A stretch of 64,000 nt of DNA from a virus, in the IMG/VR virus record IMGVR_UViG_3300036770_006434, positions 64,001-128,000 of that record. One strand, 5' to 3'. The position numbers were made by a program, and so were the translations under genes. The notes beneath the pieces are model-generated. The model made no database searches. It had not been told where the DNA came from and was given only the letters and a program-made list of their open reading frames with translations. Positions 1-64,000 of the stretch are shown one piece after another. Each line of letters starts with the position of its first letter. Position 1 is the first letter of the stretch.

Positions 1-210
1 CTCAATCAGTTTGCGATACCAGCGCGCGGTCTCTCGGATTCCTGTAACAGCCGGGGGCTCGTCAAAAGAGTCAAACACGTCCCCGAGGAATACGATGTGG
101 TCGTAATTCCCGGCCTCTTTCTCAAGAACGGCGTCCGCCCAGTTTGTTCTCTGGTGAATGTCGGAGATGACTAGGATGCGGTCAGCGGAAATGGAGAATG
201 AGTCTGACAT
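1..210 (-). CDS. Calcineurin-like metallophosphoesterase, 3' end runs off the window
   Basis: Not in the ORF track. Manual translation from ATG at 210 gives MSDSFSISADRILVISDIHQRTNWADAVLEKEAGNYDHIVFLGDVFDSF..., with the DxH and GDxxD metal-binding motifs. Confidence 0.75.
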   Translation of the reverse strand, partial: MSDSFSISADRILVISDIHQRTNWADAVLEKEAGNYDHIVFLGDVFDSFDEPPAVTGIRETARWYRKLIE

Positions 211-219
211 TGGGAGCGG

Positions 220-247
220 ACTGTAACGGGATTTCCCCGCAAGTCAA
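220..247 (-). promoter_or_regulatory. Sigma70-like promoter TTGACT-N16-TACAGT
   Basis: Intergenic, directly upstream of the ATG at 210. Confidence 0.6.
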
Positions 248-250
248 GGC

Positions 251-1264
251 TCAATTGAAGTTCCGGGCTCTTCCGTCTTTGCTGAAAAACGCGGTGCAGC
301 CGGGATAGTGGCGAGGCTCAATCTTGTGTCCCTCTTTCAATTTGGGCTTCAGCTCCTCCTTAGTAAATCCGCTCGCGGTAATTTCTCCGTTTTGGTCCAG
401 CGCCACGAAGTAGTCCAGCGGCTTCCGCGCGGAACACATCCACATGGGGTTACCGTCCTTCTTGATACCTTCCCGACCGCACAGCCATTTGACATCCTCT
501 TTGAATAGCGCGAGGTTATCGGCCACATTGGCTTCCGTAAAGTTGTCCACGCCAGCCTGTAGGCCAGTCAGGTAATACTCGAATCCCGTCAGTTCATCGT
601 CCGTCATAGACGGCTGGTCCTGCCATGGGTTCTTGGGGAATTTGAGAAAAAGGAAGCGGAAGCGGCGGTTCTTGATGTCGGGATACAGGTGCTTGGCCGC
701 GAGTTCGTAGATGATCTTCTGGATATTGAACGTCTCTTTTTCGCCTTTGAAAAAATCCTTGCTCGTTTTGAAATCCCTTAGTTCCAACAAGATACAATTC
801 TCGCCCCTTACCTTGAATACCTGATCTATGAACCCCTTTACCCGGTATTTGCGCCCATCCGATGAGTCTACGGAAATCTCAAAAGCCTTTTCTGCTTCGG
901 CCTCAAAAGTCCCTTTCGGTCCATGGAATTCGTTCATCAGGGCAACTAACATGAATCCGTCAATCGTTTCCATGTTCTTCGGGTCATTCACCCCCTTTTT
1001 CTTGGCATAGATATTGAGGAGACGCCATACAGCAGGAACCTCCCGGCAGGTCTGGTGCTGAATGATTTTATCGTATAGCCCCCGATGCTTCGGTTTAAGG
1101 AGCAGTTCCAGAGTATCATGCACTACCGTCCCGCGCGAGGACCCTTGGTTGCCGGGGTCCGGGATTTTCCACAGATACTTGGCGGCATACAGCTGGGAAC
1201 AGGTTTGAAAGGTATCTATCCGACTGGCGGAAAGGTAGACAGGCTTCTTGGTTGGCTCGCTCAT
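251..1264 (-). CDS. PD-(D/E)XK nuclease (RecB/Cas4-like phage exonuclease)
   Basis: N-terminal LSASRIDTFQTCS and RGTVVH motifs; catalytic GFIDQV...LRDFKTS; Q..IY motif; three C-terminal Cys. Confidence 0.8.
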   Translation of the reverse strand: MSEPTKKPVYLSASRIDTFQTCSQLYAAKYLWKIPDPGNQGSSRGTVVHDTLELLLKPKHRGLYDKIIQHQTCREVPAVWRLLNIYAKKKGVNDPKNMETIDGFMLVALMNEFHGPKGTFEAEAEKAFEISVDSSDGRKYRVKGFIDQVFKVRGENCILLELRDFKTSKDFFKGEKETFNIQKIIYELAAKHLYPDIKNRRFRFLFLKFPKNPWQDQPSMTDDELTGFEYYLTGLQAGVDNFTEANVADNLALFKEDVKWLCGREGIKKDGNPMWMCSARKPLDYFVALDQNGEITASGFTKEELKPKLKEGHKIEPRHYPGCTAFFSKDGRARNFN

Positions 1265-1533
1265 TTCCCAGCCTTCTCTTTGGTCTCGGTCTTTTTGGTG
1301 GCAGGCCCCTGCAATCTCTTCATTTCAATGTCGCGGACCGTCCGCTGGCGGTTTGACCAGAAGACCTTGGAATCCTCCCAGCAAAGGGAGTCCTCTTCCT
1401 CGATGCAGCGGGCCGCCGGGCAGTCCTCTATGTGGATTTCCTTTACCACCTTTTCGCGGTCCAACCAGACTTTGATGGCTAGGACGCCGGGTTGGATTTG
1501 AAAAGCGTCTGATATTACGGTGCCGCAGGTCAT
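1261..1533 (-). CDS. Hypothetical protein (90 aa)
   Basis: ATGA-type overlaps with both neighbours inside the operon. Confidence 0.6.
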   Translation of the reverse strand: MTCGTVISDAFQIQPGVLAIKVWLDREKVVKEIHIEDCPAARCIEEEDSLCWEDSKVFWSNRQRTVRDIEMKRLQGPATKKTETKEKAGK

Positions 1534-2075
1534 GAGATAGCCTTCATAATGGAGTGGAACCAGCCGTTTTTCTCGGTATCCTCTTTGGACATGCAGGCAA
1601 GGATTTCAGCCGCTTTGCAAACTTTACCCTTCCAATGGGAAATGGAGTCATACTCCAAAACCTTAAACCCCTTGAACACGTCCGGCCGCTCTGCCAGCCA
1701 CTGCGCGCAGACCTTTTCCACTTGACTTGCTGATTTGCTGTCGGGAGTGGAAATGATGTAAACGAACTCACTGGCCATTACAATGTCTCGGGTGGACAGC
1801 GGCAGGCCGCGCCCGGCGGTAATTGGGTATACCGTGTAGGGAATCCCGTGTTCCAGAGCAAAGGAGGTAACCAGAGGATTCGCGCCGTTCGTGTAAATGT
1901 GGGAGATCACATCGGTCTTGTCGCCCAAGAGGTCGGGCAGGAACCCGGGATCGTCCAAGGACTTGGATGCTATCACACCGAGTTTGAATGTTTTGACGGG
2001 CTTGGGGTCGGATAGGCTCATGTTGGAAGGGATTCTAGGTGATTTGCGGGGCAAGTCAAGGATTTTTGGGTTCAT
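1530..2075 (-). CDS. Divergent SLOG/YspA-like (DUF2493-like) nucleotide-binding protein
   Basis: KLGVIASKSLDD...HIYTNGA...FALEHGIPYTVYP...RDIVMASEFV...DSKSA parallels the SLOG pattern LAIIGSR...IISGGA...YA.E..IP...RN..IV..SD...SKGT (recalled). Confidence 0.5.
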   Translation of the reverse strand: MNPKILDLPRKSPRIPSNMSLSDPKPVKTFKLGVIASKSLDDPGFLPDLLGDKTDVISHIYTNGANPLVTSFALEHGIPYTVYPITAGRGLPLSTRDIVMASEFVYIISTPDSKSASQVEKVCAQWLAERPDVFKGFKVLEYDSISHWKGKVCKAAEILACMSKEDTEKNGWFHSIMKAIS

Positions 2076-2593
2076 CCAACGTATGGAATTTTTATCACGC
2101 CGAAACCGGCAAACTCTCTGGCAAAAACAGATATATCTATGCCAAAATAAGTTACAACACTGCCCTTAGTAACTCCCTTTTTCAAAGAACCATCCGGCAA
2201 ATAGTAATTCGTTCTGGGCGAAAGATAACACTGGGGGCGGCGCAAAAGAGGTTGAAACCACTGTTCTGATGTTGCCGCAAATGTAATGCAACACCCACAA
2301 ATAGCGCGGCCACTGTCATATTCCGCTTCGGCTTTGCGAACACACGGTCCATTCGTTTTTCTTCCAAACGGATGGTTCATCCAAAAGGCGGGCGTATTCC
2401 ATGGTTGATTCAATCCATCGTCTTCCAACGCAAAATAACGAGACGCTTTGACTCTGGTATTTGCCACAGCGGAAGAAAATGGGTCCAGCTCTATTTGTCC
2501 CATAACCCTGCGGGCGGCCTCCACGATTTCCTGTGGGGTATAATATTCCACATCGCCGCTGTCTGAATTGATTCTTTGATGATTTTCGTTCAT
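2072..2593 (-). CDS. Phage Dam-like DNA N6-adenine methyltransferase
   Basis: YYTPQEIV, IELDPFSS, EDDGLNQPW and WMNHPF (variant motif IV). Start moved to the ATG at 2593, just past the primase stop. Confidence 0.75.
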   Translation of the reverse strand: MNENHQRINSDSGDVEYYTPQEIVEAARRVMGQIELDPFSSAVANTRVKASRYFALEDDGLNQPWNTPAFWMNHPFGRKTNGPCVRKAEAEYDSGRAICGCCITFAATSEQWFQPLLRRPQCYLSPRTNYYLPDGSLKKGVTKGSVVTYFGIDISVFAREFAGFGVIKIPYVG

Positions 2594-2595
2594 AC

Positions 2596-3495
2596 TCAAG
2601 TCGTTTCTGTGATACGATTCAGTTGATTTTCCCACTCCACCCACTGCTCCTCGTTTTCAATGTCCAAAAAGTCCTTGGCCGGCGGCAGGATGACTCTGGC
2701 TACTTCCGGGAGAAAGAAATTGCTCAAAACCTCTTTGACCTTGGCGGCGGCTTTCTGGCCGGCGGCATGAGTTTTTCTGTCGTTGTTCAGGGCGATCACA
2801 ATGTCTGTGGGGTCCAGTTCTATCAGCTTTCCAAGAACGGCTTCCGACATATTGATGCCGAACAGAATGAGGGCTTGGGTATGGCCACGGGTAGCGAGCG
2901 CGAGCGAACAGCCAATGCCCTCTACGAGAATGGCCCGGCGCGTGGAGCGAATCTCCTCGGTATCTGCGCACACCCATTTGTCCACGGCACCTAAGTGCTT
3001 GTATTTCGGGCGCTTGAACTGTTTGCGCTCGGCTTCCGTCATGGTCATGACACAGCGACCGGAGAAGCCGTGAATCTCACCGTCCTCATTGAAAATCGGG
3101 AAGACATAGCGGTTCTTCATCTGCCCCTCGGTTGCGATACCTCCTTGGAAAGAGGCTATCACGGACTCGGGGATACCGCGCTTGACCCAGTAGGAGTGGT
3201 CTTTGATCAATTTATCCAACAGACTCTTGGGCCAAATCCTCTCGATGTCCGGCGGCGGGTCCTGTCTTGGGGTGAAATCGGGTAGACCACTAGAACCTTC
3301 GCCTGCTAACCGCCAAATCTCGCGCGAGTGCTCGGGACTCCTATCTACCGCGCAGCCGTAACGGCCATCTGCGGCTATGAACAAATGGTTTTTTCCATTG
3401 ATATCAGACCCCTGCTCAAAGCACTTGGGACAACGCCCGACCCAGTTTGACCCAACTTTCTTTAGTCCCTCTATTTTGTCCAGATTTAACGGCAT
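2596..3495 (-). CDS. DNA primase (Zn-finger plus TOPRIM)
   Basis: CPKC Zn motif; RYVFPIFNEDGEIHGFSGR; VEG; DIVIALNND; KDFLD. Confidence 0.85.
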   Translation of the reverse strand: MPLNLDKIEGLKKVGSNWVGRCPKCFEQGSDINGKNHLFIAADGRYGCAVDRSPEHSREIWRLAGEGSSGLPDFTPRQDPPPDIERIWPKSLLDKLIKDHSYWVKRGIPESVIASFQGGIATEGQMKNRYVFPIFNEDGEIHGFSGRCVMTMTEAERKQFKRPKYKHLGAVDKWVCADTEEIRSTRRAILVEGIGCSLALATRGHTQALILFGINMSEAVLGKLIELDPTDIVIALNNDRKTHAAGQKAAAKVKEVLSNFFLPEVARVILPPAKDFLDIENEEQWVEWENQLNRITETT

Positions 3496-3506
3496 ATTAG
3501 ATAGAC

Positions 3507-5039
3507 TTATAGCAGAGGTCCGCCGCCACTCGGGTCCGGCTGTGCTACGGGAATGCCCATAATCCTATTGCGTTCGACCAAATCGTAGAATGTCGGTGCC
3601 TGCTCACACTCATGGACATTGAAGGTGTCGAAATTGAACAGGAGGTAATTGTCGCAGAACCTGTCCTTCTTGCCGCCTTCTTCCCGGTATTTCACGAGGC
3701 GGTTCTTGTTCATGTCATCCGGCCCAAGGACACGGGTGACCAGCGGGAGGAGTCGGTGCGTGAATTTTACCCGCAAATCCGGGCACATCCTCATTCGATC
3801 CTCTGGCGACATCCTTTCCAAGAGATACACGTTTGAGGCGAACTGCGCGATCATGTCGGAACCACCGATGGCGGCGGTATTCTGGATGCGGGCACCGCCC
3901 TTGGTGTCCTCGTTTTCGCGGTTGGCCTGACAGAAGGTGAGGACTGGCAGATTGAGTTCCTTGGATAGATTCTTGAACGCCTCAATCTTTGCTCCAATCG
4001 ACAGGAATAGCGGGTTCTTGCTCGCGAAATCCGCAGTTCCGCTAAGTTTAATATAGTCAAGCACGATCAACCCCTTCTTCCCCTCTTTCAACGTTTTGAA
4101 GGCCCAGCGGCGGGCGACCGAAATCATGTGTTCAAGACTCTTGCCGCCGACGAAAACGTGGGAGACCCGGCCGGCGAGCGGAGCCAGCGCGGCTTCGGCC
4201 ATCTCCACTTTGCGGCGCATCTCGGGATTGTTCTTATACTTCTTGTATCGAATCAGATACTCCTTGACCCCGGACGCGGCGGCCAACGCGCGCGACTGGT
4301 TCTCCTCCTTGGTCAGCTCCGTGTCCAGAACGAGAGCGCGGAAATTGTCATCCTTGTCCTGCGCGGACAGTTGCCGCAGGGTGGACAGCCAAAACGTGGA
4401 TTTGCCCACCTTCATGCGGGAACACACCACTGTAACGCCCAAGTCCAAGGCTCCATACAGGTCATTCATGACCGGGAACGGCAGGGTTATGGCGCGCTTA
4501 TCGTATACCGTCTCCTGATTGAGAAAATCCCCGACCGTGCCGAACAGGTCGGACGGCTCATCCTCGTCCCGGCCCGACAGCAGATTGATCTTTTTATTGA
4601 AGATTTCCGTCGCCCGTGCCAGCAGTTCTGTAGACTTCAGCGGCTCACTCTCGCCATTGGGCACGTCTTTCCCGGTGAGATTCGCGATTTCCACGGCGGC
4701 TCCATGGATTTCGCGGCGGTTCGCGATCCGACGGAGTTCCCGCGCGATGGATAGAGTGGCCTTCTCGCTGACCGAGAGACCTTCAAGAGATTTGATATAG
4801 ACTCCCGGCTCGATAGAATCCGCTATCTTGATGCCGAGACTACTGAGGCGGTCGGAGAGGAGGTGAACGCTGAACTGGCCGCCGGAGGCCAGACAAGAGT
4901 CTATGCCAGACAATACAACGCGGTTCGTGACCGACAGGTCTTCGGGCCTTACGTGGGTGGTCTCAGCCCTTGTTTCCGGGTGCAGAATGGTGCCGGATAG
5001 GAATTTCTTTTCAAGGTCAATGTTGTAGAGATCGGCCAT
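3507..5039 (-). CDS. dnaB: Replicative DnaB-family helicase
   Basis: Walker A SRMKVGKST; Walker B IVLDYIKL; AKELxxPV-like SKELNLPVLTFCQANR; GGSDMIAQFA; adjacent to the primase. Confidence 0.85.
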   Translation of the reverse strand: MADLYNIDLEKKFLSGTILHPETRAETTHVRPEDLSVTNRVVLSGIDSCLASGGQFSVHLLSDRLSSLGIKIADSIEPGVYIKSLEGLSVSEKATLSIARELRRIANRREIHGAAVEIANLTGKDVPNGESEPLKSTELLARATEIFNKKINLLSGRDEDEPSDLFGTVGDFLNQETVYDKRAITLPFPVMNDLYGALDLGVTVVCSRMKVGKSTFWLSTLRQLSAQDKDDNFRALVLDTELTKEENQSRALAAASGVKEYLIRYKKYKNNPEMRRKVEMAEAALAPLAGRVSHVFVGGKSLEHMISVARRWAFKTLKEGKKGLIVLDYIKLSGTADFASKNPLFLSIGAKIEAFKNLSKELNLPVLTFCQANRENEDTKGGARIQNTAAIGGSDMIAQFASNVYLLERMSPEDRMRMCPDLRVKFTHRLLPLVTRVLGPDDMNKNRLVKYREEGGKKDRFCDNYLLFNFDTFNVHECEQAPTFYDLVERNRIMGIPVAQPDPSGGGPLL

Positions 5040-5053
5040 TAAATCGGTTTGTT

Positions 5054-5875
5054 TCAGGCGGGATTCAGTATACCGCCGGCAGAGATTGTAAACTGTTGGG
5101 TGACAGTGGTTTCGTCATAGACCTGAGTGATCACACTCTTGGAGGGCCAGACAAAGGCGGAGAGCACCCCGTAACCGCGCTTAACGTAAGCTGCCCCGGT
5201 GTCTATCATGGCGTAACTGGGGGTTATTGCAACCTCTTTCTCGGGGGTATGGCCGAAAACGCGGAATAGGCCGTCATCTCGCTCATTTCCTGTAGCTGGA
5301 TCGCGGGAAAACGGGCCATCACCTGACCGATGACGACCCCACAGAGTCTGGAACCATTCCTCATGATCGGCGTTGAGGCCGTATCCGGTATGGCTTACCA
5401 TCAAGCGGCGGCCATTTTCGTCCAATTGATTGGAGGGATACAGGTAAGGTGGAAGTCCCTCCATCCAGTCCAGCACATCTTCCGGCGCCCTGCCGCCAAG
5501 GTGCCTGTCTCGTTCGCGCTCAATGCGTTTCGTCGGTGAGTCCAGATGCCTCTTGTCGATAATGGGCCAGTTACGCACTGCTTCGTCGCCGCCGTTGTCA
5601 AGCCAAACGCCATGAGCATACATCTCCGCACATTTGGCATCCCGGTTGTAGAACGCTAAGGCAAGCGATTCATGGTTGCCCATAACTGTGGGGATACCGT
5701 GCTTCATGGCCAACTCCACGACCGCGCGCGAATTGGGTCCACGGTCAATCAGATCGCCGCCAAAAACGATTTGGCTCTGAACCCTGATCTTGCCCAACAG
5801 ACGAATCAGGGTATTGATGCATCCGTGAATGTCGCTGATGCAAATTACTGGCAGATCGGTGTGCAAAGTGGTCAT
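5054..5875 (-). CDS. PPP-family Ser/Thr phosphatase or ApaH-like metallophosphoesterase
   Basis: SDIHGC, GDLIDRGP, MGNHE, VFGHTP and IDTGA motifs. Confidence 0.9.
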   Translation of the reverse strand: MTTLHTDLPVICISDIHGCINTLIRLLGKIRVQSQIVFGGDLIDRGPNSRAVVELAMKHGIPTVMGNHESLALAFYNRDAKCAEMYAHGVWLDNGGDEAVRNWPIIDKRHLDSPTKRIERERDRHLGGRAPEDVLDWMEGLPPYLYPSNQLDENGRRLMVSHTGYGLNADHEEWFQTLWGRHRSGDGPFSRDPATGNERDDGLFRVFGHTPEKEVAITPSYAMIDTGAAYVKRGYGVLSAFVWPSKSVITQVYDETTVTQQFTISAGGILNPA

Positions 5876-6603
5876 GTAACTGCGTTGATTCCTTCCACCC
5901 TCTGTTGCGCTATGCGGAAGTAGGCTTCGTCCTGTTCGATGCCGATGTAGCGACGCCCCGTGTTCTTGGCGGCCAAACAGGTGGTGCCGGAGCCCATGGT
6001 GTTGTCTAGGACGACCTCTCCCTCGTTGGTGTAAGTGCGAATGAGGTATTCCATGAGGGCGACGGGCTTTTGAGTTGGGTGGACCTTATCTGCATCGTAA
6101 TCAAAGCTCAGCGTTAGGCGCGGGTAGTTTGTGAACTCCTGCATATTACTGTTGCCCGATTTACCAAAATTCCCTCCATTATGCCCTCGGCGAGTGACCT
6201 TGCCATAGGGGACAAGTCCTTGAGGATTATAGGTCGGCTGTTTACGGTAGAATACAAGGATGTCCTCGTAATTCTTCATCGGCATCCGCTTAGCGTTTAG
6301 GTGCCCTGTAGCGTTGCCCTTAATCCAAACCCAACTGTAGCGTAGGTTTGACGCGTTGGACGCTCCAAGGATACTGGTAAACGGTTGAGAGGCGGTAAAC
6401 ACCATCGCGCCATTCTGCTTGACGATACGATTGTATTGAGCCCAAAGAGGTTCAAGAGTGATTATGCTATCCCAAGTATTCTGGGTAGAACCATATGGGA
6501 GGTCACAGATAACCGCATCCACCGATCCATCAGGTATCCTCTTCATCATCTCCAAGCAATCACCCAAACACAGGGTATTTGGCAATATAGGATTATCAAT
6601 CAT
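5872..6603 (-). CDS. Beta-class DNA N4/N6 methyltransferase
   Basis: GDCLEMM, DLPYG (motif IV), HPTQKP and DNTMGSGTT (motif I) in beta order. Start at MIDNP (6603). Confidence 0.9.
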   Translation of the reverse strand: MIDNPILPNTLCLGDCLEMMKRIPDGSVDAVICDLPYGSTQNTWDSIITLEPLWAQYNRIVKQNGAMVFTASQPFTSILGASNASNLRYSWVWIKGNATGHLNAKRMPMKNYEDILVFYRKQPTYNPQGLVPYGKVTRRGHNGGNFGKSGNSNMQEFTNYPRLTLSFDYDADKVHPTQKPVALMEYLIRTYTNEGEVVLDNTMGSGTTCLAAKNTGRRYIGIEQDEAYFRIAQQRVEGINAVT

Positions 6604-6616
6604 AGTAGACACGCTT

Positions 6617-7183
6617 TTACTTCCCCGTGCTCCCAAACCCGCCGCCACCTCTCGGGGTAGTGCCAATCTCATCGACCTCCGAGAAATTGATGTCATCCTG
6701 CAATTCTACCGGCACGATTTGTCCGATCCTTTCACCGGAATGGTAGATTTTCGCCATGTTCACGGCTCCGACCAGACCCCCGTCTACTACCGAGTAATCT
6801 TCCGGCTGCCAGATATACTTGAACCTAAGCAGGATTTCGCCGGAATAGGAGTGGTCTATCACCCCTACAGAATTGGCCAGCGCCAGATTGTATTTGGACA
6901 CGGAGGAGCGCGGGAATAACAGGGTCCAATACTTGCGGTAATACTTCATGCAAACGCCAATCGCTTGCCCCGGCACTTGGATGTAGGACATCATTTCGGG
7001 CCTATCCAGTCGGATTCCCGTCGAATACTCGATGTAATCCAACCTCTTCCAGCCGCCATTCGGGTAAGCCTCTCCCACGAATTTCGGCTCCTTCAGTGCG
7101 ACCAGATCGTAGCCGGAATCGTCGGGATTGGATTTGGCCGGGAGAATGGCGGCGGGTTCTTTTTTGAAACGGTATTGGGTCAT
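6617..7183 (-). CDS. dut: dUTPase (trimeric type)
   Basis: SGYDL, STGI, PRSS, GVIDHSYSGEI, IGQI and RGGGGFGSTG motifs. Confidence 0.93.
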   Translation of the reverse strand: MTQYRFKKEPAAILPAKSNPDDSGYDLVALKEPKFVGEAYPNGGWKRLDYIEYSTGIRLDRPEMMSYIQVPGQAIGVCMKYYRKYWTLLFPRSSVSKYNLALANSVGVIDHSYSGEILLRFKYIWQPEDYSVVDGGLVGAVNMAKIYHSGERIGQIVPVELQDDINFSEVDEIGTTPRGGGGFGSTGK

Positions 7184-7291
7184 AGAAAAATGTGGGGGTA
7201 TTATGGTTTTCGGGATATGGCAAAGCCGGGGTCAGACTGGACACCGTTTTTGCGGAATCAAGTCTAGTGACTTACCTCGGACAGTGTCGGG

Positions 7292-7319
7292 AGTATAGGG
7301 GATTTCCCGTTGCCGTCAA
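7292..7319 (-). promoter_or_regulatory. Sigma70-like promoter TTGACG-N16-TATACT
   Basis: Intergenic, upstream of dut. Confidence 0.7.
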
Positions 7320-7352
7320 GTCAATTCTGTGACCGACTGACAGCGAATCCAT

Positions 7353-8591
7353 TCACTTCTTGGCGTAGTGGTAAAGGTGCGCCAGCAATCCGTCTTCCTT
7401 GTGGAAGAGGAATCCTTCCGCTGCCTTGATGTTGCCCACGTATCCTTGGCCAAAATGCCAGTAATCGTTGCCGGAAAGAGATGCAATAGTGCGTATTTTC
7501 ACGCCCTTTTCCTCAATGCAGGCTTCTCCGTGTCTGTGCCCCAGATGCCACTCGCGAAAAAGACACTGACCCCAGTCGCCGGGCCGCTCGGTCGCGCCCA
7601 AGAGTGGGAGGTCCTTCAACTTCTCCTTGTCGCCGTGAGTAAAGCCGATAATGACATTCCCATAGCGATAATATTTGCGCAGTGCGGGGGAGTTGTCTAC
7701 CGTGACCAGCGGATCAGCGTGAAACCAACATTCAAGCGCGTCTCCGAGGTGGAACATGGAATTTGAGTCGTGATTGCCCGGGCAGACAACGACATCGACC
7801 GGCGCAATGGTCTTGAGATATTCAACAGTCTCAACCAGTAACTTACGGCCATCGCGGAAGATACGCGAGAAACGGCTGTCGGCGTCTTGGCGGGTTCCGA
7901 GGGTCGTGGTCTGCTCTCCTGTGTCAATGTGCAGGTAATCGTTGCCGGCTGGAAACAGAATACGATTGATCTTCCCTTGGCGTTGGGCCTTGGCGACTAG
8001 TGAACGGATAGCTGTAGTATACCGGGCGGCGGCAATCTTACTGTCGTAGTTCTCACCGCAGTCCTCATCCCAGCCGAGTTTGCCGAAGTGAAGGTCCATG
8101 GCGGCAATCTCTAAGAGAATGTCGCCCTTATTGTCTTCCGGCAAAGCCTTGGACTGAAGCGGTTTTACAAACGCCTTGAACTCGGCCTTGAACTCCTCAA
8201 TCTCGGCCTTGGCCGAAACGGCGATGGGCTTACGAGAGAACCGCGCATTCCAACCAAACCCTTTGGCCCCGCGTCGGATAGAGAAGCCCCTGCTCTCGTA
8301 TTGCTCCGTGTCCACCCCGCACAACGCGATCACCTCGTCAAGGGTCGCGGCCTTGGAAGTCTCTACTTCGGCGTTGAATTCGTCTTCGGAACCGCCGCTG
8401 GTAATACCCCACTGGGATTCTCCCGCCTTCCAAAAGCCGTGGCGACGGTTCATTCTGGTCACGTTATCGGGATGCACATCCAAGCGTTTGACGAGCAATG
8501 CTTTGGCCTCCTCCCAAGTCTGGCAATCGGCCACCAATTCGCGTAATTCGGAAACAAGTTCTGGGGTATATACAGGTGATGCTTTGGACAT
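7353..8591 (-). CDS. Phage metallophosphoesterase with an N-terminal helical domain
   Basis: DLHFGK, GNDYLH, PGNHD, HGDK and GHRH motifs. Start at MSKAS (8591). Confidence 0.8.
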   Translation of the reverse strand: MSKASPVYTPELVSELRELVADCQTWEEAKALLVKRLDVHPDNVTRMNRRHGFWKAGESQWGITSGGSEDEFNAEVETSKAATLDEVIALCGVDTEQYESRGFSIRRGAKGFGWNARFSRKPIAVSAKAEIEEFKAEFKAFVKPLQSKALPEDNKGDILLEIAAMDLHFGKLGWDEDCGENYDSKIAAARYTTAIRSLVAKAQRQGKINRILFPAGNDYLHIDTGEQTTTLGTRQDADSRFSRIFRDGRKLLVETVEYLKTIAPVDVVVCPGNHDSNSMFHLGDALECWFHADPLVTVDNSPALRKYYRYGNVIIGFTHGDKEKLKDLPLLGATERPGDWGQCLFREWHLGHRHGEACIEEKGVKIRTIASLSGNDYWHFGQGYVGNIKAAEGFLFHKEDGLLAHLYHYAKK

Positions 8592-8654
8592 AATTTTTAA
8601 CAAGTATTGAGTATTGACTTACAACCGATGCGGCACGACGACGGTTACCGTAAT

Positions 8655-8679
8655 GTTACACGTCGGAACCGACGGTTTC
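8655..8679 (-). promoter_or_regulatory. GAAA-N14-GTGTAAC motif (putative phage promoter class)
   Basis: Intergenic and sense-oriented, 64 nt upstream of the ATG at 8591. Confidence 0.6.
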
Positions 8680-8710
8680 CCGTCGTCTCCTTGGTATAAG
8701 GATACCTGAT

Positions 8711-9130
8711 TCAAAGTGTGATCCCGTAGGTTTCCTCAAACCATTTCGGTGACATCAGGTCTATATCCTTCTCATTCAATTCCACGTAAGTGAAGCCTAT
8801 CATCTTGCACCATTCCTCTTTTTTCAAGTCCCGGTGGACGGCGGCGCTGAAACGGATACGATCCTTGTGAAAGAATTGATTGAAGGAATGGCTGGAAACC
8901 GGACTGACTTCCACCGCGATTTGGCGGGTCCAGTTGATGAGGTCCACTCTGAGCGGGCGCTTCCCGCAGCCGGGGATAGCGAACTCCTCGGACAGGACGT
9001 GGGACACCCAGTAGGGGCGCAGGAAGTCTTTGACTCTTTTCTGGGGTTTGGACACTTTTCGGTTCCAGTCCAGAGCGTAATCCGTCAGACAGACGGGGTA
9101 TTGGCGGCCGTTCAGACCGAGGACCTTCAT
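8711..9130 (-). CDS. Restriction-endonuclease-like (PD-(D/E)XK, DUF559-like) protein
   Basis: EEFAIP...LRVDLINWTRQIAVEVSP...SH pattern; downstream of recA. Confidence 0.5.
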   Translation of the reverse strand: MKVLGLNGRQYPVCLTDYALDWNRKVSKPQKRVKDFLRPYWVSHVLSEEFAIPGCGKRPLRVDLINWTRQIAVEVSPVSSHSFNQFFHKDRIRFSAAVHRDLKKEEWCKMIGFTYVELNEKDIDLMSPKWFEETYGITL

Positions 9131-10275
9131 GTTTTGTCCGTGACCAGCTTGAGGAATTTGCCGAACAGGTAGCTAGACAGGGTCTTGTCGTCTTCCAGTA
9201 GTTTATAGAGATTGTCCACGCCCTGAATCTTTTCCGGCACTTCTACGCCGGTTTTCTCCAAGATTTCGGCGCGAATCTCTTCTGTGAAGCGAAACCACCC
9301 CCCAGTGCGCTGGACCATCTCCCACCCCATCATCAAATCAACAATTTCACGCTCCACCCAAACCGACGACGCGTTCTTGCGGTTATACTTGATGGGATAA
9401 CGGATTTCTGTCCCATACTTCTCGTTATTGCTCTTTACGATCTTGGCGCGACAGTAGTGGCCGATCACCTTGCCGGACTTTTCGCCGCCTTCCCGGATGA
9501 TGTCATCGTTGAATCGCGGCAGGAACTCCAGAACCCAGTCGCCGGCATGTTCCACGGCGTGACCACCGGAGGCACCGCCTTGTCGCGGCGGGGTCTTTTC
9601 ATATGGATTCAGCTTAATAGACTCGCGGACTTGGGAAATGAACCAACAGATGTGACCGCGCTTGGCCAAGGCCGCGCTGGTTTTCTTGAGGAAGACACTG
9701 GTCAAAAGAGACCCGCCAGCCACTTGCCCGGCCTGCTCCAAAGGTTTGGCCAAATCATCGCGTTTCGCCATCATGTCCAAGGAGTCGAGAATAAAGAAAT
9801 AGCGGGTGTTCTGGGGGTTGTTGCGGATCAATTCGCCCATGAGCCCGAAAACAGCCTCATACACATTGGACTCGAACACGAAACAGGTTCCGTCCACCCA
9901 CTTCTCGGAATCGGTGACAAATGTCACACCGGAACGCTCTTTGACCTCCTTGGACAAGCGGCCCTCGGCCTTGACGTAAAGACCCCTGTAACCATCGCCG
10001 TTTTGGAGGAAATGATGCATGAGGTCCAGAGTAAAACTGGTCTTGCCGCCGGCCGTGATCCCAGTGGCGCGGTGGGCGCCCGGGGTAATGCCGCCGTCCA
10101 TGTGAGCGGTAACCGTCAGGCTAGAGGCGCGGACGCGGTAATCATTGTCGTCTTCAAAGTTGTAGTGATCCGTTTTATTGGCCTTGAGAAAGGATGTTAC
10201 CTGCTGCTGGGGAGTGACTCCGTTTTCGGACGGATCAGTGTCATCAGCTTTATTCTTATTTGTGGTTTTTGCCAT
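9127..10275 (-). CDS. recA: RecA/UvsX-like recombinase
   Basis: Walker A GITAGGKTS; Walker B FILDSLD; ISQVRE; GGHAVEHA. Confidence 0.85.
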   Translation of the reverse strand: MAKTTNKNKADDTDPSENGVTPQQQVTSFLKANKTDHYNFEDDNDYRVRASSLTVTAHMDGGITPGAHRATGITAGGKTSFTLDLMHHFLQNGDGYRGLYVKAEGRLSKEVKERSGVTFVTDSEKWVDGTCFVFESNVYEAVFGLMGELIRNNPQNTRYFFILDSLDMMAKRDDLAKPLEQAGQVAGGSLLTSVFLKKTSAALAKRGHICWFISQVRESIKLNPYEKTPPRQGGASGGHAVEHAGDWVLEFLPRFNDDIIREGGEKSGKVIGHYCRAKIVKSNNEKYGTEIRYPIKYNRKNASSVWVEREIVDLMMGWEMVQRTGGWFRFTEEIRAEILEKTGVEVPEKIQGVDNLYKLLEDDKTLSSYLFGKFLKLVTDKT

Positions 10276-10284
10276 AGTGTAAAA

Positions 10285-11997
10285 TTATTTGGAAATCAGT
10301 CTTTTATAGAGTGTTGCAAATGCTTTTGCGGCGACATCTGGGTCAACACCGTTTCCGAGGAGTCGCAGCTCGTCAGTGCGGGAGAATCCGTGGTTGGTTG
10401 CTTCGTTATAGGCCCGGAGCGTCCACGTCTCTTCGTTAAATTGGGATCGCCATACTTCTTGAATCGCTGGTGGTGTTTCTGACAGAACCCATTGCGCCGC
10501 GCCGGACTCCCGCACGCTTTGCACAGAGAGCGTTCCTTCCACGGGCGCTTCCCCTCTTTCCAGTGCAATTTTGTATGACAGGACGCACAAAGTGTAAGCA
10601 AGTTCTCGGGCGAGTTGTTCGCGGGATTCCTGTCCTCGTGATGAATCCCTAGATTGTCCTCGGAGCCACATTGATGGCAGACCGAATCCTTTAACTGGGT
10701 CGCCCGCTTGTATAGCCCAGACAGCGAAACAGACTCTTTGAGGGAATGCTGTGAACTGCAATCCAGATTGCAGAACTGTCTCCGCAAGAACACCGCCCGG
10801 TCCTCCAGTCGGCCATTGTATCTCTTGCGTTGCATTTCTTTCCCACAATGAGAGCAGTGCTTGATAAGCACGGAGTGTTTGGCTTTCATAGGTTACGGAC
10901 GAACCCACCCTATTGGAAGCCCCATGAGAGAACAAACCCAATCCGGGTTCAACTTGCCCGATTTCGTCGCTCCCGCCCCCTCCGTCTGAGCTGGCAGATC
11001 CTTGGCTTCTCCCTTGTATGCTCGCCCTTGCTGCCCCTTCCAGTCGCGCGTTTGAGGGGTATTCCACTGATTGTGAACCTGCTCCTCCAACCGAAACTTG
11101 CCCGTGTCCATTGTGTTCCCGCCCATCTGAGACCGAGGGGTGCCCCACTGGGCTTGGCCCACTTGTGTCTCCAGATTGGGGAATCGGTCCTGATTCCAGA
11201 CTGACTCGGGAGTGATCGTTGCTGCCATTGCACTGCATGAGCGCGGAGTTGCCCACTGACTTGTGGATGACTCGGGTTGGCTCCCACCACCATTGATCTC
11301 GTCCGGGAGGCTTTGGTCGTAGATAAACGTTCCGTTGTGGTGAACCCATTCCCTCAGATTCCCGCAACCACCCTTGGTTCGCGCGCGATCCAGAGCAGTT
11401 TGACCCTTGGGCGGCACCGTGTCCATCGTGCATGGGGTCGGCCAATTGGGCAAGGATGAAAACCCGCTTCCGTTGATGGCTCGCCCCGATTTCAGCCGAA
11501 CTGAATACTCCTGCCGTTGCTCGGTAACCCACTCGCTCCAGCTCTCTAAGGACATGGAGCAGAACGGGCGTTCCTGCGGGGTCTCGCCAGTCGGTTCCGG
11601 CGAGCTTGGCGCTGATGATTCCCTCGACATTCTCAAGGAAGACGAGTTGGGGCTGGCACTCGGTGATACCTCTGAGGATGTGAGGAAACAGGTGTCTAGG
11701 GTCTTCGTCTCCTCCACGCTTCCCTGCTGCGCTGAAGGGCTGACAAGGGAAGCCTCCAGAGAGGATGCCCACTTTGCCGCGAAAGTCGGCCCAAGGGAAG
11801 GTCTTAACATCCGTCCAGATAGGTGCTGCGTCCAAGAGTCCCGCTTCCATTTTAGCGACCAAGTTCGCACAGGGGAAGGCTTCGATCTCACTAAAAGCGA
11901 CTGTGCGCAGATTGGGGATAACTCGGCTGAGTCCGATATCAATGCCGCCGTATCCGGCACAAAGGCTGATGTGTGTAAAGGCTTTGGTAGAATCCAT
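10285..11997 (-). CDS. DNA cytosine-C5 methyltransferase, alpha frame (motifs I-VIII and X, no IX)
   Basis: SLCAGYGG (I), GGFPCQPFS (IV), LENVEG (VI), HQRKRVF (VIII), ELRLLGNGV (X). The ~330-aa stretch between VIII and X is abnormally long. Confidence 0.9.
   Translation of the reverse strand: MDSTKAFTHISLCAGYGGIDIGLSRVIPNLRTVAFSEIEAFPCANLVAKMEAGLLDAAPIWTDVKTFPWADFRGKVGILSGGFPCQPFSAAGKRGGDEDPRHLFPHILRGITECQPQLVFLENVEGIISAKLAGTDWRDPAGTPVLLHVLRELERVGYRATAGVFSSAEIGASHQRKRVFILAQLADPMHDGHGAAQGSNCSGSRANQGWLRESEGMGSPQRNVYLRPKPPGRDQWWWEPTRVIHKSVGNSALMQCNGSNDHSRVSLESGPIPQSGDTSGPSPVGHPSVSDGREHNGHGQVSVGGAGSQSVEYPSNARLEGAARASIQGRSQGSASSDGGGGSDEIGQVEPGLGLFSHGASNRVGSSVTYESQTLRAYQALLSLWERNATQEIQWPTGGPGGVLAETVLQSGLQFTAFPQRVCFAVWAIQAGDPVKGFGLPSMWLRGQSRDSSRGQESREQLARELAYTLCVLSYKIALERGEAPVEGTLSVQSVRESGAAQWVLSETPPAIQEVWRSQFNEETWTLRAYNEATNHGFSRTDELRLLGNGVDPDVAAKAFATLYKRLISK
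10296..10889 (-). CDS. HNH endonuclease nested out of frame inside the C5 methyltransferase gene
   Basis: CSHC...FCNLDC Zn ribbon; CHQCG...IHHEDRNPANNSPENLLTLCASCHTKLH HNH motif; CKAC...FCQKHHQRFKKYGDP tail. Confidence 0.85.
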   Translation of the reverse strand: MKAKHSVLIKHCSHCGKEMQRKRYNGRLEDRAVFLRRQFCNLDCSSQHSLKESVSLSGLYKRATQLKDSVCHQCGSEDNLGIHHEDRNPANNSPENLLTLCASCHTKLHWKEGKRPWKERSLCKACGSPARRNGFCQKHHQRFKKYGDPNLTKRRGRSGPITKQPTTDSPALTSCDSSETVLTQMSPQKHLQHSIKD

Positions 11998-12002
11998 GTC
12001 AT
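10893..12002 (-). CDS. C5 methyltransferase beta polypeptide in an overlapping frame (motif IX-like C-terminus)
   Basis: 369-codon ORF overlapping the alpha frame. Its ATG lies 5 nt upstream of the alpha ATG (ATGACATG). It ends KLNPDWVCSLMGLPIGW, matching motif IX (LTP.E..RLMGFP..W). Confidence 0.7.
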   Translation of the reverse strand: MTWILPKPLHTSAFVPDTAALISDSAELSPICAQSLLVRSKPSPVRTWSLKWKRDSWTQHLSGRMLRPSLGPTFAAKWASSLEASLVSPSAQQGSVEETKTLDTCFLTSSEVSPSASPNSSSLRMSRESSAPSSPEPTGETPQERPFCSMSLESWSEWVTEQRQEYSVRLKSGRAINGSGFSSLPNWPTPCTMDTVPPKGQTALDRARTKGGCGNLREWVHHNGTFIYDQSLPDEINGGGSQPESSTSQWATPRSCSAMAATITPESVWNQDRFPNLETQVGQAQWGTPRSQMGGNTMDTGKFRLEEQVHNQWNTPQTRDWKGQQGRAYKGEAKDLPAQTEGAGATKSGKLNPDWVCSLMGLPIGWVRP

Positions 12003-12013
12003 GTGTTTATATT

Positions 12014-12418
12014 TTACTCTTTGTCCGCCCATTCCGCCATACTCAGCTTCTTGGGCTTAACCTCTGTCTTGGGGGCTTCCCCACTATCCGTCAAACTATC
12101 CAGTATGCCGCATTTGTCAACCCATTTCAGCAAATCCTCTTTCTCCAACTGGTGGGTAACCCAGAACTCGCGGAGGGCGGCCTGACCGTTTTCTGTCAGA
12201 AGATAGGACAGGCTTTCCAGCTTTTCGTGGGGGCGGAGATTGAGCCAAAACACTTCGTCGGGATACGATTTGCGGAGTTTGGACAGGATTTTGAGTTCTC
12301 GGCCCCAGACCCCCGGCTGTCTCAGGGCTTCCGGCTTCAAGAGCCGCGCGAGGATGGAGCAGGAGATTCCGGCGGGGGATAGGGGGTCTATGGGTTTGCG
12401 GAATTTCTTCCAAGTCAT
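12014..12418 (-). CDS. Hypothetical protein (134 aa)
   Basis: ATGA overlap with the thyX stop; in operon. Confidence 0.65.
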   Translation of the reverse strand: MTWKKFRKPIDPLSPAGISCSILARLLKPEALRQPGVWGRELKILSKLRKSYPDEVFWLNLRPHEKLESLSYLLTENGQAALREFWVTHQLEKEDLLKWVDKCGILDSLTDSGEAPKTEVKPKKLSMAEWADKE

Positions 12419-14166
12419 AGATTAAAAGCGGCGATAGTGTGCTTGAACGGGTTGCCCTCAATCTCTTTAACAAGTCTCAGCATTTCGGCGACAACCATCT
12501 GCGTTTCCTTTTGGGCATCGGGTTTCAGCCGCAGGTTGCAGAGATGGACGAAAGCGAGAAAACTGCCGGTCCAAATAAAAGTTGTTTCGAGACAGAGAGG
12601 AAGAATGACCCGGCATTGCTCCTTAGCGACACCGAAATCTTCCATTTCCCGGTATAGCTTTTGGGCGGCGTCCACCAGTTCCTGCATTTTAAGCCGGAAG
12701 TTTTGGTTGTCAGACGCTTCAAGATCGCCGGCACTTCCCTGCTTGCTGGACTTGGACTGATAGCGGAGTTGCTCCGGAATATCGTAGGAATCGGAAAAGT
12801 CCACGTATCTGCCCGAAATGGAATTTGCAGAATTGTGAACGACCATGCCATTTGCAACAAAATTTTTCCATTTTCCATCAATTTCAATGTCGTATGTTTC
12901 CTCTGTCCCAATTTTTAAAATTGACACGATTTTTGAAAAACCAACTTTTAAACGAGCCTTAGAGCGGTCTCCAATTCTTTTTTTATAAATGAATGGAACA
13001 AAATCTTTGGAAGAAACTTTTTCTGCAAATTCAATTTCATTTTCCAAGCTAAAATGGATTTTTTTGTGACAATCTTCGCAAACAGTTATTAGATTGTCAA
13101 AATCCATACCTTTTGACGGATTTTGAGCTACTGGAATAATGTGGTGAGCGTGTAATTTGCCACTGCTTTCTCCACATTTTTGACAGGTAAAATTGTATTT
13201 TTTGTGAACATTATGCGCGTTCCGCGTTGACCAAACGGCTATCAAATCCCGATTTTCAGTTATGCCACCTCGCCAAAAATGACTATTCTCTCCCTTTCTT
13301 GCATTATTTTTTGCATGTAATACCTTGTTTTTATAACTCTCTTCTGTAAAATTTAGGGAATAACCTTTTACGTTTTCATTCCAAGGTCTGTTGCCGGGCT
13401 TAAAACAAGTTTCCTCTTTTGAAAAACAAAGATTATGTATTTTAAGCCATTTTCTAATAGTATGATAAGACACTTTGCAATCACATGCCATTTCTTCAAC
13501 AGACATTTTTTTATCTCTGCACAGTTTCAAATAATTATAATCTCTATAGTTTCCATTACCCGCTACGGAAAGCCCATTTGTTGCAATGAAGTCAGCCAGA
13601 CCCAAACCGTCGGTGATAGTTTTCCAACCATCTTTTGTAAAAATCTTATGATCTTTTGAACACTTTAGACTCTTTCCGTCTTGCAGGGTGATTTCATATA
13701 TTTCTTTTACCCCGGATTTGAAGACATTTTTGATATTTGACGTTTCAAAAAAACCATTATCCTCGTTTAAAACCCTTATTTTTCTGCCGCTAATTCTTCT
13801 TTGTTGATATTCTTTGTCTTTGGGCGTGTTCTGGTGGGGGCGACCATTTTCCCATTTTTCATATAAGTCTTTTATCTTTATCTTTTGGATTTTACCAGAA
13901 GCCTGTTTGAAATAGATTTCCGAATCGCCTGACAAACACCAGCCGATTTGGTGCTTAAACAGTTGTCTCTCAACGAAGATCGCGCATTTTACTCGGAACT
14001 GCAACTGGGAATGGCGGAAGGGCGACGTATGATTGTGGGCGACAAGGTATTTCAGAAGTTTTTCGTCCTTTTCGTCAAACGCTTCCTTGGTCTTCCCGTA
14101 GCTAACGCGGGCCACGTTCGCGGCCATCAAATCGCCGCCAAAATAGTCTAGGAGTTCGGCCTTCAC
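12415..14166 (-). CDS. thyX: Flavin-dependent thymidylate synthase ThyX containing an intein
   Basis: ANVARVSY, HTSPFRH, RQLFKHQIGW|SANSISGRY (ThyX motif split by the intein), KEQCRVILP, NLRLKPDAQKE. Confidence 0.92.
   Translation of the reverse strand: MKAELLDYFGGDLMAANVARVSYGKTKEAFDEKDEKLLKYLVAHNHTSPFRHSQLQFRVKCAIFVERQLFKHQIGWCLSGDSEIYFKQASGKIQKIKIKDLYEKWENGRPHQNTPKDKEYQQRRISGRKIRVLNEDNGFFETSNIKNVFKSGVKEIYEITLQDGKSLKCSKDHKIFTKDGWKTITDGLGLADFIATNGLSVAGNGNYRDYNYLKLCRDKKMSVEEMACDCKVSYHTIRKWLKIHNLCFSKEETCFKPGNRPWNENVKGYSLNFTEESYKNKVLHAKNNARKGENSHFWRGGITENRDLIAVWSTRNAHNVHKKYNFTCQKCGESSGKLHAHHIIPVAQNPSKGMDFDNLITVCEDCHKKIHFSLENEIEFAEKVSSKDFVPFIYKKRIGDRSKARLKVGFSKIVSILKIGTEETYDIEIDGKWKNFVANGMVVHNSANSISGRYVDFSDSYDIPEQLRYQSKSSKQGSAGDLEASDNQNFRLKMQELVDAAQKLYREMEDFGVAKEQCRVILPLCLETTFIWTGSFLAFVHLCNLRLKPDAQKETQMVVAEMLRLVKEIEGNPFKHTIAAFNL
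12832..13938 (-). mobile_element. 369-aa intein with an HNH homing endonuclease
   Basis: Starts CLSGDSEI and ends VANGMVVHN before Ser(+1). Block B CSKDHKIF; block F TYDIEI; internal CQKC...HAHHIIP...NLITVCEDCH. Strongly AT-rich relative to the exteins. Confidence 0.93.
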
Positions 14167-14438
14167 GATTCATCCTCCCCCAGATGCTTCAACGGATTCA
14201 ATCCCGTGGAGCCCACGATTTCCTCGAATTTCGCGATAAAGTCCTGATCCTCGGAAATCACTTCAAAGTCGTCTTCCGAGAGGATTCCTACAATGTGGCT
14301 GTGTTTTCCGAGGGATTCCCCGAAGTCTGCCTCGGACCCAATTACCGCTTTGATAATCTCGGGCTCGGCGGCGAACACGCTTTCAATGTCGCCCCAAGAA
14401 TAGGACCACTGGAATTTGTATAGTAGTTTTTTGCTCAT
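14163..14438 (-). CDS. Hypothetical protein (91 aa)
   Basis: ATG start; GTGA overlap with the thyX start. Confidence 0.65.
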   Translation of the reverse strand: MSKKLLYKFQWSYSWGDIESVFAAEPEIIKAVIGSEADFGESLGKHSHIVGILSEDDFEVISEDQDFIAKFEEIVGSTGLNPLKHLGEDES

Positions 14439-14450
14439 ATAATATGTAAA

Positions 14451-14765
14451 TTACTTCCCCGCCTTACGCGCTTTGCCCTTCTTCTTGAATTCCAACAGCT
14501 TATAGAAAGGCACCTCCACGGGTTTAGGCACACTCTGCTCCTGATACAGGACATGGTCGCCGGACAGGAACTTGAGAGTTCCCACATCGGGCCTTTCCGA
14601 TTCCGGCACAATTGAAAGTGGCAATACCCATTGGTTTACGGCACCGTTGGGTTCCTTTACATCCGCGATCACATGAGACTTGCCCATGAAATATTTGACG
14701 TGGATTTCTGCGGGCAGGTTGCCGGCGGGTTTGGCCGGCTTGCGGCGTTTGGCGGGGGTCTTCAT
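14451..14765 (-). CDS. Hypothetical protein (104 aa)
   Basis: ATGA overlap with the gmd stop. Confidence 0.6.
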   Translation of the reverse strand: MKTPAKRRKPAKPAGNLPAEIHVKYFMGKSHVIADVKEPNGAVNQWVLPLSIVPESERPDVGTLKFLSGDHVLYQEQSVPKPVEVPFYKLLEFKKKGKARKAGK

Positions 14766-15916
14766 GTGGTGACTCTCGCTTCCTTCAGGTCGTTTTCCAC
14801 CATTCGGCGGACCAGTTCGTCAAAGGTAACCTTGGGCCGCCAGCCGAGTTCGGTTCTAGCGCGGGTGGAATCTCCTGTTAGGGTTTCTACATCGGCAGGG
14901 CGATAGAAGGCGGGGTTGATTCGGACAAGAGTCCGAAATGCGCCCAGTCTCGTCGTCTCGTCCACGCAAAAATGGTTGACGTAAACCTCGTCTTTTGGAT
15001 CGTTGGGCTTGCTGCCCCAAAGCCCGGAAATGCCAGCCACTGTAAACGCTTTCTCCACGAATTCCCGGACGGTATGGGTTTCACCGGAGGACAGGACGTA
15101 TTCATTCAGTGCGGCGGCGGCTCGTTTGCGGGACAATTCCATGTCCGCACAGGCTCCGACAGGGAAATTCGGATTGTATCGCTCCTGATTCAACATCCGC
15201 CAGACGCCATCCACAAAGTCTGACGCGTGACTCCAATCGCGGCAAACATCAAGCGCACCTAACTCCAGCGGTTCAAACGACTTGCCATCCTGTATAGCCT
15301 TGGCGATTCTGGCGACACCCTTGGTAATCTTGCGCGTAACAAATTCCTGCCCTCTGCGCTCCGACTCATAGTTGAGACACCAACACTGAATGGCGTAGAG
15401 CCCATAACTCTCACGGTAAACTTTGACCAGTTGTCTGGCCGCGATCTTTGAAGCGCCATACGGGCTGCGGGCGCGCGGCGGGTGTCTCTCGTCCTGCGGC
15501 GAATAAAGGACATCACCCCATTCTTCCGAGCTGCCGAAATTGATGTAACGAGTGGTCGGGCTAAACTTGCGAATGGCCTCCAACTGGCGCAAGACTCCAA
15601 GAGCGTTATACTCCATATGCTGCTCCGGGTAGGTCCAACTAGAGCCTACAAAACTGTTTGCCGCACAGTTAAAAAAATAGTCGGGTTTTATCGCTTGGAT
15701 CAGACTGCTGATAGAATGGGAGTCACCTAAGTCCATAGGTGCGATAGAGAAAAGCGGGCTATGGATGTGAGCAATATTCTTGTCATTCGGCACGGACAGG
15801 CGGCGGACGGCGCCGACAACCTTGATGTCGCGCTCCAATAGGAAGTCGGCGATATAGGACCCCATCTGGCCCGTGACGCCCGTAACAATAGCTGTTTTAT
15901 TCGTAGATTCGTTCAT
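14762..15916 (-). CDS. gmd: GDP-mannose 4,6-dehydratase
   Basis: GVTGQMG, AANSFVGSSW, GSSEEWG, PRSPYGASK, ESERRGQEFVTRKIT, RDWSHA, YRPADV. Start at MNEST (15916). Confidence 0.93.
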   Translation of the reverse strand: MNESTNKTAIVTGVTGQMGSYIADFLLERDIKVVGAVRRLSVPNDKNIAHIHSPLFSIAPMDLGDSHSISSLIQAIKPDYFFNCAANSFVGSSWTYPEQHMEYNALGVLRQLEAIRKFSPTTRYINFGSSEEWGDVLYSPQDERHPPRARSPYGASKIAARQLVKVYRESYGLYAIQCWCLNYESERRGQEFVTRKITKGVARIAKAIQDGKSFEPLELGALDVCRDWSHASDFVDGVWRMLNQERYNPNFPVGACADMELSRKRAAAALNEYVLSSGETHTVREFVEKAFTVAGISGLWGSKPNDPKDEVYVNHFCVDETTRLGAFRTLVRINPAFYRPADVETLTGDSTRARTELGWRPKVTFDELVRRMVENDLKEARVTT

Positions 15917-16182
15917 TTCGCAATAGATTCTTTGGTTACCGCCGGCAAATCCCGCCACTCCTCCTTGATCGGAACCCAGTGAAACTTGAGTCCCGGCACG
16001 TTCTCCCACTTCCTGTCCTCGGGCGGCGGAGTGTAAAGCGCGTTCCCGATTTCGCCGTCCTGCACAATGTATTTGCGCTGAACCCCGACGACCACGTTAT
16101 AAGCCTGACACGGCTCTGTGTAAACACATTGGGTCACGGCCCTCATCTCATCTGTCGGTCTTTCAAAAGGTTTGGTAGACAT
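15913..16182 (-). CDS. Hypothetical protein (89 aa)
   Basis: ATGA overlap with the gmd start. Confidence 0.6.
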   Translation of the reverse strand: MSTKPFERPTDEMRAVTQCVYTEPCQAYNVVVGVQRKYIVQDGEIGNALYTPPPEDRKWENVPGLKFHWVPIKEEWRDLPAVTKESIAK

Positions 16183-16185
16183 AGT

Positions 16186-16773
16186 TTAGTCGCAATTCTC
16201 ACCGATTACCCAGAACCCGAATCTGTTGATACAACCGAGCGCCCGGCTCCAGCCGTCCTTCCATTCGATCAGGTCATCCAAGTCCTTGGGCAGGTCGTCC
16301 GCGACCATGTCTTTGACGTATTCCACGTCAATAGGGTAAATACCCTCTTCAAAACAGCGATGGGACTGGTTGCAGTCCGCCCCGAAGAGGTGGCGGAGGT
16401 CCGCGCTGTAATCGTTCAGGCTCTTCAGTCCTACGCCGAACGCCCCGACATTGGAGTCCAGCCACTTCTCCTGTAGGGCAGTCATGCCATAGCGGACCTT
16501 TTCACTGACTGGCGTCAAAACAGTGGCATGGATATAATGCTGATGACACCCGATTCCCGCCGTCTGGTGCGCCAGATTCACCCAAGTCCGGCCGGGCTTG
16601 AAATTGTATACCCGCTGCATATCGGGCTTCTCAAACTCCCACGGCTTGACTTCTATGCCCAAGATCAGGGAGGGCAAAGGAATATTCAGCTGATCCGCAT
16701 ACTTGAATTTTTCAACCGTCAAAGGGGCGGCTATCTCGCCGCGCCGGGATTTGGATTTAACGAGTCTTGGCAT
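16186..16773 (-). CDS. Hypothetical protein (195 aa)
   Basis: ATG start just downstream of a promoter. Confidence 0.65.
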   Translation of the reverse strand: MPRLVKSKSRRGEIAAPLTVEKFKYADQLNIPLPSLILGIEVKPWEFEKPDMQRVYNFKPGRTWVNLAHQTAGIGCHQHYIHATVLTPVSEKVRYGMTALQEKWLDSNVGAFGVGLKSLNDYSADLRHLFGADCNQSHRCFEEGIYPIDVEYVKDMVADDLPKDLDDLIEWKDGWSRALGCINRFGFWVIGENCD

Positions 16774-16801
16774 ATTATGGTCTGGGGCTATTCACCCCGC
16801 C

Positions 16802-16829
16802 ATCATATCCGTTATGAATCCCCTGTCAA
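16802..16829 (-). promoter_or_regulatory. Sigma70-like promoter TTGACA-N16-TATGAT; the -35 lies within a CCCCT/AGGGG hairpin
   Basis: Intergenic. On the + strand the same bases read cccct-gtca-agggg-ttttt, a terminator-like hairpin. Confidence 0.7.
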
Positions 16830-16841
16830 GGGGTTTTTGTA

Positions 16842-17306
16842 TCAAGCGGCCGAAAACGGCGGCCGACCACCATTGAATGAAGCACAGGTCAAATACGGCT
16901 TTATGGAGTCCAAATTGCTGAATGCAAATCTCTTGCCACCGTTCTTTTTGATCCTTTTGTGTTTTTGGTGTGCGGATTCCAGTTTTTGGCAAATGCCGGA
17001 TTTGGAGATATTCGTTTTTCGGATATAGTCCAAAACCCCCAAGTCCATAGCCTCTTTCATAGATGCGTCCGTCGGGTCTCCGGTCAGAACAACTATGGGT
17101 ATATCGTATTCCAGAACGCTTTCTATTGAATTCAAACCGCTGGAATCCGGCAACTCAAGGTCAAGCAGGATTGCATCATATCCCCCCGAGTCAAGCATTG
17201 CGCGGGCTTCGCGAATTGTTTCTGCCTGATCGAAAGAGATATTTGGGCAACTCGCTTTGATACAGGAAAAAATTGAATCCAAGTCTTCAATGTGGAGGAC
17301 TTTCAT
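16842..17306 (-). CDS. Stand-alone response-regulator receiver (REC) protein
   Basis: KVLHIED (acidic pocket), ILLDLELPD (phospho-Asp), VVLTG (Thr), DYIRK (Lys). Start at MKVLH (17306). Confidence 0.88.
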   Translation of the reverse strand: MKVLHIEDLDSIFSCIKASCPNISFDQAETIREARAMLDSGGYDAILLDLELPDSSGLNSIESVLEYDIPIVVLTGDPTDASMKEAMDLGVLDYIRKTNISKSGICQKLESAHQKHKRIKKNGGKRFAFSNLDSIKPYLTCASFNGGRPPFSAA

Positions 17307-17314
17307 CGGGGGGG

Positions 17315-17659
17315 TTACTTTGGTGAAAAAAATTGGAGAATAGAAAAAATAGTCGCCAATCCACCAAGAATAGAGAGAATCACACCGCCGAGCGCCCACC
17401 ATGAAGAGAACATGTTCTTCCAACCTTCCAGCCGCTTGACCCGGCCATTGGTCTTGCGGGCCTCAAGATTGGAGGATACCAGAATGGGGGCCGCCCATTC
17501 TGCGAAAGCGGCCATCTTGCTGACTTCATTCAGGATGAACTGCTCTTCCTCCGGCTTGCCGGCAAGCAGGGACGGAGGGATACGGCTTTTGAACCCCTCT
17601 TTGGGTAACTCCAAAACGGGAATGTCGCTGCTTTCTTCGGGTTTTGTTATTTCTGACAT
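17315..17659 (-). CDS. Small membrane protein with a C-terminal TM helix (holin/XhlA-like coiled coil)
   Basis: RKTNGRVKRLE followed by hydrophobic WWALGGVILSILGGLATIFSILQFF. Confidence 0.5.
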   Translation of the reverse strand: MSEITKPEESSDIPVLELPKEGFKSRIPPSLLAGKPEEEQFILNEVSKMAAFAEWAAPILVSSNLEARKTNGRVKRLEGWKNMFSSWWALGGVILSILGGLATIFSILQFFSPK

Positions 17660-17670
17660 GGCTCATAGAA

Positions 17671-17677
17671 GTTACAC
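17671..17677 (-). promoter_or_regulatory. GTGTAAC motif
   Basis: 11 nt upstream of the ATG at 17659, with AAAA 14 nt further upstream. Confidence 0.55.
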
Positions 17678-17748
17678 GCCAAAACGAGGTGTTTTTGGCC
17701 GCTTCTGGTAGTTTTTGCCAGAAATGCAAATGATTGGATTAAAGGGAT

Positions 17749-18552
17749 TTAAGTATCACTGAAAAGCGCCGATTCAGAGAAGTCAGAGTTTCTCATGGGT
17801 ATATACCTATTTTCCACTATCGTATCGTTAAGAATGTCTTCTTGAGGTTTGTCCCAGCGTTCAAAAGACGCGCGCCTAGTGTTGTGAATGTCGCGACACA
17901 TAAAATAAAACCAACTCTCCTTATTGTCTATCTTGCAGCGATTTACGGCAGAGTGAAGAATTTGAATGTTGTCTTTGGTGTATCCTTTTGAAGAGTCAAT
18001 GCGATCTACAGATGCGGTTGTTTTGCCCTTTAGACGAAAGGTTACTTTCCACCCGGTGAGAGCGCATCGCTTGCCCTGTTTGATATATTGATCCCAAACA
18101 TCTTTCTCTGTAATTTCAAAGGCCAAACCACGCGCAAGCGCCCCTCTCAATACGCTTTTCCATCTGGAATTAGGTATCGTTTTATATGGCTTTTTATGGA
18201 TGCCCTTTTTGGCGGCTCCAATACCATAGGCTCTGGAAACTACTGCCGATATGGTTTTGCCCAATTTTTCGGCGCAATATCGAGAACCATGCTCTTGATA
18301 ATTTTGAAGAACAAAAGAATCCTGCTCTTCTGTCCAAGTCTTTTGCGATTCGTCGTAACATTTTCTGCATCCATGTCCACCCCAAAGGTCGGAGGCGACA
18401 ACCTTGAACTCTCCATGTGTGGGGCAATTCACGAAAACGCTTTGACCACTTCCGGCATACACAGATTTTGAATAATCGTATTTGTCTCCGTGAACCTCTT
18501 TTGCGCGATTTACAAAATCCTCCTGAGTTAACTTTAATTTTGGCTTATCCAT
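17749..18552 (-). CDS. Free-standing homing-endonuclease-like protein (DUF723-like Zn domain, HTH, His-Me-like nuclease)
   Basis: VHGDKYDYSK...CPTHGEF...GCRKC; C-terminal CALTG...SVDRIDSSKGYTKDNIQ. AT-rich; TAATG overlap with nrdB. Confidence 0.7.
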   Translation of the reverse strand: MDKPKLKLTQEDFVNRAKEVHGDKYDYSKSVYAGSGQSVFVNCPTHGEFKVVASDLWGGHGCRKCYDESQKTWTEEQDSFVLQNYQEHGSRYCAEKLGKTISAVVSRAYGIGAAKKGIHKKPYKTIPNSRWKSVLRGALARGLAFEITEKDVWDQYIKQGKRCALTGWKVTFRLKGKTTASVDRIDSSKGYTKDNIQILHSAVNRCKIDNKESWFYFMCRDIHNTRRASFERWDKPQEDILNDTIVENRYIPMRNSDFSESALFSDT

Positions 18553-19607
18553 TAGAGTTTGAATCCTTCAAAAGTAGAATCGGTCACATCATTTGTAACG
18601 CCCTTGACGTAAGCAGCGCCTTCCGTCTCTTGTGGGGCCACCTGAATCTTGGTAGAATCATAAAACCCGTCCAACCAGCCTGAAAGCGGGTTATGCTTGG
18701 TATCATACAGTTTTTTGTAACCCAGTGACATGAGACGGTTGTTGGCCAGCCATTCAATGTATTTCTTCAGAGAATCCGGGGTGAGCCCCACAAGGCTGCC
18801 ATGCGAAAACAGGTAGTCAGCCCATTCTTTTTCGGCTTCAACCGCCGCGCGGTAGAATTCATAGACCTTGTCTTCGTTCTGTTTTACAATGGTCTGAAAC
18901 CCTTCGTCGGGATTTTCCTCCCAATTCTTCATGATATTCTGCGTGATGGCGACGTGAAGGTTTTCGTCTCGGGAAATGAGCCCGATGATCTTACCGTTGC
19001 CTTCCATCTTCTTGCGGTAGCGGAAGTAGAAAGAGCAGGCGAAAGACACGTAAAACGTAAGACCTTCAACGATTTGCGTAGACAAAACCGCGTCGAATAT
19101 CTGCTGCCGGGGATCGTCAGAAGGCGTGATCAGCGAATCGTATTTATTGGCAATAAATTCCGCTCGCTTGACGATTTCTTTGTCCCCCAAAATGGAGTCG
19201 AAGAATTTCGTGGCGTCAGGATATACGTTTTCAAGGATATACGTGTAGCTATTGGAATGAATCGTCTCAAAGAAACTCCACGTATTCATGCAGATTTCCA
19301 GCTCGGAATTGGTGCAGAAATCCAACAGTTTGCCGATAGACCGACTCAGCATGGAGTCCGTCATGGTCTGAAAGCGGATGTTGGAATCAAAGACAAAACG
19401 CTCTTCGTCAGAAAGCATTTTGTAGTCGCCAATGTCTTTAATCAGTGAAATCTCCTGCGGACGCCAGTAGTAGTTAAGTTGCTGATTATAAAGATCATAG
19501 AACTTCGGGTATTTCTTGATGTCATACCGCTGAAGCGCCAAGTCTTCGCCCAAGAACATTGGGTTGCGCAATAGGTCAATGTTTTGCTTATTGAGAACTG
19601 TTTTCAT
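18552..19607 (-). CDS. nrdB: Ribonucleotide reductase class Ia beta subunit
   Basis: WRPQEI, TDSM, ETIHSNSY (radical Tyr), VEG, RDENLH, APQETE. Confidence 0.95.
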   Translation of the reverse strand: MKTVLNKQNIDLLRNPMFLGEDLALQRYDIKKYPKFYDLYNQQLNYYWRPQEISLIKDIGDYKMLSDEERFVFDSNIRFQTMTDSMLSRSIGKLLDFCTNSELEICMNTWSFFETIHSNSYTYILENVYPDATKFFDSILGDKEIVKRAEFIANKYDSLITPSDDPRQQIFDAVLSTQIVEGLTFYVSFACSFYFRYRKKMEGNGKIIGLISRDENLHVAITQNIMKNWEENPDEGFQTIVKQNEDKVYEFYRAAVEAEKEWADYLFSHGSLVGLTPDSLKKYIEWLANNRLMSLGYKKLYDTKHNPLSGWLDGFYDSTKIQVAPQETEGAAYVKGVTNDVTDSTFEGFKL

Positions 19608-19621
19608 GTAATTTTAGAGAG

Positions 19622-21910
19622 TTAGATTGCACAGGCACCGGATTCACAAGATTGACCGCGATCAACAGTCTCTGGAATTTTGTGCTTCGTTTCTGACGCC
19701 GTCTGGCGGTCCCCGTCATCCGTGTTAGCGTAATAGAGGGATTTGAGACCATATTTGTAGGAAAGAAGGATGGTATGGATGATCTCGGAAAGCGGCGTCT
19801 TATTGTCCTTGTGCTTGCTTGGAACGTGATAGGTGTTGGTGGAAATAGCCATATCCGTGAACTTTTGCGCAGCAGCCGAAACCTTTAGCACCCCCTCGTT
19901 TGAGGGCATGTCAAAGGCCATGGTATAATTCTCCTTCCATTTCTCAATGCCCGGCACGACCACCGGGATACTGCCACCCTTAGAGGTCTTGATGGAAATC
20001 AACTGGCGAACGGGCTCAATACCATTGGTGGAAGACTGAACGACACTGCTGGACTCGGCTGGCATGATTGCGGTAAGAGTGGAGTTTCGGATGCCGGTTG
20101 CAAGCAATTTTTTGCGAAGCGCTTCCCAGTCACAGTGGAGGGGCTCTGTGACGAATTCGTCAATATTCTTGCAATACGTGTCGATAGGCAGGATTCCTTG
20201 AGTGAACTTGCTATCAGCCGCTTTTTCGCAGGGTCCAAACTCCTTGGACAGTTCAGCGGAGGCGTCAATCAGGTAGTAGCTGGTCTTTTCCATCCAGCGG
20301 GCCACAATATTGGGCGCTTCGGGGTCATAGTATTTCACGCCCTCTTTCGCAAGTAGCGCAGCCACATTGGTAATTCCCACCCCGAGGCTTCGGCGCTTCT
20401 TGGCAAAATTCTCCATCGCCGGCAGTTTGTATACCTGATGGTCGATAAGAGAATCCAACATGCGAACGATAACGTCACAGACCGACTTCATATCGTTATC
20501 ATCCCGGATTTCCAGCCAGTTCACAGCGGCCAAGACACAGACGCCAATTTCTCCATTGGGGTCTTTTAGGTCTTCAATAGGCTTCAATGGGTGGGAGACC
20601 TCCAGACAGAGGTTCAGGGTATCAACATGCAGGTTCCATGATCCATGGTCATTTACGTGATCTACTGCCATAGTGTAGATACGCGTCGTTTCGCTTCTCT
20701 GTTTGGCGAGAAGGTTCATCAGGTCACGGGCTGGCACCTTCTTCTTGAATTTGATCGTCTTGTTCTTTTCCGCCTTCTCGTAAACATCTTTGAAGCTCGG
20801 CAGGCCGAAGTTATCCCACACCTCTGGAACCTCATGATAGGAAAATAGCGTGACATCCTGATTGTTCAGGAATCGCTCCAAAAACAGTCGGTCAATGCCG
20901 ATGACGTAGTCCAGTTTGCGAACTCGGTTATCGTCCGTTCCCGAATTGTCTTTGAGCACCAAAACCTCTTGAATGTCGTGGTGGAACCAAGCGATATTGA
21001 CCGTGCCGCCGCCGCCGCGAATCCCGTTTTGCTGACAGGACTTTACCGTGGACTCATACATCTTGAGATAGGGGACCACGCCGGTATGGGTCAGCGTGCC
21101 GTTTTTGACCGGGGCATTGATAGCGCGTATGCGTGAAACGTTAAGGCCGATACCGTAGCGGTCGGCGGTGGCGAATCCAATGGCAGAATTGTTGGCAAAA
21201 ATGGATGGTAGCGTATCGTCAATGGCAAAAAGAGCGCAAGAAGCGTAGCTCTTCAGGTTTGATCGGACGCCCGCCATAATCGGGGTGGGCAGGTTGATCT
21301 TGTGTTTGCTGAAGTAGTTGTAAGCCTTTTTGACGTATTCCATGCGGTTGTCACCGTAGTCTTGGAAAAAGACCATGGCGACAAGGATATACATGAACTG
21401 TGGAGTTTCGTAAATCTTTCCAGTAGAACGGTTTTGGAGGAGATACTTGTCGCACAGCTGCCGGATTCCGGCGTAGGCGAAGTTCAGGTCGCGCTCGTGC
21501 TTGATGTATTCGTTAATCTTCCCGATTTCCCGCTCGGAATACTTCTCAAGAATTTGGGCGTCATAAACCCCGTGCTTGATGTTATCCTTGATGACGTGAA
21601 GCAGCGTAGGCGCGTCCTTGCCGCCCCAAACCTCTTTTCGGAGATGGTAATTGACCAGTCGGCCTGCGACAAACTGATAATTCGGCTTTTCCTCGGAAAT
21701 CAGTCCGGCGGCAGCCTCGATCAACAGCGTGTGGACCGATTTGGACTCGATCCCATCGAAAAACGTAAGATGAGCATTCATAGCCACTTCCTCAAAGGAA
21801 ACGTCCTTGATTCCGTCAACGGCCCATTCAAGGACCTTGTTGATTTTTTCAGCCGAAAACTTCTCCAGTTTTCCGCTCCGTTTTTTGACCAGAATGTCTT
21901 TTTTGCTCAT
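19622..21910 (-). CDS. nrdA: Ribonucleotide reductase class Ia alpha subunit
   Basis: ATP cone VKKRSG; PTPIMAG; NLCLE; MPAESSS; C-terminal CESGAC. Confidence 0.95.
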   Translation of the reverse strand: MSKKDILVKKRSGKLEKFSAEKINKVLEWAVDGIKDVSFEEVAMNAHLTFFDGIESKSVHTLLIEAAAGLISEEKPNYQFVAGRLVNYHLRKEVWGGKDAPTLLHVIKDNIKHGVYDAQILEKYSEREIGKINEYIKHERDLNFAYAGIRQLCDKYLLQNRSTGKIYETPQFMYILVAMVFFQDYGDNRMEYVKKAYNYFSKHKINLPTPIMAGVRSNLKSYASCALFAIDDTLPSIFANNSAIGFATADRYGIGLNVSRIRAINAPVKNGTLTHTGVVPYLKMYESTVKSCQQNGIRGGGGTVNIAWFHHDIQEVLVLKDNSGTDDNRVRKLDYVIGIDRLFLERFLNNQDVTLFSYHEVPEVWDNFGLPSFKDVYEKAEKNKTIKFKKKVPARDLMNLLAKQRSETTRIYTMAVDHVNDHGSWNLHVDTLNLCLEVSHPLKPIEDLKDPNGEIGVCVLAAVNWLEIRDDNDMKSVCDVIVRMLDSLIDHQVYKLPAMENFAKKRRSLGVGITNVAALLAKEGVKYYDPEAPNIVARWMEKTSYYLIDASAELSKEFGPCEKAADSKFTQGILPIDTYCKNIDEFVTEPLHCDWEALRKKLLATGIRNSTLTAIMPAESSSVVQSSTNGIEPVRQLISIKTSKGGSIPVVVPGIEKWKENYTMAFDMPSNEGVLKVSAAAQKFTDMAISTNTYHVPSKHKDNKTPLSEIIHTILLSYKYGLKSLYYANTDDGDRQTASETKHKIPETVDRGQSCESGACAI

Positions 21911-21956
21911 GAAAATAATAGTTTAATTTGACCCCAGCATTCAGGGGCGAAGGAAT

Positions 21957-21963
21957 GTTACAC
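21957..21963 (-). promoter_or_regulatory. GTGTAAC motif upstream of nrdA
   Basis: Intergenic and sense-oriented, 46 nt upstream of the ATG. Confidence 0.5.
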
Positions 21964-21995
21964 AGACCCCACCGGGACTCCACGAAACATTGAAA

Positions 21996-22023
21996 ACTCT
22001 AATCCTTTTTCCGGTAAAGTCCA
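21996..22023 (-). promoter_or_regulatory. Sigma70-like promoter TGGACT-N16-TAGAGT
   Basis: Intergenic, upstream of nrdA. Confidence 0.4.
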
Positions 22024-22040
22024 GAAAAAAGTGTAGTCCG

Positions 22041-22826
22041 TTACTCGGAAATCCGCCTGACCTCCGGCAAAGGGAGCCCGCGCTTTTGGTAGTAATCCTC
22101 GTTGAAGGAAAGCCCACCCTTGGACTCGTCCCAGACAAAGGAGGAGTGGCCCCAGCGGCGGTTTTGGTATAAAATCTTGAGGCGACTCCTCTCGTTGTTG
22201 AGCCAAGTAAAATGAAGAGGCGCAGCCACTGACTGGGGGATGGTAACGGACGGGAAATCCAAGTCCCTCTTGATGTCTCGGGTAATAGTCCCGTGATAGG
22301 CGACGTTATTGTCATCCCAGAAGGAGCGGGCTTCGTATTTGTGGCCTGCCGGCCGCAGGCGGTGAATGCGTGGCGGGGTAAACGGGTCGGCCAAACATTG
22401 CGAGCGGGTGAATACGAGATTCCTATAAGATATGCGGAACCAAGGAATTTGAGGCCGTTTTTCCACGAAGTCTAGGATTCTGGCGATCTCCTCTGGCGAA
22501 AAGACCTCGTCTCCATCTACCTGCATGACGATATCACAACCGGCGTCTGACAAATAGGTAAGGGCCGCGCCACGGGCGGCGACTTCTGTGACGGGCTCTT
22601 TCCCTGTTATTAGATGGTCTAATAGACCAGAATCCCTGATGGCCGCCAGTCTTTCCGTGGTTCCGTCCTCGGGTGGTAGGTCAAACCCTATGAATGACAG
22701 AGAAACGGCACAAATCACGATAGAATGGCCGTTAACCCCTGTTTTTCTGGCTTCAAGCCATGGCGAAAGGGAAGCGGCCAAATACTCGGCTGTCCGATAA
22801 GAGGTGTAGATCAACCCCAGCTTCAT
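22041..22826 (-). CDS. GT-A fold glycosyltransferase
   Basis: N-terminal beta strand; QVDGDE (DxD). Start at MKLGL (22826). Confidence 0.65.
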   Translation of the reverse strand: MKLGLIYTSYRTAEYLAASLSPWLEARKTGVNGHSIVICAVSLSFIGFDLPPEDGTTERLAAIRDSGLLDHLITGKEPVTEVAARGAALTYLSDAGCDIVMQVDGDEVFSPEEIARILDFVEKRPQIPWFRISYRNLVFTRSQCLADPFTPPRIHRLRPAGHKYEARSFWDDNNVAYHGTITRDIKRDLDFPSVTIPQSVAAPLHFTWLNNERSRLKILYQNRRWGHSSFVWDESKGGLSFNEDYYQKRGLPLPEVRRISE

Positions 22827-23047
22827 CGCCGATTTGGGTCTGTCAGGTGAATGGCGGCACCCATGGCGCGGAGACATTCATCAAACTCCTGTTCCTCGGT
22901 TTTCTTGGCTTCCGGCTTTTTGCGCCAGTCAATCTCATCCCAGTTTCGGGAGAACTTTTCCCGGTTTACGGGGCGGGGTTTGTCGCCTTTGCCGGCAGAA
23001 TGGGGGCCACTCATTGGGAAATCTTCATGTTCTCCGGAATTTTGCAT
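22823..23047 (-). CDS. Small hypothetical protein (start uncertain)
   Basis: SAGKGDKPRPVNREKFSRNWDEIDW resembles a common small phage protein; ATGA overlap downstream. Confidence 0.5.
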   Translation of the reverse strand: MQNSGEHEDFPMSGPHSAGKGDKPRPVNREKFSRNWDEIDWRKKPEAKKTEEQEFDECLRAMGAAIHLTDPNRR

Positions 23048-23424
23048 CCATACTCCCCGTGGTTACCCATATATGTGAAAGCCTGCGGAATAGCTGTCTC
23101 TCCAGAGGGTGTCTTGATATAGGCGACCGAATCCACGACTTCCTCCCAGTAATGGACTTCCTCATTCAAAACGGGCCACTGTTCAAGTGCCCAAATCGGG
23201 AAAAAGTCTTTCTTGAAGTGTTGCCACCAGTTAATGGGATAACTCACGCAGCGGGCGACCTTTGTGGTGCGGATCGGTTCATTGAGACCGACCAGTTGAC
23301 CGATTGTCGGGGTGGGGTCAGATGTAATCGTAATCTTTCCGATATCTACGCTGGACATAGTGTATACGCCGGATTCCTTCTTGCTCTTGCGCGGGTTACG
23401 CGTCTTTTTCTTCTGTTTTTTCAT
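23011..23424 (-). CDS. Hypothetical protein (137 aa)
   Basis: ATG start, in operon. Confidence 0.55.
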   Translation of the reverse strand: MKKQKKKTRNPRKSKKESGVYTMSSVDIGKITITSDPTPTIGQLVGLNEPIRTTKVARCVSYPINWWQHFKKDFFPIWALEQWPVLNEEVHYWEEVVDSVAYIKTPSGETAIPQAFTYMGNHGEYGCKIPENMKISQ

Positions 23425-23430
23425 GGCTTT

Positions 23431-23913
23431 TCAATTCTCCCTAGTCGTGTAAACCGCTATTACCTTGCCGCGATACGTTTTCTCGGTCACCCGCCAAGAC
23501 GCCTCGGTCCTCGCGTTATTGTCACCGGTCAGAATCCACCCGTAGGAGTCCTTGGAAACCAGTCGGTGACAGGTCACCGGAGAACCAACCGGGAGCCAGT
23601 CCGCGACATAGATGATGATTTGCCCCGGCTTCAGGTCTTCATACGGGAATTTTTGGCTGACCACGATACAGTCATAGTCATTGATAAATGGGCGCATGGA
23701 CCCGGTGGGTTGAACCAGATAATGCTGACCCCCGCCGCCGGGCAGGTCCCGCGCGTGGAGTCGGGCCGCCTCGCCAGCCGCCGCGACAGAGGTGTAACCG
23801 TAATATACCGGGGGATTGTCATCGGGGGGGTAACCACAGCCAGAAAGAGCGAAGGCGCAGATTCCGGCGACAACGGCGAATGTGATAAAACTGAAAAGAT
23901 GCGCGCGTTTCAT
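23431..23913 (-). CDS. S26 signal-peptidase-I-like protein with a lipoprotein signal
   Basis: Lipobox ALSG-C; catalytic TGSMRP; PGQIIIY; CHRLV (His, SipW/ER type); TGDNN. Confidence 0.75.
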   Translation of the reverse strand: MKRAHLFSFITFAVVAGICAFALSGCGYPPDDNPPVYYGYTSVAAAGEAARLHARDLPGGGGQHYLVQPTGSMRPFINDYDCIVVSQKFPYEDLKPGQIIIYVADWLPVGSPVTCHRLVSKDSYGWILTGDNNARTEASWRVTEKTYRGKVIAVYTTREN

Positions 23914-24101
23914 GTGGCTTTCTCCTTGAGCGTAACTGCATCCCAGTTGTTGAACATGGCAAGAAACTTTTTGCCCTCCGGAGTGGGGCGTGAAAACAAC
24001 AAGGTTCCATTCTTGCGCTCTTCAAGCTCGCAATCTTCGATGGTTAACTGGAATTCTTTTGTTATCACGATATAATCGTATGTTTTTGTATCGGTTTCCA
24101 T
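23910..24101 (-). CDS. Hypothetical protein (63 aa)
   Basis: ATGA overlap with the peptidase start. Confidence 0.55.
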   Translation of the reverse strand: METDTKTYDYIVITKEFQLTIEDCELEERKNGTLLFSRPTPEGKKFLAMFNNWDAVTLKEKAT

Positions 24102-24110
24102 AGTGTTTTA

Positions 24111-24587
24111 TCAGCGTTTTAGATTCAAGTAAGAGGGTTTTTCGTTATACAACCACTGCTCCGTCACTTCCGGCAGTTCTGCCACGGTTTCGGGCCAAAA
24201 CGAGATGATCCTTGGGAATATCGAGACAATCTCTCTGTCGTCATAGGCGTGGTGAGTCATGCCGTCTTCCGAGTAGTCCCCGCCGCGACCGCCGCCCAAC
24301 AGCTTGACCGGAATACCCTCATGGTCGATGTAGTTGCGGTGCCACTCAAACGGTCGCCCCAATAGGAACGGGGTAATGGAAAAGCAGACGGGAATCTTGC
24401 CGGCAAGAGCTAAGCCAACGCCAGCGCCGACCAGTAGCTGCTCCGATGCTCCGACATTGTGAAACCGTTCCGGGAACTCGGCGGAAATCGCGTTGAACAT
24501 GCCGTAGCCAAGGTCCCCGGTCAAAACATGGATTCGGGGGTCTTGCCGCATGTGCTGCAACAGAATGGGGTGAAATTCTCGTCTCAT
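24111..24587 (-). CDS. Transketolase-like pyrimidine-binding subunit (short)
   Basis: LTGDLGY, NVGASEQLLVGAGVGLAL, GMTHH. Confidence 0.85.
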   Translation of the reverse strand: MRREFHPILLQHMRQDPRIHVLTGDLGYGMFNAISAEFPERFHNVGASEQLLVGAGVGLALAGKIPVCFSITPFLLGRPFEWHRNYIDHEGIPVKLLGGGRGGDYSEDGMTHHAYDDREIVSIFPRIISFWPETVAELPEVTEQWLYNEKPSYLNLKR

Positions 24588-24588
24588 A

Positions 24589-25221
24589 TTATACGACCTC
24601 CTGATCTTGGACCCAAGCCCAGTCGGCGTCCGTCATTTTGCAGTAATGGGCGTTGAGACCGGAAAGAAAGGGGATTTCCGCGAAATCAGTGTGCCAGACA
24701 TCCACTTTGTCGTTCCAGACATGGATAGCTTTTTCCAGCTGGTCTACGTCAACTTCCCGGTAGGCACCATACCCATTGGCGTTTACAAACCAGTTGAGAT
24801 TCGGGATTTTGCCCCTAGCCGAAAACATGAGCGTCTCCCAGCAGGAGCCCTCGGCCATCCCGCCGTCCGAGGAAATCAGCCAGACTCGGCGATTGGGGTG
24901 GGCCAGCGCCAGCCCCGCCGCTACCGTTTCTACTTGCCCCAAAGACCCGGAACTGACGTATACCCCGTTAGCCTCGTCTCTGGTAGCGTGAATCCCGTGC
25001 TTGGCCAACATCATCTCAGGGTCGATCCCGAGATATTTCTCCAAAACCACGTAAAGCGCCAGTCCCGCGTGACCTGCGCCGAGACAAACGGGTTCACTGG
25101 GTTTACGAAAGGAGTAGACGTGATCCAGTATCCCGACAATGGAGATACAAGACCCGATATGGGTCAATCCGTGGCGGTATGAAAGTTCAAGGATTCTTTT
25201 CTGTGGTCGGGTCAAAGCCAT
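24589..25221 (-). CDS. Transketolase-like ThDP-binding N-terminal subunit
   Basis: HIGSCIS, GAGHA, GSLGQ, SDGGMAEGSCWE (GDG..EG..WE variant), NANG. Confidence 0.85.
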   Translation of the reverse strand: MALTRPQKRILELSYRHGLTHIGSCISIVGILDHVYSFRKPSEPVCLGAGHAGLALYVVLEKYLGIDPEMMLAKHGIHATRDEANGVYVSSGSLGQVETVAAGLALAHPNRRVWLISSDGGMAEGSCWETLMFSARGKIPNLNWFVNANGYGAYREVDVDQLEKAIHVWNDKVDVWHTDFAEIPFLSGLNAHYCKMTDADWAWVQDQEVV

Positions 25222-26086
25222 GTTCGCGGAGGTAGTCGTTTAGAGTCCGAAGTATAGCCGACTTGGAATCCATGTCAAGGGACAAGTTGAAGTGGGAGCG
25301 GATTCGGGTGAGATCGGCGGAATAGGTGTCTACCCCGGCATTGGATGGAAACGCTGAGTTGGCCACTTCCACGATTCGGTCTGAAATCAGTAGCGCCGCC
25401 TCCCGAACAGTGATAACGTCATCGGAACCAACGTCATACGGCCTATTATCTCCGTGGATCATAACGTGGAGACACTGTGTTACCAAATCGGAGATATGGA
25501 CGAAAGACCGGCGGATTTCGTTTTGGGACACAATCAGGGGGTGCCCGGCCAGCCGCGCTCTCAAAAAGGCGGACACGGCAAACGGTTTGTTCAGCCCCAT
25601 ACCGTGGCCCACAGTCGCGAACGGGCGGACGATCTGGGTTTTGCCGCCAAGGGCCAGAAGACCGTTTTCGGTAAACTGTTTGTTGATTCCGTATGGAGTC
25701 AAAGCGTTTTGGGCTGCGCCGCTGCTGAAATGAAGCAGGGTCACGTCTTCATCCAGCTTTTTGCGCAATTCCAGAGGGCCGTCCATGTGAGGATACATCT
25801 CTACGTTGGTTTTGGGTGTAGAGCTGCCGGCACAATTTATCACATACCCCCGAATGCCCCCCATATTTTCGGGTAGATTGCAGATATCGAATCCGCTGGC
25901 ACGGGAGAGGCCGCGAATACGGATGTCGAGTCCGCCCTTTTCATTCGCGTATTCCAGTGTTTTCTTGAACCATGAGCCGTAGAAGCCGGTGTCTCCCAGA
26001 ATGGTGACGGATTTGCCGGCGAGGTGGTCTAGTGGTTCAGAAGAGCGGACAAAGGTGGAGTGTAAATATTGGTGGTTGGCAGTCAT
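25187..26086 (-). CDS. NAD-dependent epimerase/dehydratase (extended SDR)
   Basis: GDTGFYG, SSGA, YGINK, RSFVHISD, YDVGS. Confidence 0.85.
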   Translation of the reverse strand: MTANHQYLHSTFVRSSEPLDHLAGKSVTILGDTGFYGSWFKKTLEYANEKGGLDIRIRGLSRASGFDICNLPENMGGIRGYVINCAGSSTPKTNVEMYPHMDGPLELRKKLDEDVTLLHFSSGAAQNALTPYGINKQFTENGLLALGGKTQIVRPFATVGHGMGLNKPFAVSAFLRARLAGHPLIVSQNEIRRSFVHISDLVTQCLHVMIHGDNRPYDVGSDDVITVREAALLISDRIVEVANSAFPSNAGVDTYSADLTRIRSHFNLSLDMDSKSAILRTLNDYLREHGFDPTTEKNP

Positions 26087-26087
26087 G

Positions 26088-26891
26088 TTAATTGTCTATT
26101 TTGAAACCTGTTTCTGAAAAAAGGTGATAGTATACTCTCGGGGTTTGGTTTGATAACTCAAACATGTTTTTGGTGTAAATATAAGCTGGAAAGCAGTGGT
26201 TTTTGTAAAAACCGAAACTTGGTATGTATACGTGGCTTTGGCACCCCAAAGCGACTGCCATGTGCAATAACCCGTTTTCAACTCCAAAATGTCTTTTAGT
26301 TAACTCCATTACTGCGGCGATTTTGCCTACTGGAAATCCCTTAAGGGGCACTGTGAATGGCATTTCAACGTAGTTTCCGGCAGATGTGAAATACAAAATA
26401 TCCCGGCTTTCATGAATTTTTTCAAGAATCGGGCTCCAATATTTTGGAGGCAAAAACTTCCCACTGGCGGTGTGGTCGTTTTGATCCTGATATCCACCGG
26501 GCATCGGTGTAAAAACAATCGGGTCTCTGTATTGTTTTAGGAATTTATCGGCCCATTCCAACTCCCAAGGCGGCGATTTCGCGACGGGAATACACGGATT
26601 CAGCGGCAAACCGAAGAGACGAAGGTAGTTCCTTGTCGCGTGAAGTCCATTCCAACCCCTCGGACCGTCCGGACCTATGCCATATTTTGAAAAAGATTCG
26701 TTTTCAGAGATGGGGTTTTTTACAAAGTCTATCTCACAAACGCTGGAAAGAACAGACGAAATATCTGAGGCGCAAAACGTATCGCACGGGACTTCAAGAA
26801 TAGTTCGGCAAGAAGCAAAGGCAGGCGTGAGCAAAAATATATCGCCAACGCTAGTTCTATTTGCGTTTAGTCCAAATCTTATCGTTTTCAC
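26088..26891 (-). CDS. GT9 (heptosyltransferase)-like glycosyltransferase, AT-rich
   Basis: SVGDIFLLTP; ENGLLHMAVALG. Probable GTG start at 26891. Confidence 0.6.
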   Translation of the reverse strand: MKTIRFGLNANRTSVGDIFLLTPAFASCRTILEVPCDTFCASDISSVLSSVCEIDFVKNPISENESFSKYGIGPDGPRGWNGLHATRNYLRLFGLPLNPCIPVAKSPPWELEWADKFLKQYRDPIVFTPMPGGYQDQNDHTASGKFLPPKYWSPILEKIHESRDILYFTSAGNYVEMPFTVPLKGFPVGKIAAVMELTKRHFGVENGLLHMAVALGCQSHVYIPSFGFYKNHCFPAYIYTKNMFELSNQTPRVYYHLFSETGFKIDN

Positions 26892-28519
26892 GGTAAAACA
26901 AGCCCAATTTCTGCTGTATTTATAAACCAACGGGCATATTGGTTGTCTATCGGGTATTTTTCCAAAAACAGTTTGAGCGTTTTCAAATCACATTTGTGGA
27001 CATATCCGTTTTGGTCAGACAAATTTGATGTGTTTCCTTTGCAGAAATACTTGTATACCTGCCCCTCCCTGAAGTCTTGCTTTTGTATGTTCTTAAAATA
27101 CGGAGACATGGAATTGTCAAAAAACCTTTGGTCTATGATACTCTTTTTTATGTAGCAAACGGCCCCTTCGTGAATAGTTGAATTCCACGACTGAATTTCC
27201 TGTGTCACAAAATCTTTTCCATCAAAATCTTTTGAGACATCATATCCAACCAAAACGTCTGAGTCAAGAAAAAACAAATCCAAATCGTTAAAGTAGCACA
27301 TCCCAAGACAGTCAAGCGTGACTCTGGACGCGCCCTCCACATGTGGAAGGTGTAACAGATAGTTTTTTACGTGTATTTTGACCTTCGGATTTATGTAAGG
27401 CTCCTGTCTCTGATCCAGTATTTCGTAAGGCTCTCCGATCTTGTTCAAAACTGGAAAAATAGGAATTGAAGACCCCGAATTTACAATGTAAATATGGTGG
27501 TCTGGCCAAAACTTCCTCACATTCAAATACCAAAGGTAAAAAAACTCCTCGTATTTGCACGGGTTATTGGTCAAGTGATGGGGATTGGATTTTGAAACAT
27601 CCAATAAGGAAGCCGACGGATACCAAGATGTGCAGATGACCGGTTCTTCAAAACGCCTTTTGCGAGGCGCGGGTATTTTCGGCAAAGCGGGCTCTGACTT
27701 GATAAAAACGTCGGTCTCCTTCAAGATGTCGCCAATGTTTTTCACCCAATCCTTGTGACAATAATAGGTTACGCGAACTTTTTCTTGACCCCAACAGTTA
27801 TCGTGATACAGCAAGTTCCAGTATTTGTAACCCATTTGGTCCGAATGCTCTGGAATGAATGTAAGGCATCTTCCGCCTACTGCCAGCATCAGGTGATAAT
27901 CGCCTGTGCATCCACCGATATACTTGCCGACAACATGATAACAGGCCGCCAGTTCTCTTACGCTTAGTCCTTGTATGATTTTTGCTCCGGGAAGCGGTTG
28001 CAATATATTTTTGTAAAAAACCTCCTCTTTTGGCCCAAACTGAAGAACGTCATGTCCAAGTTCCTGTGCGTAAAAAGACAAAATTGAAATCAACCTTTCG
28101 GAAGGTCGTATGTAAGACGCAAGAATGTTTTTGGGATCGTGACAGCCACCGTTTTGATTGCAAAAAACTATTGGATTATTGAATTGGGACAAAAATTGTC
28201 TGGCCCATTGTATTTCCTCTGTTTTTAGCCGAACCTTGGGGATAGAACTGCAACCGCCAAATCCATAAGCCTCAATTATTCTTTGGGTTACATGTTTTTG
28301 AGATGATGACTGTAAATACAGGTTTTCTTCCGGTTTTTCAACAAATTTTACCTCGCATATACCATCAAAAATAGGAGCAGTCATCTCGGCTCTTTTGCAC
28401 CCTTTTCTAAGGTAAACAACCGAATTTGGAACCTTATCCAAGAGAGCGGTAAGATAAAGACAATCTCCAAGATTCGAGAACGGTTGGCCTAGAATGAGTT
28501 TTTCCGACAGTTTGTTCAT
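26888..28519 (-). CDS. Two-domain glycosyltransferase (GT9-like plus GT-A-like), AT-rich
   Basis: NLGDCLYLTA...CTGDYHLMLAVG; second domain contains FLDSDVL. Start at MNKLS (28519). Confidence 0.65.
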   Translation of the reverse strand: MNKLSEKLILGQPFSNLGDCLYLTALLDKVPNSVVYLRKGCKRAEMTAPIFDGICEVKFVEKPEENLYLQSSSQKHVTQRIIEAYGFGGCSSIPKVRLKTEEIQWARQFLSQFNNPIVFCNQNGGCHDPKNILASYIRPSERLISILSFYAQELGHDVLQFGPKEEVFYKNILQPLPGAKIIQGLSVRELAACYHVVGKYIGGCTGDYHLMLAVGGRCLTFIPEHSDQMGYKYWNLLYHDNCWGQEKVRVTYYCHKDWVKNIGDILKETDVFIKSEPALPKIPAPRKRRFEEPVICTSWYPSASLLDVSKSNPHHLTNNPCKYEEFFYLWYLNVRKFWPDHHIYIVNSGSSIPIFPVLNKIGEPYEILDQRQEPYINPKVKIHVKNYLLHLPHVEGASRVTLDCLGMCYFNDLDLFFLDSDVLVGYDVSKDFDGKDFVTQEIQSWNSTIHEGAVCYIKKSIIDQRFFDNSMSPYFKNIQKQDFREGQVYKYFCKGNTSNLSDQNGYVHKCDLKTLKLFLEKYPIDNQYARWFINTAEIGLVLP

Positions 28520-29607
28520 TATCGTTTTACCGCGCTCTGTATAAAACTGCTTTTCGCCAACACCATTCTTTGCGGCAAGTTCATTCCCGGCAAAGAAAGA
28601 ACAAGACTTCCCGGCTGCCACTGTCCCGGCGTGGAATCCGGCCAGTCATATTGCCGATAGTCATATGCGTTGATCGTTTCTTGTGGCAAAATCTTGATTT
28701 TATCGGAGAATCTGGCGTCTTTGTGATATTGGATTACCACCTGTTGCTCATGCCAGCAGTGATTGATTTTAGGAGACTCTTCCAGCAGGAATTCGAGCCA
28801 TTTCTTTGTCCATTCGCTTTTGCGCACAATGAAGCTACCCATGTTAATGTCATGGCAGTCCTTGGTGACGTAGAAATCGTGGGTATCGTCCAGATATTCC
28901 TCTATTCTTTGGGTGAAATTCGTTATAATTGACTGGATATTGAGGACCCACACGAAGTCCATATCGTTCTGCGTCTTAAACAAGTAGTCATATAGAATGT
29001 GAAGTCTTTGAATGGCATAATACAGATTTTGATCGTGGTATACCCCGCTTGCGACCAAATGCTTGTAACCATTTCGATTGCAGTATTCCTCTCGGTCCGG
29101 CACCGCGATCTTGGCGAGGTCACCGTAATTCTCCTGATGGGTGGGAAGAAAATGGGTGAGCAACGCGATATTGGGAGATGTGTCCTTAAACGTGTGTTCG
29201 GTGAAACTGGCGGGCCATTTCTGTTTGGCCCATTCCGGCAGTTTGGAGTCCTTAAAATGGTCCCACCAAGTGGAATAGGTCTTGAACGTTTTTATGACTG
29301 GCGGCGAAATACGCTTCGGCGCATTATAAACGCTAAGAGCCGGATACTGTATGATGATAGGTGACGGAGGCGGAGGGGGAAGAGGCGGGGGTTGCGGCTC
29401 TGGCGGCGGAATGGGCGCGGGGATTTCCGCGACCTTTACCTTTTCAAAAGCGGGGTCAGTTACCGCGCTCGGCGTTTCTTTGACAACGGGTTCTGGCAAC
29501 GGTTTGCGGGCTTCTTCAATGGCCGGAAGCGTTTCGATCACTGGAGTCGGTGCTGTCTTGACCGCTCGTTTCGTCGGTTTTCTGGCCTTCTTTTTTGTAG
29601 CGCTCAT
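28519..29607 (-). CDS. GT34 (MNN10/GMA12)-like glycosyltransferase with a basic, Pro-rich N-terminus
   Basis: EEYCNRNGY, INMGSFIVRKSEWTKKWL, HEQQ, WQPG...LSLPG. Confidence 0.65.
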   Translation of the reverse strand: MSATKKKARKPTKRAVKTAPTPVIETLPAIEEARKPLPEPVVKETPSAVTDPAFEKVKVAEIPAPIPPPEPQPPPLPPPPPSPIIIQYPALSVYNAPKRISPPVIKTFKTYSTWWDHFKDSKLPEWAKQKWPASFTEHTFKDTSPNIALLTHFLPTHQENYGDLAKIAVPDREEYCNRNGYKHLVASGVYHDQNLYYAIQRLHILYDYLFKTQNDMDFVWVLNIQSIITNFTQRIEEYLDDTHDFYVTKDCHDINMGSFIVRKSEWTKKWLEFLLEESPKINHCWHEQQVVIQYHKDARFSDKIKILPQETINAYDYRQYDWPDSTPGQWQPGSLVLSLPGMNLPQRMVLAKSSFIQSAVKR

Positions 29608-30485
29608 GTGATTGCCTCAAGTTTTTTTACGCCCATAGTTACCCGCTCTACTCCGACCCGCAAATCTTTGTATCCGGCTTTATTCAAAAACACCAACCTT
29701 GAGACGGAAATCCTCAGGTAGTAAACCCAGAATCTGTTCTGCCAGTCTGTGTCGGAGACAATTTGCGCTGCCTGTTCTCCGTAGTAAAACGGCAAAATAC
29801 AATCCCAATTCCCGATCCAGCCGGGCCTAGTGAAAGCCGCCCAAGACACCAAGTCAAATACGGGGTCGCCGACCAGTGCGTCTTCCCAGTCTATGATAGC
29901 GGAGATTTCTCCGTTATGGAAAAAGACGTTCCTGTCATTCAGGTCGCCGTGAAGCAGGAATAGCGGGCGGTTTACGGTGGACTCTTGTTTGCAAAACGAC
30001 CGAATTGCAGAAAGGATTGCGTCGCCGCCCTCTTTGACGACCAGAGAGTTATCAACCAGATAGCTGATATTCTCTAAAACGTTGCTGATCAGGTATTCGG
30101 ACCATTTTTCGTGTCCACCTTTTATGGGTTCTGTCCCGTCTACTAACCCAGCGCCATCACCGGGAATAGCGTGGACCTTGGCCAGCAGGGCACCCAATTT
30201 TCTATATGCCATCGAACGCTGTTCCTGATCCAGTTTATCCAGACTCACGCCCTTGGCGCGATCCCAGACCTGATGCCCCAAATCCCCGTATTTGACGAAG
30301 ACTCCGTTCGGGACCGGAACCCCGGCTTCACGGAGTTTTGCGGCAATCTGTATTTCCCGCTTTAGGCCCGCATAGTTTTGGGTCAAAGTCCGTCGGTAGA
30401 AAAGACCGTAGCGTTCTTCCGTTTTGTTGCGGCAGACAGCGGGACCATCCGTTTTCAGGTGAAACAGCTGGCGATCAGTCTTCAT
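29604..30485 (-). CDS. APH/choline-kinase-family phosphotransferase
   Basis: Brenner motif LLHGDLNDRNV; IIDWEDA; GDPVFDL. Confidence 0.85.
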   Translation of the reverse strand: MKTDRQLFHLKTDGPAVCRNKTEERYGLFYRRTLTQNYAGLKREIQIAAKLREAGVPVPNGVFVKYGDLGHQVWDRAKGVSLDKLDQEQRSMAYRKLGALLAKVHAIPGDGAGLVDGTEPIKGGHEKWSEYLISNVLENISYLVDNSLVVKEGGDAILSAIRSFCKQESTVNRPLFLLHGDLNDRNVFFHNGEISAIIDWEDALVGDPVFDLVSWAAFTRPGWIGNWDCILPFYYGEQAAQIVSDTDWQNRFWVYYLRISVSRLVFLNKAGYKDLRVGVERVTMGVKKLEAIT

Positions 30486-31419
30486 GGGGATTCAGCCCAA
30501 AATCAGCCGCTTCATACCCCCATTCGACAAGTTGAAAATAGCACTCGGTTTCGATGGCTTTAGCCTGAATTAGTGATAGCTCTTGGGCGGTGGCGATATT
30601 AGCCTCTCTGGTCGCGCTCTTGATCGTGCCCCAAGGGTAGACTTGCGTAAGCGGAGTCCGATTGAAGGACGGCGCGGGGGTTTCGGCGAATCGGTCGAGG
30701 CCAATGTTCTCCATGACTCGGTTCAGTGTGCCGGCCGGACTTCTGACCAAGTCCTCATATCGAATCACATGGAAGCGGCCATGATACTTGATCTGGCAAA
30801 TCTTGGCGTGACTCTGAAACACGTTCCAGAGTTGACAATACTTCTCAAGCGACCAAGGGAACGGGCGCTTGATAGTATCTGAAAATCCAGACCACGGGTT
30901 ACGAGATACATAAATCATGTGCCCATCCGGGAAGTCTTGGAAGAACTTGTCAGCATCCATGTGAATGGCGGGGAGGTAGCCAACATAATGGGTCTCGCGA
31001 CCAGTCCGGGCGAAGTTCTTCCACGCTTCAAAGGTTGAGCGGAAGTAGGCTTCCACGTATCCGCGCCGTTGATAGGGGGCTTGGGCAGTATTGATAAAAG
31101 CCCGAATCCGATCCTTCTCATCCATCTCCATCCCGCAATCCTTGAACTTCGACCGATAGCGCGTGCGCAAGAACGTCTTGACCTCCTCGTCATAGAACAA
31201 ATGATAAGCCTGCTCCGGCGTTACTTCGGAATCAAACGACGGCCAAGCGTAGCGAAACGGGACTGCCGGCGTCAGGATATTCGCGGAATTCGGTGTGCCA
31301 AGCATGGATTCTGTTGGATACACCATGAGTTGAGGGTGGGAGTCGAGGTGGCGATGGGTGGTATTCCCGCCAGCTTCAAAAGTTGCCGACAACATGATAA
31401 GATTGAATTTATTTGACAT
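30475..31419 (-). CDS. Sulfotransferase-like protein
   Basis: ATFEAGGNTTHRHLDSHP (5'-PSB-like), SRNPW, IRYEDLV. Confidence 0.7.
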   Translation of the reverse strand: MSNKFNLIMLSATFEAGGNTTHRHLDSHPQLMVYPTESMLGTPNSANILTPAVPFRYAWPSFDSEVTPEQAYHLFYDEEVKTFLRTRYRSKFKDCGMEMDEKDRIRAFINTAQAPYQRRGYVEAYFRSTFEAWKNFARTGRETHYVGYLPAIHMDADKFFQDFPDGHMIYVSRNPWSGFSDTIKRPFPWSLEKYCQLWNVFQSHAKICQIKYHGRFHVIRYEDLVRSPAGTLNRVMENIGLDRFAETPAPSFNRTPLTQVYPWGTIKSATREANIATAQELSLIQAKAIETECYFQLVEWGYEAADFGLNPHED

Positions 31420-32188
31420 AAATAGGTGATGGTGAATTATCTTTGAAATTGAGCTTTCTGTTTAGATTGTTTGATATGCAATAATTGTCATATGCTTTGG
31501 CCGCGTCTTCTTCTGTGTCAAACCGTCCTAAATAAATATTTCTGTCGTTTACTCTTATGCAGCCATTCCAAGTATTTCTACGCTTGTCAAGTTGAACGCC
31601 TACGAATTTACTGGAACTTTTCCTTGTTTTGGCCGTTGACAACGCCTTTTTCGCGCTTTCAATCTCTTCTGGGGATGCGTCTTGTATATTTAAGACCACA
31701 ACTTCGTTGGGATACAAAACCGACATGTATAAATCTCTAATTAAAGCAGCCTCTCTTGCTGAATCTGTGTAGCAAATCGTTTTTGGTTTATTGTTTATGG
31801 AGACACGCGCAATATAGCGTGTTTTGCCTTCAAATCTTTTGTCTATTGACACCCCAATGTAACCGGTTGTATTTTTGTCTGTTTTGCCTTTGTTCAAGGC
31901 GTTTTGCAACGCGTTTACCTTTCTTAAATTGGTGATTTTGTTATTTAGCCTGTTTCTGTCAATGTGATCTATGAAACCAGACTCAATCGGGCCATAAACC
32001 GACTCGTAAATCAGACGATGCATCCACGGCGACTTTGTGTCCTCTACCTTTCTTTTGCGCGATCTTTTTGCGTATCCGTAATGGGTTTTATGCCATTTGA
32101 ATTTGCTAACGGTTTCAAACTGATCGTCGTCAATGATGGCGAAATCTATCGCTTTTCCTGATTTGTCATTTAATGGAATTGTGCTCAC
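31409..32188 (-). CDS. HNH homing endonuclease with AP2 DNA-binding domains
   Basis: MHRLI...IDHIDRNRLNNKITNLR; two AP2-like repeats (GYIGV, KFVGV...YLGRFDTEEDAAKAYD). AT-rich. Confidence 0.9.
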   Translation of the reverse strand: MSTIPLNDKSGKAIDFAIIDDDQFETVSKFKWHKTHYGYAKRSRKRKVEDTKSPWMHRLIYESVYGPIESGFIDHIDRNRLNNKITNLRKVNALQNALNKGKTDKNTTGYIGVSIDKRFEGKTRYIARVSINNKPKTICYTDSAREAALIRDLYMSVLYPNEVVVLNIQDASPEEIESAKKALSTAKTRKSSSKFVGVQLDKRRNTWNGCIRVNDRNIYLGRFDTEEDAAKAYDNYCISNNLNRKLNFKDNSPSPIYVK

Positions 32189-32208
32189 TGGATATTGACT
32201 TCCCCAAT

Positions 32209-32236
32209 AGTATGGGGCGTATTAGGTGTGAGGCAA
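32209..32236 (-). promoter_or_regulatory. Sigma70-like promoter TTGCCT-N16-CATACT; the -10 overlaps a CCCCA/TGGGG hairpin
   Basis: Intergenic, upstream of the HNH-AP2 gene. Confidence 0.55.
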
Positions 32237-32253
32237 GTCTTTTCTGTCGAAAG

Positions 32254-33081
32254 TTACAGGATATCCCGTAATCCGGCGATAACCCATTCAGCGGGAATAT
32301 CCGATACCGTCCTGCCAACCAGATATCTTCCGTTTTTGTTGATGGGCTGGATATTATGAATGTAGTCCCGGCCAAAGTAGCGTTCCGAGTATAACCCGAC
32401 TACCGGGAAATCATACCCGGAAAGAAGCCAGTTGAACCCGGAGTCGCCCATGACCATGGCTCGGCAGCCAAGAACGTTGCGAACGGACGTAAAATAATCA
32501 GTGTCCAGTTTTGCGACGTTATCCAACTTGGGCTCAGTCGGGCCGCCGACCTGCAATACGCCGTAGCCGAGACCGAGGATTGCGTCCACGATTTCCTGCG
32601 CCTTGGCCGGCGGGATTGCCTTCGGGTTGTTCACGCCTTCATGGAAGGATGGCCAAGGGGAAAATGCCACAAACTTTTCGAGACCCGGCGTCGGTTTGAA
32701 CCATTTGGTAAGAGTGATCTTCCCGTCATCACCATCGTAGGGAATTCCATGCATGTGCGCGGCTTCCAGCGCCTGATGACGGTTCTGCCACCAAGGAGTG
32801 GAATGGTCATGGTCGGCCATGGGATTGAAAACGTGGGCAAACCTCTGGGAGTTGATCCAATCCATGTCTACGGAATCAAACCCGTCTCGGGACTTGTTCA
32901 AAATGTGAACCCGGTCAATGTGGGGACTGTCCAGAAAGATAGGCGCACATTCTCTGAAATCGCCGGCAATCACGAAGGTCAGGTGGGAGTCGGGGACAGC
33001 ACGTTTCAGGCAGCGGGCAGCGACGGACATCATGTAGAGGTCGCCATACATATTTGGATTGAACCCAAGGAAGCGTTTCAT
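32254..33081 (-). CDS. GT9-like glycosyltransferase
   Basis: YGDLYMMS...; LQVGGPTE; MGDSGFNWL. Confidence 0.75.
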   Translation of the reverse strand: MKRFLGFNPNMYGDLYMMSVAARCLKRAVPDSHLTFVIAGDFRECAPIFLDSPHIDRVHILNKSRDGFDSVDMDWINSQRFAHVFNPMADHDHSTPWWQNRHQALEAAHMHGIPYDGDDGKITLTKWFKPTPGLEKFVAFSPWPSFHEGVNNPKAIPPAKAQEIVDAILGLGYGVLQVGGPTEPKLDNVAKLDTDYFTSVRNVLGCRAMVMGDSGFNWLLSGYDFPVVGLYSERYFGRDYIHNIQPINKNGRYLVGRTVSDIPAEWVIAGLRDIL

Positions 33082-33083
33082 TT

Positions 33084-33692
33084 TTAGATTTTTCCGTAAA
33101 CTGTTGGAATAGAAAATCTAGAAGCGGATTCGGAGTTCCAAGAACCCATAAACGGAAGTGGTTTTGAAGAAGATTTGGTTGCTATTAATTTACAATATGA
33201 AATAAAATCGTTTTGATCAAAATTCCATTTCATTTGATTTATGTCTTTGTGAATCCATTGAATATTTCCCTCAATATATCCCTCGTCCGAGTCTATTCTA
33301 TCTAAAGACGCTGTTCCGTCAGACGAAGTTGAACTGGACGCGAAACAAATTGGCAAATCTGTAAGGGCACACTTTTTTGACTGTCGCAAATATAAAAACC
33401 ACAAATATTCGCCCGTAACCGAATACTCTAAATTTCGCAATTTTGCATTGTGTTTAATGTTGTGTAAATAAGTCCCGGATATATCTTCGTAACCGTTAAA
33501 TGCGGCGTGCTTTTTGCCTTTATTTCTGCTGACTGGGTTACATTTTGTTTTTAATCCCATACGATTCGCCTTGCTTAATATAGAATGCGCGCTTTTATTT
33601 AATTTTTCAGACAAACCTTTTGCTCCCAAATTAAAATAATCAGATAGCAATATTTGCTCTTCGTCATCTGTCCAGCTTTTTGGTCTTCCCAT
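33084..33692 (-). CDS. Free-standing homing-endonuclease-like protein (same family as 17749-18552)
   Basis: WTDDEEQIL HTH; CALTD...ASLDRIDSDEGYIEGNIQWIHKDIN. AT-rich; TAATG overlap upstream. Confidence 0.7.
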   Translation of the reverse strand: MGRPKSWTDDEEQILLSDYFNLGAKGLSEKLNKSAHSILSKANRMGLKTKCNPVSRNKGKKHAAFNGYEDISGTYLHNIKHNAKLRNLEYSVTGEYLWFLYLRQSKKCALTDLPICFASSSTSSDGTASLDRIDSDEGYIEGNIQWIHKDINQMKWNFDQNDFISYCKLIATKSSSKPLPFMGSWNSESASRFSIPTVYGKI

Positions 33693-34417
33693 TATAAATT
33701 AGTTGCTTCGACTGGAGTGCAGTCTAAAAATTTAGATTCAAACTTTGGAAATACAAGTTTTTTTTCTTTCCATGGTCTATTTAGGCATTTATATTGATAA
33801 GCTGGCCAACCTCTGTCTTTTGGTTCGTAAGTGTAAAAATCAATTATTGGAAGGGCCATTTGTCTTAAAAATATTTCAAAATTAGCATGTGGCCATAAAA
33901 GGGATGGATAAACTACATTGTGTGTTACAAGCTCAGTAGGAATACTTATAAAAATATTTCCGTTTTCCTTGACCATTTTTTTTATTTCAACAATGGCATT
34001 ATATGGATTACTGAGGTGTTCAAGAACCTCCAGACAGAACGCCGCGTCAAATGGCTTTGAAGGAAGCGCGCCAAGTATATCGGGCTGTTTGGGCAGCGTT
34101 CCATAATTGTTCCAGTAATCACCAAAACGATGATAGTCCAAGTCTACTTTGTGCCAAATCCCTTTTGATACCTTGCTTTCTTCCGGGATATTGGCACCGT
34201 CAAATACGTGATACTCCGTGGACTTGTCCAGATACTCTCCGGCGAAACCGAGGCCGCCGCCGACATCGGCCAGCCGCTTGCCGGCCAACTTCTCTTTCAA
34301 CCCATACCGGCGGACCAGTTCGCCTATTCTGGGACCGTGGTCTGCTCTATAATTTTCGATGTATGAACTGACGGGCTTAGTGTAAAACCCGTCTACGGAA
34401 TTGGTTATGTCACTCAT
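33692..34417 (-). CDS. Class I SAM-dependent methyltransferase
   Basis: LADVGGGLG; FDAAFCLEVLEHL. Confidence 0.85.
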   Translation of the reverse strand: MSDITNSVDGFYTKPVSSYIENYRADHGPRIGELVRRYGLKEKLAGKRLADVGGGLGFAGEYLDKSTEYHVFDGANIPEESKVSKGIWHKVDLDYHRFGDYWNNYGTLPKQPDILGALPSKPFDAAFCLEVLEHLSNPYNAIVEIKKMVKENGNIFISIPTELVTHNVVYPSLLWPHANFEIFLRQMALPIIDFYTYEPKDRGWPAYQYKCLNRPWKEKKLVFPKFESKFLDCTPVEATNL

Positions 34418-34809
34418 TTTGGCTGATCGTTTTCTGCGTTTTCGTATCCTATCTTGATCTCTTTCTCCTTTGTCTCTGGAAAGAATTTTTCCTGCAATCT
34501 ATTCTTGGCTTTCCATCTGGCGAGGTTCAGGCTGTCCACCTCCAAGTCATAGCATTGGCCGGGCACTCTTTCCGGCGACTTCAGGTAGTCGATAAGATCG
34601 TATAGCTTCAGGTTTTCCTGAAGGAGTTCGCCATACTCTTTCGAGCTGATAATCCATAGGTGAAGAGAGCGCCCTATTGACTGCGCCATGTCAGATGAAA
34701 ATTTGAGCAAAGCATCGTCAACAGCTGGACTCCGAGTTTTGAAGGCTTTGATTTCGAGTATCGCCAACATGTCGTAGGCGACGCCCGGTGGAACAGAGAC
34801 TTTGATCAT
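34414..34809 (-). CDS. Hypothetical protein (possibly DUF6165-like, typical of phage glycan islands)
   Basis: IKVSVPPGVAYDMLAILEIK N-terminus and late N..RW..K; family recalled, not searched. Confidence 0.45.
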   Translation of the reverse strand: MIKVSVPPGVAYDMLAILEIKAFKTRSPAVDDALLKFSSDMAQSIGRSLHLWIISSKEYGELLQENLKLYDLIDYLKSPERVPGQCYDLEVDSLNLARWKAKNRLQEKFFPETKEKEIKIGYENAENDQPK

Positions 34810-34812
34810 GAT

Positions 34813-35526
34813 CTAGGAAAGTGGTCGGATAGAAAAAAGATCGGAACTGATCGGCGCAAACAGCAGGTCTGTCTGTATCAGCATTCCTTTAGAACTGTAG
34901 TGAAAGTCAACAATGTCGTATACCCTAAAGCCAAGGACCGACATTTCCGCGATTACGTCACCTATTCTCGGGGCACCCTCATTGTAATCTTGTATTTGGA
35001 CTTCCAATTGGATCAGTTTTGCGCCCTTCAAAGTATTTGCGCCACCCCTTAGAATGGAAACTTCTGCGCCCTGACAGTCCAACTTGATGAAATCATAGAG
35101 GATTCCTTTGCAAACTTTGTCCAAAGTCTCGGTTCTTACCGGAACCGATTGAAATGGAGCGGAAGAGTTTTCCTTGAACAATCCATTTCCCTCGCCGCAA
35201 CCGGTTTGGCATTTGTGATAAAATGTGTTCCGAGAAACACTGTCCAATACCGCAATAATCGGAGGCAACACATGGATTTCGGCAGCCTTTTTGTTCAGGA
35301 CATGTTCGCAGTCCGGGTTGGCTTCTATCATCTGAATTTCGGCTTGCGGCCAAATATGACGAGCCAAACCGCACCAATGGCCATGGTATGCGCCGATATC
35401 CAGAATCCGCTGCGGTGAAAACCCCAAAGCGCGGACCGCCGCGAAACGGACAGCCTGATTCAGCCAATCTTTACCGTAGTTTTCGGGCAAAATGGAAGTG
35501 GCGTTATTCACTTCGCAATCCTCCAA
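34813..35526 (-). CDS. FkbM-family methyltransferase
   Basis: LDIGAYHG, IEANP, FIKLDCQGAE. Confidence 0.88.
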   Translation of the reverse strand: MEDCEVNNATSILPENYGKDWLNQAVRFAAVRALGFSPQRILDIGAYHGHWCGLARHIWPQAEIQMIEANPDCEHVLNKKAAEIHVLPPIIAVLDSVSRNTFYHKCQTGCGEGNGLFKENSSAPFQSVPVRTETLDKVCKGILYDFIKLDCQGAEVSILRGGANTLKGAKLIQLEVQIQDYNEGAPRIGDVIAEMSVLGFRVYDIVDFHYSSKGMLIQTDLLFAPISSDLFSIRPLS

Positions 35527-36110
35527 GTGCCAAATTCGATTTCGGTCACCTTGTCCCTGTCAACAAAAGCGCAGACCGTTTCGTAAGCCTCCGGGGCGTA
35601 TATCGTTACAACCGCCCTCGGTTTAAGCGCCGGCCACCATGAGTCCAAATCCCTTTTGACGTTTTCCGGCTTCTGGGAAAGCCCAAGGTGGAGATAAGAC
35701 ACGCTCTCGTTTTTGAACTCGCACCCGCAGGCAGACGGGAACTGCGCATAATCATGGAGATATCCTGCGGCAGGCGAGTGTTTGACATAAATCTGGAACA
35801 GGTCAAAAAAGCAGCCGGGACCGCCCATGCGGGAATACCATTCGGTCAACTGTTCTCCCCAAGGGGTATTTCCGGTTCTGCCCTCGCCATGGACCGGCTC
35901 AACGTTTTGACCCCAAGTGTCGATTGCGTAAAACCGGGCTTTTGACGAGAATTTCTTGAGGCTTTCCATCATGTAGCAAGTGCCGCGCCCCATATATGGA
36001 CCGACCTCCACAATGATGTCGTCCTGTTTGGCGGTCGCTGCCACGTTGTCGAACTCCGAAAACGGCGGGTTTTTGCCCGGGATAAAGGTCCAGTATTCGA
36101 TGTGGTTCAT
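35508..36110 (-). CDS. Class I SAM-dependent methyltransferase-like protein
   Basis: IVEVGPYMGRGT, AIDTW, W.ALKP. Confidence 0.7.
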   Translation of the reverse strand: MNHIEYWTFIPGKNPPFSEFDNVAATAKQDDIIVEVGPYMGRGTCYMMESLKKFSSKARFYAIDTWGQNVEPVHGEGRTGNTPWGEQLTEWYSRMGGPGCFFDLFQIYVKHSPAAGYLHDYAQFPSACGCEFKNESVSYLHLGLSQKPENVKRDLDSWWPALKPRAVVTIYAPEAYETVCAFVDRDKVTEIEFGTWRIAK

Positions 36111-36385
36111 TTTTTCAGGGGTTGATTCAGGTTCTTGTCCACATATTCCGACAGGACTTGGGCGTAAAAGGCGAGAGAGTTGACTACCTTGTCCGGGTCA
36201 TGTCCTTTTTCGATTTGGACCTGCGCCCAGCGGGCCAGATTGGTAAAAACCTTTGCCTTTCTGTTGAAGATATTGCCGAGAATGCGGACCATATCGTCGG
36301 GATTAGCATGAATATAGCCACGGACAAAATTGAGTATAATCACTTTTTTGATGGCGTTTTCCAAATCGTTAAGGGTCAGATTCAT
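36107..36385 (-). CDS. Hypothetical protein (92 aa)
   Basis: ATGA overlaps on both sides. Confidence 0.6.
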   Translation of the reverse strand: MNLTLNDLENAIKKVIILNFVRGYIHANPDDMVRILGNIFNRKAKVFTNLARWAQVQIEKGHDPDKVVNSLAFYAQVLSEYVDKNLNQPLKK

Positions 36386-36927
36386 AGGGAATAAACAAAG
36401 TCGGAGTCTCGAACGGAGGTTCGGCGATATCCATTGGACTCGGCCCAGTCTTGGATTTCGATTAGGTATGGATTCACATAGGAGCCGAGGTCATTGTATG
36501 TTTCCACCACAATCTGTTTGGGGCGGCTGACCAAGTGCTTGAGGCAGAACCACTCCGCACCTTCCGTATCAACGCGCAAAATGTCTATTTGGCCATAGTC
36601 GTATTCGGATATCTTCCTGACTCTTACCTCAATGGAAAAATCATCCTCTTTGCCGGAATGCTGCGCGGCTGGCGAGGATACCCCCGCAATGGAAGAAGAG
36701 GTTCCCGCAGTGTGGAAACGAGTCATCCCGTTCTCGTCTCCTATCGCCACATTGTAGAGTTCGACGTTTTTAAGGTGGCGGGCAGCCGCCGCGATCTGGT
36801 CGTGGTATTCGGGCAGTGGCTCGAACAGCATGAAATGCATGGCGGGATTATTCCAGTGCAGGGCTGAAAAACACATGGATAAAGGACCAACTCCGACTTC
36901 CGCCAAAACCGTTTTACCGTTTATCAT
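36382..36927 (-). CDS. FkbM-family methyltransferase
   Basis: EVGVG, FEPLP, NVAIG, LRVDTEGAE. Confidence 0.85.
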   Translation of the reverse strand: MINGKTVLAEVGVGPLSMCFSALHWNNPAMHFMLFEPLPEYHDQIAAAARHLKNVELYNVAIGDENGMTRFHTAGTSSSIAGVSSPAAQHSGKEDDFSIEVRVRKISEYDYGQIDILRVDTEGAEWFCLKHLVSRPKQIVVETYNDLGSYVNPYLIEIQDWAESNGYRRTSVRDSDFVYSL

Positions 36928-37699
36928 AGAGATTCAATTTCGTGATAGATTCAAATGGGAGCTGGGTCCAGTCATGGTAGGTTACCCTGCGCTCGGTTTC
37001 CTGCCAGCAGTCGAGTCCGTAATGGACGTATGGGTAGCAATAGGTCGGGCTATTCGGCGGGCAAATTACATCGGACTTGCCGCCGACCGAAAGCATGAGA
37101 TGATAGTCCCCGGTGTCGCACCCGATATAGCGGCCGACTCCCGCGTAGATTGCGGCCATGTCGCGGACCGGAACATCCAAAAACTCAATAGCGCTCGGAG
37201 CCTTGACATACGAGGTCTCGGCTTTCAGGTGATTCGAGGAGAATCCGAATTGGATAAAGGTTACATCTGGATTTGCCGCGACTATGCGCTTTACCACGTC
37301 TTCCGGCATGGTCCTTTCGCCCCGTTTCTGGGGGCTGACCTTGATAATACATGGGTTATGGTAAATGTTTGCAACCCTTTTTCCCTCCTTTAGTTCAGCG
37401 TCTGATAGCCGGATTTTCGGAATGGCCGGGACACTCCACAGTCCGTAAAATCCAAGGACTCTCTTTGTCCAAGGACGCGGGATACTGATATGGTCCGGCG
37501 GCCTGATCTTGGAACGGTCGTCAAACCACACGGTTTCACGAGGGAGCCCGTCAAAAATTGGCGCTATCCCGCGAACCCAAGGCTCGTTAAACAGGTGGAG
37601 ACGGCATGGACGGTCAAGCAGAATAGGCGTCAGAGCAAGGTTGTCGCCCAAGTTCGCGGAATCACTGTAAACGTCTGTTAGACCGTCGTTTTTCGACAT
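36914..37699 (-). CDS. GT9-like glycosyltransferase
   Basis: NLGDNLALTP; CDTGDYHLMLSVG, paralogous to 26888-28519. Start at MSKND (37699). Confidence 0.65.
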   Translation of the reverse strand: MSKNDGLTDVYSDSANLGDNLALTPILLDRPCRLHLFNEPWVRGIAPIFDGLPRETVWFDDRSKIRPPDHISIPRPWTKRVLGFYGLWSVPAIPKIRLSDAELKEGKRVANIYHNPCIIKVSPQKRGERTMPEDVVKRIVAANPDVTFIQFGFSSNHLKAETSYVKAPSAIEFLDVPVRDMAAIYAGVGRYIGCDTGDYHLMLSVGGKSDVICPPNSPTYCYPYVHYGLDCWQETERRVTYHDWTQLPFESITKLNLYDKR

Positions 37700-37730
37700 G
37701 GACTGAATCTTAACGGTCCTTTGGAACAAG

Positions 37731-37955
37731 TCAATCCAAATCCGATATGCCGACCCTGTCCATCTCTTCCCAAATCCATTTTCTGGCAACTTCCGGGGAA
37801 AACGACTGTTGTTCCTCTTCTGGTCCATACTTGTTCAGCTGCCGCAGTCTTTCGTCCAAAGACCGAATGGCAGACCAGTATTTGAAGCCGTTATTGGCCC
37901 AATCAAATTCGGACTGCTCTTTTGGAAGGGTAAATTCAAGTGTGACTTTGGGCAT
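37731..37955 (-). CDS. Hypothetical protein (74 aa)
   Basis: MPKVTLEFTLPKEQSEF...LDERLRQLNKY, a small phage-type ORF. Confidence 0.6.
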   Translation of the reverse strand: MPKVTLEFTLPKEQSEFDWANNGFKYWSAIRSLDERLRQLNKYGPEEEQQSFSPEVARKWIWEEMDRVGISDLD

Positions 37956-37959
37956 GGTG

Positions 37960-38709
37960 TTAGATCAGTTTGTGTTCCGCTACGACCTTATCGTAATCCT
38001 CTTGTTTGACCCCGATATGCAGGGCTTCCGCATAGTCCGTTTCCCAGACCAAGTGCCTCTTGTGGGACCGTGAGAAGTGTTGTAGAATCAGCCGCCAGAG
38101 CATCTCACACTGCACCTGTTGGCGGGCCAGCGGGTTTTGTTCCAGCGCCAGACAAAGGCGATAATAATCCAGACTCCGCATAATGATGGGTTGAAAATTG
38201 ACGTGTTCCGACCAGAAGTAGTCAGTCCCGGAGTCCGCAGGGAAGCCCGGCCCTTTGTCGTCGCCCCGCCGCATGAAGCGGGCGGTCAGCATTTCGTGGT
38301 CATTCGCCAGTTTTTGACAAGCAGAAGTCAAGAGGTCGTCCAGCGGGATTTTGTGACTGATTACCGGTGAATCGTCCTCGGCCAGCATAAAATACGGCTG
38401 GCTATAGACTTCCGGGTTTTTGGACACAGTGATTTGGTCACAGAGATAAGCGTCTCCGTGAGACAGTCCGCGATTCCAGTCGCCCATGGTCTCAATCACT
38501 TGGAAACCTCGCGCAGTCAGGTCTTCCCGCATGGACTTGGCGATATCCTCATCCCCCGGTGTCACTTTGAGATGTGCGACAAGACGCCCAAAGACGACAA
38601 GCGGAATCTGTTTGTTCCAGTGATTCAGGGTAAGGCGATAGTCAGTTTTCCGGCCCCAGTGTCCTTTGGTAGACGTGAAGAGTGCGAATGTGATCGGGAG
38701 TTTGTTCAT
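37960..38709 (-). CDS. Hypothetical protein, possibly GT-A fold
   Basis: LAEDDS acidic motif after a beta strand; LHIG near the C-terminus; island context. Confidence 0.45.
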   Translation of the reverse strand: MNKLPITFALFTSTKGHWGRKTDYRLTLNHWNKQIPLVVFGRLVAHLKVTPGDEDIAKSMREDLTARGFQVIETMGDWNRGLSHGDAYLCDQITVSKNPEVYSQPYFMLAEDDSPVISHKIPLDDLLTSACQKLANDHEMLTARFMRRGDDKGPGFPADSGTDYFWSEHVNFQPIIMRSLDYYRLCLALEQNPLARQQVQCEMLWRLILQHFSRSHKRHLVWETDYAEALHIGVKQEDYDKVVAEHKLI

Positions 38710-38719
38710 GTTTTATGTA

Positions 38720-39361
38720 TCACCACTTGCAATACCAAGCCGCGACCCACAGGCGTTTGAGCCACCAATGAATAAGTTCGCCTAATGAGCGCAGTTTCAG
38801 GATGCGGCTATTGGCGGGAAAGGCGATGTCGGGAGAGCATCCCGTCAGAATCGTGCGGATAGGGGAGTTCACCCTCCCGAGGATAATCGTCAAGGGGCGG
38901 TCGGAAACGTGGCTTAGGTGGGAGAGGTCTAAGGAGTGGACGGGCGCAGAGGATTGGTCTGACCACTCGCCCAGCGAAACGTCGGCTTTTGTGCCCGTAG
39001 ATTCAACTTCTCCCTTGAGTGTTAGCTCGTGGCTACCTCCCTTGATCTTGAACACGTATTCGCCCTCGTTACCGGCGACCCCAAAGCGTCCCTCAAGGCA
39101 GCAGTAGCACGTAGTGTTGTTGCAATCCACGGCGGCTTCCTTGCCTTGGGCGACCCTGAGATTGGGAAGGTCTGTATAGGTGCGACCGGAGAGTTTCAGG
39201 ATCGCGTCCCATGCCTTGGGGTCGGTCGGAACGAGGTCGTTCATCGGAGCGCCGGGCTCAGCCGGGGTTTCCCGGTCTGTGCCGGCGAACCAGATGATGC
39301 TGTCCACGTTATAGGACAGGTAGTTGGCGTCTTTCTCGGCGGTGCGGATGGGGGTGATCAT
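38720..39361 (-). CDS. Hypothetical protein (213 aa), beta-rich
   Basis: ATGA overlap with the upstream gene. Start at MITPI (39361). Confidence 0.6.
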   Translation of the reverse strand: MITPIRTAEKDANYLSYNVDSIIWFAGTDRETPAEPGAPMNDLVPTDPKAWDAILKLSGRTYTDLPNLRVAQGKEAAVDCNNTTCYCCLEGRFGVAGNEGEYVFKIKGGSHELTLKGEVESTGTKADVSLGEWSDQSSAPVHSLDLSHLSHVSDRPLTIILGRVNSPIRTILTGCSPDIAFPANSRILKLRSLGELIHWWLKRLWVAAWYCKW

Positions 39362-40068
39362 GAGGTATAGGAGATTACAGGATAACTGGTGCGATAACGG
39401 GGGTCGGTGGACTGCCAACGCAGACAGTGCATGCGTAGAGTCTCGCGCAGTCGGGACATCTCCTCGGGGGTGGACACGATGGTGTTGACGGTCATGCGTG
39501 GACCCGAAGTATTCCCGTAGCCCATCAGTGCGGCAGCGGGGCTAATCCACTGGATGTCCGGCGACGCGGGATCGCAAATACGCGAGCCCTTCTGCGGCTG
39601 GTCACAATGAACGCCCCAGTCATAAAGCATCTGCCAGTTAGGTAACCATGGACGCGTCCGATCATTGGTTACCCAATCGCCGCCAATGCTGTGACTAGGA
39701 GAGGTTTCCCCTTCTCTTTCCAAAAGGTCCGCTAAAATGTAGGCCGGATTAGAGCAGCCGCGCTCTAACTTGAAGGTGCCGTCCCAGTCGCCAAAATACC
39801 GGTATGAGGCGTTTATGCCCGGATGATATCCGTCGCGCGCGATAGCGTCACAATCCTCAACGTAATAGCGATTTGACGGGACCTTGACAGCTAAGCCTTT
39901 GACCAGAACGCCTGTCGGTCCGGGTAGTCCAACGTCCTTAAAATCGGCTATGGGGTCGGACGTGGGCGGGGTCTGATTCACTGCCCTAGCTACCAGCGGT
40001 GCGGCAGCTAAGCTACCGAGTATAGATATGAACTGACGACGTGTAGTGGACGCGATAAGTGTGCTCAT
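39358..40068 (-). CDS. Tat-signal protein carrying a TipJ (lambda gpJ)-like segment
   Basis: TTRRQFISILGSLAAAPLVARA signal; VKVPSN...GDWDGTFK...SNPAYILADLL...LYDWGVHCDQ...PRMTVN. Confidence 0.75.
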   Translation of the reverse strand: MSTLIASTTRRQFISILGSLAAAPLVARAVNQTPPTSDPIADFKDVGLPGPTGVLVKGLAVKVPSNRYYVEDCDAIARDGYHPGINASYRYFGDWDGTFKLERGCSNPAYILADLLEREGETSPSHSIGGDWVTNDRTRPWLPNWQMLYDWGVHCDQPQKGSRICDPASPDIQWISPAAALMGYGNTSGPRMTVNTIVSTPEEMSRLRETLRMHCLRWQSTDPRYRTSYPVISYTS

Positions 40069-40361
40069 GCAATAACCTCTTTCCATGTGGCAAAATAATT
40101 TTCACCCTTCATTTCCAACCAGTAATCTGTGATAAACGTTTCGGGGTTAAAGGAATTGTTCTGTTTTACGTCAAGTCGCACAGTGCCGCGCCCTAAGTTA
40201 AGGTTCGGAAACCCCTTCTCTGCCGCCGAAGCGGCTGCCTCAATGCAAAATTCGTCAATCTCCCCGGTGGAACGTCGGAACTGGCCTCTCCAACTTCCAT
40301 TGTCTTTGACCTCGTAAGTCTCTGTCAATTGGGATGTATATGTTCGTGATACAGCATTCAT
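40065..40361 (-). CDS. Hypothetical protein (98 aa)
   Basis: ATGA overlaps on both sides. Confidence 0.6.
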   Translation of the reverse strand: MNAVSRTYTSQLTETYEVKDNGSWRGQFRRSTGEIDEFCIEAAASAAEKGFPNLNLGRGTVRLDVKQNNSFNPETFITDYWLEMKGENYFATWKEVIA

Positions 40362-41230
40362 ATAATGGGTAAAGCATCGGCGGGGTTATGGTTGTCCTTG
40401 ATTCCATCGGTCCGACCGTGGAACAGGTGATAGGCATCCGACAGAATCTTCTCTCCCCCGAGGTAAGCCTTCAGGGTGTCGTCCAAAGGACCGGTGAGCA
40501 AGGTCTTGAGCCCCTCCACAGTGAGCGGCACCCCACGGCGCTTCATCTCCTTGCGGAACGCCAAGCGCATTCCCTCCCGGCGCGCAAAAACCTCTTGGGT
40601 GGCACCTCCGGGATGCTGCTCCAAACCGAGCGCACAGGTGTTGGAGCCTGCCGCTTGCGTGACATAGTAATACGCGTAGTGGAGCACAAAATGAAACGGG
40701 TCCTTTCGCTTCTCGGGTCGCACATTCAGCCGCACCAGTCTCTCATTCGGCTCAATGTTTGACCACTCAATTCCGCGTCCATTCCAGCCCGTCAAAGTCC
40801 AATGCGGAGTTTGGCGGTATTCAAGCGTTTCCCGGTAACGGAACAGGTAGGCTTTTCCGTAGTAAAAAACGACATCCAACTCCGCCTCATCCATCATGGG
40901 AATGATCTCTGTTTTGACCTTGGACAAAAACTCTACTGCGGGTCTCTCTTTATCGTCTGTCCAGATACAAAAATCTCCTTCCTGTATGAGTCCGGTGAAT
41001 AGCGTATCGTTCATAGCGTGCCAGTGCCGTGTCGGCCAAGAGCGATGAATAATGCGACCAGCCCCTTTGACGGTTTCCAGATACCGGGCGCTGGGCGCGT
41101 CTGTCGGCACGTCGTTGAGGACCCAGATGATACCGTCAAGGTGGGGTAGGATAGGTTCGATCATCTCTACCGGGTTTTCGGCAGAGGCGTCGGAGGACAT
41201 GGAGGTGAGAAAGAGGCGTGGTGCGCTCAT
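40358..41230 (-). CDS. Putative GT-A glycosyltransferase
   Basis: IWTDDKER DxD-like site. Start at MSAPR (41230), ATGA overlap. Confidence 0.5.
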   Translation of the reverse strand: MSAPRLFLTSMSSDASAENPVEMIEPILPHLDGIIWVLNDVPTDAPSARYLETVKGAGRIIHRSWPTRHWHAMNDTLFTGLIQEGDFCIWTDDKERPAVEFLSKVKTEIIPMMDEAELDVVFYYGKAYLFRYRETLEYRQTPHWTLTGWNGRGIEWSNIEPNERLVRLNVRPEKRKDPFHFVLHYAYYYVTQAAGSNTCALGLEQHPGGATQEVFARREGMRLAFRKEMKRRGVPLTVEGLKTLLTGPLDDTLKAYLGGEKILSDAYHLFHGRTDGIKDNHNPADALPII

Positions 41231-41418
41231 TTGGTCTTCTTGGGGGTCAAATACTCTACCTGCATGGGTGCAAATACGGAGAGGCACGGGAACATGATAC
41301 CACCCGAGTGAGGTGGACAACAGTGCTTACCGCTCTTGTTGACGTAGGGGGCCTCCCTACCGTGGGTGTTGCACCACCATATACCATCCGGCTCTTGATA
41401 CTTGGATAGCGTGGTCAT
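41227..41418 (-). CDS. Small Cys/His-rich hypothetical protein (63 aa)
   Basis: WWCNTH...HCC...MFPC. Start at MTTLS (41418). Confidence 0.55.
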   Translation of the reverse strand: MTTLSKYQEPDGIWWCNTHGREAPYVNKSGKHCCPPHSGGIMFPCLSVFAPMQVEYLTPKKTK

Positions 41419-41420
41419 AT

Positions 41421-41510
41421 CAAGCAATAGGCAACCCATGCTTCATCACCAGATTCTCCGAGGATGGGTCCGAGGACATTGACGTAAGAAAAAGTCGTGG
41501 TTCTGGCATA
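41421..41510 (-). pseudogene. 29-codon mini-ORF duplicating the N-terminus of gene 40358-41230
   Basis: Manual translation MPEPRLFLTSMSSDPSSENLVMKHGLPIA*, versus MSAPRLFLTSMSSDASAENPV of the downstream gene. Confidence 0.75.
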
Positions 41511-41548
41511 TTTCCCCTAGTCTCTAAGTTTTACGTCCAGAGTCAAGT

Positions 41549-42379
41549 CTATTCCCGCCAAGACGGCAGGTTATGCCTGTATTTCGGCATGGCCAGCAAA
41601 TCTTCCATCGTCTTCGCGGCTTCCGAAGAATGCTTGTCGCGGTTATCCCAGACCGGCCGCCAGAACTCGGAGCGTTTAAGCCTCTGTTCCAGATTGAGAT
41701 ATCCGAGATGGTAGACAAAGGGGATTTCTCCACCCTCCATTTGGCCGACCAGCAAAAAAGACGGCAGAGCGGTGTTCATGATGGCGGCGGCGTTGACCAA
41801 TTCTCGGGTCTCTTTGTGAATCGCATCACAGGTGTCGCTTTTCGTCTTGTCGATGGACCCATCCTCTCGGTAAGCCCACTTCACTACTCCTCGGGTGATG
41901 TGCGGCAGATTCTTGTGGAGATACCATTTTAGACCGGTCTTGGCGTATCTGTCCTCTCTTTCAATCAGGTCAACGACAGGAATCAGAAATGCTTCATACT
42001 GACTGTGTTCCAGTTCTTGCGCCAGACGCTCCCAAAACCGACGCTGGCGTGGGATCAGGACTTCATCCAAGTCCAAGAGGATGCAGAATTTCTCCGTGCA
42101 TTTCTCCAAGGCAGCGGCCTTCCCTCGACCATCAAATTCCGGGTCAGTGTAGGGGATATCAATGTCTACCACCTCGGTCTTAGTCTGGCTCCACGGGTTC
42201 TGGAACTTCCACTGCTTAAAGAAATCCCGCAGGACCTTCGCGGTGTCGTCCTCAGATTTGTTCACGGCGATCACGATTTGGCCGGACCCGCGCAGGAAGG
42301 ATAGCCAGTTTGTAAGGACAGGCTTCCAATCGAAACCAGCGGAAATAATGTTAAAGGAGCTGTTGTAAATGCTGAACAT
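41549..42379 (-). CDS. GT2-like glycosyltransferase
   Basis: AALEKCT...LLDLDEV; YHLGY. Confidence 0.7.
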   Translation of the reverse strand: MFSIYNSSFNIISAGFDWKPVLTNWLSFLRGSGQIVIAVNKSEDDTAKVLRDFFKQWKFQNPWSQTKTEVVDIDIPYTDPEFDGRGKAAALEKCTEKFCILLDLDEVLIPRQRRFWERLAQELEHSQYEAFLIPVVDLIEREDRYAKTGLKWYLHKNLPHITRGVVKWAYREDGSIDKTKSDTCDAIHKETRELVNAAAIMNTALPSFLLVGQMEGGEIPFVYHLGYLNLEQRLKRSEFWRPVWDNRDKHSSEAAKTMEDLLAMPKYRHNLPSWRE

Positions 42380-42387
42380 AGAATGAT

Positions 42388-42720
42388 TTATACGTTGTAA
42401 TCCGACAGTTTGTCGTATTCTTTCTTGGCGGGCAACAATTCTATGAGTCTCTTGATACGGTTATACTCCGCTTCACTCAAACTCCAACCCCAACTTCTAC
42501 GCTCAATCCACCCGCTAAAAGGAGGGGTTTCGCGAGGGTCTCGTTGACAAATGTTCTCTAAAAACCCACCGAAAATCTCAATCGGAACGTCCGTGACCAC
42601 GCCTTGCGGCCAAGTGTCCGATTTTTTCTCGTCCACCTCATCTTTGTGCGGAATAGCGATAAGGGCGGAAAACCATTGGGTCCCGGTATCTGTCACAAGG
42701 TAATGGCGTGTTTTGGACAT
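42388..42720 (-). CDS. Hypothetical protein (110 aa)
   Basis: ATG start, in operon. Confidence 0.6.
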   Translation of the reverse strand: MSKTRHYLVTDTGTQWFSALIAIPHKDEVDEKKSDTWPQGVVTDVPIEIFGGFLENICQRDPRETPPFSGWIERRSWGWSLSEAEYNRIKRLIELLPAKKEYDKLSDYNV

Positions 42721-42726
42721 GGCGTT

Positions 42727-43554
42727 TTAGTTCCAGACGTGGAATGAATCTTTTTTTTCGTTTTCAGGAATCTCGCCCGGCGGCCAAGATTGGGTGCCGA
42801 GAACGTATTCCCACTCCCTGTCCGAGAACTTGGGGTAAACGTATCTCTCTTTGACCGGCCCATTAATCAACCAGAGTTGTTTGGTATCCGGGTAATGCAT
42901 CCATTTTGATCCATCCGGGTTCTCACGAACCGCTGTTCGCCCGTTGTCTACGACCATTCGCGGCCATGCCGTGAAATGAAGGTAGTCGTAATCCGAGTAG
43001 TATTTCTGAATCTGTTCTTCCCGCCAAATGACATGGTGGAACGGTCCCGCGCCCCCGTAAGTCAGCGGCAGGTTGTGTTCCATCTTCCTATAAAAATCGG
43101 TCCGCATAATATATGCCCTCTCCGAATAGATATGACGCTCTTCCTGAGTGTCGCAGACCGGCCCGGCTAGGCTGATGGACTTTACCACATATCCATCGCG
43201 GTCCATCTGATCCAACAGGTCCTTTAGGTCTTCAAACTCGTTTTGCCCCAAATCGCGGCCAAAGAACTGGTCATTCTGCAAGTAAATGACGAATGGACTG
43301 AAGACTGCCGCCATAAGGTCGCGCGTGCCAAGCCCGAGGCCACCATTGGTTCGGGGCATGATAAGGGTGTCGATCAGCCCCTCTTTCAGGTAGATTGTCG
43401 GGTAATCTGCCATCCCGTTGTGGAGATACACGACTTTGGTCGGAATCTTGACATGCTTCTTTATGGATTCGAGGCATGGTCTAGCGGCTTCCGGTTTTTG
43501 GAAGTCCAATACGGCGATGGTCAGTTCGGGTTCGGTGTAAGTGGGGAGATTCAT
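42727..43554 (-). CDS. GT2-like glycosyltransferase
   Basis: LTIAVLDF...CLESI...NGGLG...LQNDQ. Start at MNLPT (43554). Confidence 0.7.
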   Translation of the reverse strand: MNLPTYTEPELTIAVLDFQKPEAARPCLESIKKHVKIPTKVVYLHNGMADYPTIYLKEGLIDTLIMPRTNGGLGLGTRDLMAAVFSPFVIYLQNDQFFGRDLGQNEFEDLKDLLDQMDRDGYVVKSISLAGPVCDTQEERHIYSERAYIMRTDFYRKMEHNLPLTYGGAGPFHHVIWREEQIQKYYSDYDYLHFTAWPRMVVDNGRTAVRENPDGSKWMHYPDTKQLWLINGPVKERYVYPKFSDREWEYVLGTQSWPPGEIPENEKKDSFHVWN

Positions 43555-43558
43555 GTTT

Positions 43559-43780
43559 TTAGGTCCAGATTTCCATTTTGGGCGTTCCACGCCAGAGCGG
43601 TTCCCGATATTCAAGGGTCGCATAGTCTGGAACGTCCATCCAACAGCACGAGCATACTGGATGATCTACATGTGACTGCATCCATTTGCCGCCATACGCG
43701 CGGCGATACCAAGAGTATTCAGACATAAAGGCTGAAACGATGGTTGACCTAAAAACGGATTTTGAAAGTTTGATAATCAT
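43559..43780 (-). CDS. Hypothetical protein (73 aa)
   Basis: ATGA overlap upstream. Confidence 0.5.
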   Translation of the reverse strand: MIIKLSKSVFRSTIVSAFMSEYSWYRRAYGGKWMQSHVDHPVCSCCWMDVPDYATLEYREPLWRGTPKMEIWT

Positions 43781-44688
43781 GTGATACTGTTGTAAACCGA
43801 TTCAATCCTGCGGGCCACCCCGGCAGGTGACACCTTCTCTTTGAGGTTCAGGTTAAAATGGGATCGCAGCCGCAGCTTCATCTCCCTCATCCTGTCCCCG
43901 GACTCCTCGTTTACGAAATGCGAGATAAAGGCGGCGATTGACCGGGGGGTCGGATGGACATCCTCGTATTCAGGGAATAGGTCGGTGGGGAAGAGTTCCT
44001 CGCGAGTGGTCAGATCGTTACAGATAATGGGAATAGCGCCCGCCGCCGCGCTCTCCAACGGCGTCAATGAAAGTCCTTCAATTTTTCCCAAGCAGAAAAC
44101 GAAGTCCACCGAGTTATACACGATATTCAGGTTCTCGTCATTCAGAACCCCAAGATAGTCACCCCAACCGGGCTCGTTCCCGACAAGGCATAGGTCATTT
44201 TGCGTATACCCAAGGGTGTTGAGTGCCAGAGCGCCGAGGTTAAACCGTTTATTGGCATCCTGCCGGCGGCCCACATGGGCGAAGCGGTAGAACGGCTTGC
44301 GCGTCAAGTCCGGTCTGTGGGCGGCGGGCTTGATGGGCTGGTAGATAACCGTGGACTCAATCCCCAGATACTCTTTCAGCTGCCATTGCCCATACTCGGA
44401 AATGGCGCAAACCGCATCGGCGGCGACCAGTTGATCCCTAAGTCCACCCATATCGAAATTCGGCAAAAGGTGTATCGGGACATCCAAGCAGGTCAAAATC
44501 ACCTTGGCTCCCGGCTTAATCGTGCCATTGGACTTGTCTTTGACCACCTGTTCGTGCGAATTGTTGGAATACACCAAGTCCGCTTCGGTGATATACTCCG
44601 TTACCTCCCACCCGATTTCACGGAATCCATCCGCGATTCGCGGCACTTGCCCGGCAAAGTGAGTCGCGCCGTTTAGCCAGACCTTCAT
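43777..44688 (-). CDS. GT4 (GT-B) glycosyltransferase
   Basis: AISEYG; HVGRRQDANKR; EGLSLTPLESAAAG (EX7E). Confidence 0.85.
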   Translation of the reverse strand: MKVWLNGATHFAGQVPRIADGFREIGWEVTEYITEADLVYSNNSHEQVVKDKSNGTIKPGAKVILTCLDVPIHLLPNFDMGGLRDQLVAADAVCAISEYGQWQLKEYLGIESTVIYQPIKPAAHRPDLTRKPFYRFAHVGRRQDANKRFNLGALALNTLGYTQNDLCLVGNEPGWGDYLGVLNDENLNIVYNSVDFVFCLGKIEGLSLTPLESAAAGAIPIICNDLTTREELFPTDLFPEYEDVHPTPRSIAAFISHFVNEESGDRMREMKLRLRSHFNLNLKEKVSPAGVARRIESVYNSIT

Positions 44689-44951
44689 GCCTCGTCCTCT
44701 TTTTCCGCAATGGACAGGTATTCGTCCTGCGGCACTAGCTCGGACAGGATTTGGGAATCCACCCCGCCGTTAGTCCCCAAATACCCGCGAAGTGCAGCCA
44801 GAGCCGTGTCCAAATCGTCAAAAGTGCCGACCGGCGCACCGTCCACCCCGACATACCAGATGCGGACATACTCGTTGTCAGTGGGTTTTCCTGTTTTTTC
44901 CTTGAAGGCCGCTGCCGAGGAAGCGGGGGACGTGTGTTTGGAGTGAGACAT
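44685..44951 (-). CDS. Hypothetical protein (88 aa), first gene of the leftward arm
   Basis: Start at MSHSK (44951). The longer ORF-track extension runs through the promoter and is probably spurious. Confidence 0.6.
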   Translation of the reverse strand: MSHSKHTSPASSAAAFKEKTGKPTDNEYVRIWYVGVDGAPVGTFDDLDTALAALRGYLGTNGGVDSQILSELVPQDEYLSIAEKEDEA

Positions 44952-44986
44952 GGGATTTATGCGATATTGAATGGCGGCAGTTTCCA

Positions 44987-45014
44987 ATGATAAGGATACT
45001 GGTAAGTGAGTCAA
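44987..45014 (-). promoter_or_regulatory. Sigma70-like promoter TTGACT-N16-TATCAT (leftward)
   Basis: 35 nt upstream of the ATG at 44951. Confidence 0.75.
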
Positions 45015-45242
45015 GTCAAAAAGGTAAACCAGTATCAAGAGATAGATTCTAACGTAAACAACCACAACTACCACACAGTTCCACTTCCCCCAGTTCACCC
45101 TAATATATGTCCTGTTCTTTTTTGTTGGGCCAAAACCTGTGTTACGGAAATGTGTCGTAAATCGGACAGTTTGAACGGCCAAACTGTTTGTGGGCTAAAC
45201 CATTGACGATAGATGAGTTATGAAAATAATGCGACTTTATGC

Positions 45243-45270
45243 TTGACATATCGCACAACTGTTGTATAAT
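45243..45270 (+). promoter_or_regulatory. Consensus sigma70 promoter TTGACA-N16-TATAAT (rightward)
   Basis: Perfect hexamers; no credible ORF for ~700 nt downstream. Confidence 0.85.
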
Positions 45271-45275
45271 CTGAG

Positions 45276-45885
45276 GAGGCTCGGCGACGAAGATTATGCT
45301 AACCAAGCGAGCCTTAAGCGAGCGCGCATCGTGAGGACAACGTCCGAACGATATAGTTCGGGGCGGTGAACTGGCGGGCGTGAATCTGGTTCATTCGACA
45401 GACGGCGTTCAAGGGGACACATTCTCGCCGCAATGGGCGCGGACGCAAGTCAAAACGGTAACGCGGCCAACAGGGCGATCCTTGCCTTCCAATACTTTCG
45501 ATGTGCTCCAAGCAGCCCATCGAGCGCCTAGCGGCGCACCGACTGCGGGTAATACACTTCGTTAATAAAAAAAACGTATTGAAACCGAGGCTTGCCGAGG
45601 TTAGCCGAGCCTGCGAGGCTTAACGGGGGTGGCAGGGGGTCGCCCCCGCCGTAAAACGTAGGACAGATACGCGATTAACCCTTTAACGGTAAACAAGGAC
45701 TCACGGCTGCCGCTACCCCACGCTTTGCGCTTCACGACAGGCTGGGCTAGCGCCAAATGAAGGGTGTTTAGCGCTTATGGCGGCAAGCGGGAAAAGCGTT
45801 CAACGTTTTACGGTGTCTTGCGCTTCACGACGAATGGGCTGGCGCCTGTAACGGGTGGGCGCTTAATAGGGGTCGAATACCCTTA
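45276..45885 (+). ncRNA. Candidate long structured non-coding RNA (alternatively a hairpin-rich replication origin)
   Basis: Many stem-loops, including two repeated hairpin modules, beginning at the predicted start site. Confidence 0.45.
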
Positions 45886-45978
45886 ATGAGATATATTCTC
45901 AATTATTTGCTTGCCTACTTTTGCATACTTGCCATTATAGTATGCCATAGACAGACATACACCTACTCTTTTACCTCT

Positions 45979-46386
45979 ATGACCCTTTTGGATATCCAGA
46001 ATCAGATAGTAAACCACTTCTCCAGTAGCTCCTCGTCTTTCTCCCTTGCCGCGAATCTGGCGGCAATCAAGGTGCCGGCCACCTTTTCGGAGCACAAAGC
46101 GGCCATGGTAAAAGCAGTCATGGCGGAATTGGAGAAAATGGGTATGGTCAAACCTCTGGACGCCGAAACTTGGATTCTGACCTCCCCGCTGGGCAGCAAT
46201 GGGCAGCAAATCGAGATTTCCTACGCCCTTTCCAACGCGATTGCCGAGGAAATCAAGGCTTACGCCGATGCCAACGACTTGGAATGGACGGTTGACCCGC
46301 TCAACCTCCATGAGGGCAACTTCCTCATGCTTTTAGCCATTATCAATGACCTTCGGTCGGATGACCCGGAAGGCGACGAAAGCTGA
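45979..46386 (+). CDS. Hypothetical protein (135 aa)
   Basis: Start at MTLLD (45979); acidic C-terminus. Confidence 0.65.
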   Translation: MTLLDIQNQIVNHFSSSSSSFSLAANLAAIKVPATFSEHKAAMVKAVMAELEKMGMVKPLDAETWILTSPLGSNGQQIEISYALSNAIAEEIKAYADANDLEWTVDPLNLHEGNFLMLLAIINDLRSDDPEGDES

Positions 46387-46399
46387 ACCATTTTTTACT

Positions 46400-46690
46400 A
46401 TGACCACCTTCACCGGACCACTCGAAACCACTATCTTAGCTGCCCTCAGTCTGTGGGCGGTTTTTTACCTGATCAATTACGCGGACATCCTGAATAAACC
46501 ACGGGACTTCTTCAAGAAATTCTCCCCGAACTGGCTGAAATACCTGCTTTCCTGCGCGCTGTGCTTCTCGTTCTGGGCGCTGACCGCTATCTCGCTATTC
46601 GTCGGGTTTACCCCGCTGATCCTGTGGACACCGGTCGTGACGCTGTTTGTGGAACTGGGGTTCCGAAAACTGGCGGGAAAAGACAAGTAA
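46400..46690 (+). CDS. Small membrane protein, DUF1360-like
   Basis: Hydrophobic helices and LLSCALCFSFW (LLxCxxC...W). Confidence 0.55.
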   Translation: MTTFTGPLETTILAALSLWAVFYLINYADILNKPRDFFKKFSPNWLKYLLSCALCFSFWALTAISLFVGFTPLILWTPVVTLFVELGFRKLAGKDK

Positions 46691-46691
46691 A

Positions 46692-47168
46692 ATGAACAAT
46701 TATCCATTCAAGTTTCGGGTATGGAGCGAAACCGCCAAGCAGTGGATGAACCATGTTGCCGTGATAAACTGCCAAGGAGAGGTTTTTAGCCATTTCGTGG
46801 AGGTAAACGAAGAAAAACGCGAGGCGCGCGACCGTCTTGTCAATCTTGCTCGTCACCAGCCCGTGGTTGAACGGTGGACCGGTCTTGTAGATATCAACGG
46901 CAAAGAAGTGTATGAAGGGGATATTTGCCGCGAGAGTTGGACCGCGCCTTGCGGCCAAATGGAGTCGATTTATGTGGTGCGTTTTGGAGCGTATAAAGAT
47001 GGCGAGGGTTTTCCAAACGTCGGATTTTATACAGATAGCGACCTCAGCGACGAAACACTCGTTAATCCCGGCGGAAACTTATACCCAAACAACGACCGAT
47101 GGTATGTTGTTGGGAACATCCATGAAAACCCTCGTCTTTTAACTCATTCGTCCACATCTATTCCATGA
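46692..47168 (+). CDS. YopX-family phage protein
   Basis: KFRVW, WTGLVDINGKEVYEGDI, VVGNIHENP. Confidence 0.9.
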   Translation: MNNYPFKFRVWSETAKQWMNHVAVINCQGEVFSHFVEVNEEKREARDRLVNLARHQPVVERWTGLVDINGKEVYEGDICRESWTAPCGQMESIYVVRFGAYKDGEGFPNVGFYTDSDLSDETLVNPGGNLYPNNDRWYVVGNIHENPRLLTHSSTSIP

Positions 47169-48307
47169 TTGAAAAACTCAATGTCCGCGTAGCCTGCAAC
47201 AGCCTAAGTCTTGGACAGGTCGGCTTTAATATCGTCCGCGAACTGTATAAGCGCAGAATCAAGTGTTCCATCTTCCCGTATGGTGGCGTTGACTTGTCTG
47301 CCTACAAAGTGGACCCCCAATTCGGGGCTTGGCTCACCAAATCGGTGAACGAGCGGTATACGTCCCTAGATAGGAAAATTCCCACCCTGAATTGCTGGCA
47401 CCTGCGGGATTCCGAACTCCGGCTGAGTGACAAACAGGTTACGCTTTCGTTTCACGAAACGGACCAGCCGACGAATGAAGAGGTCAATATCGTAAACCAG
47501 CAGGATTACACATTTTTCTCCTCCTCTTGGTCGGTGGACAACTTCCTGACATTTGGCGCGAAAAACGTGGGCTTCGTCCACCTTGGGCTGGACCCCGATT
47601 TCGTGCCGGCCGCCGGTTCGATGTTCCCGCCGGAAGTGACCCATTGGATTTGTGTCGGCAAATGGGAGGACCTGCGCAAGATGACTGGGCAGAAAATCGC
47701 GACTTGGATCAAGAGGTATGGCGGGAATCAGAGCCATCAATTGACCATTTGCGTGAACAACCCGTTCTATCAGAAGCGCCGGCTTCCCGACGGTCGGGTG
47801 GAGGGGTTTGACATGAATGACGTGTATGCGCGGCTGTTCGGCAGCGCGGACTGGCCGCGAGCCAAGCCGTCCAACGTTAATGTCCTGCCGCACCTGAAGA
47901 CAAACGCGGAAATGGCCAGTCTCTACCAATCAGCCGACATTGATCTGTCCGGCATCTCCCGCGCGGAGGGGTATAACCTCCCCGCCTTTACGGCGACCGC
48001 TTTCGGCAAGTGGAGTATTGTCACCAACTGTTCTGCCCACAAAGATTGGGCGACAGCCGAAAACAGTATCCTTATCGAGCCGACGGGCAGCGTCAAAGCG
48101 GTGGACGGGTTCTTCTTCCGTGAAGGCGACCAGTTCAGCTCCGGCAATATGTTCGACTTTGCGCCTGATGCCATTGAGGAAGCCATGATTAGGGCGGAAA
48201 AACTGGCGAAGACCCCGAATCCAGCCGGTCTGGAACTCGGTAAAACACTGACTTACAAGCATACGGTTGACCGTATTCTGGATAAAATCGAAGAGATTTC
48301 GGTGTAA
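47165..48307 (+). CDS. GT4 (GT-B) glycosyltransferase
   Basis: FHETD, VGKWEDLRK, RAEGYNLP, TNCSAH. Confidence 0.8.
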   Translation: MIEKLNVRVACNSLSLGQVGFNIVRELYKRRIKCSIFPYGGVDLSAYKVDPQFGAWLTKSVNERYTSLDRKIPTLNCWHLRDSELRLSDKQVTLSFHETDQPTNEEVNIVNQQDYTFFSSSWSVDNFLTFGAKNVGFVHLGLDPDFVPAAGSMFPPEVTHWICVGKWEDLRKMTGQKIATWIKRYGGNQSHQLTICVNNPFYQKRRLPDGRVEGFDMNDVYARLFGSADWPRAKPSNVNVLPHLKTNAEMASLYQSADIDLSGISRAEGYNLPAFTATAFGKWSIVTNCSAHKDWATAENSILIEPTGSVKAVDGFFFREGDQFSSGNMFDFAPDAIEEAMIRAEKLAKTPNPAGLELGKTLTYKHTVDRILDKIEEISV

Positions 48308-48308
48308 C
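48284..48308 (+). promoter_or_regulatory. AAAA-N14-GTGTAAC motif
   Basis: Overlaps the glycosyltransferase stop codon, 24 nt upstream of the ATG at 48333. Confidence 0.55.
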
Positions 48309-48332
48309 CAACTGAATAGACCAATTACTACC

Positions 48333-49052
48333 ATGCCATTTGATCTTTGCGCCATTGCCGGAGTCACATACGAAGACCAGTCTCTTCTCAAAACCGTCCG
48401 AAAGGAAGCTGACAAAAAGTTCTCGAAAGACTCTTATACCAAAAACCTCTGGGTCCTTCGCGAATACAAGAAGCGCGGCGGCAAGGTGAAGTATGAGGGG
48501 CGGAAACCGGCACGAAAGGAAATCAAGAAGCAAGTAACCGCTTCCATTGATTTCGAGATGGAGGCCGTTCGTCTAAGCATTCCCGCCGAAATCGAAGCCG
48601 CCAACGCTTCGGCAGACTCGGATATCCGCGATTTGGTGGAAGACCTTCAGACTTACGCCTATTGTGTGGAGGCTGATGAGGATGATACGGACGGATTCAT
48701 GCAGGACTTTGTGGAAGAGGCGGCGAAAAAGAAGAAGAATGTGAAGCTGAACAAACCGTTCCGCACTCCGGGTGGCCCGAAGAAATTCGCGGTATACGTG
48801 AAGAATGAGAAGGGCAATATCGTGATGGTTAGGTTTGGCGATCCTTCGTCCGAGATAAAGCGCGATGACCCCGAACGGCGTAAGAATTTCCGCGCTCGTC
48901 ATAACTGTGATAATCCCGGCCCAAAAACGAGGGCCAAATTCTGGTCTTGCCGGCTGTGGGCTCGTAAGCCCGTTTCCGACATCGTCGGCAGCGAAAACGA
49001 AAGTGCATTGAAAGAGATTTTTGGCGAAGTAGAGGTAGAAGAGTCAGAATGA
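48333..49052 (+). CDS. Conserved phage hypothetical protein
   Basis: NLWVLREYKKRGGK and KLNKPFRTPGGPKKFAVYVK...RFGD...RRKNFRARHNC...FWSCRLW segments, recalled as widespread in aquatic phages. Confidence 0.6.
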   Translation: MPFDLCAIAGVTYEDQSLLKTVRKEADKKFSKDSYTKNLWVLREYKKRGGKVKYEGRKPARKEIKKQVTASIDFEMEAVRLSIPAEIEAANASADSDIRDLVEDLQTYAYCVEADEDDTDGFMQDFVEEAAKKKKNVKLNKPFRTPGGPKKFAVYVKNEKGNIVMVRFGDPSSEIKRDDPERRKNFRARHNCDNPGPKTRAKFWSCRLWARKPVSDIVGSENESALKEIFGEVEVEESE

Positions 49053-49837
49053 AGTATTACGTATACGTTATTTTAGACCCATTTACGGGTCCATATGATT
49101 GTTTTGAACACCATCCTATCTACATCGGAAAGGGAACTGGAAACCGTTGCGAAATGCACCTAAAACTCGGATTTGAAGAAGACTCAAACAGGGTAAAAAG
49201 TTCTAGAATAAAGAAAATAATGTCAAAAGGTAAAAAACCTGTGATTTTGAAGGTTTTTCATACGGATGACGAGACCGAAGCATACGAACACGAGGAGTCT
49301 TTGATAGCAAAATATGGAGTTTTTGGTGATGGTATTTTGACAAATCTAACCCCAAGTTGTAGACCACCAAGCAGAAAAGGCGCGATTATATCACAGGAAC
49401 AAAGAGATATTGTTGGAAAAGCCGCCAGAAAAAGACTTTTAGGTAAGACATATGAAGAATTATACGGAGACCGTGCCGAAGAAGTAAAAAAGAAGATTGG
49501 GGCCGCAACCAGAAGACGGGCAAAAGACATTAAAACGGAAACTCGCGAAAAACTGAGCAAATCAAACGTTAGATCATACGTGGAAATATATGGATCAGTA
49601 GAAGAGGCGGAAAGACATAAAAAAATACGATCAGAAGCAAGAAAAGGGAAGAAAAGAACTCCAGAGCAAAGAGCGAGAATGGCAGAGTTAAATAGAAAAA
49701 CAAGAGAAAAATTTGGAAACGACAAAAGCAAAACTTGGAATGGAGTTAGGTATAATACTACCAAAGAAGCAATAAAAGCGTCAGGTCTTTCCTCGGGAAG
49801 ATTTTACAAATTCTTACATAGCACACAAACGAATTAA
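49049..49837 (+). CDS. GIY-YIG homing endonuclease with NUMOD3-like repeats
   Basis: YYVYVILDP...IYIGKGTGNR...EESLIAKYG...LTNL; basic helical repeats. AT-rich. Confidence 0.85.
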   Translation: MKYYVYVILDPFTGPYDCFEHHPIYIGKGTGNRCEMHLKLGFEEDSNRVKSSRIKKIMSKGKKPVILKVFHTDDETEAYEHEESLIAKYGVFGDGILTNLTPSCRPPSRKGAIISQEQRDIVGKAARKRLLGKTYEELYGDRAEEVKKKIGAATRRRAKDIKTETREKLSKSNVRSYVEIYGSVEEAERHKKIRSEARKGKKRTPEQRARMAELNRKTREKFGNDKSKTWNGVRYNTTKEAIKASGLSSGRFYKFLHSTQTN

Positions 49838-49846
49838 CCTCACTCT

Positions 49847-50266
49847 ATGCCCGCTTACGATTTTGAGAATCCAGAAACCGGAGAAGTCATTTCCGCCTAT
49901 ATCCCTTTGACTGCGCCTGACTCTGCGCGCCAGTTCCAAGTGATTGACGGCAAGACCTATAAGCGTGTCTACTCCTCGCCGCTGGCCGCCGTGGACCTAG
50001 CCACCCGTCAAGGAGATGGAACAAAGAATGACTTTTATCGCGTTACCACGGGTAAACGCGGCATGAAAGTCGGAGACCTTTGGGAAATCTCACAGTCCAT
50101 GAGCGATAAACGTAAAAACCTTATGGGCACGGACCCGGTCCACGAGGAATACTACCGCAATTACGAGAAGGAAAACGGCGAACGCCACTCAGACCTTGTC
50201 AAAAGGGAAAAAGCGGAAAAACTGAATGCCCGGCTGGCGGACATGGGGATCAAGATTAAAACCTGA
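49847..50266 (+). CDS. FmdB-like small protein lacking the Cys ligands
   Basis: MPAYDFENPETGEV...KRVYS. Confidence 0.5.
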   Translation: MPAYDFENPETGEVISAYIPLTAPDSARQFQVIDGKTYKRVYSSPLAAVDLATRQGDGTKNDFYRVTTGKRGMKVGDLWEISQSMSDKRKNLMGTDPVHEEYYRNYEKENGERHSDLVKREKAEKLNARLADMGIKIKT

Positions 50267-50267
50267 C

Positions 50268-50483
50268 TTAGCCGGGGTAAGCGCCCCTAGACTTCATGTC
50301 GGACACCCATTTTTTGCGATGCCCAGCTATATCCCAGTCCCACTTGGCGGTTTCATAACCCACATCGTAGCCAGCTTTTTCCGACATATACCATTTGTGC
50401 TCAAGGATAGCCTGTTTTTCCATCAACCAAGCCGTGTAAAGATTGGACCTTTCAATCGGGAACATCTCTCCGGTAGCGTTCAT
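50268..50483 (-). CDS. Small DUF4032-like protein
   Basis: EKQAILEHKWYMSEKAGYDVGYE.A..DW. Has its own GTGTAAC at 50495-50501. Confidence 0.6.
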   Translation of the reverse strand: MNATGEMFPIERSNLYTAWLMEKQAILEHKWYMSEKAGYDVGYETAKWDWDIAGHRKKWVSDMKSRGAYPG

Positions 50484-50494
50484 TGTCAACAGTA

Positions 50495-50519
50495 GTTACA
50501 CTTGTCGCAACGGGTTTTC
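50495..50519 (-). promoter_or_regulatory. GAAA-N14-GTGTAAC motif
   Basis: 11 nt upstream of the ATG at 50483. Confidence 0.55.
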
Positions 50520-50521
50520 TC

Positions 50522-50549
50522 TTGACTACCTGACAAATACCTCCATAAT
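50522..50549 (+). promoter_or_regulatory. Sigma70-like promoter TTGACT-N16-CATAAT
   Basis: Upstream of the putative ssb gene. Confidence 0.7.
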
Positions 50550-50637
50550 AGACTTTTGCTGAAATCCGTGTCGGTCACAAGCCACTCGGGTCTAGGCAGA
50601 TACCAAACAAAAACCAAACACAAAACCAAATACTACC

Positions 50638-51387
50638 ATGGCACTTAGCAATGGATCAGGCACAAACAACTCCGGGCCGCTCGTCTTTTTGAGCGCCCGT
50701 TCAAAGATCAAGGGCTCAGATGGAAAAGACGTGGAACTCGCCAAGCCCTATTTCGAGATTTCCCGCGTAAACGACGAGGGTCAGATCGTAAAAACCGACG
50801 AGACCGCGACCCGAGTGGAAGGAGACCTTGTAGCTATCAAACTCAAGGTCCGTGAATACAACGGCAAAAAGACCCCTCATGTAGTCCTTTACGTTCAGGA
50901 CAATAACCCGGAAGCTGAAAAGAAGGAAACCTACTCTCTGGATTTGACGCACCGCATCTCGACCCGATCCCTGTTCAACGCCATCCTCTCGCTGGAGAGC
51001 CCGAAGAATATCGCGATCAGTATCTACAAGTCGAAAAAGGGTTACGAATCCTTTGGGCTGGATCAGGACGGCGAAAAAGTGAAGTGGAAGTATGAAATTG
51101 CCGATCTTCCCGCCGCCGAAGTAATCAAGGACAAGAGGGGCGAAGTCATCAAAACGGATCACAGCGATGTTGACGCCTTTTTCGAGACCGAACTCAAGGT
51201 GTTGGCCGAAAAGTTCGGGTTCAACACCGGGAATAAGTCGGACAACAAGCCGGCCACGGATGAGACCCCGACTCCTGCCGCGACTCCCGCTGCCAAGCCT
51301 GCTGCAAAGTCCACTGGCAAACCGGCCGCCAAAGCCGCCGCCAAGCCGGAGCCCGAACAGAACGACGACGATAGCGTGCCGTTCTAA
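50638..51387 (+). CDS. Putative single-stranded DNA-binding protein
   Basis: Beta-rich core, PAAK linker and acidic tail ending DDDSVPF. Confidence 0.7.
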   Translation: MALSNGSGTNNSGPLVFLSARSKIKGSDGKDVELAKPYFEISRVNDEGQIVKTDETATRVEGDLVAIKLKVREYNGKKTPHVVLYVQDNNPEAEKKETYSLDLTHRISTRSLFNAILSLESPKNIAISIYKSKKGYESFGLDQDGEKVKWKYEIADLPAAEVIKDKRGEVIKTDHSDVDAFFETELKVLAEKFGFNTGNKSDNKPATDETPTPAATPAAKPAAKSTGKPAAKAAAKPEPEQNDDDSVPF

Positions 51388-51413
51388 TCGGGACTGAAAT
51401 AAGACCCCACTCG

Positions 51414-51448
51414 CCCCGTTCGCCGGATTCTCTGGCAACGGGGTTTTT
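51414..51448 (+). terminator. Rho-independent terminator
   Basis: CCCCGTT/AACGGGG stem followed by TTTTT. Confidence 0.75.
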
Positions 51449-51466
51449 GGGTAAGGAACGGTAACT

Positions 51467-51673
51467 ATGGACGCTACACAATTTACATATTGGCTCAAAG
51501 GGTATACGGAACTCGGGGGAGACTGCCCGACTCCGGCGCAGTGGGAAGTAATCAAGGAGCATTTGGATTTGGTGTTTAACAAGGTAACGACGAAGACGGT
51601 GACATCTCCAAGTCCTACCCCTACATACTGCACGAATGCTGCGGTAAATTACACCAATTTAGACCTAAGCTAG
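51467..51673 (+). CDS. Hypothetical protein (68 aa)
   Basis: QFTYWLKGYTE...QWEVIKEHLDLVF, a small phage-type ORF. Confidence 0.65.
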   Translation: MDATQFTYWLKGYTELGGDCPTPAQWEVIKEHLDLVFNKVTTKTVTSPSPTPTYCTNAAVNYTNLDLS

Positions 51674-51709
51674 AATAAGTCAAACCCCATCATTCGCTGT
51701 TAACTTTCT

Positions 51710-54700
51710 ATGTCCCGCAAAAAGAAAATCGTTCTTTCCACCAACCCGCCTTGGCTCCACACCGGACTGGCGGAAAACGGTCGCTTTCTGGCACAATGGT
51801 TGTATAAGACCGGAAAATATGACCTCTCCTATTACTGCTCCCAGTCCAGTGTGGCGGACCCCAATCACGGGCGGCAACCTTGGAAGAGTCGCGGCTGTAT
51901 CCCGAACGACCCCAACATTATCCAACAGCTGAATCAGGACCAGAACCGCGCCAGAATGGCATCATACGGCGGGCTGCTCATCGGACAAGTGGTAAAAGAG
52001 GAACAACCGGACATCCTGTGGTGTTCGGACGACGCTTGGGCGTTCCCCGGAAACGAGTTTTTCAACGCCCCTTGGTGGAATAAAATCAATCCGATTCTCC
52101 ACATCACGGTAGACTCTCTCCCCATTCTGGAACAGGCGTATGATCAGGCGAAAGTGACGCCCAATTTTTTTACGTGGGCCAAATTCGGGTCCACCGAAAT
52201 GCGGAAACGTGGCCCGGAATGGGCGCATACCAAGCAGATTTACGGCGCGACGAATGTAAACAATTTCTCTCCGGTTTCAGCGAACGAGAAAGCGGAGTTG
52301 CGGCGACGGTTCGGTATCGGGCAGAACACACTGGTATTCGGATTCACGTTCCGTAACCAGTTGCGAAAAGAAGCGCTTTCCGTCCTTCGCGCGTTCCAAG
52401 AGTTTACGAAACTCCACAAAACGGTTGACGCAAAACTCCACCTGCACACGAGTTGGAGTGAAACCGCGAACGGATGGGACATCCCGAAGTTCATCAAACT
52501 CTTCGGTGTAAATCCCGAAAGCGTGCTCTGCACTTACGTTTGCAAAAACTGCGGGAACTGGCACATCTCCCCGTATCGCGGCGAGGATCAGAACTGCCCG
52601 TATTGCGGGGCGCAGAAGTCCATGGTAACCGCCAATATCAATCACGGTGTTCCGGATGAGGAAATGAAATATGTCTACGGCATCCGTGACGCGACAGTTT
52701 CCGCTTTCACCTCCGGTGGTCTGGAATTCGAGAACGTGAATACCCTCCTTTGCGGACTCCCGCTGGCCAGCACCAATTACTCGTGCGGTCAGGATTTCTG
52801 CGAGCAACCGTTTGTGACTCCTATCGACTGGCATTTCCGCAATGAGGCTGGCACCTCTTTCATCAAGGCCACCAACGATATCGGCTCCATCCGGAAGTTC
52901 ATGGAAAAGATTTCTGCCATGTCTCTTGCGAAACGTCAGGAAATCGGAGAAATCGGGCGGGATTGGGCGAAGAACACGTTTTCCATCGAGTCTATTGGGC
53001 CGCAGTGGGAGCAAGTTTTCGACGCTTTGCCGCCAAAAGATTGGTCCTCCATCTCCCTTACGCCGCCGCGCAAGAACGAGACTTATCCTATTCCCCAGAT
53101 TCAGGATGATCAAGCATGGGTGACGGCGCTGTATAACAATATCCTTGTCTGTCAGCCCGACCCCGATGGGCTCAAACACTGGATGTCCCAGCTGAAATCG
53201 GGAATCACGCGAGACGCGATCTATCAGTTTTTCCTCAAGATTGCCCGCGAGGACAACGCCAAGCTGGAGCCGCCGAAAGACTTCTCATCCCTGTTTGACG
53301 CAAATGATAGGAAGAAAATCCTCTTCGTAATGAAGGAGTCCGGCGGGGACCTGTTTATTGCCAGTGCCCTGTTCAAGGGACTGAAGGCTCTATACCCCGG
53401 AGCAGACCTATACGTTGGGTGCGAACCCAAATTCGCGGAAATCATTGCTGGAAATCCCTATGTTCACAAAATCCTGAGCTACCACCCGGCCATGGAGCAG
53501 GAACTGGTCATGCGCAACTACGTTGACCATTACTACTTCCCGGCGGTCCAGACGCAAAGACAACTCGGGTATCTGACCCGCAAGTTGACGCTGGCCCAGA
53601 CCTACGCGCACGCATCCGGCGTTGAGTTGGACAAACCTTGGATTCTGTCCACGTTTTTCCCGCTGGATCATCCGGTCGAAAAATCTATTCTGATCCACGC
53701 CTTTGCCGGGGCCACGGTAAACCAAAACGGGCAAATCCACGCCACGTTTCCGGCCAAAATCTACGATCACTTCAATGACGTGGTCCAGCTCCTGAAACCA
53801 ATCGCGGAATCTCTCGGCTACAAACTGTATCAGATCGGCGGACCCGGCGAACCCGGCTTGAAGGGAATAGAGTCTCTGGTCGGAAAAACGAGCATGCACC
53901 AATGCGCGTATCTGGTCAAAAACTGCGCGCTCCTTATCGGGAATGACTCCATGTGGGCTCATATCCGAGGGGGCGAAATGAAGCCACAGGTCCATATCTA
54001 TGGCTCAACTTCATCCCCTCATTTCCCACACTGGCGCGACCCCGAAAAGTCGTTTTTGATCGAGTCCCATCGCGGCGGCAAGAAACCCAGTTACGCGGCT
54101 GTAGAAACCCCCAAGACGATCAACTGGATCACGCCGGAAGAGATCGTGAATACGTCCCTCAAAGCGATTGGAGCTGAACGGCGCGTGACCCAGAAATCCA
54201 TTCTGTTCGGCGATGCCTACCATGTGGCAGCGGTCGAGCTTGTGCCCAACTGTATTGTCGGTCCACAAGTTCAGATGCCGGGACCTCTGGTGGTCAGAAT
54301 GGATTATGTGTCGGACGCAAAGGCGGCAGAGCCCCATCTCCTCTCCAATCTACAGATCAGGCCGTGCCTGATTATCACGGACAAGGAATTGGACCTGAAC
54401 CTTTTGCGACAGGCCAAGCCGAGGATCACAGCGTTGCGCGTAGAGGTTGACAAAGTAAGTCCCGAATGGGTCAAGCAGGTCAAAAAGATCGGTATCCCGA
54501 CGGCGTTTTTCTCATCGGAACAGGACCCCGAAAAACTCGCCAAGCTACGGTTGGACTATTACGATACCTGCGTTTTCGACCATTTTCAACCGCCTAAGAA
54601 AGAGGAGTTTGAAAAACTTGCGGCAACATACCTGAACAAATCTCTTGACGCAGGTGGCATACCTGCTAACCTAAGGTTTGCTACAAATAAATTCCTTTTA

Positions 54701-54841
54701 TCCGAAGGAAAGGTCTATCTGTCAAAGGCTCACTGGAAACTCGGCAAACACGCCGACAGCACAGAAAAAAATACCGATGACGTGATAGATTCTCCGGATT
54801 TCTGGGAAGAGTTTTCACACTTCTACATATACCAAAAATGA
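51710..54841 (+). CDS. 1043-aa multidomain glycosyltransferase (GT4, Zn ribbon, DUF4214-like, GT9-like, extra C-terminal domain)
   Basis: NQLRKE and SGGLEFE (GT4); CKNC...CPYC; LYNNIL..PDPDGLKHW; GGDLF...LIGNDSMWAH (GT9). Confidence 0.75.
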   Translation: MSRKKKIVLSTNPPWLHTGLAENGRFLAQWLYKTGKYDLSYYCSQSSVADPNHGRQPWKSRGCIPNDPNIIQQLNQDQNRARMASYGGLLIGQVVKEEQPDILWCSDDAWAFPGNEFFNAPWWNKINPILHITVDSLPILEQAYDQAKVTPNFFTWAKFGSTEMRKRGPEWAHTKQIYGATNVNNFSPVSANEKAELRRRFGIGQNTLVFGFTFRNQLRKEALSVLRAFQEFTKLHKTVDAKLHLHTSWSETANGWDIPKFIKLFGVNPESVLCTYVCKNCGNWHISPYRGEDQNCPYCGAQKSMVTANINHGVPDEEMKYVYGIRDATVSAFTSGGLEFENVNTLLCGLPLASTNYSCGQDFCEQPFVTPIDWHFRNEAGTSFIKATNDIGSIRKFMEKISAMSLAKRQEIGEIGRDWAKNTFSIESIGPQWEQVFDALPPKDWSSISLTPPRKNETYPIPQIQDDQAWVTALYNNILVCQPDPDGLKHWMSQLKSGITRDAIYQFFLKIAREDNAKLEPPKDFSSLFDANDRKKILFVMKESGGDLFIASALFKGLKALYPGADLYVGCEPKFAEIIAGNPYVHKILSYHPAMEQELVMRNYVDHYYFPAVQTQRQLGYLTRKLTLAQTYAHASGVELDKPWILSTFFPLDHPVEKSILIHAFAGATVNQNGQIHATFPAKIYDHFNDVVQLLKPIAESLGYKLYQIGGPGEPGLKGIESLVGKTSMHQCAYLVKNCALLIGNDSMWAHIRGGEMKPQVHIYGSTSSPHFPHWRDPEKSFLIESHRGGKKPSYAAVETPKTINWITPEEIVNTSLKAIGAERRVTQKSILFGDAYHVAAVELVPNCIVGPQVQMPGPLVVRMDYVSDAKAAEPHLLSNLQIRPCLIITDKELDLNLLRQAKPRITALRVEVDKVSPEWVKQVKKIGIPTAFFSSEQDPEKLAKLRLDYYDTCVFDHFQPPKKEEFEKLAATYLNKSLDAGGIPANLRFATNKFLLSEGKVYLSKAHWKLGKHADSTEKNTDDVIDSPDFWEEFSHFYIYQK
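54645..54672 (+). promoter_or_regulatory. Possible intragenic promoter TTGACG-N16-TAACCT for the next gene
   Basis: Same geometry as the other promoters, 165 nt upstream of 54838. Confidence 0.4.
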
Positions 54842-55821
54842 CCCAACAAACATACTCCGTCGGAAACGAAAACATGCCTGTCACCTTCTGGGGTCCGGCG
54901 TTCGTTGAGGCGAAAGCCAAACCTGAATGGCCGCGCAAACCGGACGGTTCCGTCAATTGGCGCGCTCTTGTCCGCCCCGAACACCTTTATGTTAAACGGG
55001 AGTTCGAGCCGAAGGTAGCGGAAATGCTGGGTAAGAAATCGACCGATATCGCCAACCTCTTGCCAGAGGATATCGCCAAGGTCCCGGACAGGTATCTTGT
55101 CATCCGAAAGGCCGGTATTCTGGAACTGGCGCGACTGCGCGGCTACTCTTCCGCTGTCCCGGATGTTAAACATGCTGCCCGCGATTACGTGGTGGTTCAG
55201 ACTCTTGTCTCTTGGCTTCCGTTTGAGGGGCAGCCCGTAAAGACGAACGGCGGAGTAGGTGAAGCCCACCACGAGAATACCAGCCGACTCGGCGCATTCT
55301 ATCTTGCCGCAATGGCGGAAAACCGAGCCTTCGCCCGAGCCGTCCGCCAGTTCCTTGAAATCGACATCGTTTCCAGCGACGAACTCGGTGCGGGCATCGA
55401 GCCGGAGCAGAACCCGTCCGCTGTCCAGACCGCTACGTCAAACATCAATGACATGTTACCGACCGGCGCCTTGGCCAAAGCGGCGCATGAAGGCGGTTTC
55501 TCCTTTGAGCAGATCAAGAAGGCGGCCCTTTCCCGGTGGCAGGAGGACTCCATCAATGTCGCTAAAGACGCCAACTTCAAGCGCCGAATCGAGAATGACC
55601 CCACCGCTTGGCAGGACTTCAAGGATATCCCGGCCCGCGACTGCATGTCTCTGATTACACTGATCAAGGCCGCGAAAGCCGCGCGGGAGACCAGTAAAAA
55701 AGAAATGGAAGCCGAAAAGGTAAGTCAAACAACTCCGGTTGCCGAAACCGAGTCAGCTACCAAGCGCCGTGGACGACCGCCAAAGACTTCGCCTGCTCCG
55801 CAAGATCAGGCATCTGCATAG
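54838..55821 (+). CDS. Putative Rad52/Sak-like single-strand annealing protein
   Basis: IRKAGILELA...GVGEA...MAENRAFARAVRQFLEI resembles the AETRA..RA.R SSAP pattern. Confidence 0.45.
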   Translation: MTQQTYSVGNENMPVTFWGPAFVEAKAKPEWPRKPDGSVNWRALVRPEHLYVKREFEPKVAEMLGKKSTDIANLLPEDIAKVPDRYLVIRKAGILELARLRGYSSAVPDVKHAARDYVVVQTLVSWLPFEGQPVKTNGGVGEAHHENTSRLGAFYLAAMAENRAFARAVRQFLEIDIVSSDELGAGIEPEQNPSAVQTATSNINDMLPTGALAKAAHEGGFSFEQIKKAALSRWQEDSINVAKDANFKRRIENDPTAWQDFKDIPARDCMSLITLIKAAKAARETSKKEMEAEKVSQTTPVAETESATKRRGRPPKTSPAPQDQASA

Positions 55822-55853
55822 GAACGGTAGGATAAAAGGACAGGAAACCCCAC

Positions 55854-55880
55854 GCCCGAGGCTAAACCCTCGGGCTTTTT
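55854..55880 (+). terminator. Rho-independent terminator
   Basis: GCCCGAGG-ctaaac-CCTCGGGC-TTTTT. Confidence 0.85.
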
Positions 55881-55881
55881 C

Positions 55882-55888
55882 GTGTAAC
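55882..55888 (+). promoter_or_regulatory. GTGTAAC motif opening the structural block
   Basis: Directly after the terminator, 10 nt upstream of the ATG. Confidence 0.6.
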
Positions 55889-55898
55889 CTACTCGGAA

Positions 55899-56351
55899 AT
55901 GTCGTCTCTAATATCCGACTCCGAAAAGGCTTTGCTCCTGACTGATTTTCAGCAGGTCGTGGACACGTTCCTGCGCCCGTTGGTCGTTTATCAGGAAGCG
56001 CAAAGAACAGTGATAGTCTCAAATCCAGATTATAACCCATTTTCCGACTGGAATCAGAACAATACGGACATCCAGAATACGCCGGTTTACACGACCATCA
56101 GCGGGCGAATCCTGTGGGACAAGCAGCAGGAATGGAAGTATGTCCGGCCGCCGGATAGCCCCCAGATCAAAACGAAGGATGCCACCAATCGCTCGGTTCG
56201 CCTCAAGGTGGACCCATCTGGATACAATCTGTTGAAGGACGCGAAAAAGGTAGAGATCGACGGCGTTCTTCTGGATATCGAAAGTCAGGCTAGACCCCAC
56301 GGGCTTTTCGATACCAATTACTACACCTTCTATTTTGTCCGTTCCATGTAA
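55899..56351 (+). CDS. Putative head-tail joining (stopper) protein
   Basis: Size, beta-barrel-like pattern (AKKVEIDGV) and position in the structural block. Confidence 0.5.
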   Translation: MSSLISDSEKALLLTDFQQVVDTFLRPLVVYQEAQRTVIVSNPDYNPFSDWNQNNTDIQNTPVYTTISGRILWDKQQEWKYVRPPDSPQIKTKDATNRSVRLKVDPSGYNLLKDAKKVEIDGVLLDIESQARPHGLFDTNYYTFYFVRSM

Positions 56352-56366
56352 CGGAAAAGGCTCATT

Positions 56367-57029
56367 ATGGCCAAAATGAACATGGCAGCCATAAAGGTGA
56401 CGGTAGCCCAAGATAAGAACGGGGTTATGAAAAAAGCTGCGCAAACCCGTGCGGAACAGGTATTTGAGGACGCTGTAATCGGTATGCAGATGGAGTTTGA
56501 GAATCACTCTGTCACAAAAGAGGTGGCCCAAGGAATTGGAGCCTCGAATATCAGCAAGACGCTTGGCGGCAAAGCGGCACCCAAAAACCTTTACTCATTT
56601 ATCGGGTTTGAGGCCAGTGAAAATGACCAGACGGGACCTATTCGAGACGCTCTTTCGCCAGACGACCCGGCGGGACCCAAGCTGAGGTATGGCGGTAAAG
56701 AAGTGATGTCTAATCAGAATGCCAGATTCAAATTCGAGATATCGGCACCCGACAAGCAGAGAATCTACAAAAACACCCCGATGCCTTGGGCTTCCGGCTG
56801 GAGCTGGGCGCAGAAGATAGAGACAAAAATCCCCGGATTCTCGCGGTTTCTCGCCGAGTTCATGGGCGACCCGTCGCGTTCAGGCGGCGGCGTTCAGATC
56901 AAAGGCCATGACATTAGAAGCGAAGAATACACCCCGCCAGACGAGGGGTATTTAACGACCATATTCCAGAACTTCTTGAACCGTGTCCGCCAGTATAATC
57001 GCGGCGGGTTCAGACGGAGATTCAAATGA
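56367..57029 (+). CDS. Putative neck/tail-completion protein
   Basis: Position between the stopper and the terminator-like genes; basic C-terminus. Confidence 0.4.
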   Translation: MAKMNMAAIKVTVAQDKNGVMKKAAQTRAEQVFEDAVIGMQMEFENHSVTKEVAQGIGASNISKTLGGKAAPKNLYSFIGFEASENDQTGPIRDALSPDDPAGPKLRYGGKEVMSNQNARFKFEISAPDKQRIYKNTPMPWASGWSWAQKIETKIPGFSRFLAEFMGDPSRSGGGVQIKGHDIRSEEYTPPDEGYLTTIFQNFLNRVRQYNRGGFRRRFK

Positions 57030-58162
57030 TAACGACCTCTTTTTCCAAGTCTGCTCTTTTGTCGTTTTTCGCTTGGTTGGACCATCAGCTCCTTCAGGAA
57101 GGACAGATGTATACCAATGCCAATACCCAGCTTTACAAGCAGACGAGCACGGACCCGGTTCTTGGAAACCAGTATACCACCTATTCGTCTCCTTTTCGGT
57201 CTCTGGTCTGGGATCAATCCGTGAGTGGCGCAAATCGGTTTAACGCCATTTCCGGCTACGTTTTCAACTCCTCTCAGTTCACCTCCAGCGGAGGCGACCA
57301 ACTGTATTCAAGCGTCATTTTTCCGCAAATCCCTGCCACCGGATATGGCGGCGCGTCTTTGCAGATGGACCTCAGTTTTCCAGCCTATATAACGGCCCCG
57401 ACCGGGACGGTGATATTGAGCGGAAACAGCGTCTTTTTCCCCGACAACCTGACGCAGACCACGGCAATCCGCTTTTCTGGTGCAAACTCGGGGGATTACT
57501 CGGACCTGATTGTATCCATCACGGGAACGGCCACCGTCATTTCCGGGGGCCAATATGGGATGCAAATGGACTTCCAAAACGGAAGAGTTATTGTCCCGAT
57601 AGACACTTTTCCCGCAACCTCTATTTTTTCAGGCTCTTACGCGATAAAGGACTTCAATCTGTATTTTGCCAATGGCGGCGCTGACCGCATGGTATTTACG
57701 AACAAACCCTATCTGAACAGTAGGTTTAACCGGGCAATGACCGGAATGCCTCCGCCCCATCAAAGAGTGACTCCAGCCATCTTCATCTCCACCCAAACCC
57801 TCAAGAATGAGCCAAAATCGCTGGGTGGCGGCTATATGTATGATACCGAAATAAAGGTAAAACTGGATGTTTGGGCGGAAACAGCGGGACAGCTGGAAAA
57901 CGCTCTATCCCTATTGGTAGACTCAAAAGACCTGTGTTTCCCCGAGATTTCGGAGTCACAGTGGCCGTTGGCCCCTACCGGCGACCTCAAATCTACGCCA
58001 TACAACTACGAAACGCTTTTTGACAGCCTATATACTCCATCAAACCTGTATAGCATCACAAAAGTCAGGTCTTCAAAATACGGGGACTCGGTTCCGATAG
58101 ATCAGTCAATTTTTGGCGGCAAGGTGGAATTAACCCTGCAAAGGACCCGCAGACTCAGGTAG
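57026..58162 (+). CDS. Putative tail terminator/completion protein, paralogue A
   Basis: Collinear similarity to 58185-59051; position upstream of the tube-like genes. Confidence 0.5.
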   Translation: MITTSFSKSALLSFFAWLDHQLLQEGQMYTNANTQLYKQTSTDPVLGNQYTTYSSPFRSLVWDQSVSGANRFNAISGYVFNSSQFTSSGGDQLYSSVIFPQIPATGYGGASLQMDLSFPAYITAPTGTVILSGNSVFFPDNLTQTTAIRFSGANSGDYSDLIVSITGTATVISGGQYGMQMDFQNGRVIVPIDTFPATSIFSGSYAIKDFNLYFANGGADRMVFTNKPYLNSRFNRAMTGMPPPHQRVTPAIFISTQTLKNEPKSLGGGYMYDTEIKVKLDVWAETAGQLENALSLLVDSKDLCFPEISESQWPLAPTGDLKSTPYNYETLFDSLYTPSNLYSITKVRSSKYGDSVPIDQSIFGGKVELTLQRTRRLR

Positions 58163-58168
58163 CTCTCA

Positions 58169-58175
58169 GTGTAAC
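58169..58175 (+). promoter_or_regulatory. GTGTAAC motif
   Basis: Intergenic, 9 nt upstream of the ATG. Confidence 0.5.
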
Positions 58176-58184
58176 TGAAAACGT

Positions 58185-59051
58185 ATGGCGAACACATCAT
58201 TCTCAACGATTACGCTGCTCTCCTTTGCTCAGTGGTTTACAAACAGATTGCAACAGGACGGTCAGGCGTATTTCAACACGACCAGCCGGCTCTACTATCA
58301 GCCGGATACCCGGTTGCCTGCGGGATATATCGCATACTCATCTCCTTTCAGGTCATGGGTTTATGATTCTGGTGTATCTGGCGCTGCGGTTTTGGACAGA
58401 ATCAGCGGCTCTCTAGGAGTCGGTGGGACAGGCTTCGTTTTGCGCGGCCAGTCCGGGCTACAGATAGACTACACAAATGGGCGGGTAATTTTCCCCTCTT
58501 CCGTTGGAACAAATGCCGTAATATCAGGGACTTACGCGGTTTCAGAGTTGAACACTTATTTCGCCAACCAAAGCGCGGAAAAGATGGTGTTTACCAACAA
58601 GTATTACCTGAACAGTCGGTTTAACAGGCCAATTACCGGTATTCCTCCGGCCAACGACATGGTCACGCCCTGCGTTTTTGTAACAAATCTTGGCGGCGAG
58701 AATGAGGGCCGAGCATTTGGCGGCCTCTACAACACCATGATGGATGTAAGACTCATAGTCATGGCTGAGACCATTAACCAACTGGAGGGAACACTATCTT
58801 TGGCTACCGACGCTACCGACGCCAATTTTCCGCAGTTGCCGCCATACCTGTGGCCCCTTGGACCGCTTGGAGATGTAAAATCCGGCTACAACTACCAAAC
58901 CATCAAAGAGGAGTATGGCCAGCCGCGCAACCTGTATACCATAAACGAGGTGACAGCGACAAAGGTCGGTGACAATCTGAAGATAGACGAGTCCGTTTTT
59001 GTCGGCCTGATAGACCTTAAAATAGAGCGGCCTCGTTCGATCCATGGATAA
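58185..59051 (+). CDS. Putative tail terminator/completion protein, paralogue B
   Basis: Shares SFS..LLSF..W, SSPFRS.V.D, MVFTNK.YLNSRFNR, VTP..F and QLE..LSL with paralogue A. Confidence 0.5.
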   Translation: MANTSFSTITLLSFAQWFTNRLQQDGQAYFNTTSRLYYQPDTRLPAGYIAYSSPFRSWVYDSGVSGAAVLDRISGSLGVGGTGFVLRGQSGLQIDYTNGRVIFPSSVGTNAVISGTYAVSELNTYFANQSAEKMVFTNKYYLNSRFNRPITGIPPANDMVTPCVFVTNLGGENEGRAFGGLYNTMMDVRLIVMAETINQLEGTLSLATDATDANFPQLPPYLWPLGPLGDVKSGYNYQTIKEEYGQPRNLYTINEVTATKVGDNLKIDESVFVGLIDLKIERPRSIHG

Positions 59052-59058
59052 TTCACGA

Positions 59059-59083
59059 GAAAACCATCGGGAATACGTGTAAC
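59059..59083 (+). promoter_or_regulatory. GAAA-N14-GTGTAAC motif
   Basis: Intergenic, upstream of 59117. Confidence 0.6.
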
Positions 59084-59116
59084 CAATATCGCCAAACCAC
59101 GGGAAAGGTATAATTT

Positions 59117-60073
59117 ATGCCGCAATATCAGGCAGGTCAAGTTCGACTGGAGTCCGGAGTTCTGTATTCTTCAACGATGCAGCCGGTTCCGCGCGTCTCA
59201 AACGTGAGGATAGACTACAACGTTCCGCGCGCCAATGTTGGTGTATTGAACCGTGGGAAACCTCTTGAAGGCAGGCCGGTAATCAACTATACTCCCGTAG
59301 ACGCATCGGTTGAGTTCTACAAAAGCGACTCTTCCATTGAGCAGATGCTGGGACTGGTCAATGGAACCAGCGTCGTCTCGAATATTACAGAGACAAAGGC
59401 CGCCAATGCTACCTACGGAATCCGTTCCATGCAGGTTGCCTTTGCGCCGACCTCGTCTACCAACTACAACGGTCTTTATGATCTAAAGAGCGGCGTTCTA
59501 ACGAGTTACACCCTTCAGGGCGGAGTCGGCGACCCGGTTCGCGGCTCTTTCGGTCTGCAATTCTTGGATTGCTCTGGCTCCATCAATACAACCACCAGAG
59601 ACTCTTCAAACACTGCCGCAAATCTGGTAAAACCGGAAAACGTCTCTCTTACCGGCATTCAGTTTACCGGTTACGGGCTTACCGGCGTCACCATTCAATC
59701 CTTTTCCTTCAGTCTTGGTTTTGGCCGCGCCTCTGTCCAACAGCTTGGCACAAAATTCCCCACAGAGCGCCCGCTAACCGATGTGAATGCGTCTTTTCAG
59801 TGTCAGGGCTGGTTCGAGGGGATCAATAATTCGGTGACCGGCCTATCGCAATACGATTGCGGTGCGCCATCTGTCGGGGTCGTTGGCCTGACCATGCAGC
59901 CCTCCTGCGGCGGCGGGTCTCCCAGCACGATTACCATGAGGAATCCCTACATTGACAGCTTCTCCATTGATTCTCAAGTCGGAGGCTTTTCAACAGTGGC
60001 AATTTCTCTTTCCCTGCCTATTGGACCGAATCCAAACGAGACGAGCGACGGGTCTGTGGTCATATTCAATTGA
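59117..60073 (+). CDS. Tail-tube-like protein, paralogue A
   Basis: Two internal beta-rich repeats (V..V.IDYNVPR..V.VL / IQSFSFSL.FGR..V..LG). Confidence 0.55.
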   Translation: MPQYQAGQVRLESGVLYSSTMQPVPRVSNVRIDYNVPRANVGVLNRGKPLEGRPVINYTPVDASVEFYKSDSSIEQMLGLVNGTSVVSNITETKAANATYGIRSMQVAFAPTSSTNYNGLYDLKSGVLTSYTLQGGVGDPVRGSFGLQFLDCSGSINTTTRDSSNTAANLVKPENVSLTGIQFTGYGLTGVTIQSFSFSLGFGRASVQQLGTKFPTERPLTDVNASFQCQGWFEGINNSVTGLSQYDCGAPSVGVVGLTMQPSCGGGSPSTITMRNPYIDSFSIDSQVGGFSTVAISLSLPIGPNPNETSDGSVVIFN

Positions 60074-60093
60074 GTTTTCTCAATATTTAGACG

Positions 60094-60118
60094 GAAATCC
60101 ATCCGTTTCTTGTGTAAC
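60094..60118 (+). promoter_or_regulatory. GAAA-N14-GTGTAAC motif
   Basis: Intergenic, upstream of 60162. Confidence 0.6.
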
Positions 60119-60161
60119 CCAAAGAGGGACCAGCATTTCCCGGTAAAACCTTTTACACACC

Positions 60162-61298
60162 ATGCCCGCATCCACTCCTCGCACTCGTCTTATCTTCCAG
60201 AACGTCAACGCGTTTGTCGGCCCTGCGGCCGGTTCTGGAACCACGGCTACTGGCGCTCACTATACCAGCGGCAATGTTCCCATTGGAAATCTTGTCGCTG
60301 AAATCGCCAATGTGACCTCGGCCACGCTGAATGTCGGTATCAACCGACAGGACATCAATGTCTTCGGCGTTCTTAACCGCGTTGATCAGATCATCATCGC
60401 TCCTCCGAGTATTACGATGGACCTGTCTTGGAACGTTACGGACGGTTACAATGAGTCGATTGTTGGTCTCAACGCTCTTGGAGGTTCTTTTATCTCTGGG
60501 CTTTTGACGAAGGTTTCGGATTCAAAGAATTACTTCTTAGCTATTTCGCAACAAGGCATTGATGATGACGGTGTGACCAACCCCAATCAGCGCGACGTTC
60601 TCGCCGTTGGCAATGGGTTTATATCAAATTATACGTTCAATGCCGCGGTCGGTCAAGTTGCTACGGCCTCAATTTCGATTGACGCCATGAACGTTGTGGG
60701 CTACACGGGCGCGAGCGGAAATAACATTCCAGCCATCAACCCTGAAACCAGCAGCCGAGTCACGACTTGGAACTTCCAGCTTCCGACTGCTACTACTATT
60801 ACGGGTGGCAACAACGTTTTCGCCCTTCGCCCCGGTGATATTACGCTTTCTTTCCCGACCAACGCCGGATTCCTTTCGCCACTGAGCGGTCAAAACGCGA
60901 TCAACGTTCAATCGGTCAGCATGTCTGTTCCGATCAGCCGTGTGACGCTTGACCGTTTGAACTCAACTTTTGGATATAGCCGAGAAATTCAGTTCCCGGT
61001 CAACTGTTCGCTGGCGATCCGCGCTCTGGCCACAGAAGTAAACCCGACCTCGTTTGATTCGCTTTACTGCAATGACCAAGCCTATAATTTGACGCTTACC
61101 CAGCGCCAGCCTAGCTGCAACGGAACAGGACTTAACGCTTTGATCATCGGATTTAACGAAGCCAAAATTGCAAGCTGGTCGCAGGGAATTACGGTCGGCG
61201 GAGACAGCACAATTGATATAAATGCGGTAGCACAGATCGCTGGCGCTACAGCTACTGACGGTATCACGTTCTCCGGTTACGGAGCGGTTCGGATTTAA
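60162..61298 (+). CDS. Major tail tube protein (probable), paralogue B
   Basis: Same two-repeat layout (VTSATLNVGINRQDINVFG / VQSVSMSVPISRVTL..L); followed by a strong terminator. Confidence 0.6.
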   Translation: MPASTPRTRLIFQNVNAFVGPAAGSGTTATGAHYTSGNVPIGNLVAEIANVTSATLNVGINRQDINVFGVLNRVDQIIIAPPSITMDLSWNVTDGYNESIVGLNALGGSFISGLLTKVSDSKNYFLAISQQGIDDDGVTNPNQRDVLAVGNGFISNYTFNAAVGQVATASISIDAMNVVGYTGASGNNIPAINPETSSRVTTWNFQLPTATTITGGNNVFALRPGDITLSFPTNAGFLSPLSGQNAINVQSVSMSVPISRVTLDRLNSTFGYSREIQFPVNCSLAIRALATEVNPTSFDSLYCNDQAYNLTLTQRQPSCNGTGLNALIIGFNEAKIASWSQGITVGGDSTIDINAVAQIAGATATDGITFSGYGAVRI

Positions 61299-61323
61299 CT
61301 CAAAACACACTTCAAACCCCTAG

Positions 61324-61358
61324 ACCCGCAGACTAAAATCTGCGGGTTTTTCTTTTTT
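61324..61358 (+). terminator. Rho-independent terminator
   Basis: ACCCGCAGA-ctaaaa-TCTGCGGGT followed by a T-rich tract. Confidence 0.9.
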
Positions 61359-61379
61359 CTGAAACTCCACCATTTTCCT

Positions 61380-61386
61380 GTGTAAC
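61380..61386 (+). promoter_or_regulatory. GTGTAAC motif (GAAA 15 nt upstream)
   Basis: After the terminator, upstream of 61452. Confidence 0.55.
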
Positions 61387-61451
61387 CCCACTTTGCAGGC
61401 TTCTGTCAAAGGTCGCCGGCAGGAACGGAAGAGTAATACGAAACATTTCAC

Positions 61452-61769
61452 ATGAACGGAACGGAGCATTTTAGTCCGCACATTGTCGTGCCGGACCCCA
61501 CCGAACTGCTGAAGACCAAGGTTACCTTGGCTATCAACAGGATTATGGCGAACTATCTGACAAATCTGGAGCAGCTGGCAGATGAACACGATGAAGCCAT
61601 GGGTAAATTGATAGATACCCTGCCGCCGGAGTATAAGGCCAATGTCCATCTCGCTGACATCTATGGAGATACGAGATTTGAGGCTATCCGTAAGTTCGTT
61701 CTGAAGAGCGGGAATGACGGTAGGAGAGAGATTGAGGAAATGATTGATTTTCTCAAAGGAACAAAATGA
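61452..61769 (+). CDS. Hypothetical protein (105 aa)
   Basis: ATG start, helical. Confidence 0.65.
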   Translation: MNGTEHFSPHIVVPDPTELLKTKVTLAINRIMANYLTNLEQLADEHDEAMGKLIDTLPPEYKANVHLADIYGDTRFEAIRKFVLKSGNDGRREIEEMIDFLKGTK

Positions 61770-61978
61770 AAGACGGGGCGATAAAGTTGGTGATAAAATC
61801 CGACGGACTCTCTACAAACACCCACTTGTGTTTATCCAATGGAGAAAAACTTGAACAGGTTGAATCGGTGCATTGGAGCATAAAGGTCGGAGAGGCGGCA
61901 AAATGCGTTTTAACTATGGCGGCAATACCCGTAGAGCTGGAGACAGACATGGAATCAGTTGAAATTTCAAGAAACTAA
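61766..61978 (+). CDS. Hypothetical protein (70 aa)
   Basis: ATGA overlap. Confidence 0.55.
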   Translation: MKDGAIKLVIKSDGLSTNTHLCLSNGEKLEQVESVHWSIKVGEAAKCVLTMAAIPVELETDMESVEISRN

Positions 61979-61997
61979 CAAAGAGCAAATCAGAAAA

Positions 61998-62843
61998 ATG
62001 AGCACCACAAACACGAGCACGGACATCAAAATTCTCCACCAGTGGGAAGTAACGGTCACCAAAGAGGTGGACGAAACGACGGCGGAAACGGTCAACGGTC
62101 AGGTCGTCAATGTGACGAGAAAGGTCTCGAAACCGGTAGTCACCAAGATGGCGCTGAAACGCCCGACCCGGCGCGAACTGCGCGCGGCCGAACTGTTCTA
62201 CGGCAAGGAGTTCAATAAATTCGTCCAAATGGGGTTCCTGCCCGAGTCCATCATGCGAAACAAGATGATCGACATCTCCGGCGGGGTCATTTCCGAGAAA
62301 GAGCGGGACCGCGCCGAGAAGTTGACCCACAAACTGGTCGCTTTGGAGATGGATTTGGCGCGGCTCGCCACGAAAAGCGGCGACGTAGAAGAGGAGAAAA
62401 AGGACATCCAATCCCAAATGGTGGCTATCCGCACGGAACTCATCAACCTGAACGCCGTCAAGGAAGCGGCCTTTTCCCAAAGCGCAGAGGCCCGTGCCAA
62501 CAGCCAGTTGCAGAGCTGGTTCTCGTTCTTCCTTGTGTATATCGACAAAAATGGGAAGTGGGTCCCCTACTTTGAAGGTGAATCCTTCGATAACAAAGAG
62601 GAGTTTATGTGGAAGCTGGAAGAAGATGATGACAAATTCTATTCTATCGCTTCTTCCAAGATAGCTACCTACGTGGGGTGGTTCAGTCACGGTGCCGATA
62701 GCCCCGAGGCGTTCAAGGCGATTGACGAGGAGATGGCCAAGCAGCTGAATGCGGACAAGGTCAAGGAAGACGACGTGAAAGGTGAGCCCCTCGCCACGGA
62801 AGCCGAAGAGCCTGCCAAGCAGCCGGAAGCCCCGGCGGCTTAA
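61998..62843 (+). CDS. Putative tail assembly chaperone
   Basis: Position between tube and tape measure; LKRPTRRELRAAE; coiled coil. Confidence 0.5.
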   Translation: MSTTNTSTDIKILHQWEVTVTKEVDETTAETVNGQVVNVTRKVSKPVVTKMALKRPTRRELRAAELFYGKEFNKFVQMGFLPESIMRNKMIDISGGVISEKERDRAEKLTHKLVALEMDLARLATKSGDVEEEKKDIQSQMVAIRTELINLNAVKEAAFSQSAEARANSQLQSWFSFFLVYIDKNGKWVPYFEGESFDNKEEFMWKLEEDDDKFYSIASSKIATYVGWFSHGADSPEAFKAIDEEMAKQLNADKVKEDDVKGEPLATEAEEPAKQPEAPAA

Positions 62844-63809
62844 TTGCCCCGTGTGGACTCGCTGCGAAGAGCATTCCGCGACATATCCGCTGGCTACACT
62901 CGCGGGACCATACTGGGCCGCCCGGCAGTCATAAAACACCTCTCGCACTCGGACCAGATTGATCTGGACGACAAGCGAGAGGAGTTCTATGAATTTGCGC
63001 GCTCTAACGGAGCAAAAACCGACGAAGAGCGGTTGAAGGAGGCTATCAAATCCGGCCAATGGTCCGGTGAAAAAGAGCGGGAACTTGCCCGCGCCAAGAC
63101 GTATATAGAGGAGCTGTATGAGGGTAAGAAAAAGAATGTGAACAACCCGTCCATGGTCAAGGCGTATATGGACAAAATTGAACAGGCCAAAAAGGAGTAT
63201 GAACAGAAACAGATGGATAAGCGCATGGTTTTGGGTCGGACCTGCGAGGTATACGCGGAAGAAGAGATAAACGACTACTATATTCTATACAATCTGTTTA
63301 AGGATATAGACTTACGGATTCCACTATTCAGGGTGGAGGACTTGGATTACGTGCCGGAAAAGGACATGTCCCAAATCTCCAACGACTACCGGAAAGCTAT
63401 GGAACCGTGTTCCGACAAGGGGGTCAAAAAGCTGGCGATGCAGGGCTTTTTCCAACGTTATTTCCAGATTTGCCAAGACGATTTTACCTCCTTTTTTGGT
63501 GTTCCAATCTGCCGGCTGACCTTCAATCAGGTAGACCTTATCCGTTGGGGCTCCCATTTTAAGGGACTCTACTCCAAGCACGACGTATCGAAGTGGCCGA
63601 AAAACGTATTGGATGATCCGGATTTGATGATAGAATACGCTTCTTCCGTGGATGAAAAAAGGCGGGAACTGGAGGAAAAGGGCGCAAATGACGCGGACAC
63701 AATGGTAATTGGCATGAAAGATGAGGACGCCAAAGTAACGGGAGTAAAGTCCCATAACCCTATCCAGAAGATAGCCAATATGGGAATGGACTTCTTTGGC
63801 AAGAAATAG
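62844..63809 (+). CDS. Putative second tail assembly chaperone (start uncertain, TTG or GTG)
   Basis: IKHLSHSDQ...; position upstream of the probable tape measure gene. Confidence 0.45.
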   Translation: MPRVDSLRRAFRDISAGYTRGTILGRPAVIKHLSHSDQIDLDDKREEFYEFARSNGAKTDEERLKEAIKSGQWSGEKERELARAKTYIEELYEGKKKNVNNPSMVKAYMDKIEQAKKEYEQKQMDKRMVLGRTCEVYAEEEINDYYILYNLFKDIDLRIPLFRVEDLDYVPEKDMSQISNDYRKAMEPCSDKGVKKLAMQGFFQRYFQICQDDFTSFFGVPICRLTFNQVDLIRWGSHFKGLYSKHDVSKWPKNVLDDPDLMIEYASSVDEKRRELEEKGANDADTMVIGMKDEDAKVTGVKSHNPIQKIANMGMDFFGKK

Positions 63810-63827
63810 TCCCTGATTCCGTGTAAC
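63803..63827 (+). promoter_or_regulatory. GAAA-N14-GTGTAAC motif
   Basis: Upstream of the ATG at 63887. Confidence 0.6.
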
Positions 63828-63886
63828 AATACGGGAGAGAACTCTGTCACCGGAGTTCCCAAGGAATCCAAAGACCTTTTACCGGA

Positions 63887-64000
63887 ATGGCCGACCAAAC
63901 CTCAGTCACGTTCAACTACGATCTCGCCCCGTCGGCGCAGGTGCAGTCCAAGCTGCAACGGCAGTTCAACGAGTTTGAGAAACGGCTGATCTTTAAGGGG
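63887..64000 (+). CDS. 5' end of a gene truncated by the window edge, possibly tape measure protein
   Basis: MADQTSVTFNYDLAPSAQVQSKLQRQFNEFEKRLIFKG; call is by synteny only. Confidence 0.35.
   Translation, partial: MADQTSVTFNYDLAPSAQVQSKLQRQFNEFEKRLIFKG

Follow-up and report, generated by a model that had tools for sequence, protein, structure and literature searches.

Organization of the methylase locus

The window (64,000 nucleotides, positions 64,001 to 128,000 of IMG/VR record IMGVR_UViG_3300036770_006434) carries on its minus strand a C5-methyltransferase gene that overlaps two further open reading frames. The alpha ORF (10285-11997, minus strand) codes for 570 aa, from ATG at 11997 to TAA at 10287-10285. 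In its product, motifs I-VIII (residues 1-188) are followed by a long linker, the read-through of an insert holding an HNH gene (residues 365-540), and the motif X helix. Residues 7-187 match the Pfam family DNA_methylase (E = 5.9e-32), and the invariant columns of alignment A2 include PCQPFS, ENV, QRKRV, and RTDELR..GNGV. Motif X (RTDELRLLGNGV, 10345-10380, minus strand, alpha frame) overlaps the tail of the HNH ORF. It is invariant across the 17 sequences of A2, both HNH-bearing and HNH-free, and also in HNH-bearing loci.

The beta ORF (10893-12002, minus strand) lies in the +1 frame relative to alpha and codes for 369 aa, with W-x-T-P modules followed by motif IX (LNPDWVCSLMGLPIGW, 10905-10952, minus strand). 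Motif IX is near-invariant in alignment A3; just past it, where the insert begins, homology to the empty-site alleles described below breaks off. The beta stop codon, TAA, is at 10893-10895 (minus strand), 3 nt ahead of the ATG of the HNH gene. The start of beta had been placed at 12032, which gives the longest ORF; from the starts of relatives it was corrected to ATG 12002 (MTWILPK...), 5 nt upstream of the alpha ATG, which is probably the true start. Beta has 1250 homologues covering approximately 97% of its length, and no Pfam domain was found in any of them, while beta itself matches the PHROG family phrog_1008, 'DNA methyltransferase' (E = 1.7e-9). A tblastn search of phage records with the recognition part of beta yielded one record only, and the locus itself gave no blastn match among 50,697 phage records. 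No promoter-like site was found inside the gene on the coding strand. ThyX, which adjoins the methylase locus in the window, carries an intein.

[quoted passage not shown] The related loci L004, L005, L006, and L084 likewise keep both frames open. A programmed double frameshift (alpha to beta and back to alpha), giving a single-chain methylase, was rejected, because it would not demand that both frames be open throughout the gene, as they are in every relative examined. The AF2 model of alpha (input of 17 sequences) has pLDDT values of 70-95 for residues 1-188, approximately 30 for residues 189-370, and 87-89 for residues 551-570. The peptide read from the insert in the alpha frame is predicted to be helical with moderate confidence (pLDDT 45-87, same 17-sequence input). 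A predicted complex of alpha and beta scored 0.68, the best of three controls scoring 0.00, and passed a mark that is attained by 58 of 80 solved complexes and by 2 of 110 mismatched pairs. The runs share at least 32% of contacts, with a partner pLDDT of at least 42, and in the predicted complex motif IX of beta touches motifs I and X of alpha. The pass may stem from resemblance to solved single-chain C5 methyltransferases.

The nested HNH gene

The HNH ORF (10296-10889, minus strand) codes for 197 aa in the beta frame, from ATG at 10889 to TGA at 10298-10296. A single codon, CCT (10892-10890), separates its ATG from the beta TAA (10895-10893). The original prediction of a 197-aa zinc-ribbon/HNH ORF starting one codon past the beta stop and in the same frame is borne out in each of its elements by the sequence. 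In the protein, a zinc ribbon at the N-terminus is followed by an HNH core and, at the C-terminus, by a CxxC...CxxH module. Among 26 HNH sequences the residues C12, C15, C40, C44, C71, C74, H83, H84, N96, C101, C104, H105, and H109 are invariant; these include the catalytic His, the structural Asn, and the metal-binding His (H83/H84, N96, H105/H109) and the CxxC...CxxC zinc site formed by C71, C74, C101, and C104. The protein matches the PHROG family phrog_1271, 'HNH endonuclease' (E = 3e-13), and its family profile matches the HNH domain of IscB (E = 1.2e-5). The Pfam families HNH, HNH_2, and HNH_3 scored 17-20 bits, under their gathering cut-offs of 21-25.

Residues 1-155 (10425-10889, minus strand) form the confidently folded part of AF2 model m609f0fd8545a. 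Residues 11-110 and 121-150 reach a pLDDT of 93 or more; the values are 85 for the first block, 76 for residues 111-120, and 50-63 for the tail. The top neighbours of the model in VIA-align were HNH nucleases, namely 5h0o (Z 5.7, rmsd 3.7, 65 residues aligned), SciA (Z 5.1), and EcoKMcrA (Z 4.8); I-HmuI gave Z 4.5 and an rmsd of 2.4 Å over 59 residues. Such modest Z values are expected for a 65-residue domain. A Foldseek search of the model against the PDB gave nothing at E ≤ 0.001, and its weak top rows were HNH nucleases.

The HNH ORF has no stop codon of its own within the insert and runs approximately 27 codons beyond the 3' edge of the insert (10378) to its TGA. Its last 40 or so residues are the old tail of the beta frame, lying over motif X of alpha. 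A clear Shine-Dalgarno sequence is absent at its start. On both counts, expression of the HNH gene is putative. In relatives, the HNH start is located 3-30 nt past the beta stop, and the junction of beta stop and HNH start may serve for termination and reinitiation, which would couple the two. Readthrough of the TAA into a beta-HNH fusion, proposed earlier, is not conserved: relatives have 2-3 stops between beta and the HNH start.

Empty-site alleles and boundaries of the insert

Insertion-free alleles were sought and found in L084 and L006. L084 is a syntenic empty-site allele (methylase followed by RecA), and L006 is a second one. DNA homology of the window to both stops at 10905 and resumes at 10377, so that the inserted or converted segment occupies 10378-10904 (minus strand, 527 nt) according to these local alignments and to alignment A2. 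Between the same flanks, the empty-site alleles have only 35 nt against the 527 nt of the window allele. The locus has thus grown by 492 nt (164 codons), with both host frames still in phase. In the alpha frame a short TLRAY repeat, at 10878-10864 and 10422-10408, brackets the insert. The HNH gene had been described as overprinted within the methylase gene; the presence/absence polymorphism indicates an insertion instead of de novo overprinting.

The distribution of the HNH gene also bears on whether it is a selfish element, as it probably is, judging from the sequences compared. According to another explanation, it does not behave, or has ceased to behave, as a selfish homing element and works in partnership with the methylase, for example by cutting unmethylated DNA of the host or of competitor phages while the methylase shields the phage's own genome; nesting would then secure the joint inheritance and expression of nuclease and protection. 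HNH homologues (34%-65% identity) are nearly always located in or adjoining C5-methyltransferase genes, and even the non-embedded copies, in L031 and L041, directly follow a methylase gene. The age and depth of this association, which reaches homologues of only 34% identity, would fit a domesticated partner, as would the invariant catalytic residues and the HNH start immediately past the stop of the beta subunit. However, presence of the gene is patchy in close and even syntenic relatives: the window allele and L085 carry it, and L084, L006, P0241, and P0242 are without it, P0242 being the nearest methylase overall. The methylases that share the GNGVDPDVA tail with the window (P0241, P0242, and L006) lack the HNH gene, and the 3' flank of the insert resembles other HNH-bearing alleles, not these, as co-conversion predicts. 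Decayed and deleted copies are known (L013/L032, L055/L056), and the same locus gathers other selfish elements, L085 having an intein in motif IV of the methylase and a NUMOD4/HNH_3 gene in addition. On this evidence the working-partner explanation is considered unlikely. A stricter form of it is quite unlikely; it holds that the HNH protein and the methylase are an obligately linked nuclease-plus-protection module, for restriction-modification or competitor exclusion, encoded in three overlapping frames, and besides that the alpha-frame read-through may be a structured helical domain used by the methylase.

Coding constraint on the host frame

The alpha frame is free of stops from 11997 to 10285, including the whole of the HNH ORF, and ends in motif X, as the first reading of the sequence had stated. 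Alternative frames on the same strand of this 190.7-kb phage have stops at approximately 4% of codons. Among the phage's other genes coding for 150 aa or more, the longest alternative-frame run has 209 codons. The other long alternative-frame run in this genome (G000, 149039-150760) was rejected as a similar case; the protein there is acidic, of low complexity, and scaffold-like, and the run looks compositional.

The HNH coding sequence was resampled synonymously 3000 times with the protein kept fixed, using the codon usage of the genome or of the gene itself. The number of alpha-frame stops expected was 10.3 with genome codon usage and 7.0 with the gene's own codons, and none is observed. Not one of the 3000 resamples was stop-free (P(0) < 1/3000). 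The original prediction that an open frame of this length is unlikely by chance thus agrees with a count of 7-10 expected stops.

The constraint was examined at risky junctions, defined as codons that precede a codon beginning with AA, AG, or GA, where T in the third position (T3) gives a stop in the host frame. In the window HNH ORF, T-ending codons number 0 of 54 at risky junctions versus 37 of 142 elsewhere. Across 36 distinct stop-free homologues (35 of them within a longer host ORF), T3 occurs at 0 of 1561 risky junctions and at 27.6% of other positions. At the risky junctions of four homologues in which the host frame was not kept open, T3 amounts to 25.2%. This pattern of codon use indicates that the synonymous sites of the HNH gene are selected against alpha-frame stops.

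Relatives were also checked for stops across the insert. Among 43 IMG/VR loci with HNH homologues (34-65% identity), 37 have a stop-free host frame, and GNGV or GNAVVP follows downstream in the host frame at most HNH-bearing loci. The third frame contains 2-13 stops in all loci with a stop-free host frame except L050, and free-standing or decayed HNH homologues have 1-20 stops. The HNH frame shows 53% amino-acid identity and the alpha frame 34%, and the nucleotide diversity of HNH codons is 0.39 at position 1, 0.34 at position 2, and 0.53 at position 3. By these measures of sequence variation, it is the HNH frame whose protein product is conserved.

If the methylase had been inactivated by the insertion, alpha would be a decaying pseudogene and its open frame a recent accident. 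The methylase is probably dispensable, as related phage methylases have been lost or truncated (L013/L032 is a deletion derivative), which would fit such decay. Against this, the open frame and the invariant motif X persist where the HNH protein has diverged to approximately 60% identity and lower, and an accident would have to avoid the 7-10 stops expected by chance. Inactivation is therefore regarded as very improbable.

Evaluation of splicing

The insert could be a self-splicing intron of group I, group II, or another type, with the HNH ORF as its cargo. It would then be removed from the mRNA, and the alpha frame would be irrelevant. Phage group I introns commonly carry HNH genes as passengers, and the short TLRAY repeat bracketing the insert would suit an intron. 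However, an Rfam scan of the locus with E up to 10 revealed no intron model and only snoRNA noise. The HNH ORF occupies the insert from 16 nt inside its 5' edge to past its 3' edge and thus leaves no space for a ribozyme core. Variation is codon-like throughout the insert. An intron would have no need of a length divisible by three or of a host frame without stops, but the 1561 risky junctions of the 36 distinct alleles are without exception free of T3. In the study of the comparable mycobacteriophage insertions, RNAweasel was likewise negative (PMC11855218). An intron is thus held to be highly improbable.

Removal at the protein level, by an unusual intein spliced out of the alpha protein, is given almost no credence. 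The insert resembles inteins in being in frame with the host protein and in carrying a nuclease gene, and true inteins occur both in genes of this family (L085 has one in motif IV of its methylase) and in the neighbouring ThyX. The nuclease, however, is read in a different frame from alpha. Pfam scans of alpha and of the insert peptide gave no match to Hint or intein families, and the peptide is predicted to be helical and not Hint-like. The junction residues of inteins (Cys/Ser/Thr...His-Asn) are absent, the actual junctions being ...GW/VGSSV... and ...GFS/RTD.... The Pfam and Rfam scans agree with the earlier observation that neither an intein signature nor an intron structure is recognizable.

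Comparison with known systems

The arrangement had been put forward as a newly seen, unusual third invasion strategy. It was published in 2025 as the 'ShiLan domain' of mycobacteriophage methylases (Arsenault, Gosselin and Gogarten; PMC11855218), so that the window case adds one more example to a strategy already known. Both are insertions in a phage DNA methylase that are polymorphic for presence and absence (PMC11855218; see also PMC9957025, 2023). In both, the host frame is read without stop codons, and an alternative frame codes for an HNH protein of approximately 195 aa with flanking zinc fingers. An intron or intein is undetectable in either, and the host-frame peptide is predicted to be a helical hairpin or loop. 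In both, the start of the insert shows short similarity to the sequence that follows the insert, and such bracketing similarity was regarded by Arsenault et al. as a possible echo of a guide sequence (PMC11855218).

The HNH protein of the window appears to be of another lineage than those of the ShiLan and Pacc40 elements; a tblastn search with it against 50,697 phage records included, at E up to 0.01, just two from Mycobacterium phages, and these were not among the best 40. The window phage is a 190-kb metagenomic phage of another phage group, and there a methylase gene with two frames of its own serves as host. The ShiLan HNH starts with GTG 18 bp into the insert, whereas the window HNH starts with ATG 3 nt past the beta stop. 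The ShiLan HNH stops in the last bases of its insert (TAAC), whereas the window HNH reads on into the former beta-frame tail, where it overlaps motif X. An HNH stop at the end of the insert is a detail of the ShiLan type case and not of the strategy.

The host gene resembles M.EcoHK31I of E. coli HK31, a two-polypeptide C5 methyltransferase (Lee, Kam and Shaw 1995, per PMC2836561) whose activity requires both chains (PMC2836561). [quoted passage not shown] Beta of the window has 369 aa, spans nearly the whole gene, and starts 5 nt from the alpha start, compared with 61 aa in M.EcoHK31I. The alpha chain of M.EcoHK31I retains the TRD, whereas in the window family, known from sequence, beta appears to hold the recognition modules too. 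M.EcoHK31I is without a nested nuclease.

Like the free-standing or intron-borne phage HNH homing endonucleases of the I-HmuI type, the HNH protein combines a beta-beta-alpha-metal core with DNA-binding extensions, and its putative target is conserved sequence within a phage gene. In contrast to that type, the window host gene would be restored by an open alternative frame and not by splicing or intergenic placement.

Proposed mechanism and implications

The likely explanation is that a homing-type HNH gene was inserted in the locus of a two-polypeptide C5 methylase, where it is tolerated without splicing through an open host frame. That the open frame and not splicing makes the insert tolerable had been proposed at the outset, and it is backed by selection at synonymous sites, conservation, the empty-site alleles, and scans that showed neither an intron nor an intein signal. 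From the sequence data we infer homing, harmlessness, and the absence of splicing, and likewise the mode of HNH translation, the assembly of alpha and beta, and a retained methylase activity.

A gene of the HNH homing-endonuclease type would have entered a methylase locus that already coded for two overlapping polypeptides, alpha and beta being expected to assemble like those of M.EcoHK31I. The insert sits exactly between the end of motif IX in beta and motif X in alpha, at a point where beta is complete and alpha is just a linker. Extra sequence would be tolerated because alpha is only a linker at the insertion point of a methylase read in two frames. Translation of the HNH protein would begin at the ATG 3 nt beyond the beta stop and would probably depend on reinitiation by ribosomes that have just completed beta. 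Ribosomes translating alpha would traverse the insert in the -1 frame and add approximately 164 helical or loose residues, leaving motif X intact. With this read-through, neither RNA splicing nor protein splicing would be needed.

A mobile nuclease gene would accordingly be able to persist in a protein-coding gene without splicing, by way of a stop-free host frame, and the statistics of this case are unusually clean. The strategy is widespread in uncultured phages and not limited to mycobacteriophages; it is also found in a cultured Staphylococcus phage, CUB-EPI_14, whose gp45 (ON325435.2) contains a homologue in the +1 frame. One stretch of 1.7 kb would thus give rise to three proteins. Gene callers report one or two of these, and annotation pipelines therefore miss the beta subunit and the HNH protein.

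Organization of the locus

The phage record in IMG/VR is 190,671 bp long and has direct terminal repeats; the window covers its bases 64001-128000. Three overlapping ORFs lie on the minus strand of the window. Alpha, the C5-methyltransferase ORF (570 aa), runs from the ATG at 11997 to the TAA at 10287-10285; a Pfam DNA_methylase match (E=5.9e-32) lies in its first 187 residues, and its C-terminal end, RTDELRLLGNGVDPDVAAKAF, is motif X. Beta lies in the +1 frame, stops at the TAA at 10895-10893, and encodes W-x-T-P modules and LNPDWVCSLMGLPIGW, which clearly corresponds to C5-methyltransferase motif IX. Since relatives open with MTWILPK or MWILPK, beta probably starts at the ATG at 12002, which precedes the alpha ATG by 5 nt (both within 11995-12002, minus strand, ATGACATGG). 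No obvious Shine-Dalgarno sequence was found at these starts; the adjoining RecA-like gene likewise has none, which may mean that initiation in the host depends little on such sequences. The third ORF, encoding an HNH protein of 197 aa (ATG 10889 to TGA 10298-10296), is in the beta frame and begins one codon past the beta stop. The original prediction had described the beta stop, the ATG one codon later, the open alpha frame and motif X, and was right in all details. A 341-aa ORF at 9457-10482 on the plus strand, antisense to the RecA-like gene (9127-10275, minus strand), is probably a by-product of codon composition.

The nested protein carries an N-terminal zinc ribbon with two CxxC pairs and the HNH signature C71, C74, H83, H84, N96, C101, C104, H105 and H109, all invariant in an alignment of 26 homologues. 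Pfam HNH models score slightly under their cut-offs; PHROG phrog_1271 'HNH endonuclease' matches with E=3e-13, and the family profile matches the IscB HNH domain with E=1.2e-5. In the AlphaFold model, residues 11-110 and 121-150 reach a pLDDT of 93 or more; the first block has 85, residues 111-120 have 76, and the tail, in which the motif X region is simply read in the former beta frame, has 50-63. In structural comparison the nearest matches are HNH nucleases: the phage GVE2 HNH (Z 5.7) and T5 SciA (Z 5.1), followed by EcoKMcrA (Z 4.8) and I-HmuI, a homing enzyme (Z 4.5).

Selection for an open host frame

The alpha frame is open across the HNH ORF by more than chance. Alternative same-strand frames of this genome contain about 4% stops per codon, and the longest alternative-frame run elsewhere is 209 codons (146 genes of at least 150 aa, outside the methylase gene). 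When the HNH protein was held fixed and its synonymous codons were redrawn 3000 times, the mean number of alpha-frame stops was 10.3 with the codon usage of the genome and 7.0 with the gene's own codons, and no draw was stop-free (0/3000), in agreement with the earlier judgement that so long an open frame was unlikely by chance. The way in which stops are avoided is visible in the window. An alpha-frame stop requires a T as third base of an HNH codon that precedes a codon beginning with AA, AG or GA; T occurs at 0 of 54 such risky junctions and at 37 of 142 others.

More than 100 homologues of the HNH protein are present in a large protein collection, and a scan of IMG/VR with their alignment yielded 68 loci, the best 43 of which were analysed. 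The host (-1) frame has no stop across the HNH ORF in 37 of these 43; the third frame has 2-13 stops in the 37, L050 excepted. Motif X (GNGV, GNAVVP or GNGQVP) follows downstream in the host frame in most, and motif IV often lies upstream. The exceptions are free-standing copies (L051/L052 and L057, with 20 and 6 host-frame stops), one copy located after a methylase gene (L041, 4 stops) and a decayed copy (L055/L056, 1 stop), which serve as natural controls. Pooled over 36 distinct stop-free HNH sequences, a set that includes L031, in fact free-standing in a GC-rich genome, T stands at 0 of 1561 risky junctions versus 27.6% of the others; among four distinct copies that do not maintain an open host frame it stands at 25.2% of risky junctions. 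Over the insert, proteins read in the HNH frame are on average 53% identical and those read in the alpha frame 34%, and nucleotide differences are highest at the HNH third codon position (0.53 versus 0.39 and 0.34), so it is the HNH frame that is conserved as protein, with alpha constrained mainly to stay open.

A 573-aa gene outside the window (G000:C1:149039-150760; L083:240-1961, minus strand) has the second-longest alternative-frame open run of the genome, 208-209 codons. It was considered as a second dual-coded gene and rejected; the protein is acidic, of low complexity and scaffold-like, and the run looks compositional.

Insertion site and splicing

Insertion-free alleles, which the original prediction had proposed as the means of defining the boundaries, were found in L084, L006 and P0242. 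L084 is a 139-kb contig with the gene order of the window, in which the methylase is followed by a RecA-like gene and the genes downstream of it also agree. The window is homologous at the DNA level to the empty alleles up to 10905 (GW of motif IX) and again from 10377 (TDE of motif X); between these flanks lie 35 nt in the empty alleles versus 527 nt in the window, a net gain of 492 nt, or 164 codons. The most similar methylase overall, P0242, lacks the HNH ORF, as do the other alleles sharing the GNGVDPDVA tail of the window (P0241 and L006). EETWTLRAYNEATNHGF, just 3' of the HNH ORF, is like that of other HNH-bearing alleles and unlike that of P0241, L006 and P0242, a likeness as would be expected for co-conversion during homing.

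Removal of the insert from RNA or protein would offer another account of its tolerance. An Rfam scan of 9800-12500 with E up to 10 returned three snoRNA-like chance matches and no intron, and the alpha-frame insert peptide matches nothing in Pfam or PHROG and lacks intein junction residues; both results bear out the reported lack of intron structure and intein signature. The HNH ORF fills the insert and leaves no space that could hold a ribozyme core. Sequence differences along the insert follow a codon-like pattern, and removal from RNA would make selection for a stop-free host frame in phase pointless. We infer that the insert is not spliced.

Two-frame host gene

For beta, 1250 homologues with about 97% length coverage were found, and none of them carries a Pfam domain; beta itself matches PHROG phrog_1008 'DNA methyltransferase'. 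Neither frame is interrupted anywhere along the gene in L004, L005, L006, L084 and the HNH-bearing loci. About 4-7 alpha-frame stops would be expected by chance in the beta recognition region of the window (P(0) 0.0003-0.003); applied to beta-frame stops in the alpha catalytic region, this test was weaker (P(0) 0.008-0.11). In the AlphaFold model of alpha, residues 1-188 and 551-570 are confident, residues 189-370, the 'shadow' of beta, have a pLDDT of about 30, and the insert part (365-540) forms helices of moderate confidence. A complex model of alpha 1-190, alpha 533-570 and beta 160-379 scored 0.68 (best of three controls, 0.00), a mark that 58 of 80 solved complexes and 2 of 110 mismatched pairs attained; at least 32% of contacts agree between runs, with partner pLDDT of at least 42. 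Beta motif IX is placed against alpha motifs I and X. The modelled pieces fit like one enzyme, which does not show binding, and the pass may stem from likeness to solved single-chain C5 methyltransferases. M.EcoHK31I, whose motif IX-bearing beta chain is wholly encoded in another frame within the alpha gene, is a precedent for this arrangement (PMC2836561). The two-frame host gene explains the insertion site, a short interval immediately past the end of beta in which alpha still serves only as linker.

Comparison with the ShiLan domain

Arsenault, Gosselin and Gogarten (2025) described the ShiLan domain, an insertion in a mycobacteriophage DNA methylase that leaves the host frame without stops, has no intron or intein features and hides a 195-aa HNH protein with two zinc fingers in another frame (PMC11855218). 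Its distribution is disjoint and homing-like, and the start of the insert is briefly similar to the sequence after it; Pacc40 gp60 is a second case, and others occur in phages and prokaryotes (PMC11855218). The 'third invasion strategy' of the original prediction is therefore already in the literature. The observation itself is confirmed, and the core of the dual-coding reading, an HNH gene tolerated through an open host frame, is supported by the resampling, the junctions, the conservation and the empty alleles. The window differs from the ShiLan case in its HNH lineage, in its phage group, in a host gene read in two frames, in an HNH ORF that begins directly after the beta stop, and in the position of the HNH stop, which does not fall within the insert. 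A literature search found no description of a nested HNH combined with a two-frame methylase. The present analysis adds quantitative proof of host-frame selection, defines the insert by comparison with a syntenic empty allele, and shows how common the arrangement is among uncultured phages. Close to each end of the insert, on the minus strand, the alpha frame encodes the peptide TLRAY (10878-10864, TYESQTLRAYQA; 10422-10408, EETWTLRAYNEA), echoing the similarity reported for the ShiLan insert start and downstream flank.

Related elements

Several relatives show variant arrangements. Among the IMG/VR loci, L042 has the HNH ORF between motifs IX and X, both in one stop-free host frame, as in ShiLan; in L049 a beta-like ORF contains an HNH of the same family close to its first W-P-T-P module, again with a stop-free host frame. 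L013:2560-3407 (contig shared with L032) is a deletion derivative that joins the beta N-terminus directly to the HNH C-terminal half; its alpha (276 aa) breaks off just past the ENV motif (motif VI) and continues with the insert read-through, then motif X; both frames remain open. The L085 methylase (L085:201-3602, logan SRR21686410_26962) has beta recognition modules nearly residue-for-residue as in the window and the HNH closest to the window's (84% identity). It carries three mobile elements: an intein interrupts alpha at motif IV (GGFP/CFAAGTLIL...), the beta recognition region contains an in-frame NUMOD4/HNH_3 endonuclease, and the zinc-ribbon HNH follows beta. Its alpha is open over 1134 codons. 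The ThyX gene adjoining the methylase in the window (12415-14166, minus strand, 583 aa) contains an intein with an HNH domain (CLSGDSEIYF ... VVHNS), which is weakly similar to the nested HNH (40% over 43 aa); the intein DNA is far more AT-rich than its surroundings (GC 0.32-0.39 at about 12800-13900 versus about 0.52).

The nested arrangement, as judged from these sequences, is common in uncultured phages and also found in a cultured isolate, Staphylococcus phage CUB-EPI_14 (ON325435.2). Its gp45 (L087:615-2420) is annotated only as a 601-aa DNA-cytosine methyltransferase; its +1 frame conceals, at 1801-2258, an HNH homologue (39.5% identity, 95% coverage), and the phage is a possible experimental model with a low-GC genome.

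Follow-up and report, generated by a model that had tools for sequence, protein, structure and literature searches.

The window analysed here, 64,000 nucleotides in length, covers bases 64001-128000 of the virus record IMGVR_UViG_3300036770_006434, which is complete at 190,671 bp and possesses direct terminal repeats. On its minus strand lies a gene, designated P0001, which overlaps an ORF on either side. The features of this locus, in window coordinates, are:

38720..39361, minus strand: downstream ORF of 213 amino acids, the ATG of which (39361) overlaps the TGA of P0001 in an ATGA
39358..40068, minus strand: gene P0001, 236 amino acids, predicted Tat signal plus J-hub core; an intact ORF with homologues showing 40-54% identity
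39358-39360, minus strand: stop codon TGA of P0001
39376..39417, minus strand: family-specific and nearly invariant C-terminal motif W-Q-S-T-D-P-R-Y-R-T-S-(W/Y)-P, residues 218-231
39406..39897, minus strand: J-hub core, residues 58-221, an alpha/beta fold homologous to approximately residues 240-476 of lambda gpJ
39898..39981, minus strand: variable linker rich in Pro and Thr, residues 30-57, with disorder predicted (pLDDT 43-57), its alignment columns poorly conserved and gapped
39982..40068, minus strand: predicted Tat signal peptide, residues 1-29, with n-region T-R-R-Q-F-I, h-region SILGSLAAAPLV and c-region A-R-A
40036-40041, minus strand: RR codons of the P0001 signal
40065-40068, minus strand: ATGA overlap, seen in the sequence, between the ATG of P0001 and the stop codon of the 98 amino acid ORF
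40065..40361, minus strand: upstream ORF of 98 amino acids, coupled translationally to P0001 through this overlap
40076..40081, minus strand: Shine-Dalgarno sequence AAGAGG of P0001, 7 nt 5' of the ATG at 40068

In the original prediction the ORF at 39358-40068 (minus strand) had been read as a Tat-exported protein built from a segment of the tail-tip protein TipJ. The ORF is intact and specifies 236 amino acids as claimed, and the five sequence blocks quoted from it are all present, namely VKVPSN (residues 61-66), YFGDWDGTFK (91-100), SNPAYILADLL (106-116), LYDWGVHCDQ (147-156) and PRMTVN (190-195). A start at ATG 40086, six codons further 5', is possible, and a public gene model (P0003, 207 amino acids) begins at the GTG of V30 and thereby loses the signal. 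We prefer ATG 40068 over GTG V30 on three grounds: the ribosome-binding site, the coupling through ATGA and the way in which the homologues begin. The upstream 98 amino acid ORF matched no family and lacked homologues at the other loci examined, and the downstream 213 amino acid ORF belongs to no known family in Pfam or PHROGs. The latter is conserved at two homologue loci (L004 and L008), where it does not adjoin the P0001 homologue. A 20-kb part of the window, compared by Megablast with GenBank phages, matched none.

The N-terminus of P0001 reads M-S-T-L-I-A-S-T-T-R-R-Q-F-I, followed by a hydrophobic core rich in Gly, Ser, Ala and Pro and then by A-R-A; the twin-arginine signal that had been described is thus present in each of its parts. 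The canonical Tat pattern is S/T-R-R-x-F-L. Across 36 aligned homologues the conservation of R10, R11 and F13 is 90% or higher. It had also been suggested that homologues be searched for retention of the signal, and 57 of 68 family proteins have RR-x-F/L within their first 45 residues. Eight of the 11 that lack RR are N-terminally truncated or mis-started; the other three, with R-K, R-A-R or R-A-S in its place, would count against export. Among the RR-bearing members position -1 is S or T in 48/57, position +2 is F in 55/57 and position +3 is L in 53/57. The h-region of the family is moderately hydrophobic (mean Kyte-Doolittle value 1.38; median signal length 25), and an A-[K/R]-A-like site with a basic c-region residue was recognised in at least 25 of these 57 by a crude parse. 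The Pfam TAT_signal model matches P0001 below its cut-off (12.1 bits against 22.7) and matches 10 of 36 family members at E <= 1, the best at 3.2e-5; NCBIfam gave no match to P0001. In the whole phage genome P0001 is the sole ORF in which an RRxFL motif is followed by a hydrophobic stretch. A lipoprotein identity was ruled out, there being no Cys after the signal. From these features we infer that P0001 would be exported by the Tat system and cleaved after A-R-A.

The mature part of the protein resembles the J proteins of siphophage tail tips. Its hub-core motifs are KVPSNR, Y-x-G-D-W-D-G-T-F, C-S/T-N-P-A-Y, W-G-x-x-C-D and P-R-x-T-V-N. Residues 55-204 match PHROG 31, 'central tail fiber J', with an E-value of 1.1e-8, and the family profile finds, among PDB sequences, the T1 tail tip (1.7e-5), the J-like gp24 (0.0027) and lambda J (0.02-0.04). 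Pfam detected neither PF13550 nor any other J domain in P0001, and tblastn against 50,697 GenBank phage records returned weak matches only, which lie inside the J genes of SSU5-like phages (E ~2e-3 to 5e-3). Three of the lambda blocks set beside them in the original prediction (LQVPSN, YSGIWDGTFK and NNMAWCLWDML) were found in the alignment to the solved gpJ chain, and for the remaining two blocks the phage's own J has the counterparts LYKIAQYCDA and PRFTCN.

Comparison of folds, which had been proposed as a check, gave the same result. An AlphaFold2 model computed with the family alignment as input consists of an alpha/beta domain with a mean pLDDT of 80.5, reaching 86-97 over most of residues 60-220. 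In a Foldseek search of the PDB the top four matches were lambda or T1 tail tips. With VIA-align residues 58-227 of the model superimposed on gpJ 240-476 over 111-113 residues, with an rmsd of 2.8-2.9 A and 27-29% identity; the best chain was 8xcg_F (Z 9.9, rmsd 2.8 A, 111 residues, 29% identity), followed by 8k35_A (Z 9.7), and the scores against other tail tips were 6.8 for T1 and 4.5 for T5 pb3. An exhaustive search of 48,161 PDB representatives, independent of Foldseek, placed siphophage tail-tip or baseplate hubs in all of the top seven positions (lambda, T1, Ur-lambda, Sf11, T5, JBD30 and Chi), the first unrelated chain having a Z of 2.8. The best 22 matches in BFVD are J-type proteins, and the shape neighbours in the ESM-Atlas all belong to TipJ/PF13550 clusters; an ESM-Atlas feature search gave no usable match. 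The claim that the mature protein corresponds to a central gpJ segment is borne out by both the profile and the fold, and residues 58-227 are evidently, by sequence and by model, a genuine homologue of the central hub region of gpJ. The C-terminal motif takes the place of the gpJ strand which leads back into the hub. Within it W218, D222, R224, Y225 and S228 are invariant, and the confidence of the model falls at this end.

In lambda gpJ the Ig-like insertion occupies residues 72-215, strand beta24 residues 477-482 and the beta-sandwich in HDIV residues 483-569 (PMC10721106). The order of its parts is HDII-ins1/ins2, HDII, the N-arm with the first HDIV strands, HDIII (in an HDIV loop) and the OB insertion (PMC11101478). 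Because of these published boundaries and this order, gpJ 240-476 would represent the core made up of HDII, HDIII and the N-terminal part of HDIV, and the segment shared with P0001 would be bounded by the insertion/Ig domains on its N-terminal side and by the beta-sandwich insertion on the other. The hub domains form a lower trimeric ring and rotate outward as rigid bodies when the tip opens (PMC10721106, PMC11101478). They bind the plug gpI via beta-sheet augmentation, and gpI in turn holds the C-terminus of the tape-measure protein (PMC10721106). On opening, gpI and the tape-measure protein exit towards the membrane and periplasm and the hub remains outside; in lambda infection the periplasmic channel is built by the tape-measure protein (PMC11101478, PMC12617516).

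A search of 1.84 billion cluster representatives (E <= 0.001) yielded 52 family clusters at 50% identity, and no protein of J size turned up among them. Lengths are mostly 170-275 amino acids, typically about 200-250, and the few shorter members are fragments. A word-indexed search gave 42 homologues and no longer, fused forms, the latter being weak evidence. No family member was found by tblastn in the 50,697 GenBank phage records, nor did family patterns find a relative in 185,579 prokaryote species represented by one genome each, prophages included. The family is so far known only from metagenomic phage contigs. Since it is missing from the prophages of these species genomes, the gene seems confined to large, probably lytic phages.

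The 36-homologue alignment, in which identity to P0001 is 36-53%, contains 22 invariant and 25 nearly invariant columns; column identity averages 36%. Over the first two thirds of the protein the invariant positions mostly belong to motifs that J proteins also have, and the C-terminal motif is found in the family alone. Of three conserved cysteines, C105 is invariant and C155 and C215 are present in at least 90%. The closest family pairs are only 67-75% identical in protein and synonymous sites would therefore be saturated; selection was gauged by the conservation of motifs and length. By these measures P0001 clearly appears to be a real, selected, stand-alone gene.

The phage also encodes a tail tip of its own. 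At 134-143 kb of the genome lies a lambda-type module comprising an M-like gene, an inserted homing-endonuclease gene, L, K, I and J. Its J protein has 1634 amino acids, and PF13550 matches it at residues 443-605, mostly past the segment common to P0001. The J gene is 34 kb from P0001, outside the window and on the other strand. The original description, in which P0001 is short relative to gpJ and opposite in strand to the tail genes, had put the latter 16 kb away, which did not hold: the ORFs at 54.8-61.3 kb are without a PHROG match. A gene beginning at window position 63887 is presumed, from its size and position alone, to encode the tape-measure protein. The relatives of the L protein come from phages of Pseudomonadota, so a diderm host is likely.

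In each of three near-complete genomes, of 190, 205 and 219 kb, exactly one full-length J exceeds the PF13550 cut-off, and the small gene is present as well. Identity between the small proteins and the three J proteins is 24-33%, the resident J being no closer; among the J proteins themselves it is 48-55%. The first of these values rules out a recent duplicate of the resident J. Taken together they suggest that the capture of the hub core was an old event and that the gene was then inherited and conserved. On the sequence and fold comparisons, P0001 is carried as an accessory gene by lambda-like siphophages with large genomes (about 190-220 kb), and its product has a predicted architecture of Tat signal, disordered linker and stand-alone hub core.

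The surroundings of the gene were compared at eight loci, the window and seven homologue loci, all of which have the look of phage accessory regions, with many small genes on the same strand. P0001 had been described as part of a glycan island. In the window it does lie among glycosyltransferase (GT)-like genes, but this link holds for only four of the eight loci: a syntenic block, composed of homologues of the window's 303, 298, 276 and 320 amino acid genes upstream and of its 249 amino acid gene downstream, is found in the window, L004, L006 and L008, and at L003, L005, L007 and L009 the gene is present with different neighbours. The GT assignment is itself weak, with Pfam GT2/GT92 and GT1 matches on the flanking ORFs falling below cut-offs and PHROG 'glycosyltransferase' matches at 1e-6 and 1.8e-10; apart from such weak signals, Pfam and PHROGs found nothing on the flanking ORFs. 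There is no flippase- or polymerase-like multi-pass membrane protein in the island, for which reason it probably acts in the cytoplasm.

The explanation that we favour is one of exclusion by an exported hub mimic. P0001 would fold in the cytoplasm, cross the inner membrane in folded form by way of the Tat system of the host, be cut after A-R-A and remain soluble in the periplasm. When a related phage arrives and opens its tail tip, it would send its gpI-like plug and tape-measure protein through the outer membrane, and the periplasmic hub mimic might then bind one or the other. A partner bound in this way would fail to form the trans-periplasmic channel and the superinfecting phage would be excluded. 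Because the hub stays outside the outer membrane, the ejected plug and tape-measure protein are the only parts that a periplasmic mimic could reach; and because these ejected proteins are the only hub partners in the periplasm, an entry-blocking decoy is the most economical reading.

Taken as a whole, a Tat-exported hub mimic that excludes superinfecting phages is put forward tentatively, at clearly less than an even chance. That the role of P0001 is specifically to trap tail-tip or tape-measure parts of superinfecting phages in the periplasm is, on our analysis, possible but somewhat doubtful. The fuller evolutionary statement, that a siphophage clade turned its own hub core into a Tat-exported decoy which captures plug or tape-measure protein and aborts DNA delivery, is rather unlikely. 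PADLOC matched no model to P0001. A complex prediction of the resident gpL-like and gpI-like proteins with P0001 residues 58-236 scored 0.07 (mark 0.32) and bears neither way. Exclusion seems to count less in lytic phages than in lysogens, which speaks against this role; superinfection exclusion is practised by T4 and T5. The hub core being no closer to the resident J, its sequence would not tie a decoy to the phage's own tail partners, and the GT-like setting at half of the loci hints at another role.

Perhaps P0001 instead serves the phage's own cycle, as an exported factor that binds an envelope component (peptidoglycan or an outer- or inner-membrane protein) and remodels the envelope, times lysis or masks a receptor, or that works with its GT-like neighbours. 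We regard this as unlikely, although the syntenic block, the translational coupling of P0001 on both sides and a nearly invariant, polar C-terminal motif that is absent from J all fit it. The gene is carried without GT-like neighbours at the other four loci, the island is probably cytoplasmic for want of a flippase- or polymerase-like protein, and we know of no envelope-binding activity of these hub domains. Much less probable is a Tat carrier or cofactor protein, holding a metal or iron-sulfur cluster through the conserved cysteines, or else bringing along a signal-less partner such as the product of a coupled neighbour. Tat substrates are often cofactor-bearing or oligomeric. The three conserved cysteines and the ATGA overlaps with both neighbours would suit such a function, as would the 4Fe-4S cluster borne by the tail-tip partner gpL (PMC10721106). 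Against it, the 98 amino acid neighbour is not conserved and the 213 amino acid neighbour is not adjacent in other loci. In addition, the position of C155, in the Y-C-D motif, is common to lambda and the resident J. That of C215 is presumably shared with lambda gpJ as well, and no J protein is, to our knowledge, a metal binder.

A further reading dispenses with export. P0001 could act in the cytoplasm as a hub mimic that interferes with or regulates tail-tip assembly, for example by poisoning the tails of co-infecting phages in the manner of Tai systems, with some other use for its N-terminus. Mobile elements that interfere with tail assembly have been described (PMC11364771), the domain comes from an assembly protein and the gene model P0003 starts past the signal. 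Of the 60 members whose N-termini are complete, however, 57 keep the S/T-R-R-x-F-L motif, the h-region and the A-x-A site, which would be hard to explain without export, and the Shine-Dalgarno sequence and the ATGA overlap favour the long start, which makes this reading improbable. That P0001 is a functionless, decaying fragment of a duplicated J, named at the outset as an outcome that would overturn the prediction, accords with its coverage of about 170 of more than 1000 J residues, yet it is extremely improbable given intact ORFs of constant length in 52 clusters, the 22 invariant and 25 nearly invariant columns, a divergence from J proteins greater than that of the J proteins from each other, and the gain of a signal peptide and a conserved C-terminal motif.

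Were P0001 exported, the Tat pathway would gain a client encoded by a phage, and the union of hub core and Tat signal in one conserved family would represent a part of the virion put to use outside it. Should P0001 block entry, it offers a handle on a step that is still poorly understood, the building of the periplasmic channel by the plug and tape-measure proteins of lambda-like phages, and possibly a tool with which to trap a channel intermediate. If the whole explanation is true, no exclusion factor before P0001 would have come from a structural domain of the virion, and no natural Tat substrate of a phage would have had such a role.

Among known proteins, the closest to P0001 is lambda gpJ/TipJ (PHROG 31; PDB 8IYK, 8K35 and 8XCG; T1 9L9P; T5 pb3 7ZHJ), which has the same fold and shares the motifs VPSN, WDGTF, NPA-aromatic, Y/H-C-D and PR-x-T-x-N. 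P0001 is without the N-terminal insertion and Ig domains, the rest of the hub, the FNIII and fibre parts and the receptor-binding domain of gpJ; it retains approximately 170 of more than 1000 residues and adds an export signal and a C-terminal motif of its own. J proteins are cytoplasmic, have no signal peptide and are encoded in the tail module after M-L-K-I. The P0001 gene, in contrast, stands apart from that module on the opposite strand, and its product has a signal. Assembly of tail hubs takes place in the cytoplasm, and we know of none that acts as a free, exported domain.

In its proposed action P0001 is nearest to Spackle of T4, a periplasmic superinfection-exclusion protein, experimentally shown to function by inhibiting the lysozyme of the incoming tail. 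Both would be phage-encoded, soluble in the periplasm and directed against a part of the superinfecting phage's tail tip. The signal of Spackle is of the Sec type; it has no known relation to P0001 in either sequence or fold, and no origin from a virion protein is known for it. Other entry blockers that work outside the cytoplasm include Ltp of TP-J34 (PMC3952083), Llp of T5 (PMC9586334) and the HXS effector HxsA (PMC13128918). Ltp and Llp, unlike P0001, are lipoproteins, the latter acting on the receptor, which it blocks; HxsA, an rSAM-matured protein of bacteria, binds DNA. None of the three is a tail-hub homologue or is described as a natural Tat substrate. The Tai inhibitors (PMC11364771) are mobile-element proteins aimed, as P0001 would be, at the phage tail, but they are cytoplasmic and hit assembly and not entry. 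The original prediction knew of no described example, and in the literature searched, coverage of which was incomplete, we likewise found no Tat-exported, tail-derived protein. P0001 and its homologues constitute a new protein family, in which a known virion domain appears in a new architecture and, probably, in a new compartment.

The public database entry for the open reading frame of P0001, the 236-aa protein with a predicted Tat signal ahead of its J-hub core, begins at a GTG start codon at V30 and specifies only 207 aa (P0003; window 39982-40068, minus strand, compared). Since this start lies at V30, the entire Tat signal is lost from the model, and under automatic annotation this feature of P0001 would go unseen. 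Across the family, three full-length members (P0048, P0050 and P0060) have T-R-K-H-F-L, T-R-A-R-F-L or T-R-A-S-F-L in place of the twin arginine, and retain the hydrophobic core and A-x-A site despite the change. This may be natural variation in the Tat motif, or a switch of export route in these members. The linker is otherwise variable, and in a subset of the family (P0018, P0021, P0030, P0031, P0033, P0036, P0039, P0061 and P0064) it carries, after the signal, a short (G)-I/M-D-P-x-x-P/G-x-D-like motif that is absent from P0001.

The gene for P0001 lies within a long run of genes on the same strand, and the same genome contains further features:

Window 37960-45182, minus strand: long same-strand gene run with 4-base ATGA overlaps
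Window 49049-49834: homing/HNH endonuclease gene (PHROG 314, E 1e-16)
Window 54838-61295, plus strand: seven consecutive ORFs of 150-378 aa
L010:82-831 (genome 134082-134834): M-like distal tail protein gene (PHROG 14 match)
L010:840-1763 (genome 134840-135766, outside the window at window coordinate 70840-71766): gene for a homing/HNH endonuclease of 308 aa (PHROG 314, E 1e-25)

In the run, ATGA overlaps join the 320-aa and 98-aa genes, the 98-aa gene and P0001, and P0001 and the 213-aa gene. Most of its genes lack a family match; three further phage contigs carry conserved counterparts of the 320-, 298-, 276-, 303- and 249-aa genes, with 26-70% identity.

The seven ORFs precede the presumed tape-measure gene (63887 onward) by a few kilobases, and none of them matches a PHROG at E <= 1e-4. 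Should they belong to the head or tail genes, they have diverged very far. In the tail-tip stretch (L010), the 308-aa endonuclease gene is inserted with the M-like gene on one side and the L-like gene on the other. The PHROG 14 match of the M-like protein is limited to residues 138-248, and the protein bears an N-terminal extension of about 135 aa.

Three cysteines of P0001 are conserved in the family:

Window about 39424-39756, minus strand: cysteines 105, 155 and 215

C105 is invariant, and conservation of C155 and C215 is at least 90%. All three are located beside or inside the three long helices of P0001 and could constitute a metal site. The Y-C-D motif containing C155 is common to lambda J and the phage's own full-length J.

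Follow-up and report, generated by a model that had tools for sequence, protein, structure and literature searches.

What is the gene-free tract that lies behind a perfect promoter at the strand switch of this large phage? The phage record is 190,671 bp long and has direct terminal repeats (DTR). The window, i.e., the whole stretch of 64,000 nucleotides (nts) that we analyzed, is bases 64001 to 128000 of that record, and coordinates below refer to the window unless the genome or a relative is named. The gene orientation map agrees with the initial annotation, which was made from the sequence alone, in placing the tract at a strand switch, and this is the main divergent one: replication genes run leftward, and small genes followed by virion genes run rightward. 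The leftward side encodes replication and nucleotide functions (DnaB-like helicase, exonuclease, UvsX-like recombinase, and NrdA), and the rightward side has small genes, YopX, glycosyltransferases, and a GIY-YIG endonuclease before the virion genes. The features of the locus are given in Table 1.

TABLE 1 Features at the divergent strand switch, in window coordinates
Feature	Position	Strand	Basis or remark
First leftward gene, 88 aa	44685–44951	−	ORF list; codon log-odds, +0.15; called in public records; no family
Leftward promoter-like site, TTGACT-N16-TATCAT (10/12)	44987–45014	−	~36 nts upstream of the ATG at 44951
AT-rich spacer (40% GC) separating the divergent promoters	45015–45242		Promoter and repeat scans
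P1, TTGACA-N16-TATAAT, 12/12 sigma-70 match	45243–45270	+	Promoter scan
5′-proximal stem-loop, GAGGCTCG (45276–45283)/CGAGCCTT (45308–45315)	45276–45315	+	8 bp, one G-U; predicted transcript start
Island homologous to L010 27–170	45563–45701	+	nhmmer, E = 1.8e-5; identical 16-mer and 17-mer
A-run in the island	45564–45574
Four tandem CGAGGYT units, 9 to 10 nts	45585–45623		3′ of the A-run
Hairpin GGC-A-GGGGG/CCCCC-GCC	45631–45650		In the island
Block GATACGCGATTAACCCT	45666–45682		In the island
Lineage-specific insert, absent from L010	45702–45860	+	159 nts; bears most of the ~50-nt module duplication
7-bp hairpin, 5-nt loop	45867–45885	+	3′ end of the GC-rich tract; no T-run after it
P2 region, with block TCTCAATTATTTGCTTGCCTA at 45897–45917	45897–45941	+	Block 21/21 identical in L010
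P2, proposed: TTGCCT, 19-nt spacer, TATAGT	45911–45916, 45936–45941	+	Read from the sequence
First rightward gene, 135 aa	45979–46386	+	Residues 1 to 76, predicted winged helix

The gap between the leftward 88-aa gene and the rightward 135-aa gene (44952 to 45978) is non-coding. Codon-usage log-odds per codon were −0.15 to −0.38 in the frames of the gap versus +0.19 ± 0.06 in genes (+0.24 and +0.15 in the two flanking genes), and the gene calls in the public records of three identical contigs place nothing in it; both uphold the earlier statement that there is no credible ORF before 45979. The six-frame ORFs and tblastx among the tracts, together with the codon log-odds and the public calls, also speak against a gene or pseudogene in the tract. 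The tract itself (45271 to 45885) is 57% GC, with AT-rich promoter regions on either side. Within the spacer that separates the divergent promoters are a 14-nt direct repeat (45121 to 45134 and 45170 to 45183) and a second rightward promoter-like site (45203 to 45230, 10/12). There was no terminator-like site in a scan of 44500 to 46500.

Two other regions of this genome may be mentioned here. A 583-aa ORF (12415 to 14166, minus strand), whose C terminus matches thymidylate synthase and whose residues ~218 to 387 match HNH endonuclease families, sits on a dip in GC content (13001 to 14000, 36% versus 52% for the genome); it has the look of an insertion into thyA, of the homing-endonuclease, intein, or intron type. 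Outside the window, ~7 kb of the genome (~45,500 to 52,900) is gene poor; its minus strand bears at least nine tRNA genes, with long non-coding stretches between them. A tRNA scan of the window found none.

Relatives of the locus were found by an exhaustive HMMER search with the 135-aa protein, which gave ~160 distant homologs, and the genomic contexts of a dozen were examined. These are metagenomic contigs, several of them incomplete, and nine had usable upstream DNA. Neither blastn and tblastn searches against GenBank phages nor scans of IMG/VR with the proteins encoded on either side of the gap gave a match, and a homolog search with the 88-aa leftward protein found no relatives. Three public contigs were identical to the window except for one single-nucleotide polymorphism (SNP) and thus are uninformative for covariation.

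The layout of the locus recurs in the nine contigs: a strong P1 is followed by 170 to 900 ORF-free nts, then by P2, and then by the homolog of the winged-helix gene. In the relatives a leftward glycosyltransferase gene comes first, then an ORF-free gap of 530 to 1,100 nts, P1, tract, and P2, with the second promoter immediately upstream of the gene. The tract is headed by a TTGACA −35 element (usually CTTGACA) and a usable −10 element in L011, L012, L016, L017, L019, L261, and L262; in L018 P1 is TTGAAA-N17-TATAAT. CTTGACA occurred on the plus strand of 8 of 12 tracts and on the minus strand of 1, and the maximum for any 7-mer in shuffled sequences was 5. The tracts have almost no sequence in common with one another; GCGAAGC and the promoter hexamer aside, no 7-mer occurred in half of them.

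P1 is as good as had been claimed: the 190,671-bp genome has no other perfect (12/12) match, on one strand or the other. Its context, TGCTTGACAT, is common to L011, L012, and L017, and its spacer contains the palindrome ACAAC-T-GTTGT (45255 to 45265). Perfect inverted repeats of at least 5 bp were found in the P1 cores of 5 of 9 loci versus 14% of genomic 29-mers (P = 0.0045), which suggests that these repeats are operators. The stem that had been reported at the predicted transcript start is present as written. Its first 12 nts, GAGGCTCGGCGA (45276 to 45287), which we call motif A, are common to relatives. Motif A begins 5 to 8 nts past the −10 element in this phage, in L017 (exactly, twice), and in L019 (with one change), and each of the three has a second copy or variant mid-tract. 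In this genome motif A is limited to the P1-tract locus; no linkage to a promoter was found elsewhere, either in this genome or in G001, the complete 205-kb DTR phage that is the record behind L017. When the first 50 nts after P1 were pooled from nine loci, they folded better than shuffled sequences (mean z, −1.38; Stouffer, −4.1), but those of this window alone did not (z, −0.4). The first 50 nts after P1 in L261 include a stem capped by C(UUCG)G.

The initial annotation had called the tract hairpin dense. All of the stems that it listed (AGGCTTG/CGAGCCT at 45588 to 45594 and 45606 to 45612, CCGAAC/GTTCGG, GCGCC/GGCGC, and GGGGG/CCCCC) are present as written, but their density does not exceed chance. 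The folding energy of the tract (z, −1.37, or −1.74 with 100 shuffles) fell within the background of random 450-nt windows from the same genome (−1.18 ± 1.06). Stems of 6 bp or more were not enriched, only 5-bp Watson-Crick stems were (22 versus 12.6; P, ~0.02), and none of the cited hairpins, folded singly, had a z below −1.5. In sliding 120-nt windows, z was below −2.5 only at 45271 to 45390 and 45791 to 45910. Averaged over the class, the z of whole tracts was about −2.3 on the gene strand and about −1.9 on the other strand, versus −1.18 for the controls; the folding excess of the class is thus modest and comes partly from one locus.

No known RNA family was recognized in the initial annotation, and none was found in the 64-kb window with Rfam 15 at the gathering threshold. 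When 44900 to 46050 was searched at E values up to 5, there were only two chance-level matches (E, 1.3 and 4), and the loci of seven relatives gave no match. The tract resembles the RNAs ROOL and GOLLD (Rfam) in size class (~0.6 kb) and phage context but differs in having no match to Rfam 15 at E values up to 5 and no excess folding energy. The signs of covariation are anecdotal and come from L010, the sole relative that could be aligned within the tract: an apparent compensatory change (G-C at 45651/45687 versus U-A in L010) rests on a hand alignment; RNAalifold run on this phage and L010 misaligned a hairpin arm, and its result was left out.

Comparison with L010 revealed which parts of the tract are conserved. 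The two phages, whose adjacent genes are 60% identical (DNA), have identical runs of 16, 17, and 21 nts and the 139-nt nhmmer match in common; 45861 to 45967 aligns weakly (nhmmer) with L010 174 to 280. CGCGATTAACC, from the island at 45563 to 45701, was found in L262 too. Taken over the relatives, the conserved parts are short islands only: GAGGCTCGGCGA at the start, 45563 to 45701, and the P2 block at 45897 to 45917. Within the second of these, the hairpin at 45631 to 45650 keeps its stem in L010 but has a 22-nt insert there in place of the 3-nt loop, which, as one case, fits a hairpin better than it fits a duplex site. The tract is not a random spacer, since distant relatives keep it in the same place and with some of the same sequence.

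The conspicuous repeats behave differently. The repeat of the annotated module is real (14 of 14 bases identical at 45725/45818 and 11 of 12 at 45743/45835); it spans ~50 nts (45725 to 45777 versus 45818 to 45865, 93 nts apart), with a local score of 52 versus 32 or less in shuffles. The pairing proposed for it, and the argument that an A-to-G change preserves that pairing as G-U, did not hold up: in both copies the first GCGC is paired in the minimum free energy (MFE) fold with the third instead of the middle one, and since GCGC is self-complementary, the change favors neither pairing. L010 lacks 45702 to 45860 and has a single CGAGGYT unit versus four in this phage. Since the modules are absent from this best relative, they are lineage specific. 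They are likewise not recognizable (45725 to 45865) in 178 nts of L007, whose adjacent gene is 81% identical (protein) and which has only promoter-proximal patches in common with this phage. (The ENA contig of L007, k119_77659, opens with a Nextera mosaic-end adapter at L007 1 to 20, so its start is nonphage DNA.) These comparisons indicate that the modules are a lineage-specific tandem duplication rather than the core of an RNA class and that they and the extra CGAGGYT units are recent local expansions. The module pattern had no match in IMG/VR; two looser motif patterns had at least 120 matches each, mostly chance level, and among the matches listed only L081, from the same record as L017, carries the gene. 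Thus, of the new class of non-coding RNA with repeated protein-binding hairpins that had been proposed, the non-coding status, the strong-looking promoter, and the lack of an Rfam family stand, but the modules are lineage specific and there is no excess of structure. A CRISPR-like mini-array was dropped as an explanation of the modules; the copies differ by indels and are spaced 93 nts apart. CAAATGAAGGGTGTTTA is a 17-nt exact match between the first module copy (45754 to 45770) and genome positions 11103 to 11119 (E, 0.01), and its core, AAGGGTGTTTA, is present in the P2 spacer of L010.

Could the tract be simply a variable cargo slot, with P1 and P2 as tandem early promoters, only promoter-proximal bits functional, and exchangeable, largely unconstrained filler between them? 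The filler would then be cargo that has decayed or been swapped and that lengthens through local duplications. In one related phage (L013 and L014, 2714 to 3931 in each) the slot between the divergent promoters, behind a promoter and hairpin, is filled by a 405-aa gene with no Pfam match, and thus a non-coding leader is not obligatory. Also as expected of cargo, tracts vary from ~170 to 900 nts and are almost unrelated in sequence among relatives, the folding energy is that of the genome background, and local duplication has produced the modules and CGAGGYT units, which L010 lacks or has in single copy. But the tract gave no match in a tblastn search with the 405-aa protein, which speaks against a gene or pseudogene there; motif A occurs twice per tract in three phages; and islands of 16 to 21 identical nts plus a 139-nt match at 60% gene identity look like selection on short elements, not a recent swap. 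We consider the cargo slot rather unlikely. By eye, the 405-aa protein has D-x-S and H-D motifs that may be reminiscent of polymerase palm domains.

A related arrangement is found in the PeSL cassettes of T4-type phages, in which a host-type early promoter is joined to a stem-loop, in many copies per genome, flanking small ORFs (PMC2839356, PMC4122927). The locus resembles PeSLs in having a promoter plus stem-loop (P1 and 45276 to 45315; most relatives also have an early hairpin) that borders a slot of variable content, a 405-aa gene in L013 and L014 and non-coding DNA elsewhere. It differs in that the slot is long and mostly non-coding and in that the perfect promoter, motif A, and the modules occur at this locus only, not as dispersed copies.

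At the other end of the tract, the proposed P2 scored below the threshold of the promoter scan, and its 19-nt spacer is poor. We dropped the P2 block as a T4 MotA box, its spacing to the −10 element being unsuitable. The 135-aa protein that follows was modeled with AlphaFold2 and 35 homologs (pLDDT, 90), and residues 1 to 76 of the predicted structure matched many winged-helix domains (Z, 7 to 8.6); the N-terminal half of the protein is therefore predicted to have a winged-helix fold. Its family (the ~160 homologs are cluster representatives, mostly 125 to 150 aa) has a conserved N terminus, MTLLDI-NQ, and no match in Pfam or PHROGs. The protein is a reasonable candidate for a factor that binds the upstream region; the fold is generic and neutral as to target.

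Because distant relatives keep the same layout, we favor the reading of the tract as a transcribed control leader: it would serve the rightward operon as control region and as a long untranslated leader, with P1 as the promoter. As drawn from the sequence, we judge this reading to be about evenly balanced between right and wrong. The data do not support a new RNA with a demonstrable fold, nor do they support an origin of replication. In the favored reading, host RNA polymerase would initiate at P1, at about 45277, inside motif GAGGCTCGGCGA, and the first 40 nts of the RNA would form a 5′-terminal stem-loop, which may stabilize the RNA. The polymerase would cross ~640 ORF-free bases without an intrinsic terminator and read through, past the weaker P2 (45911 to 45941), into the winged-helix gene. 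The functional sites would be motif A, the palindrome of the P1 spacer, and the handful of conserved islands; they would act as operators or, in the RNA, as sites for a factor of the phage or the host, which is possibly the winged-helix protein. The remainder of the tract, duplicated modules included, would be filler that evolves rapidly.

Such leaders have precedents. In phage T7, the tandem promoters A1 to A3 precede gene 0.3, and the leader is removed at an RNase III site. Common to the two are strong tandem host-type promoters that head an early operon and an untranslated 5′ leader of several hundred bases; here there are only two promoters, 640 nts apart, no RNase III-type long duplex was found, and there are conserved islands inside. 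In putL and putR of HK022 and in the lambda PR′ leader, an RNA-level or start-site element lies just past a strong phage promoter, and a long operon follows; the conserved two-stem RNA of put makes the polymerase resistant to terminators. The tract likewise has a conserved element directly after a strong promoter with a long operon downstream, but the context of motif A varies (a stem arm in this phage and a loop in L019), and, in contrast to put, no two-stem fold was demonstrable and there were no terminators downstream in the 2 kb that was scanned.

ColE1 RNA II and T4 oriF and oriG are promoter-dependent origins, and the tract resembles them in that a strong promoter fires into ~0.5 kb of non-coding, G-run-bearing DNA at the boundary of the replication genes. 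In an origin of this kind, transcription from P1 would open the duplex or prime DNA synthesis, the A-run, the tandem 9- to 10-nt units, and the G-rich hairpin would be unwinding or initiator-binding elements, and the winged-helix protein would bind the origin. Consistent with this are the divergent junction adjoining genes for a DnaB-like helicase, an exonuclease, and a UvsX-like recombinase, the four tandem units after the A-run, an RNA-like strand with G-runs (45625 to 45639; GC skew, +0.08), and the predicted winged-helix protein encoded next door. The tracts of relatives are rich in strand-biased NCGNAGN′ mini-hairpins (25 on the plus strand, 8 on the minus strand), a class that a review ties to priming and initiation sites (PMC13037366), but there is none on the plus strand of this phage's tract. 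Nor is there a promoter-like site on the minus strand inside 45271 to 45885, as an antisense promoter of the RNA II type would require. An iteron-type origin would have an array of direct repeats next to an AT-rich unwinding element, kept among relatives; the 9- to 10-nt unit is single copy in L010, and the candidate elements are not conserved there. The GC and AT skews flip with gene orientation and have no separate extremum at 109 kb, and 135 aa is small for an initiator. We judge the transcription-primed origin suggested in the initial annotation to be unlikely. The same genome also has, outside the window, an ORF-free tract of ~1.1 kb (~170,900 to 172,000; L003 1400 to 2500) with several direct repeats of the GGGAAGTCAA type, which are more clearly iteron-like; that tract has leftward TTGACA promoter-like sites and no Rfam or tRNA match, and from its repeats it is a better candidate for an iteron-like origin than the P1 tract.

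Instead of a leader, the P1 transcript might be processed, or end before P2, to give a stand-alone trans-acting RNA, a sponge or decoy that works through short repeats (GAGGCT, GCGCTT, and the ~50-nt modules). The GC-rich tract is set off by AT-rich promoter regions, the tract of every relative has its own internal direct repeats, motifs are strand biased in the relatives, and the copy number of the short unit differs between this phage and L010. Known sponge RNAs vary likewise in the copy number of short units. But there is no terminator or conserved 3′ end upstream of P2, no Rfam match in the window or in seven relatives, and no excess structure; the repeated modules are not conserved; and no significant complementarity was found between the tract and other parts of the genome. 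This makes a trans-acting RNA quite improbable.

If the leader reading is right, the rightward program of a whole group of large, uncultured phages begins with a long untranslated RNA that is linked to a small winged-helix protein, which would give these phages a defined control module that can be tested. A bolder view, which we entertain with considerable doubt, is that P1, tract, and P2 form an undescribed unit of little-known ~200-kb phages, either a leader or non-coding RNA with islands read by the winged-helix protein or a transcription-activated origin with that protein as the initiator. The finding is ordinary if tandem promoters merely have a drifting slot between them. In such a gap the conspicuous hairpins and repeats can be recent local duplications, and the conserved parts are short and easily missed.

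The 7-mer GCGAAGC also turned up in strand-pure arrays of repeats in three IMG/VR contigs that are unrelated to this phage. L153 has 18- and 35-nt tandem GCGAAGC repeats near both ends (327 to 574 and 6162 to 6281), L224 has arrays at 5720 to 5832 and 10234 to 11233, and L233 has three copies (178, 1034, and 2298) of a −10-like box followed by GAGCGAAGCGAGTGG. These arrays are possibly a widespread cassette of a promoter and a GAA-capped hairpin.
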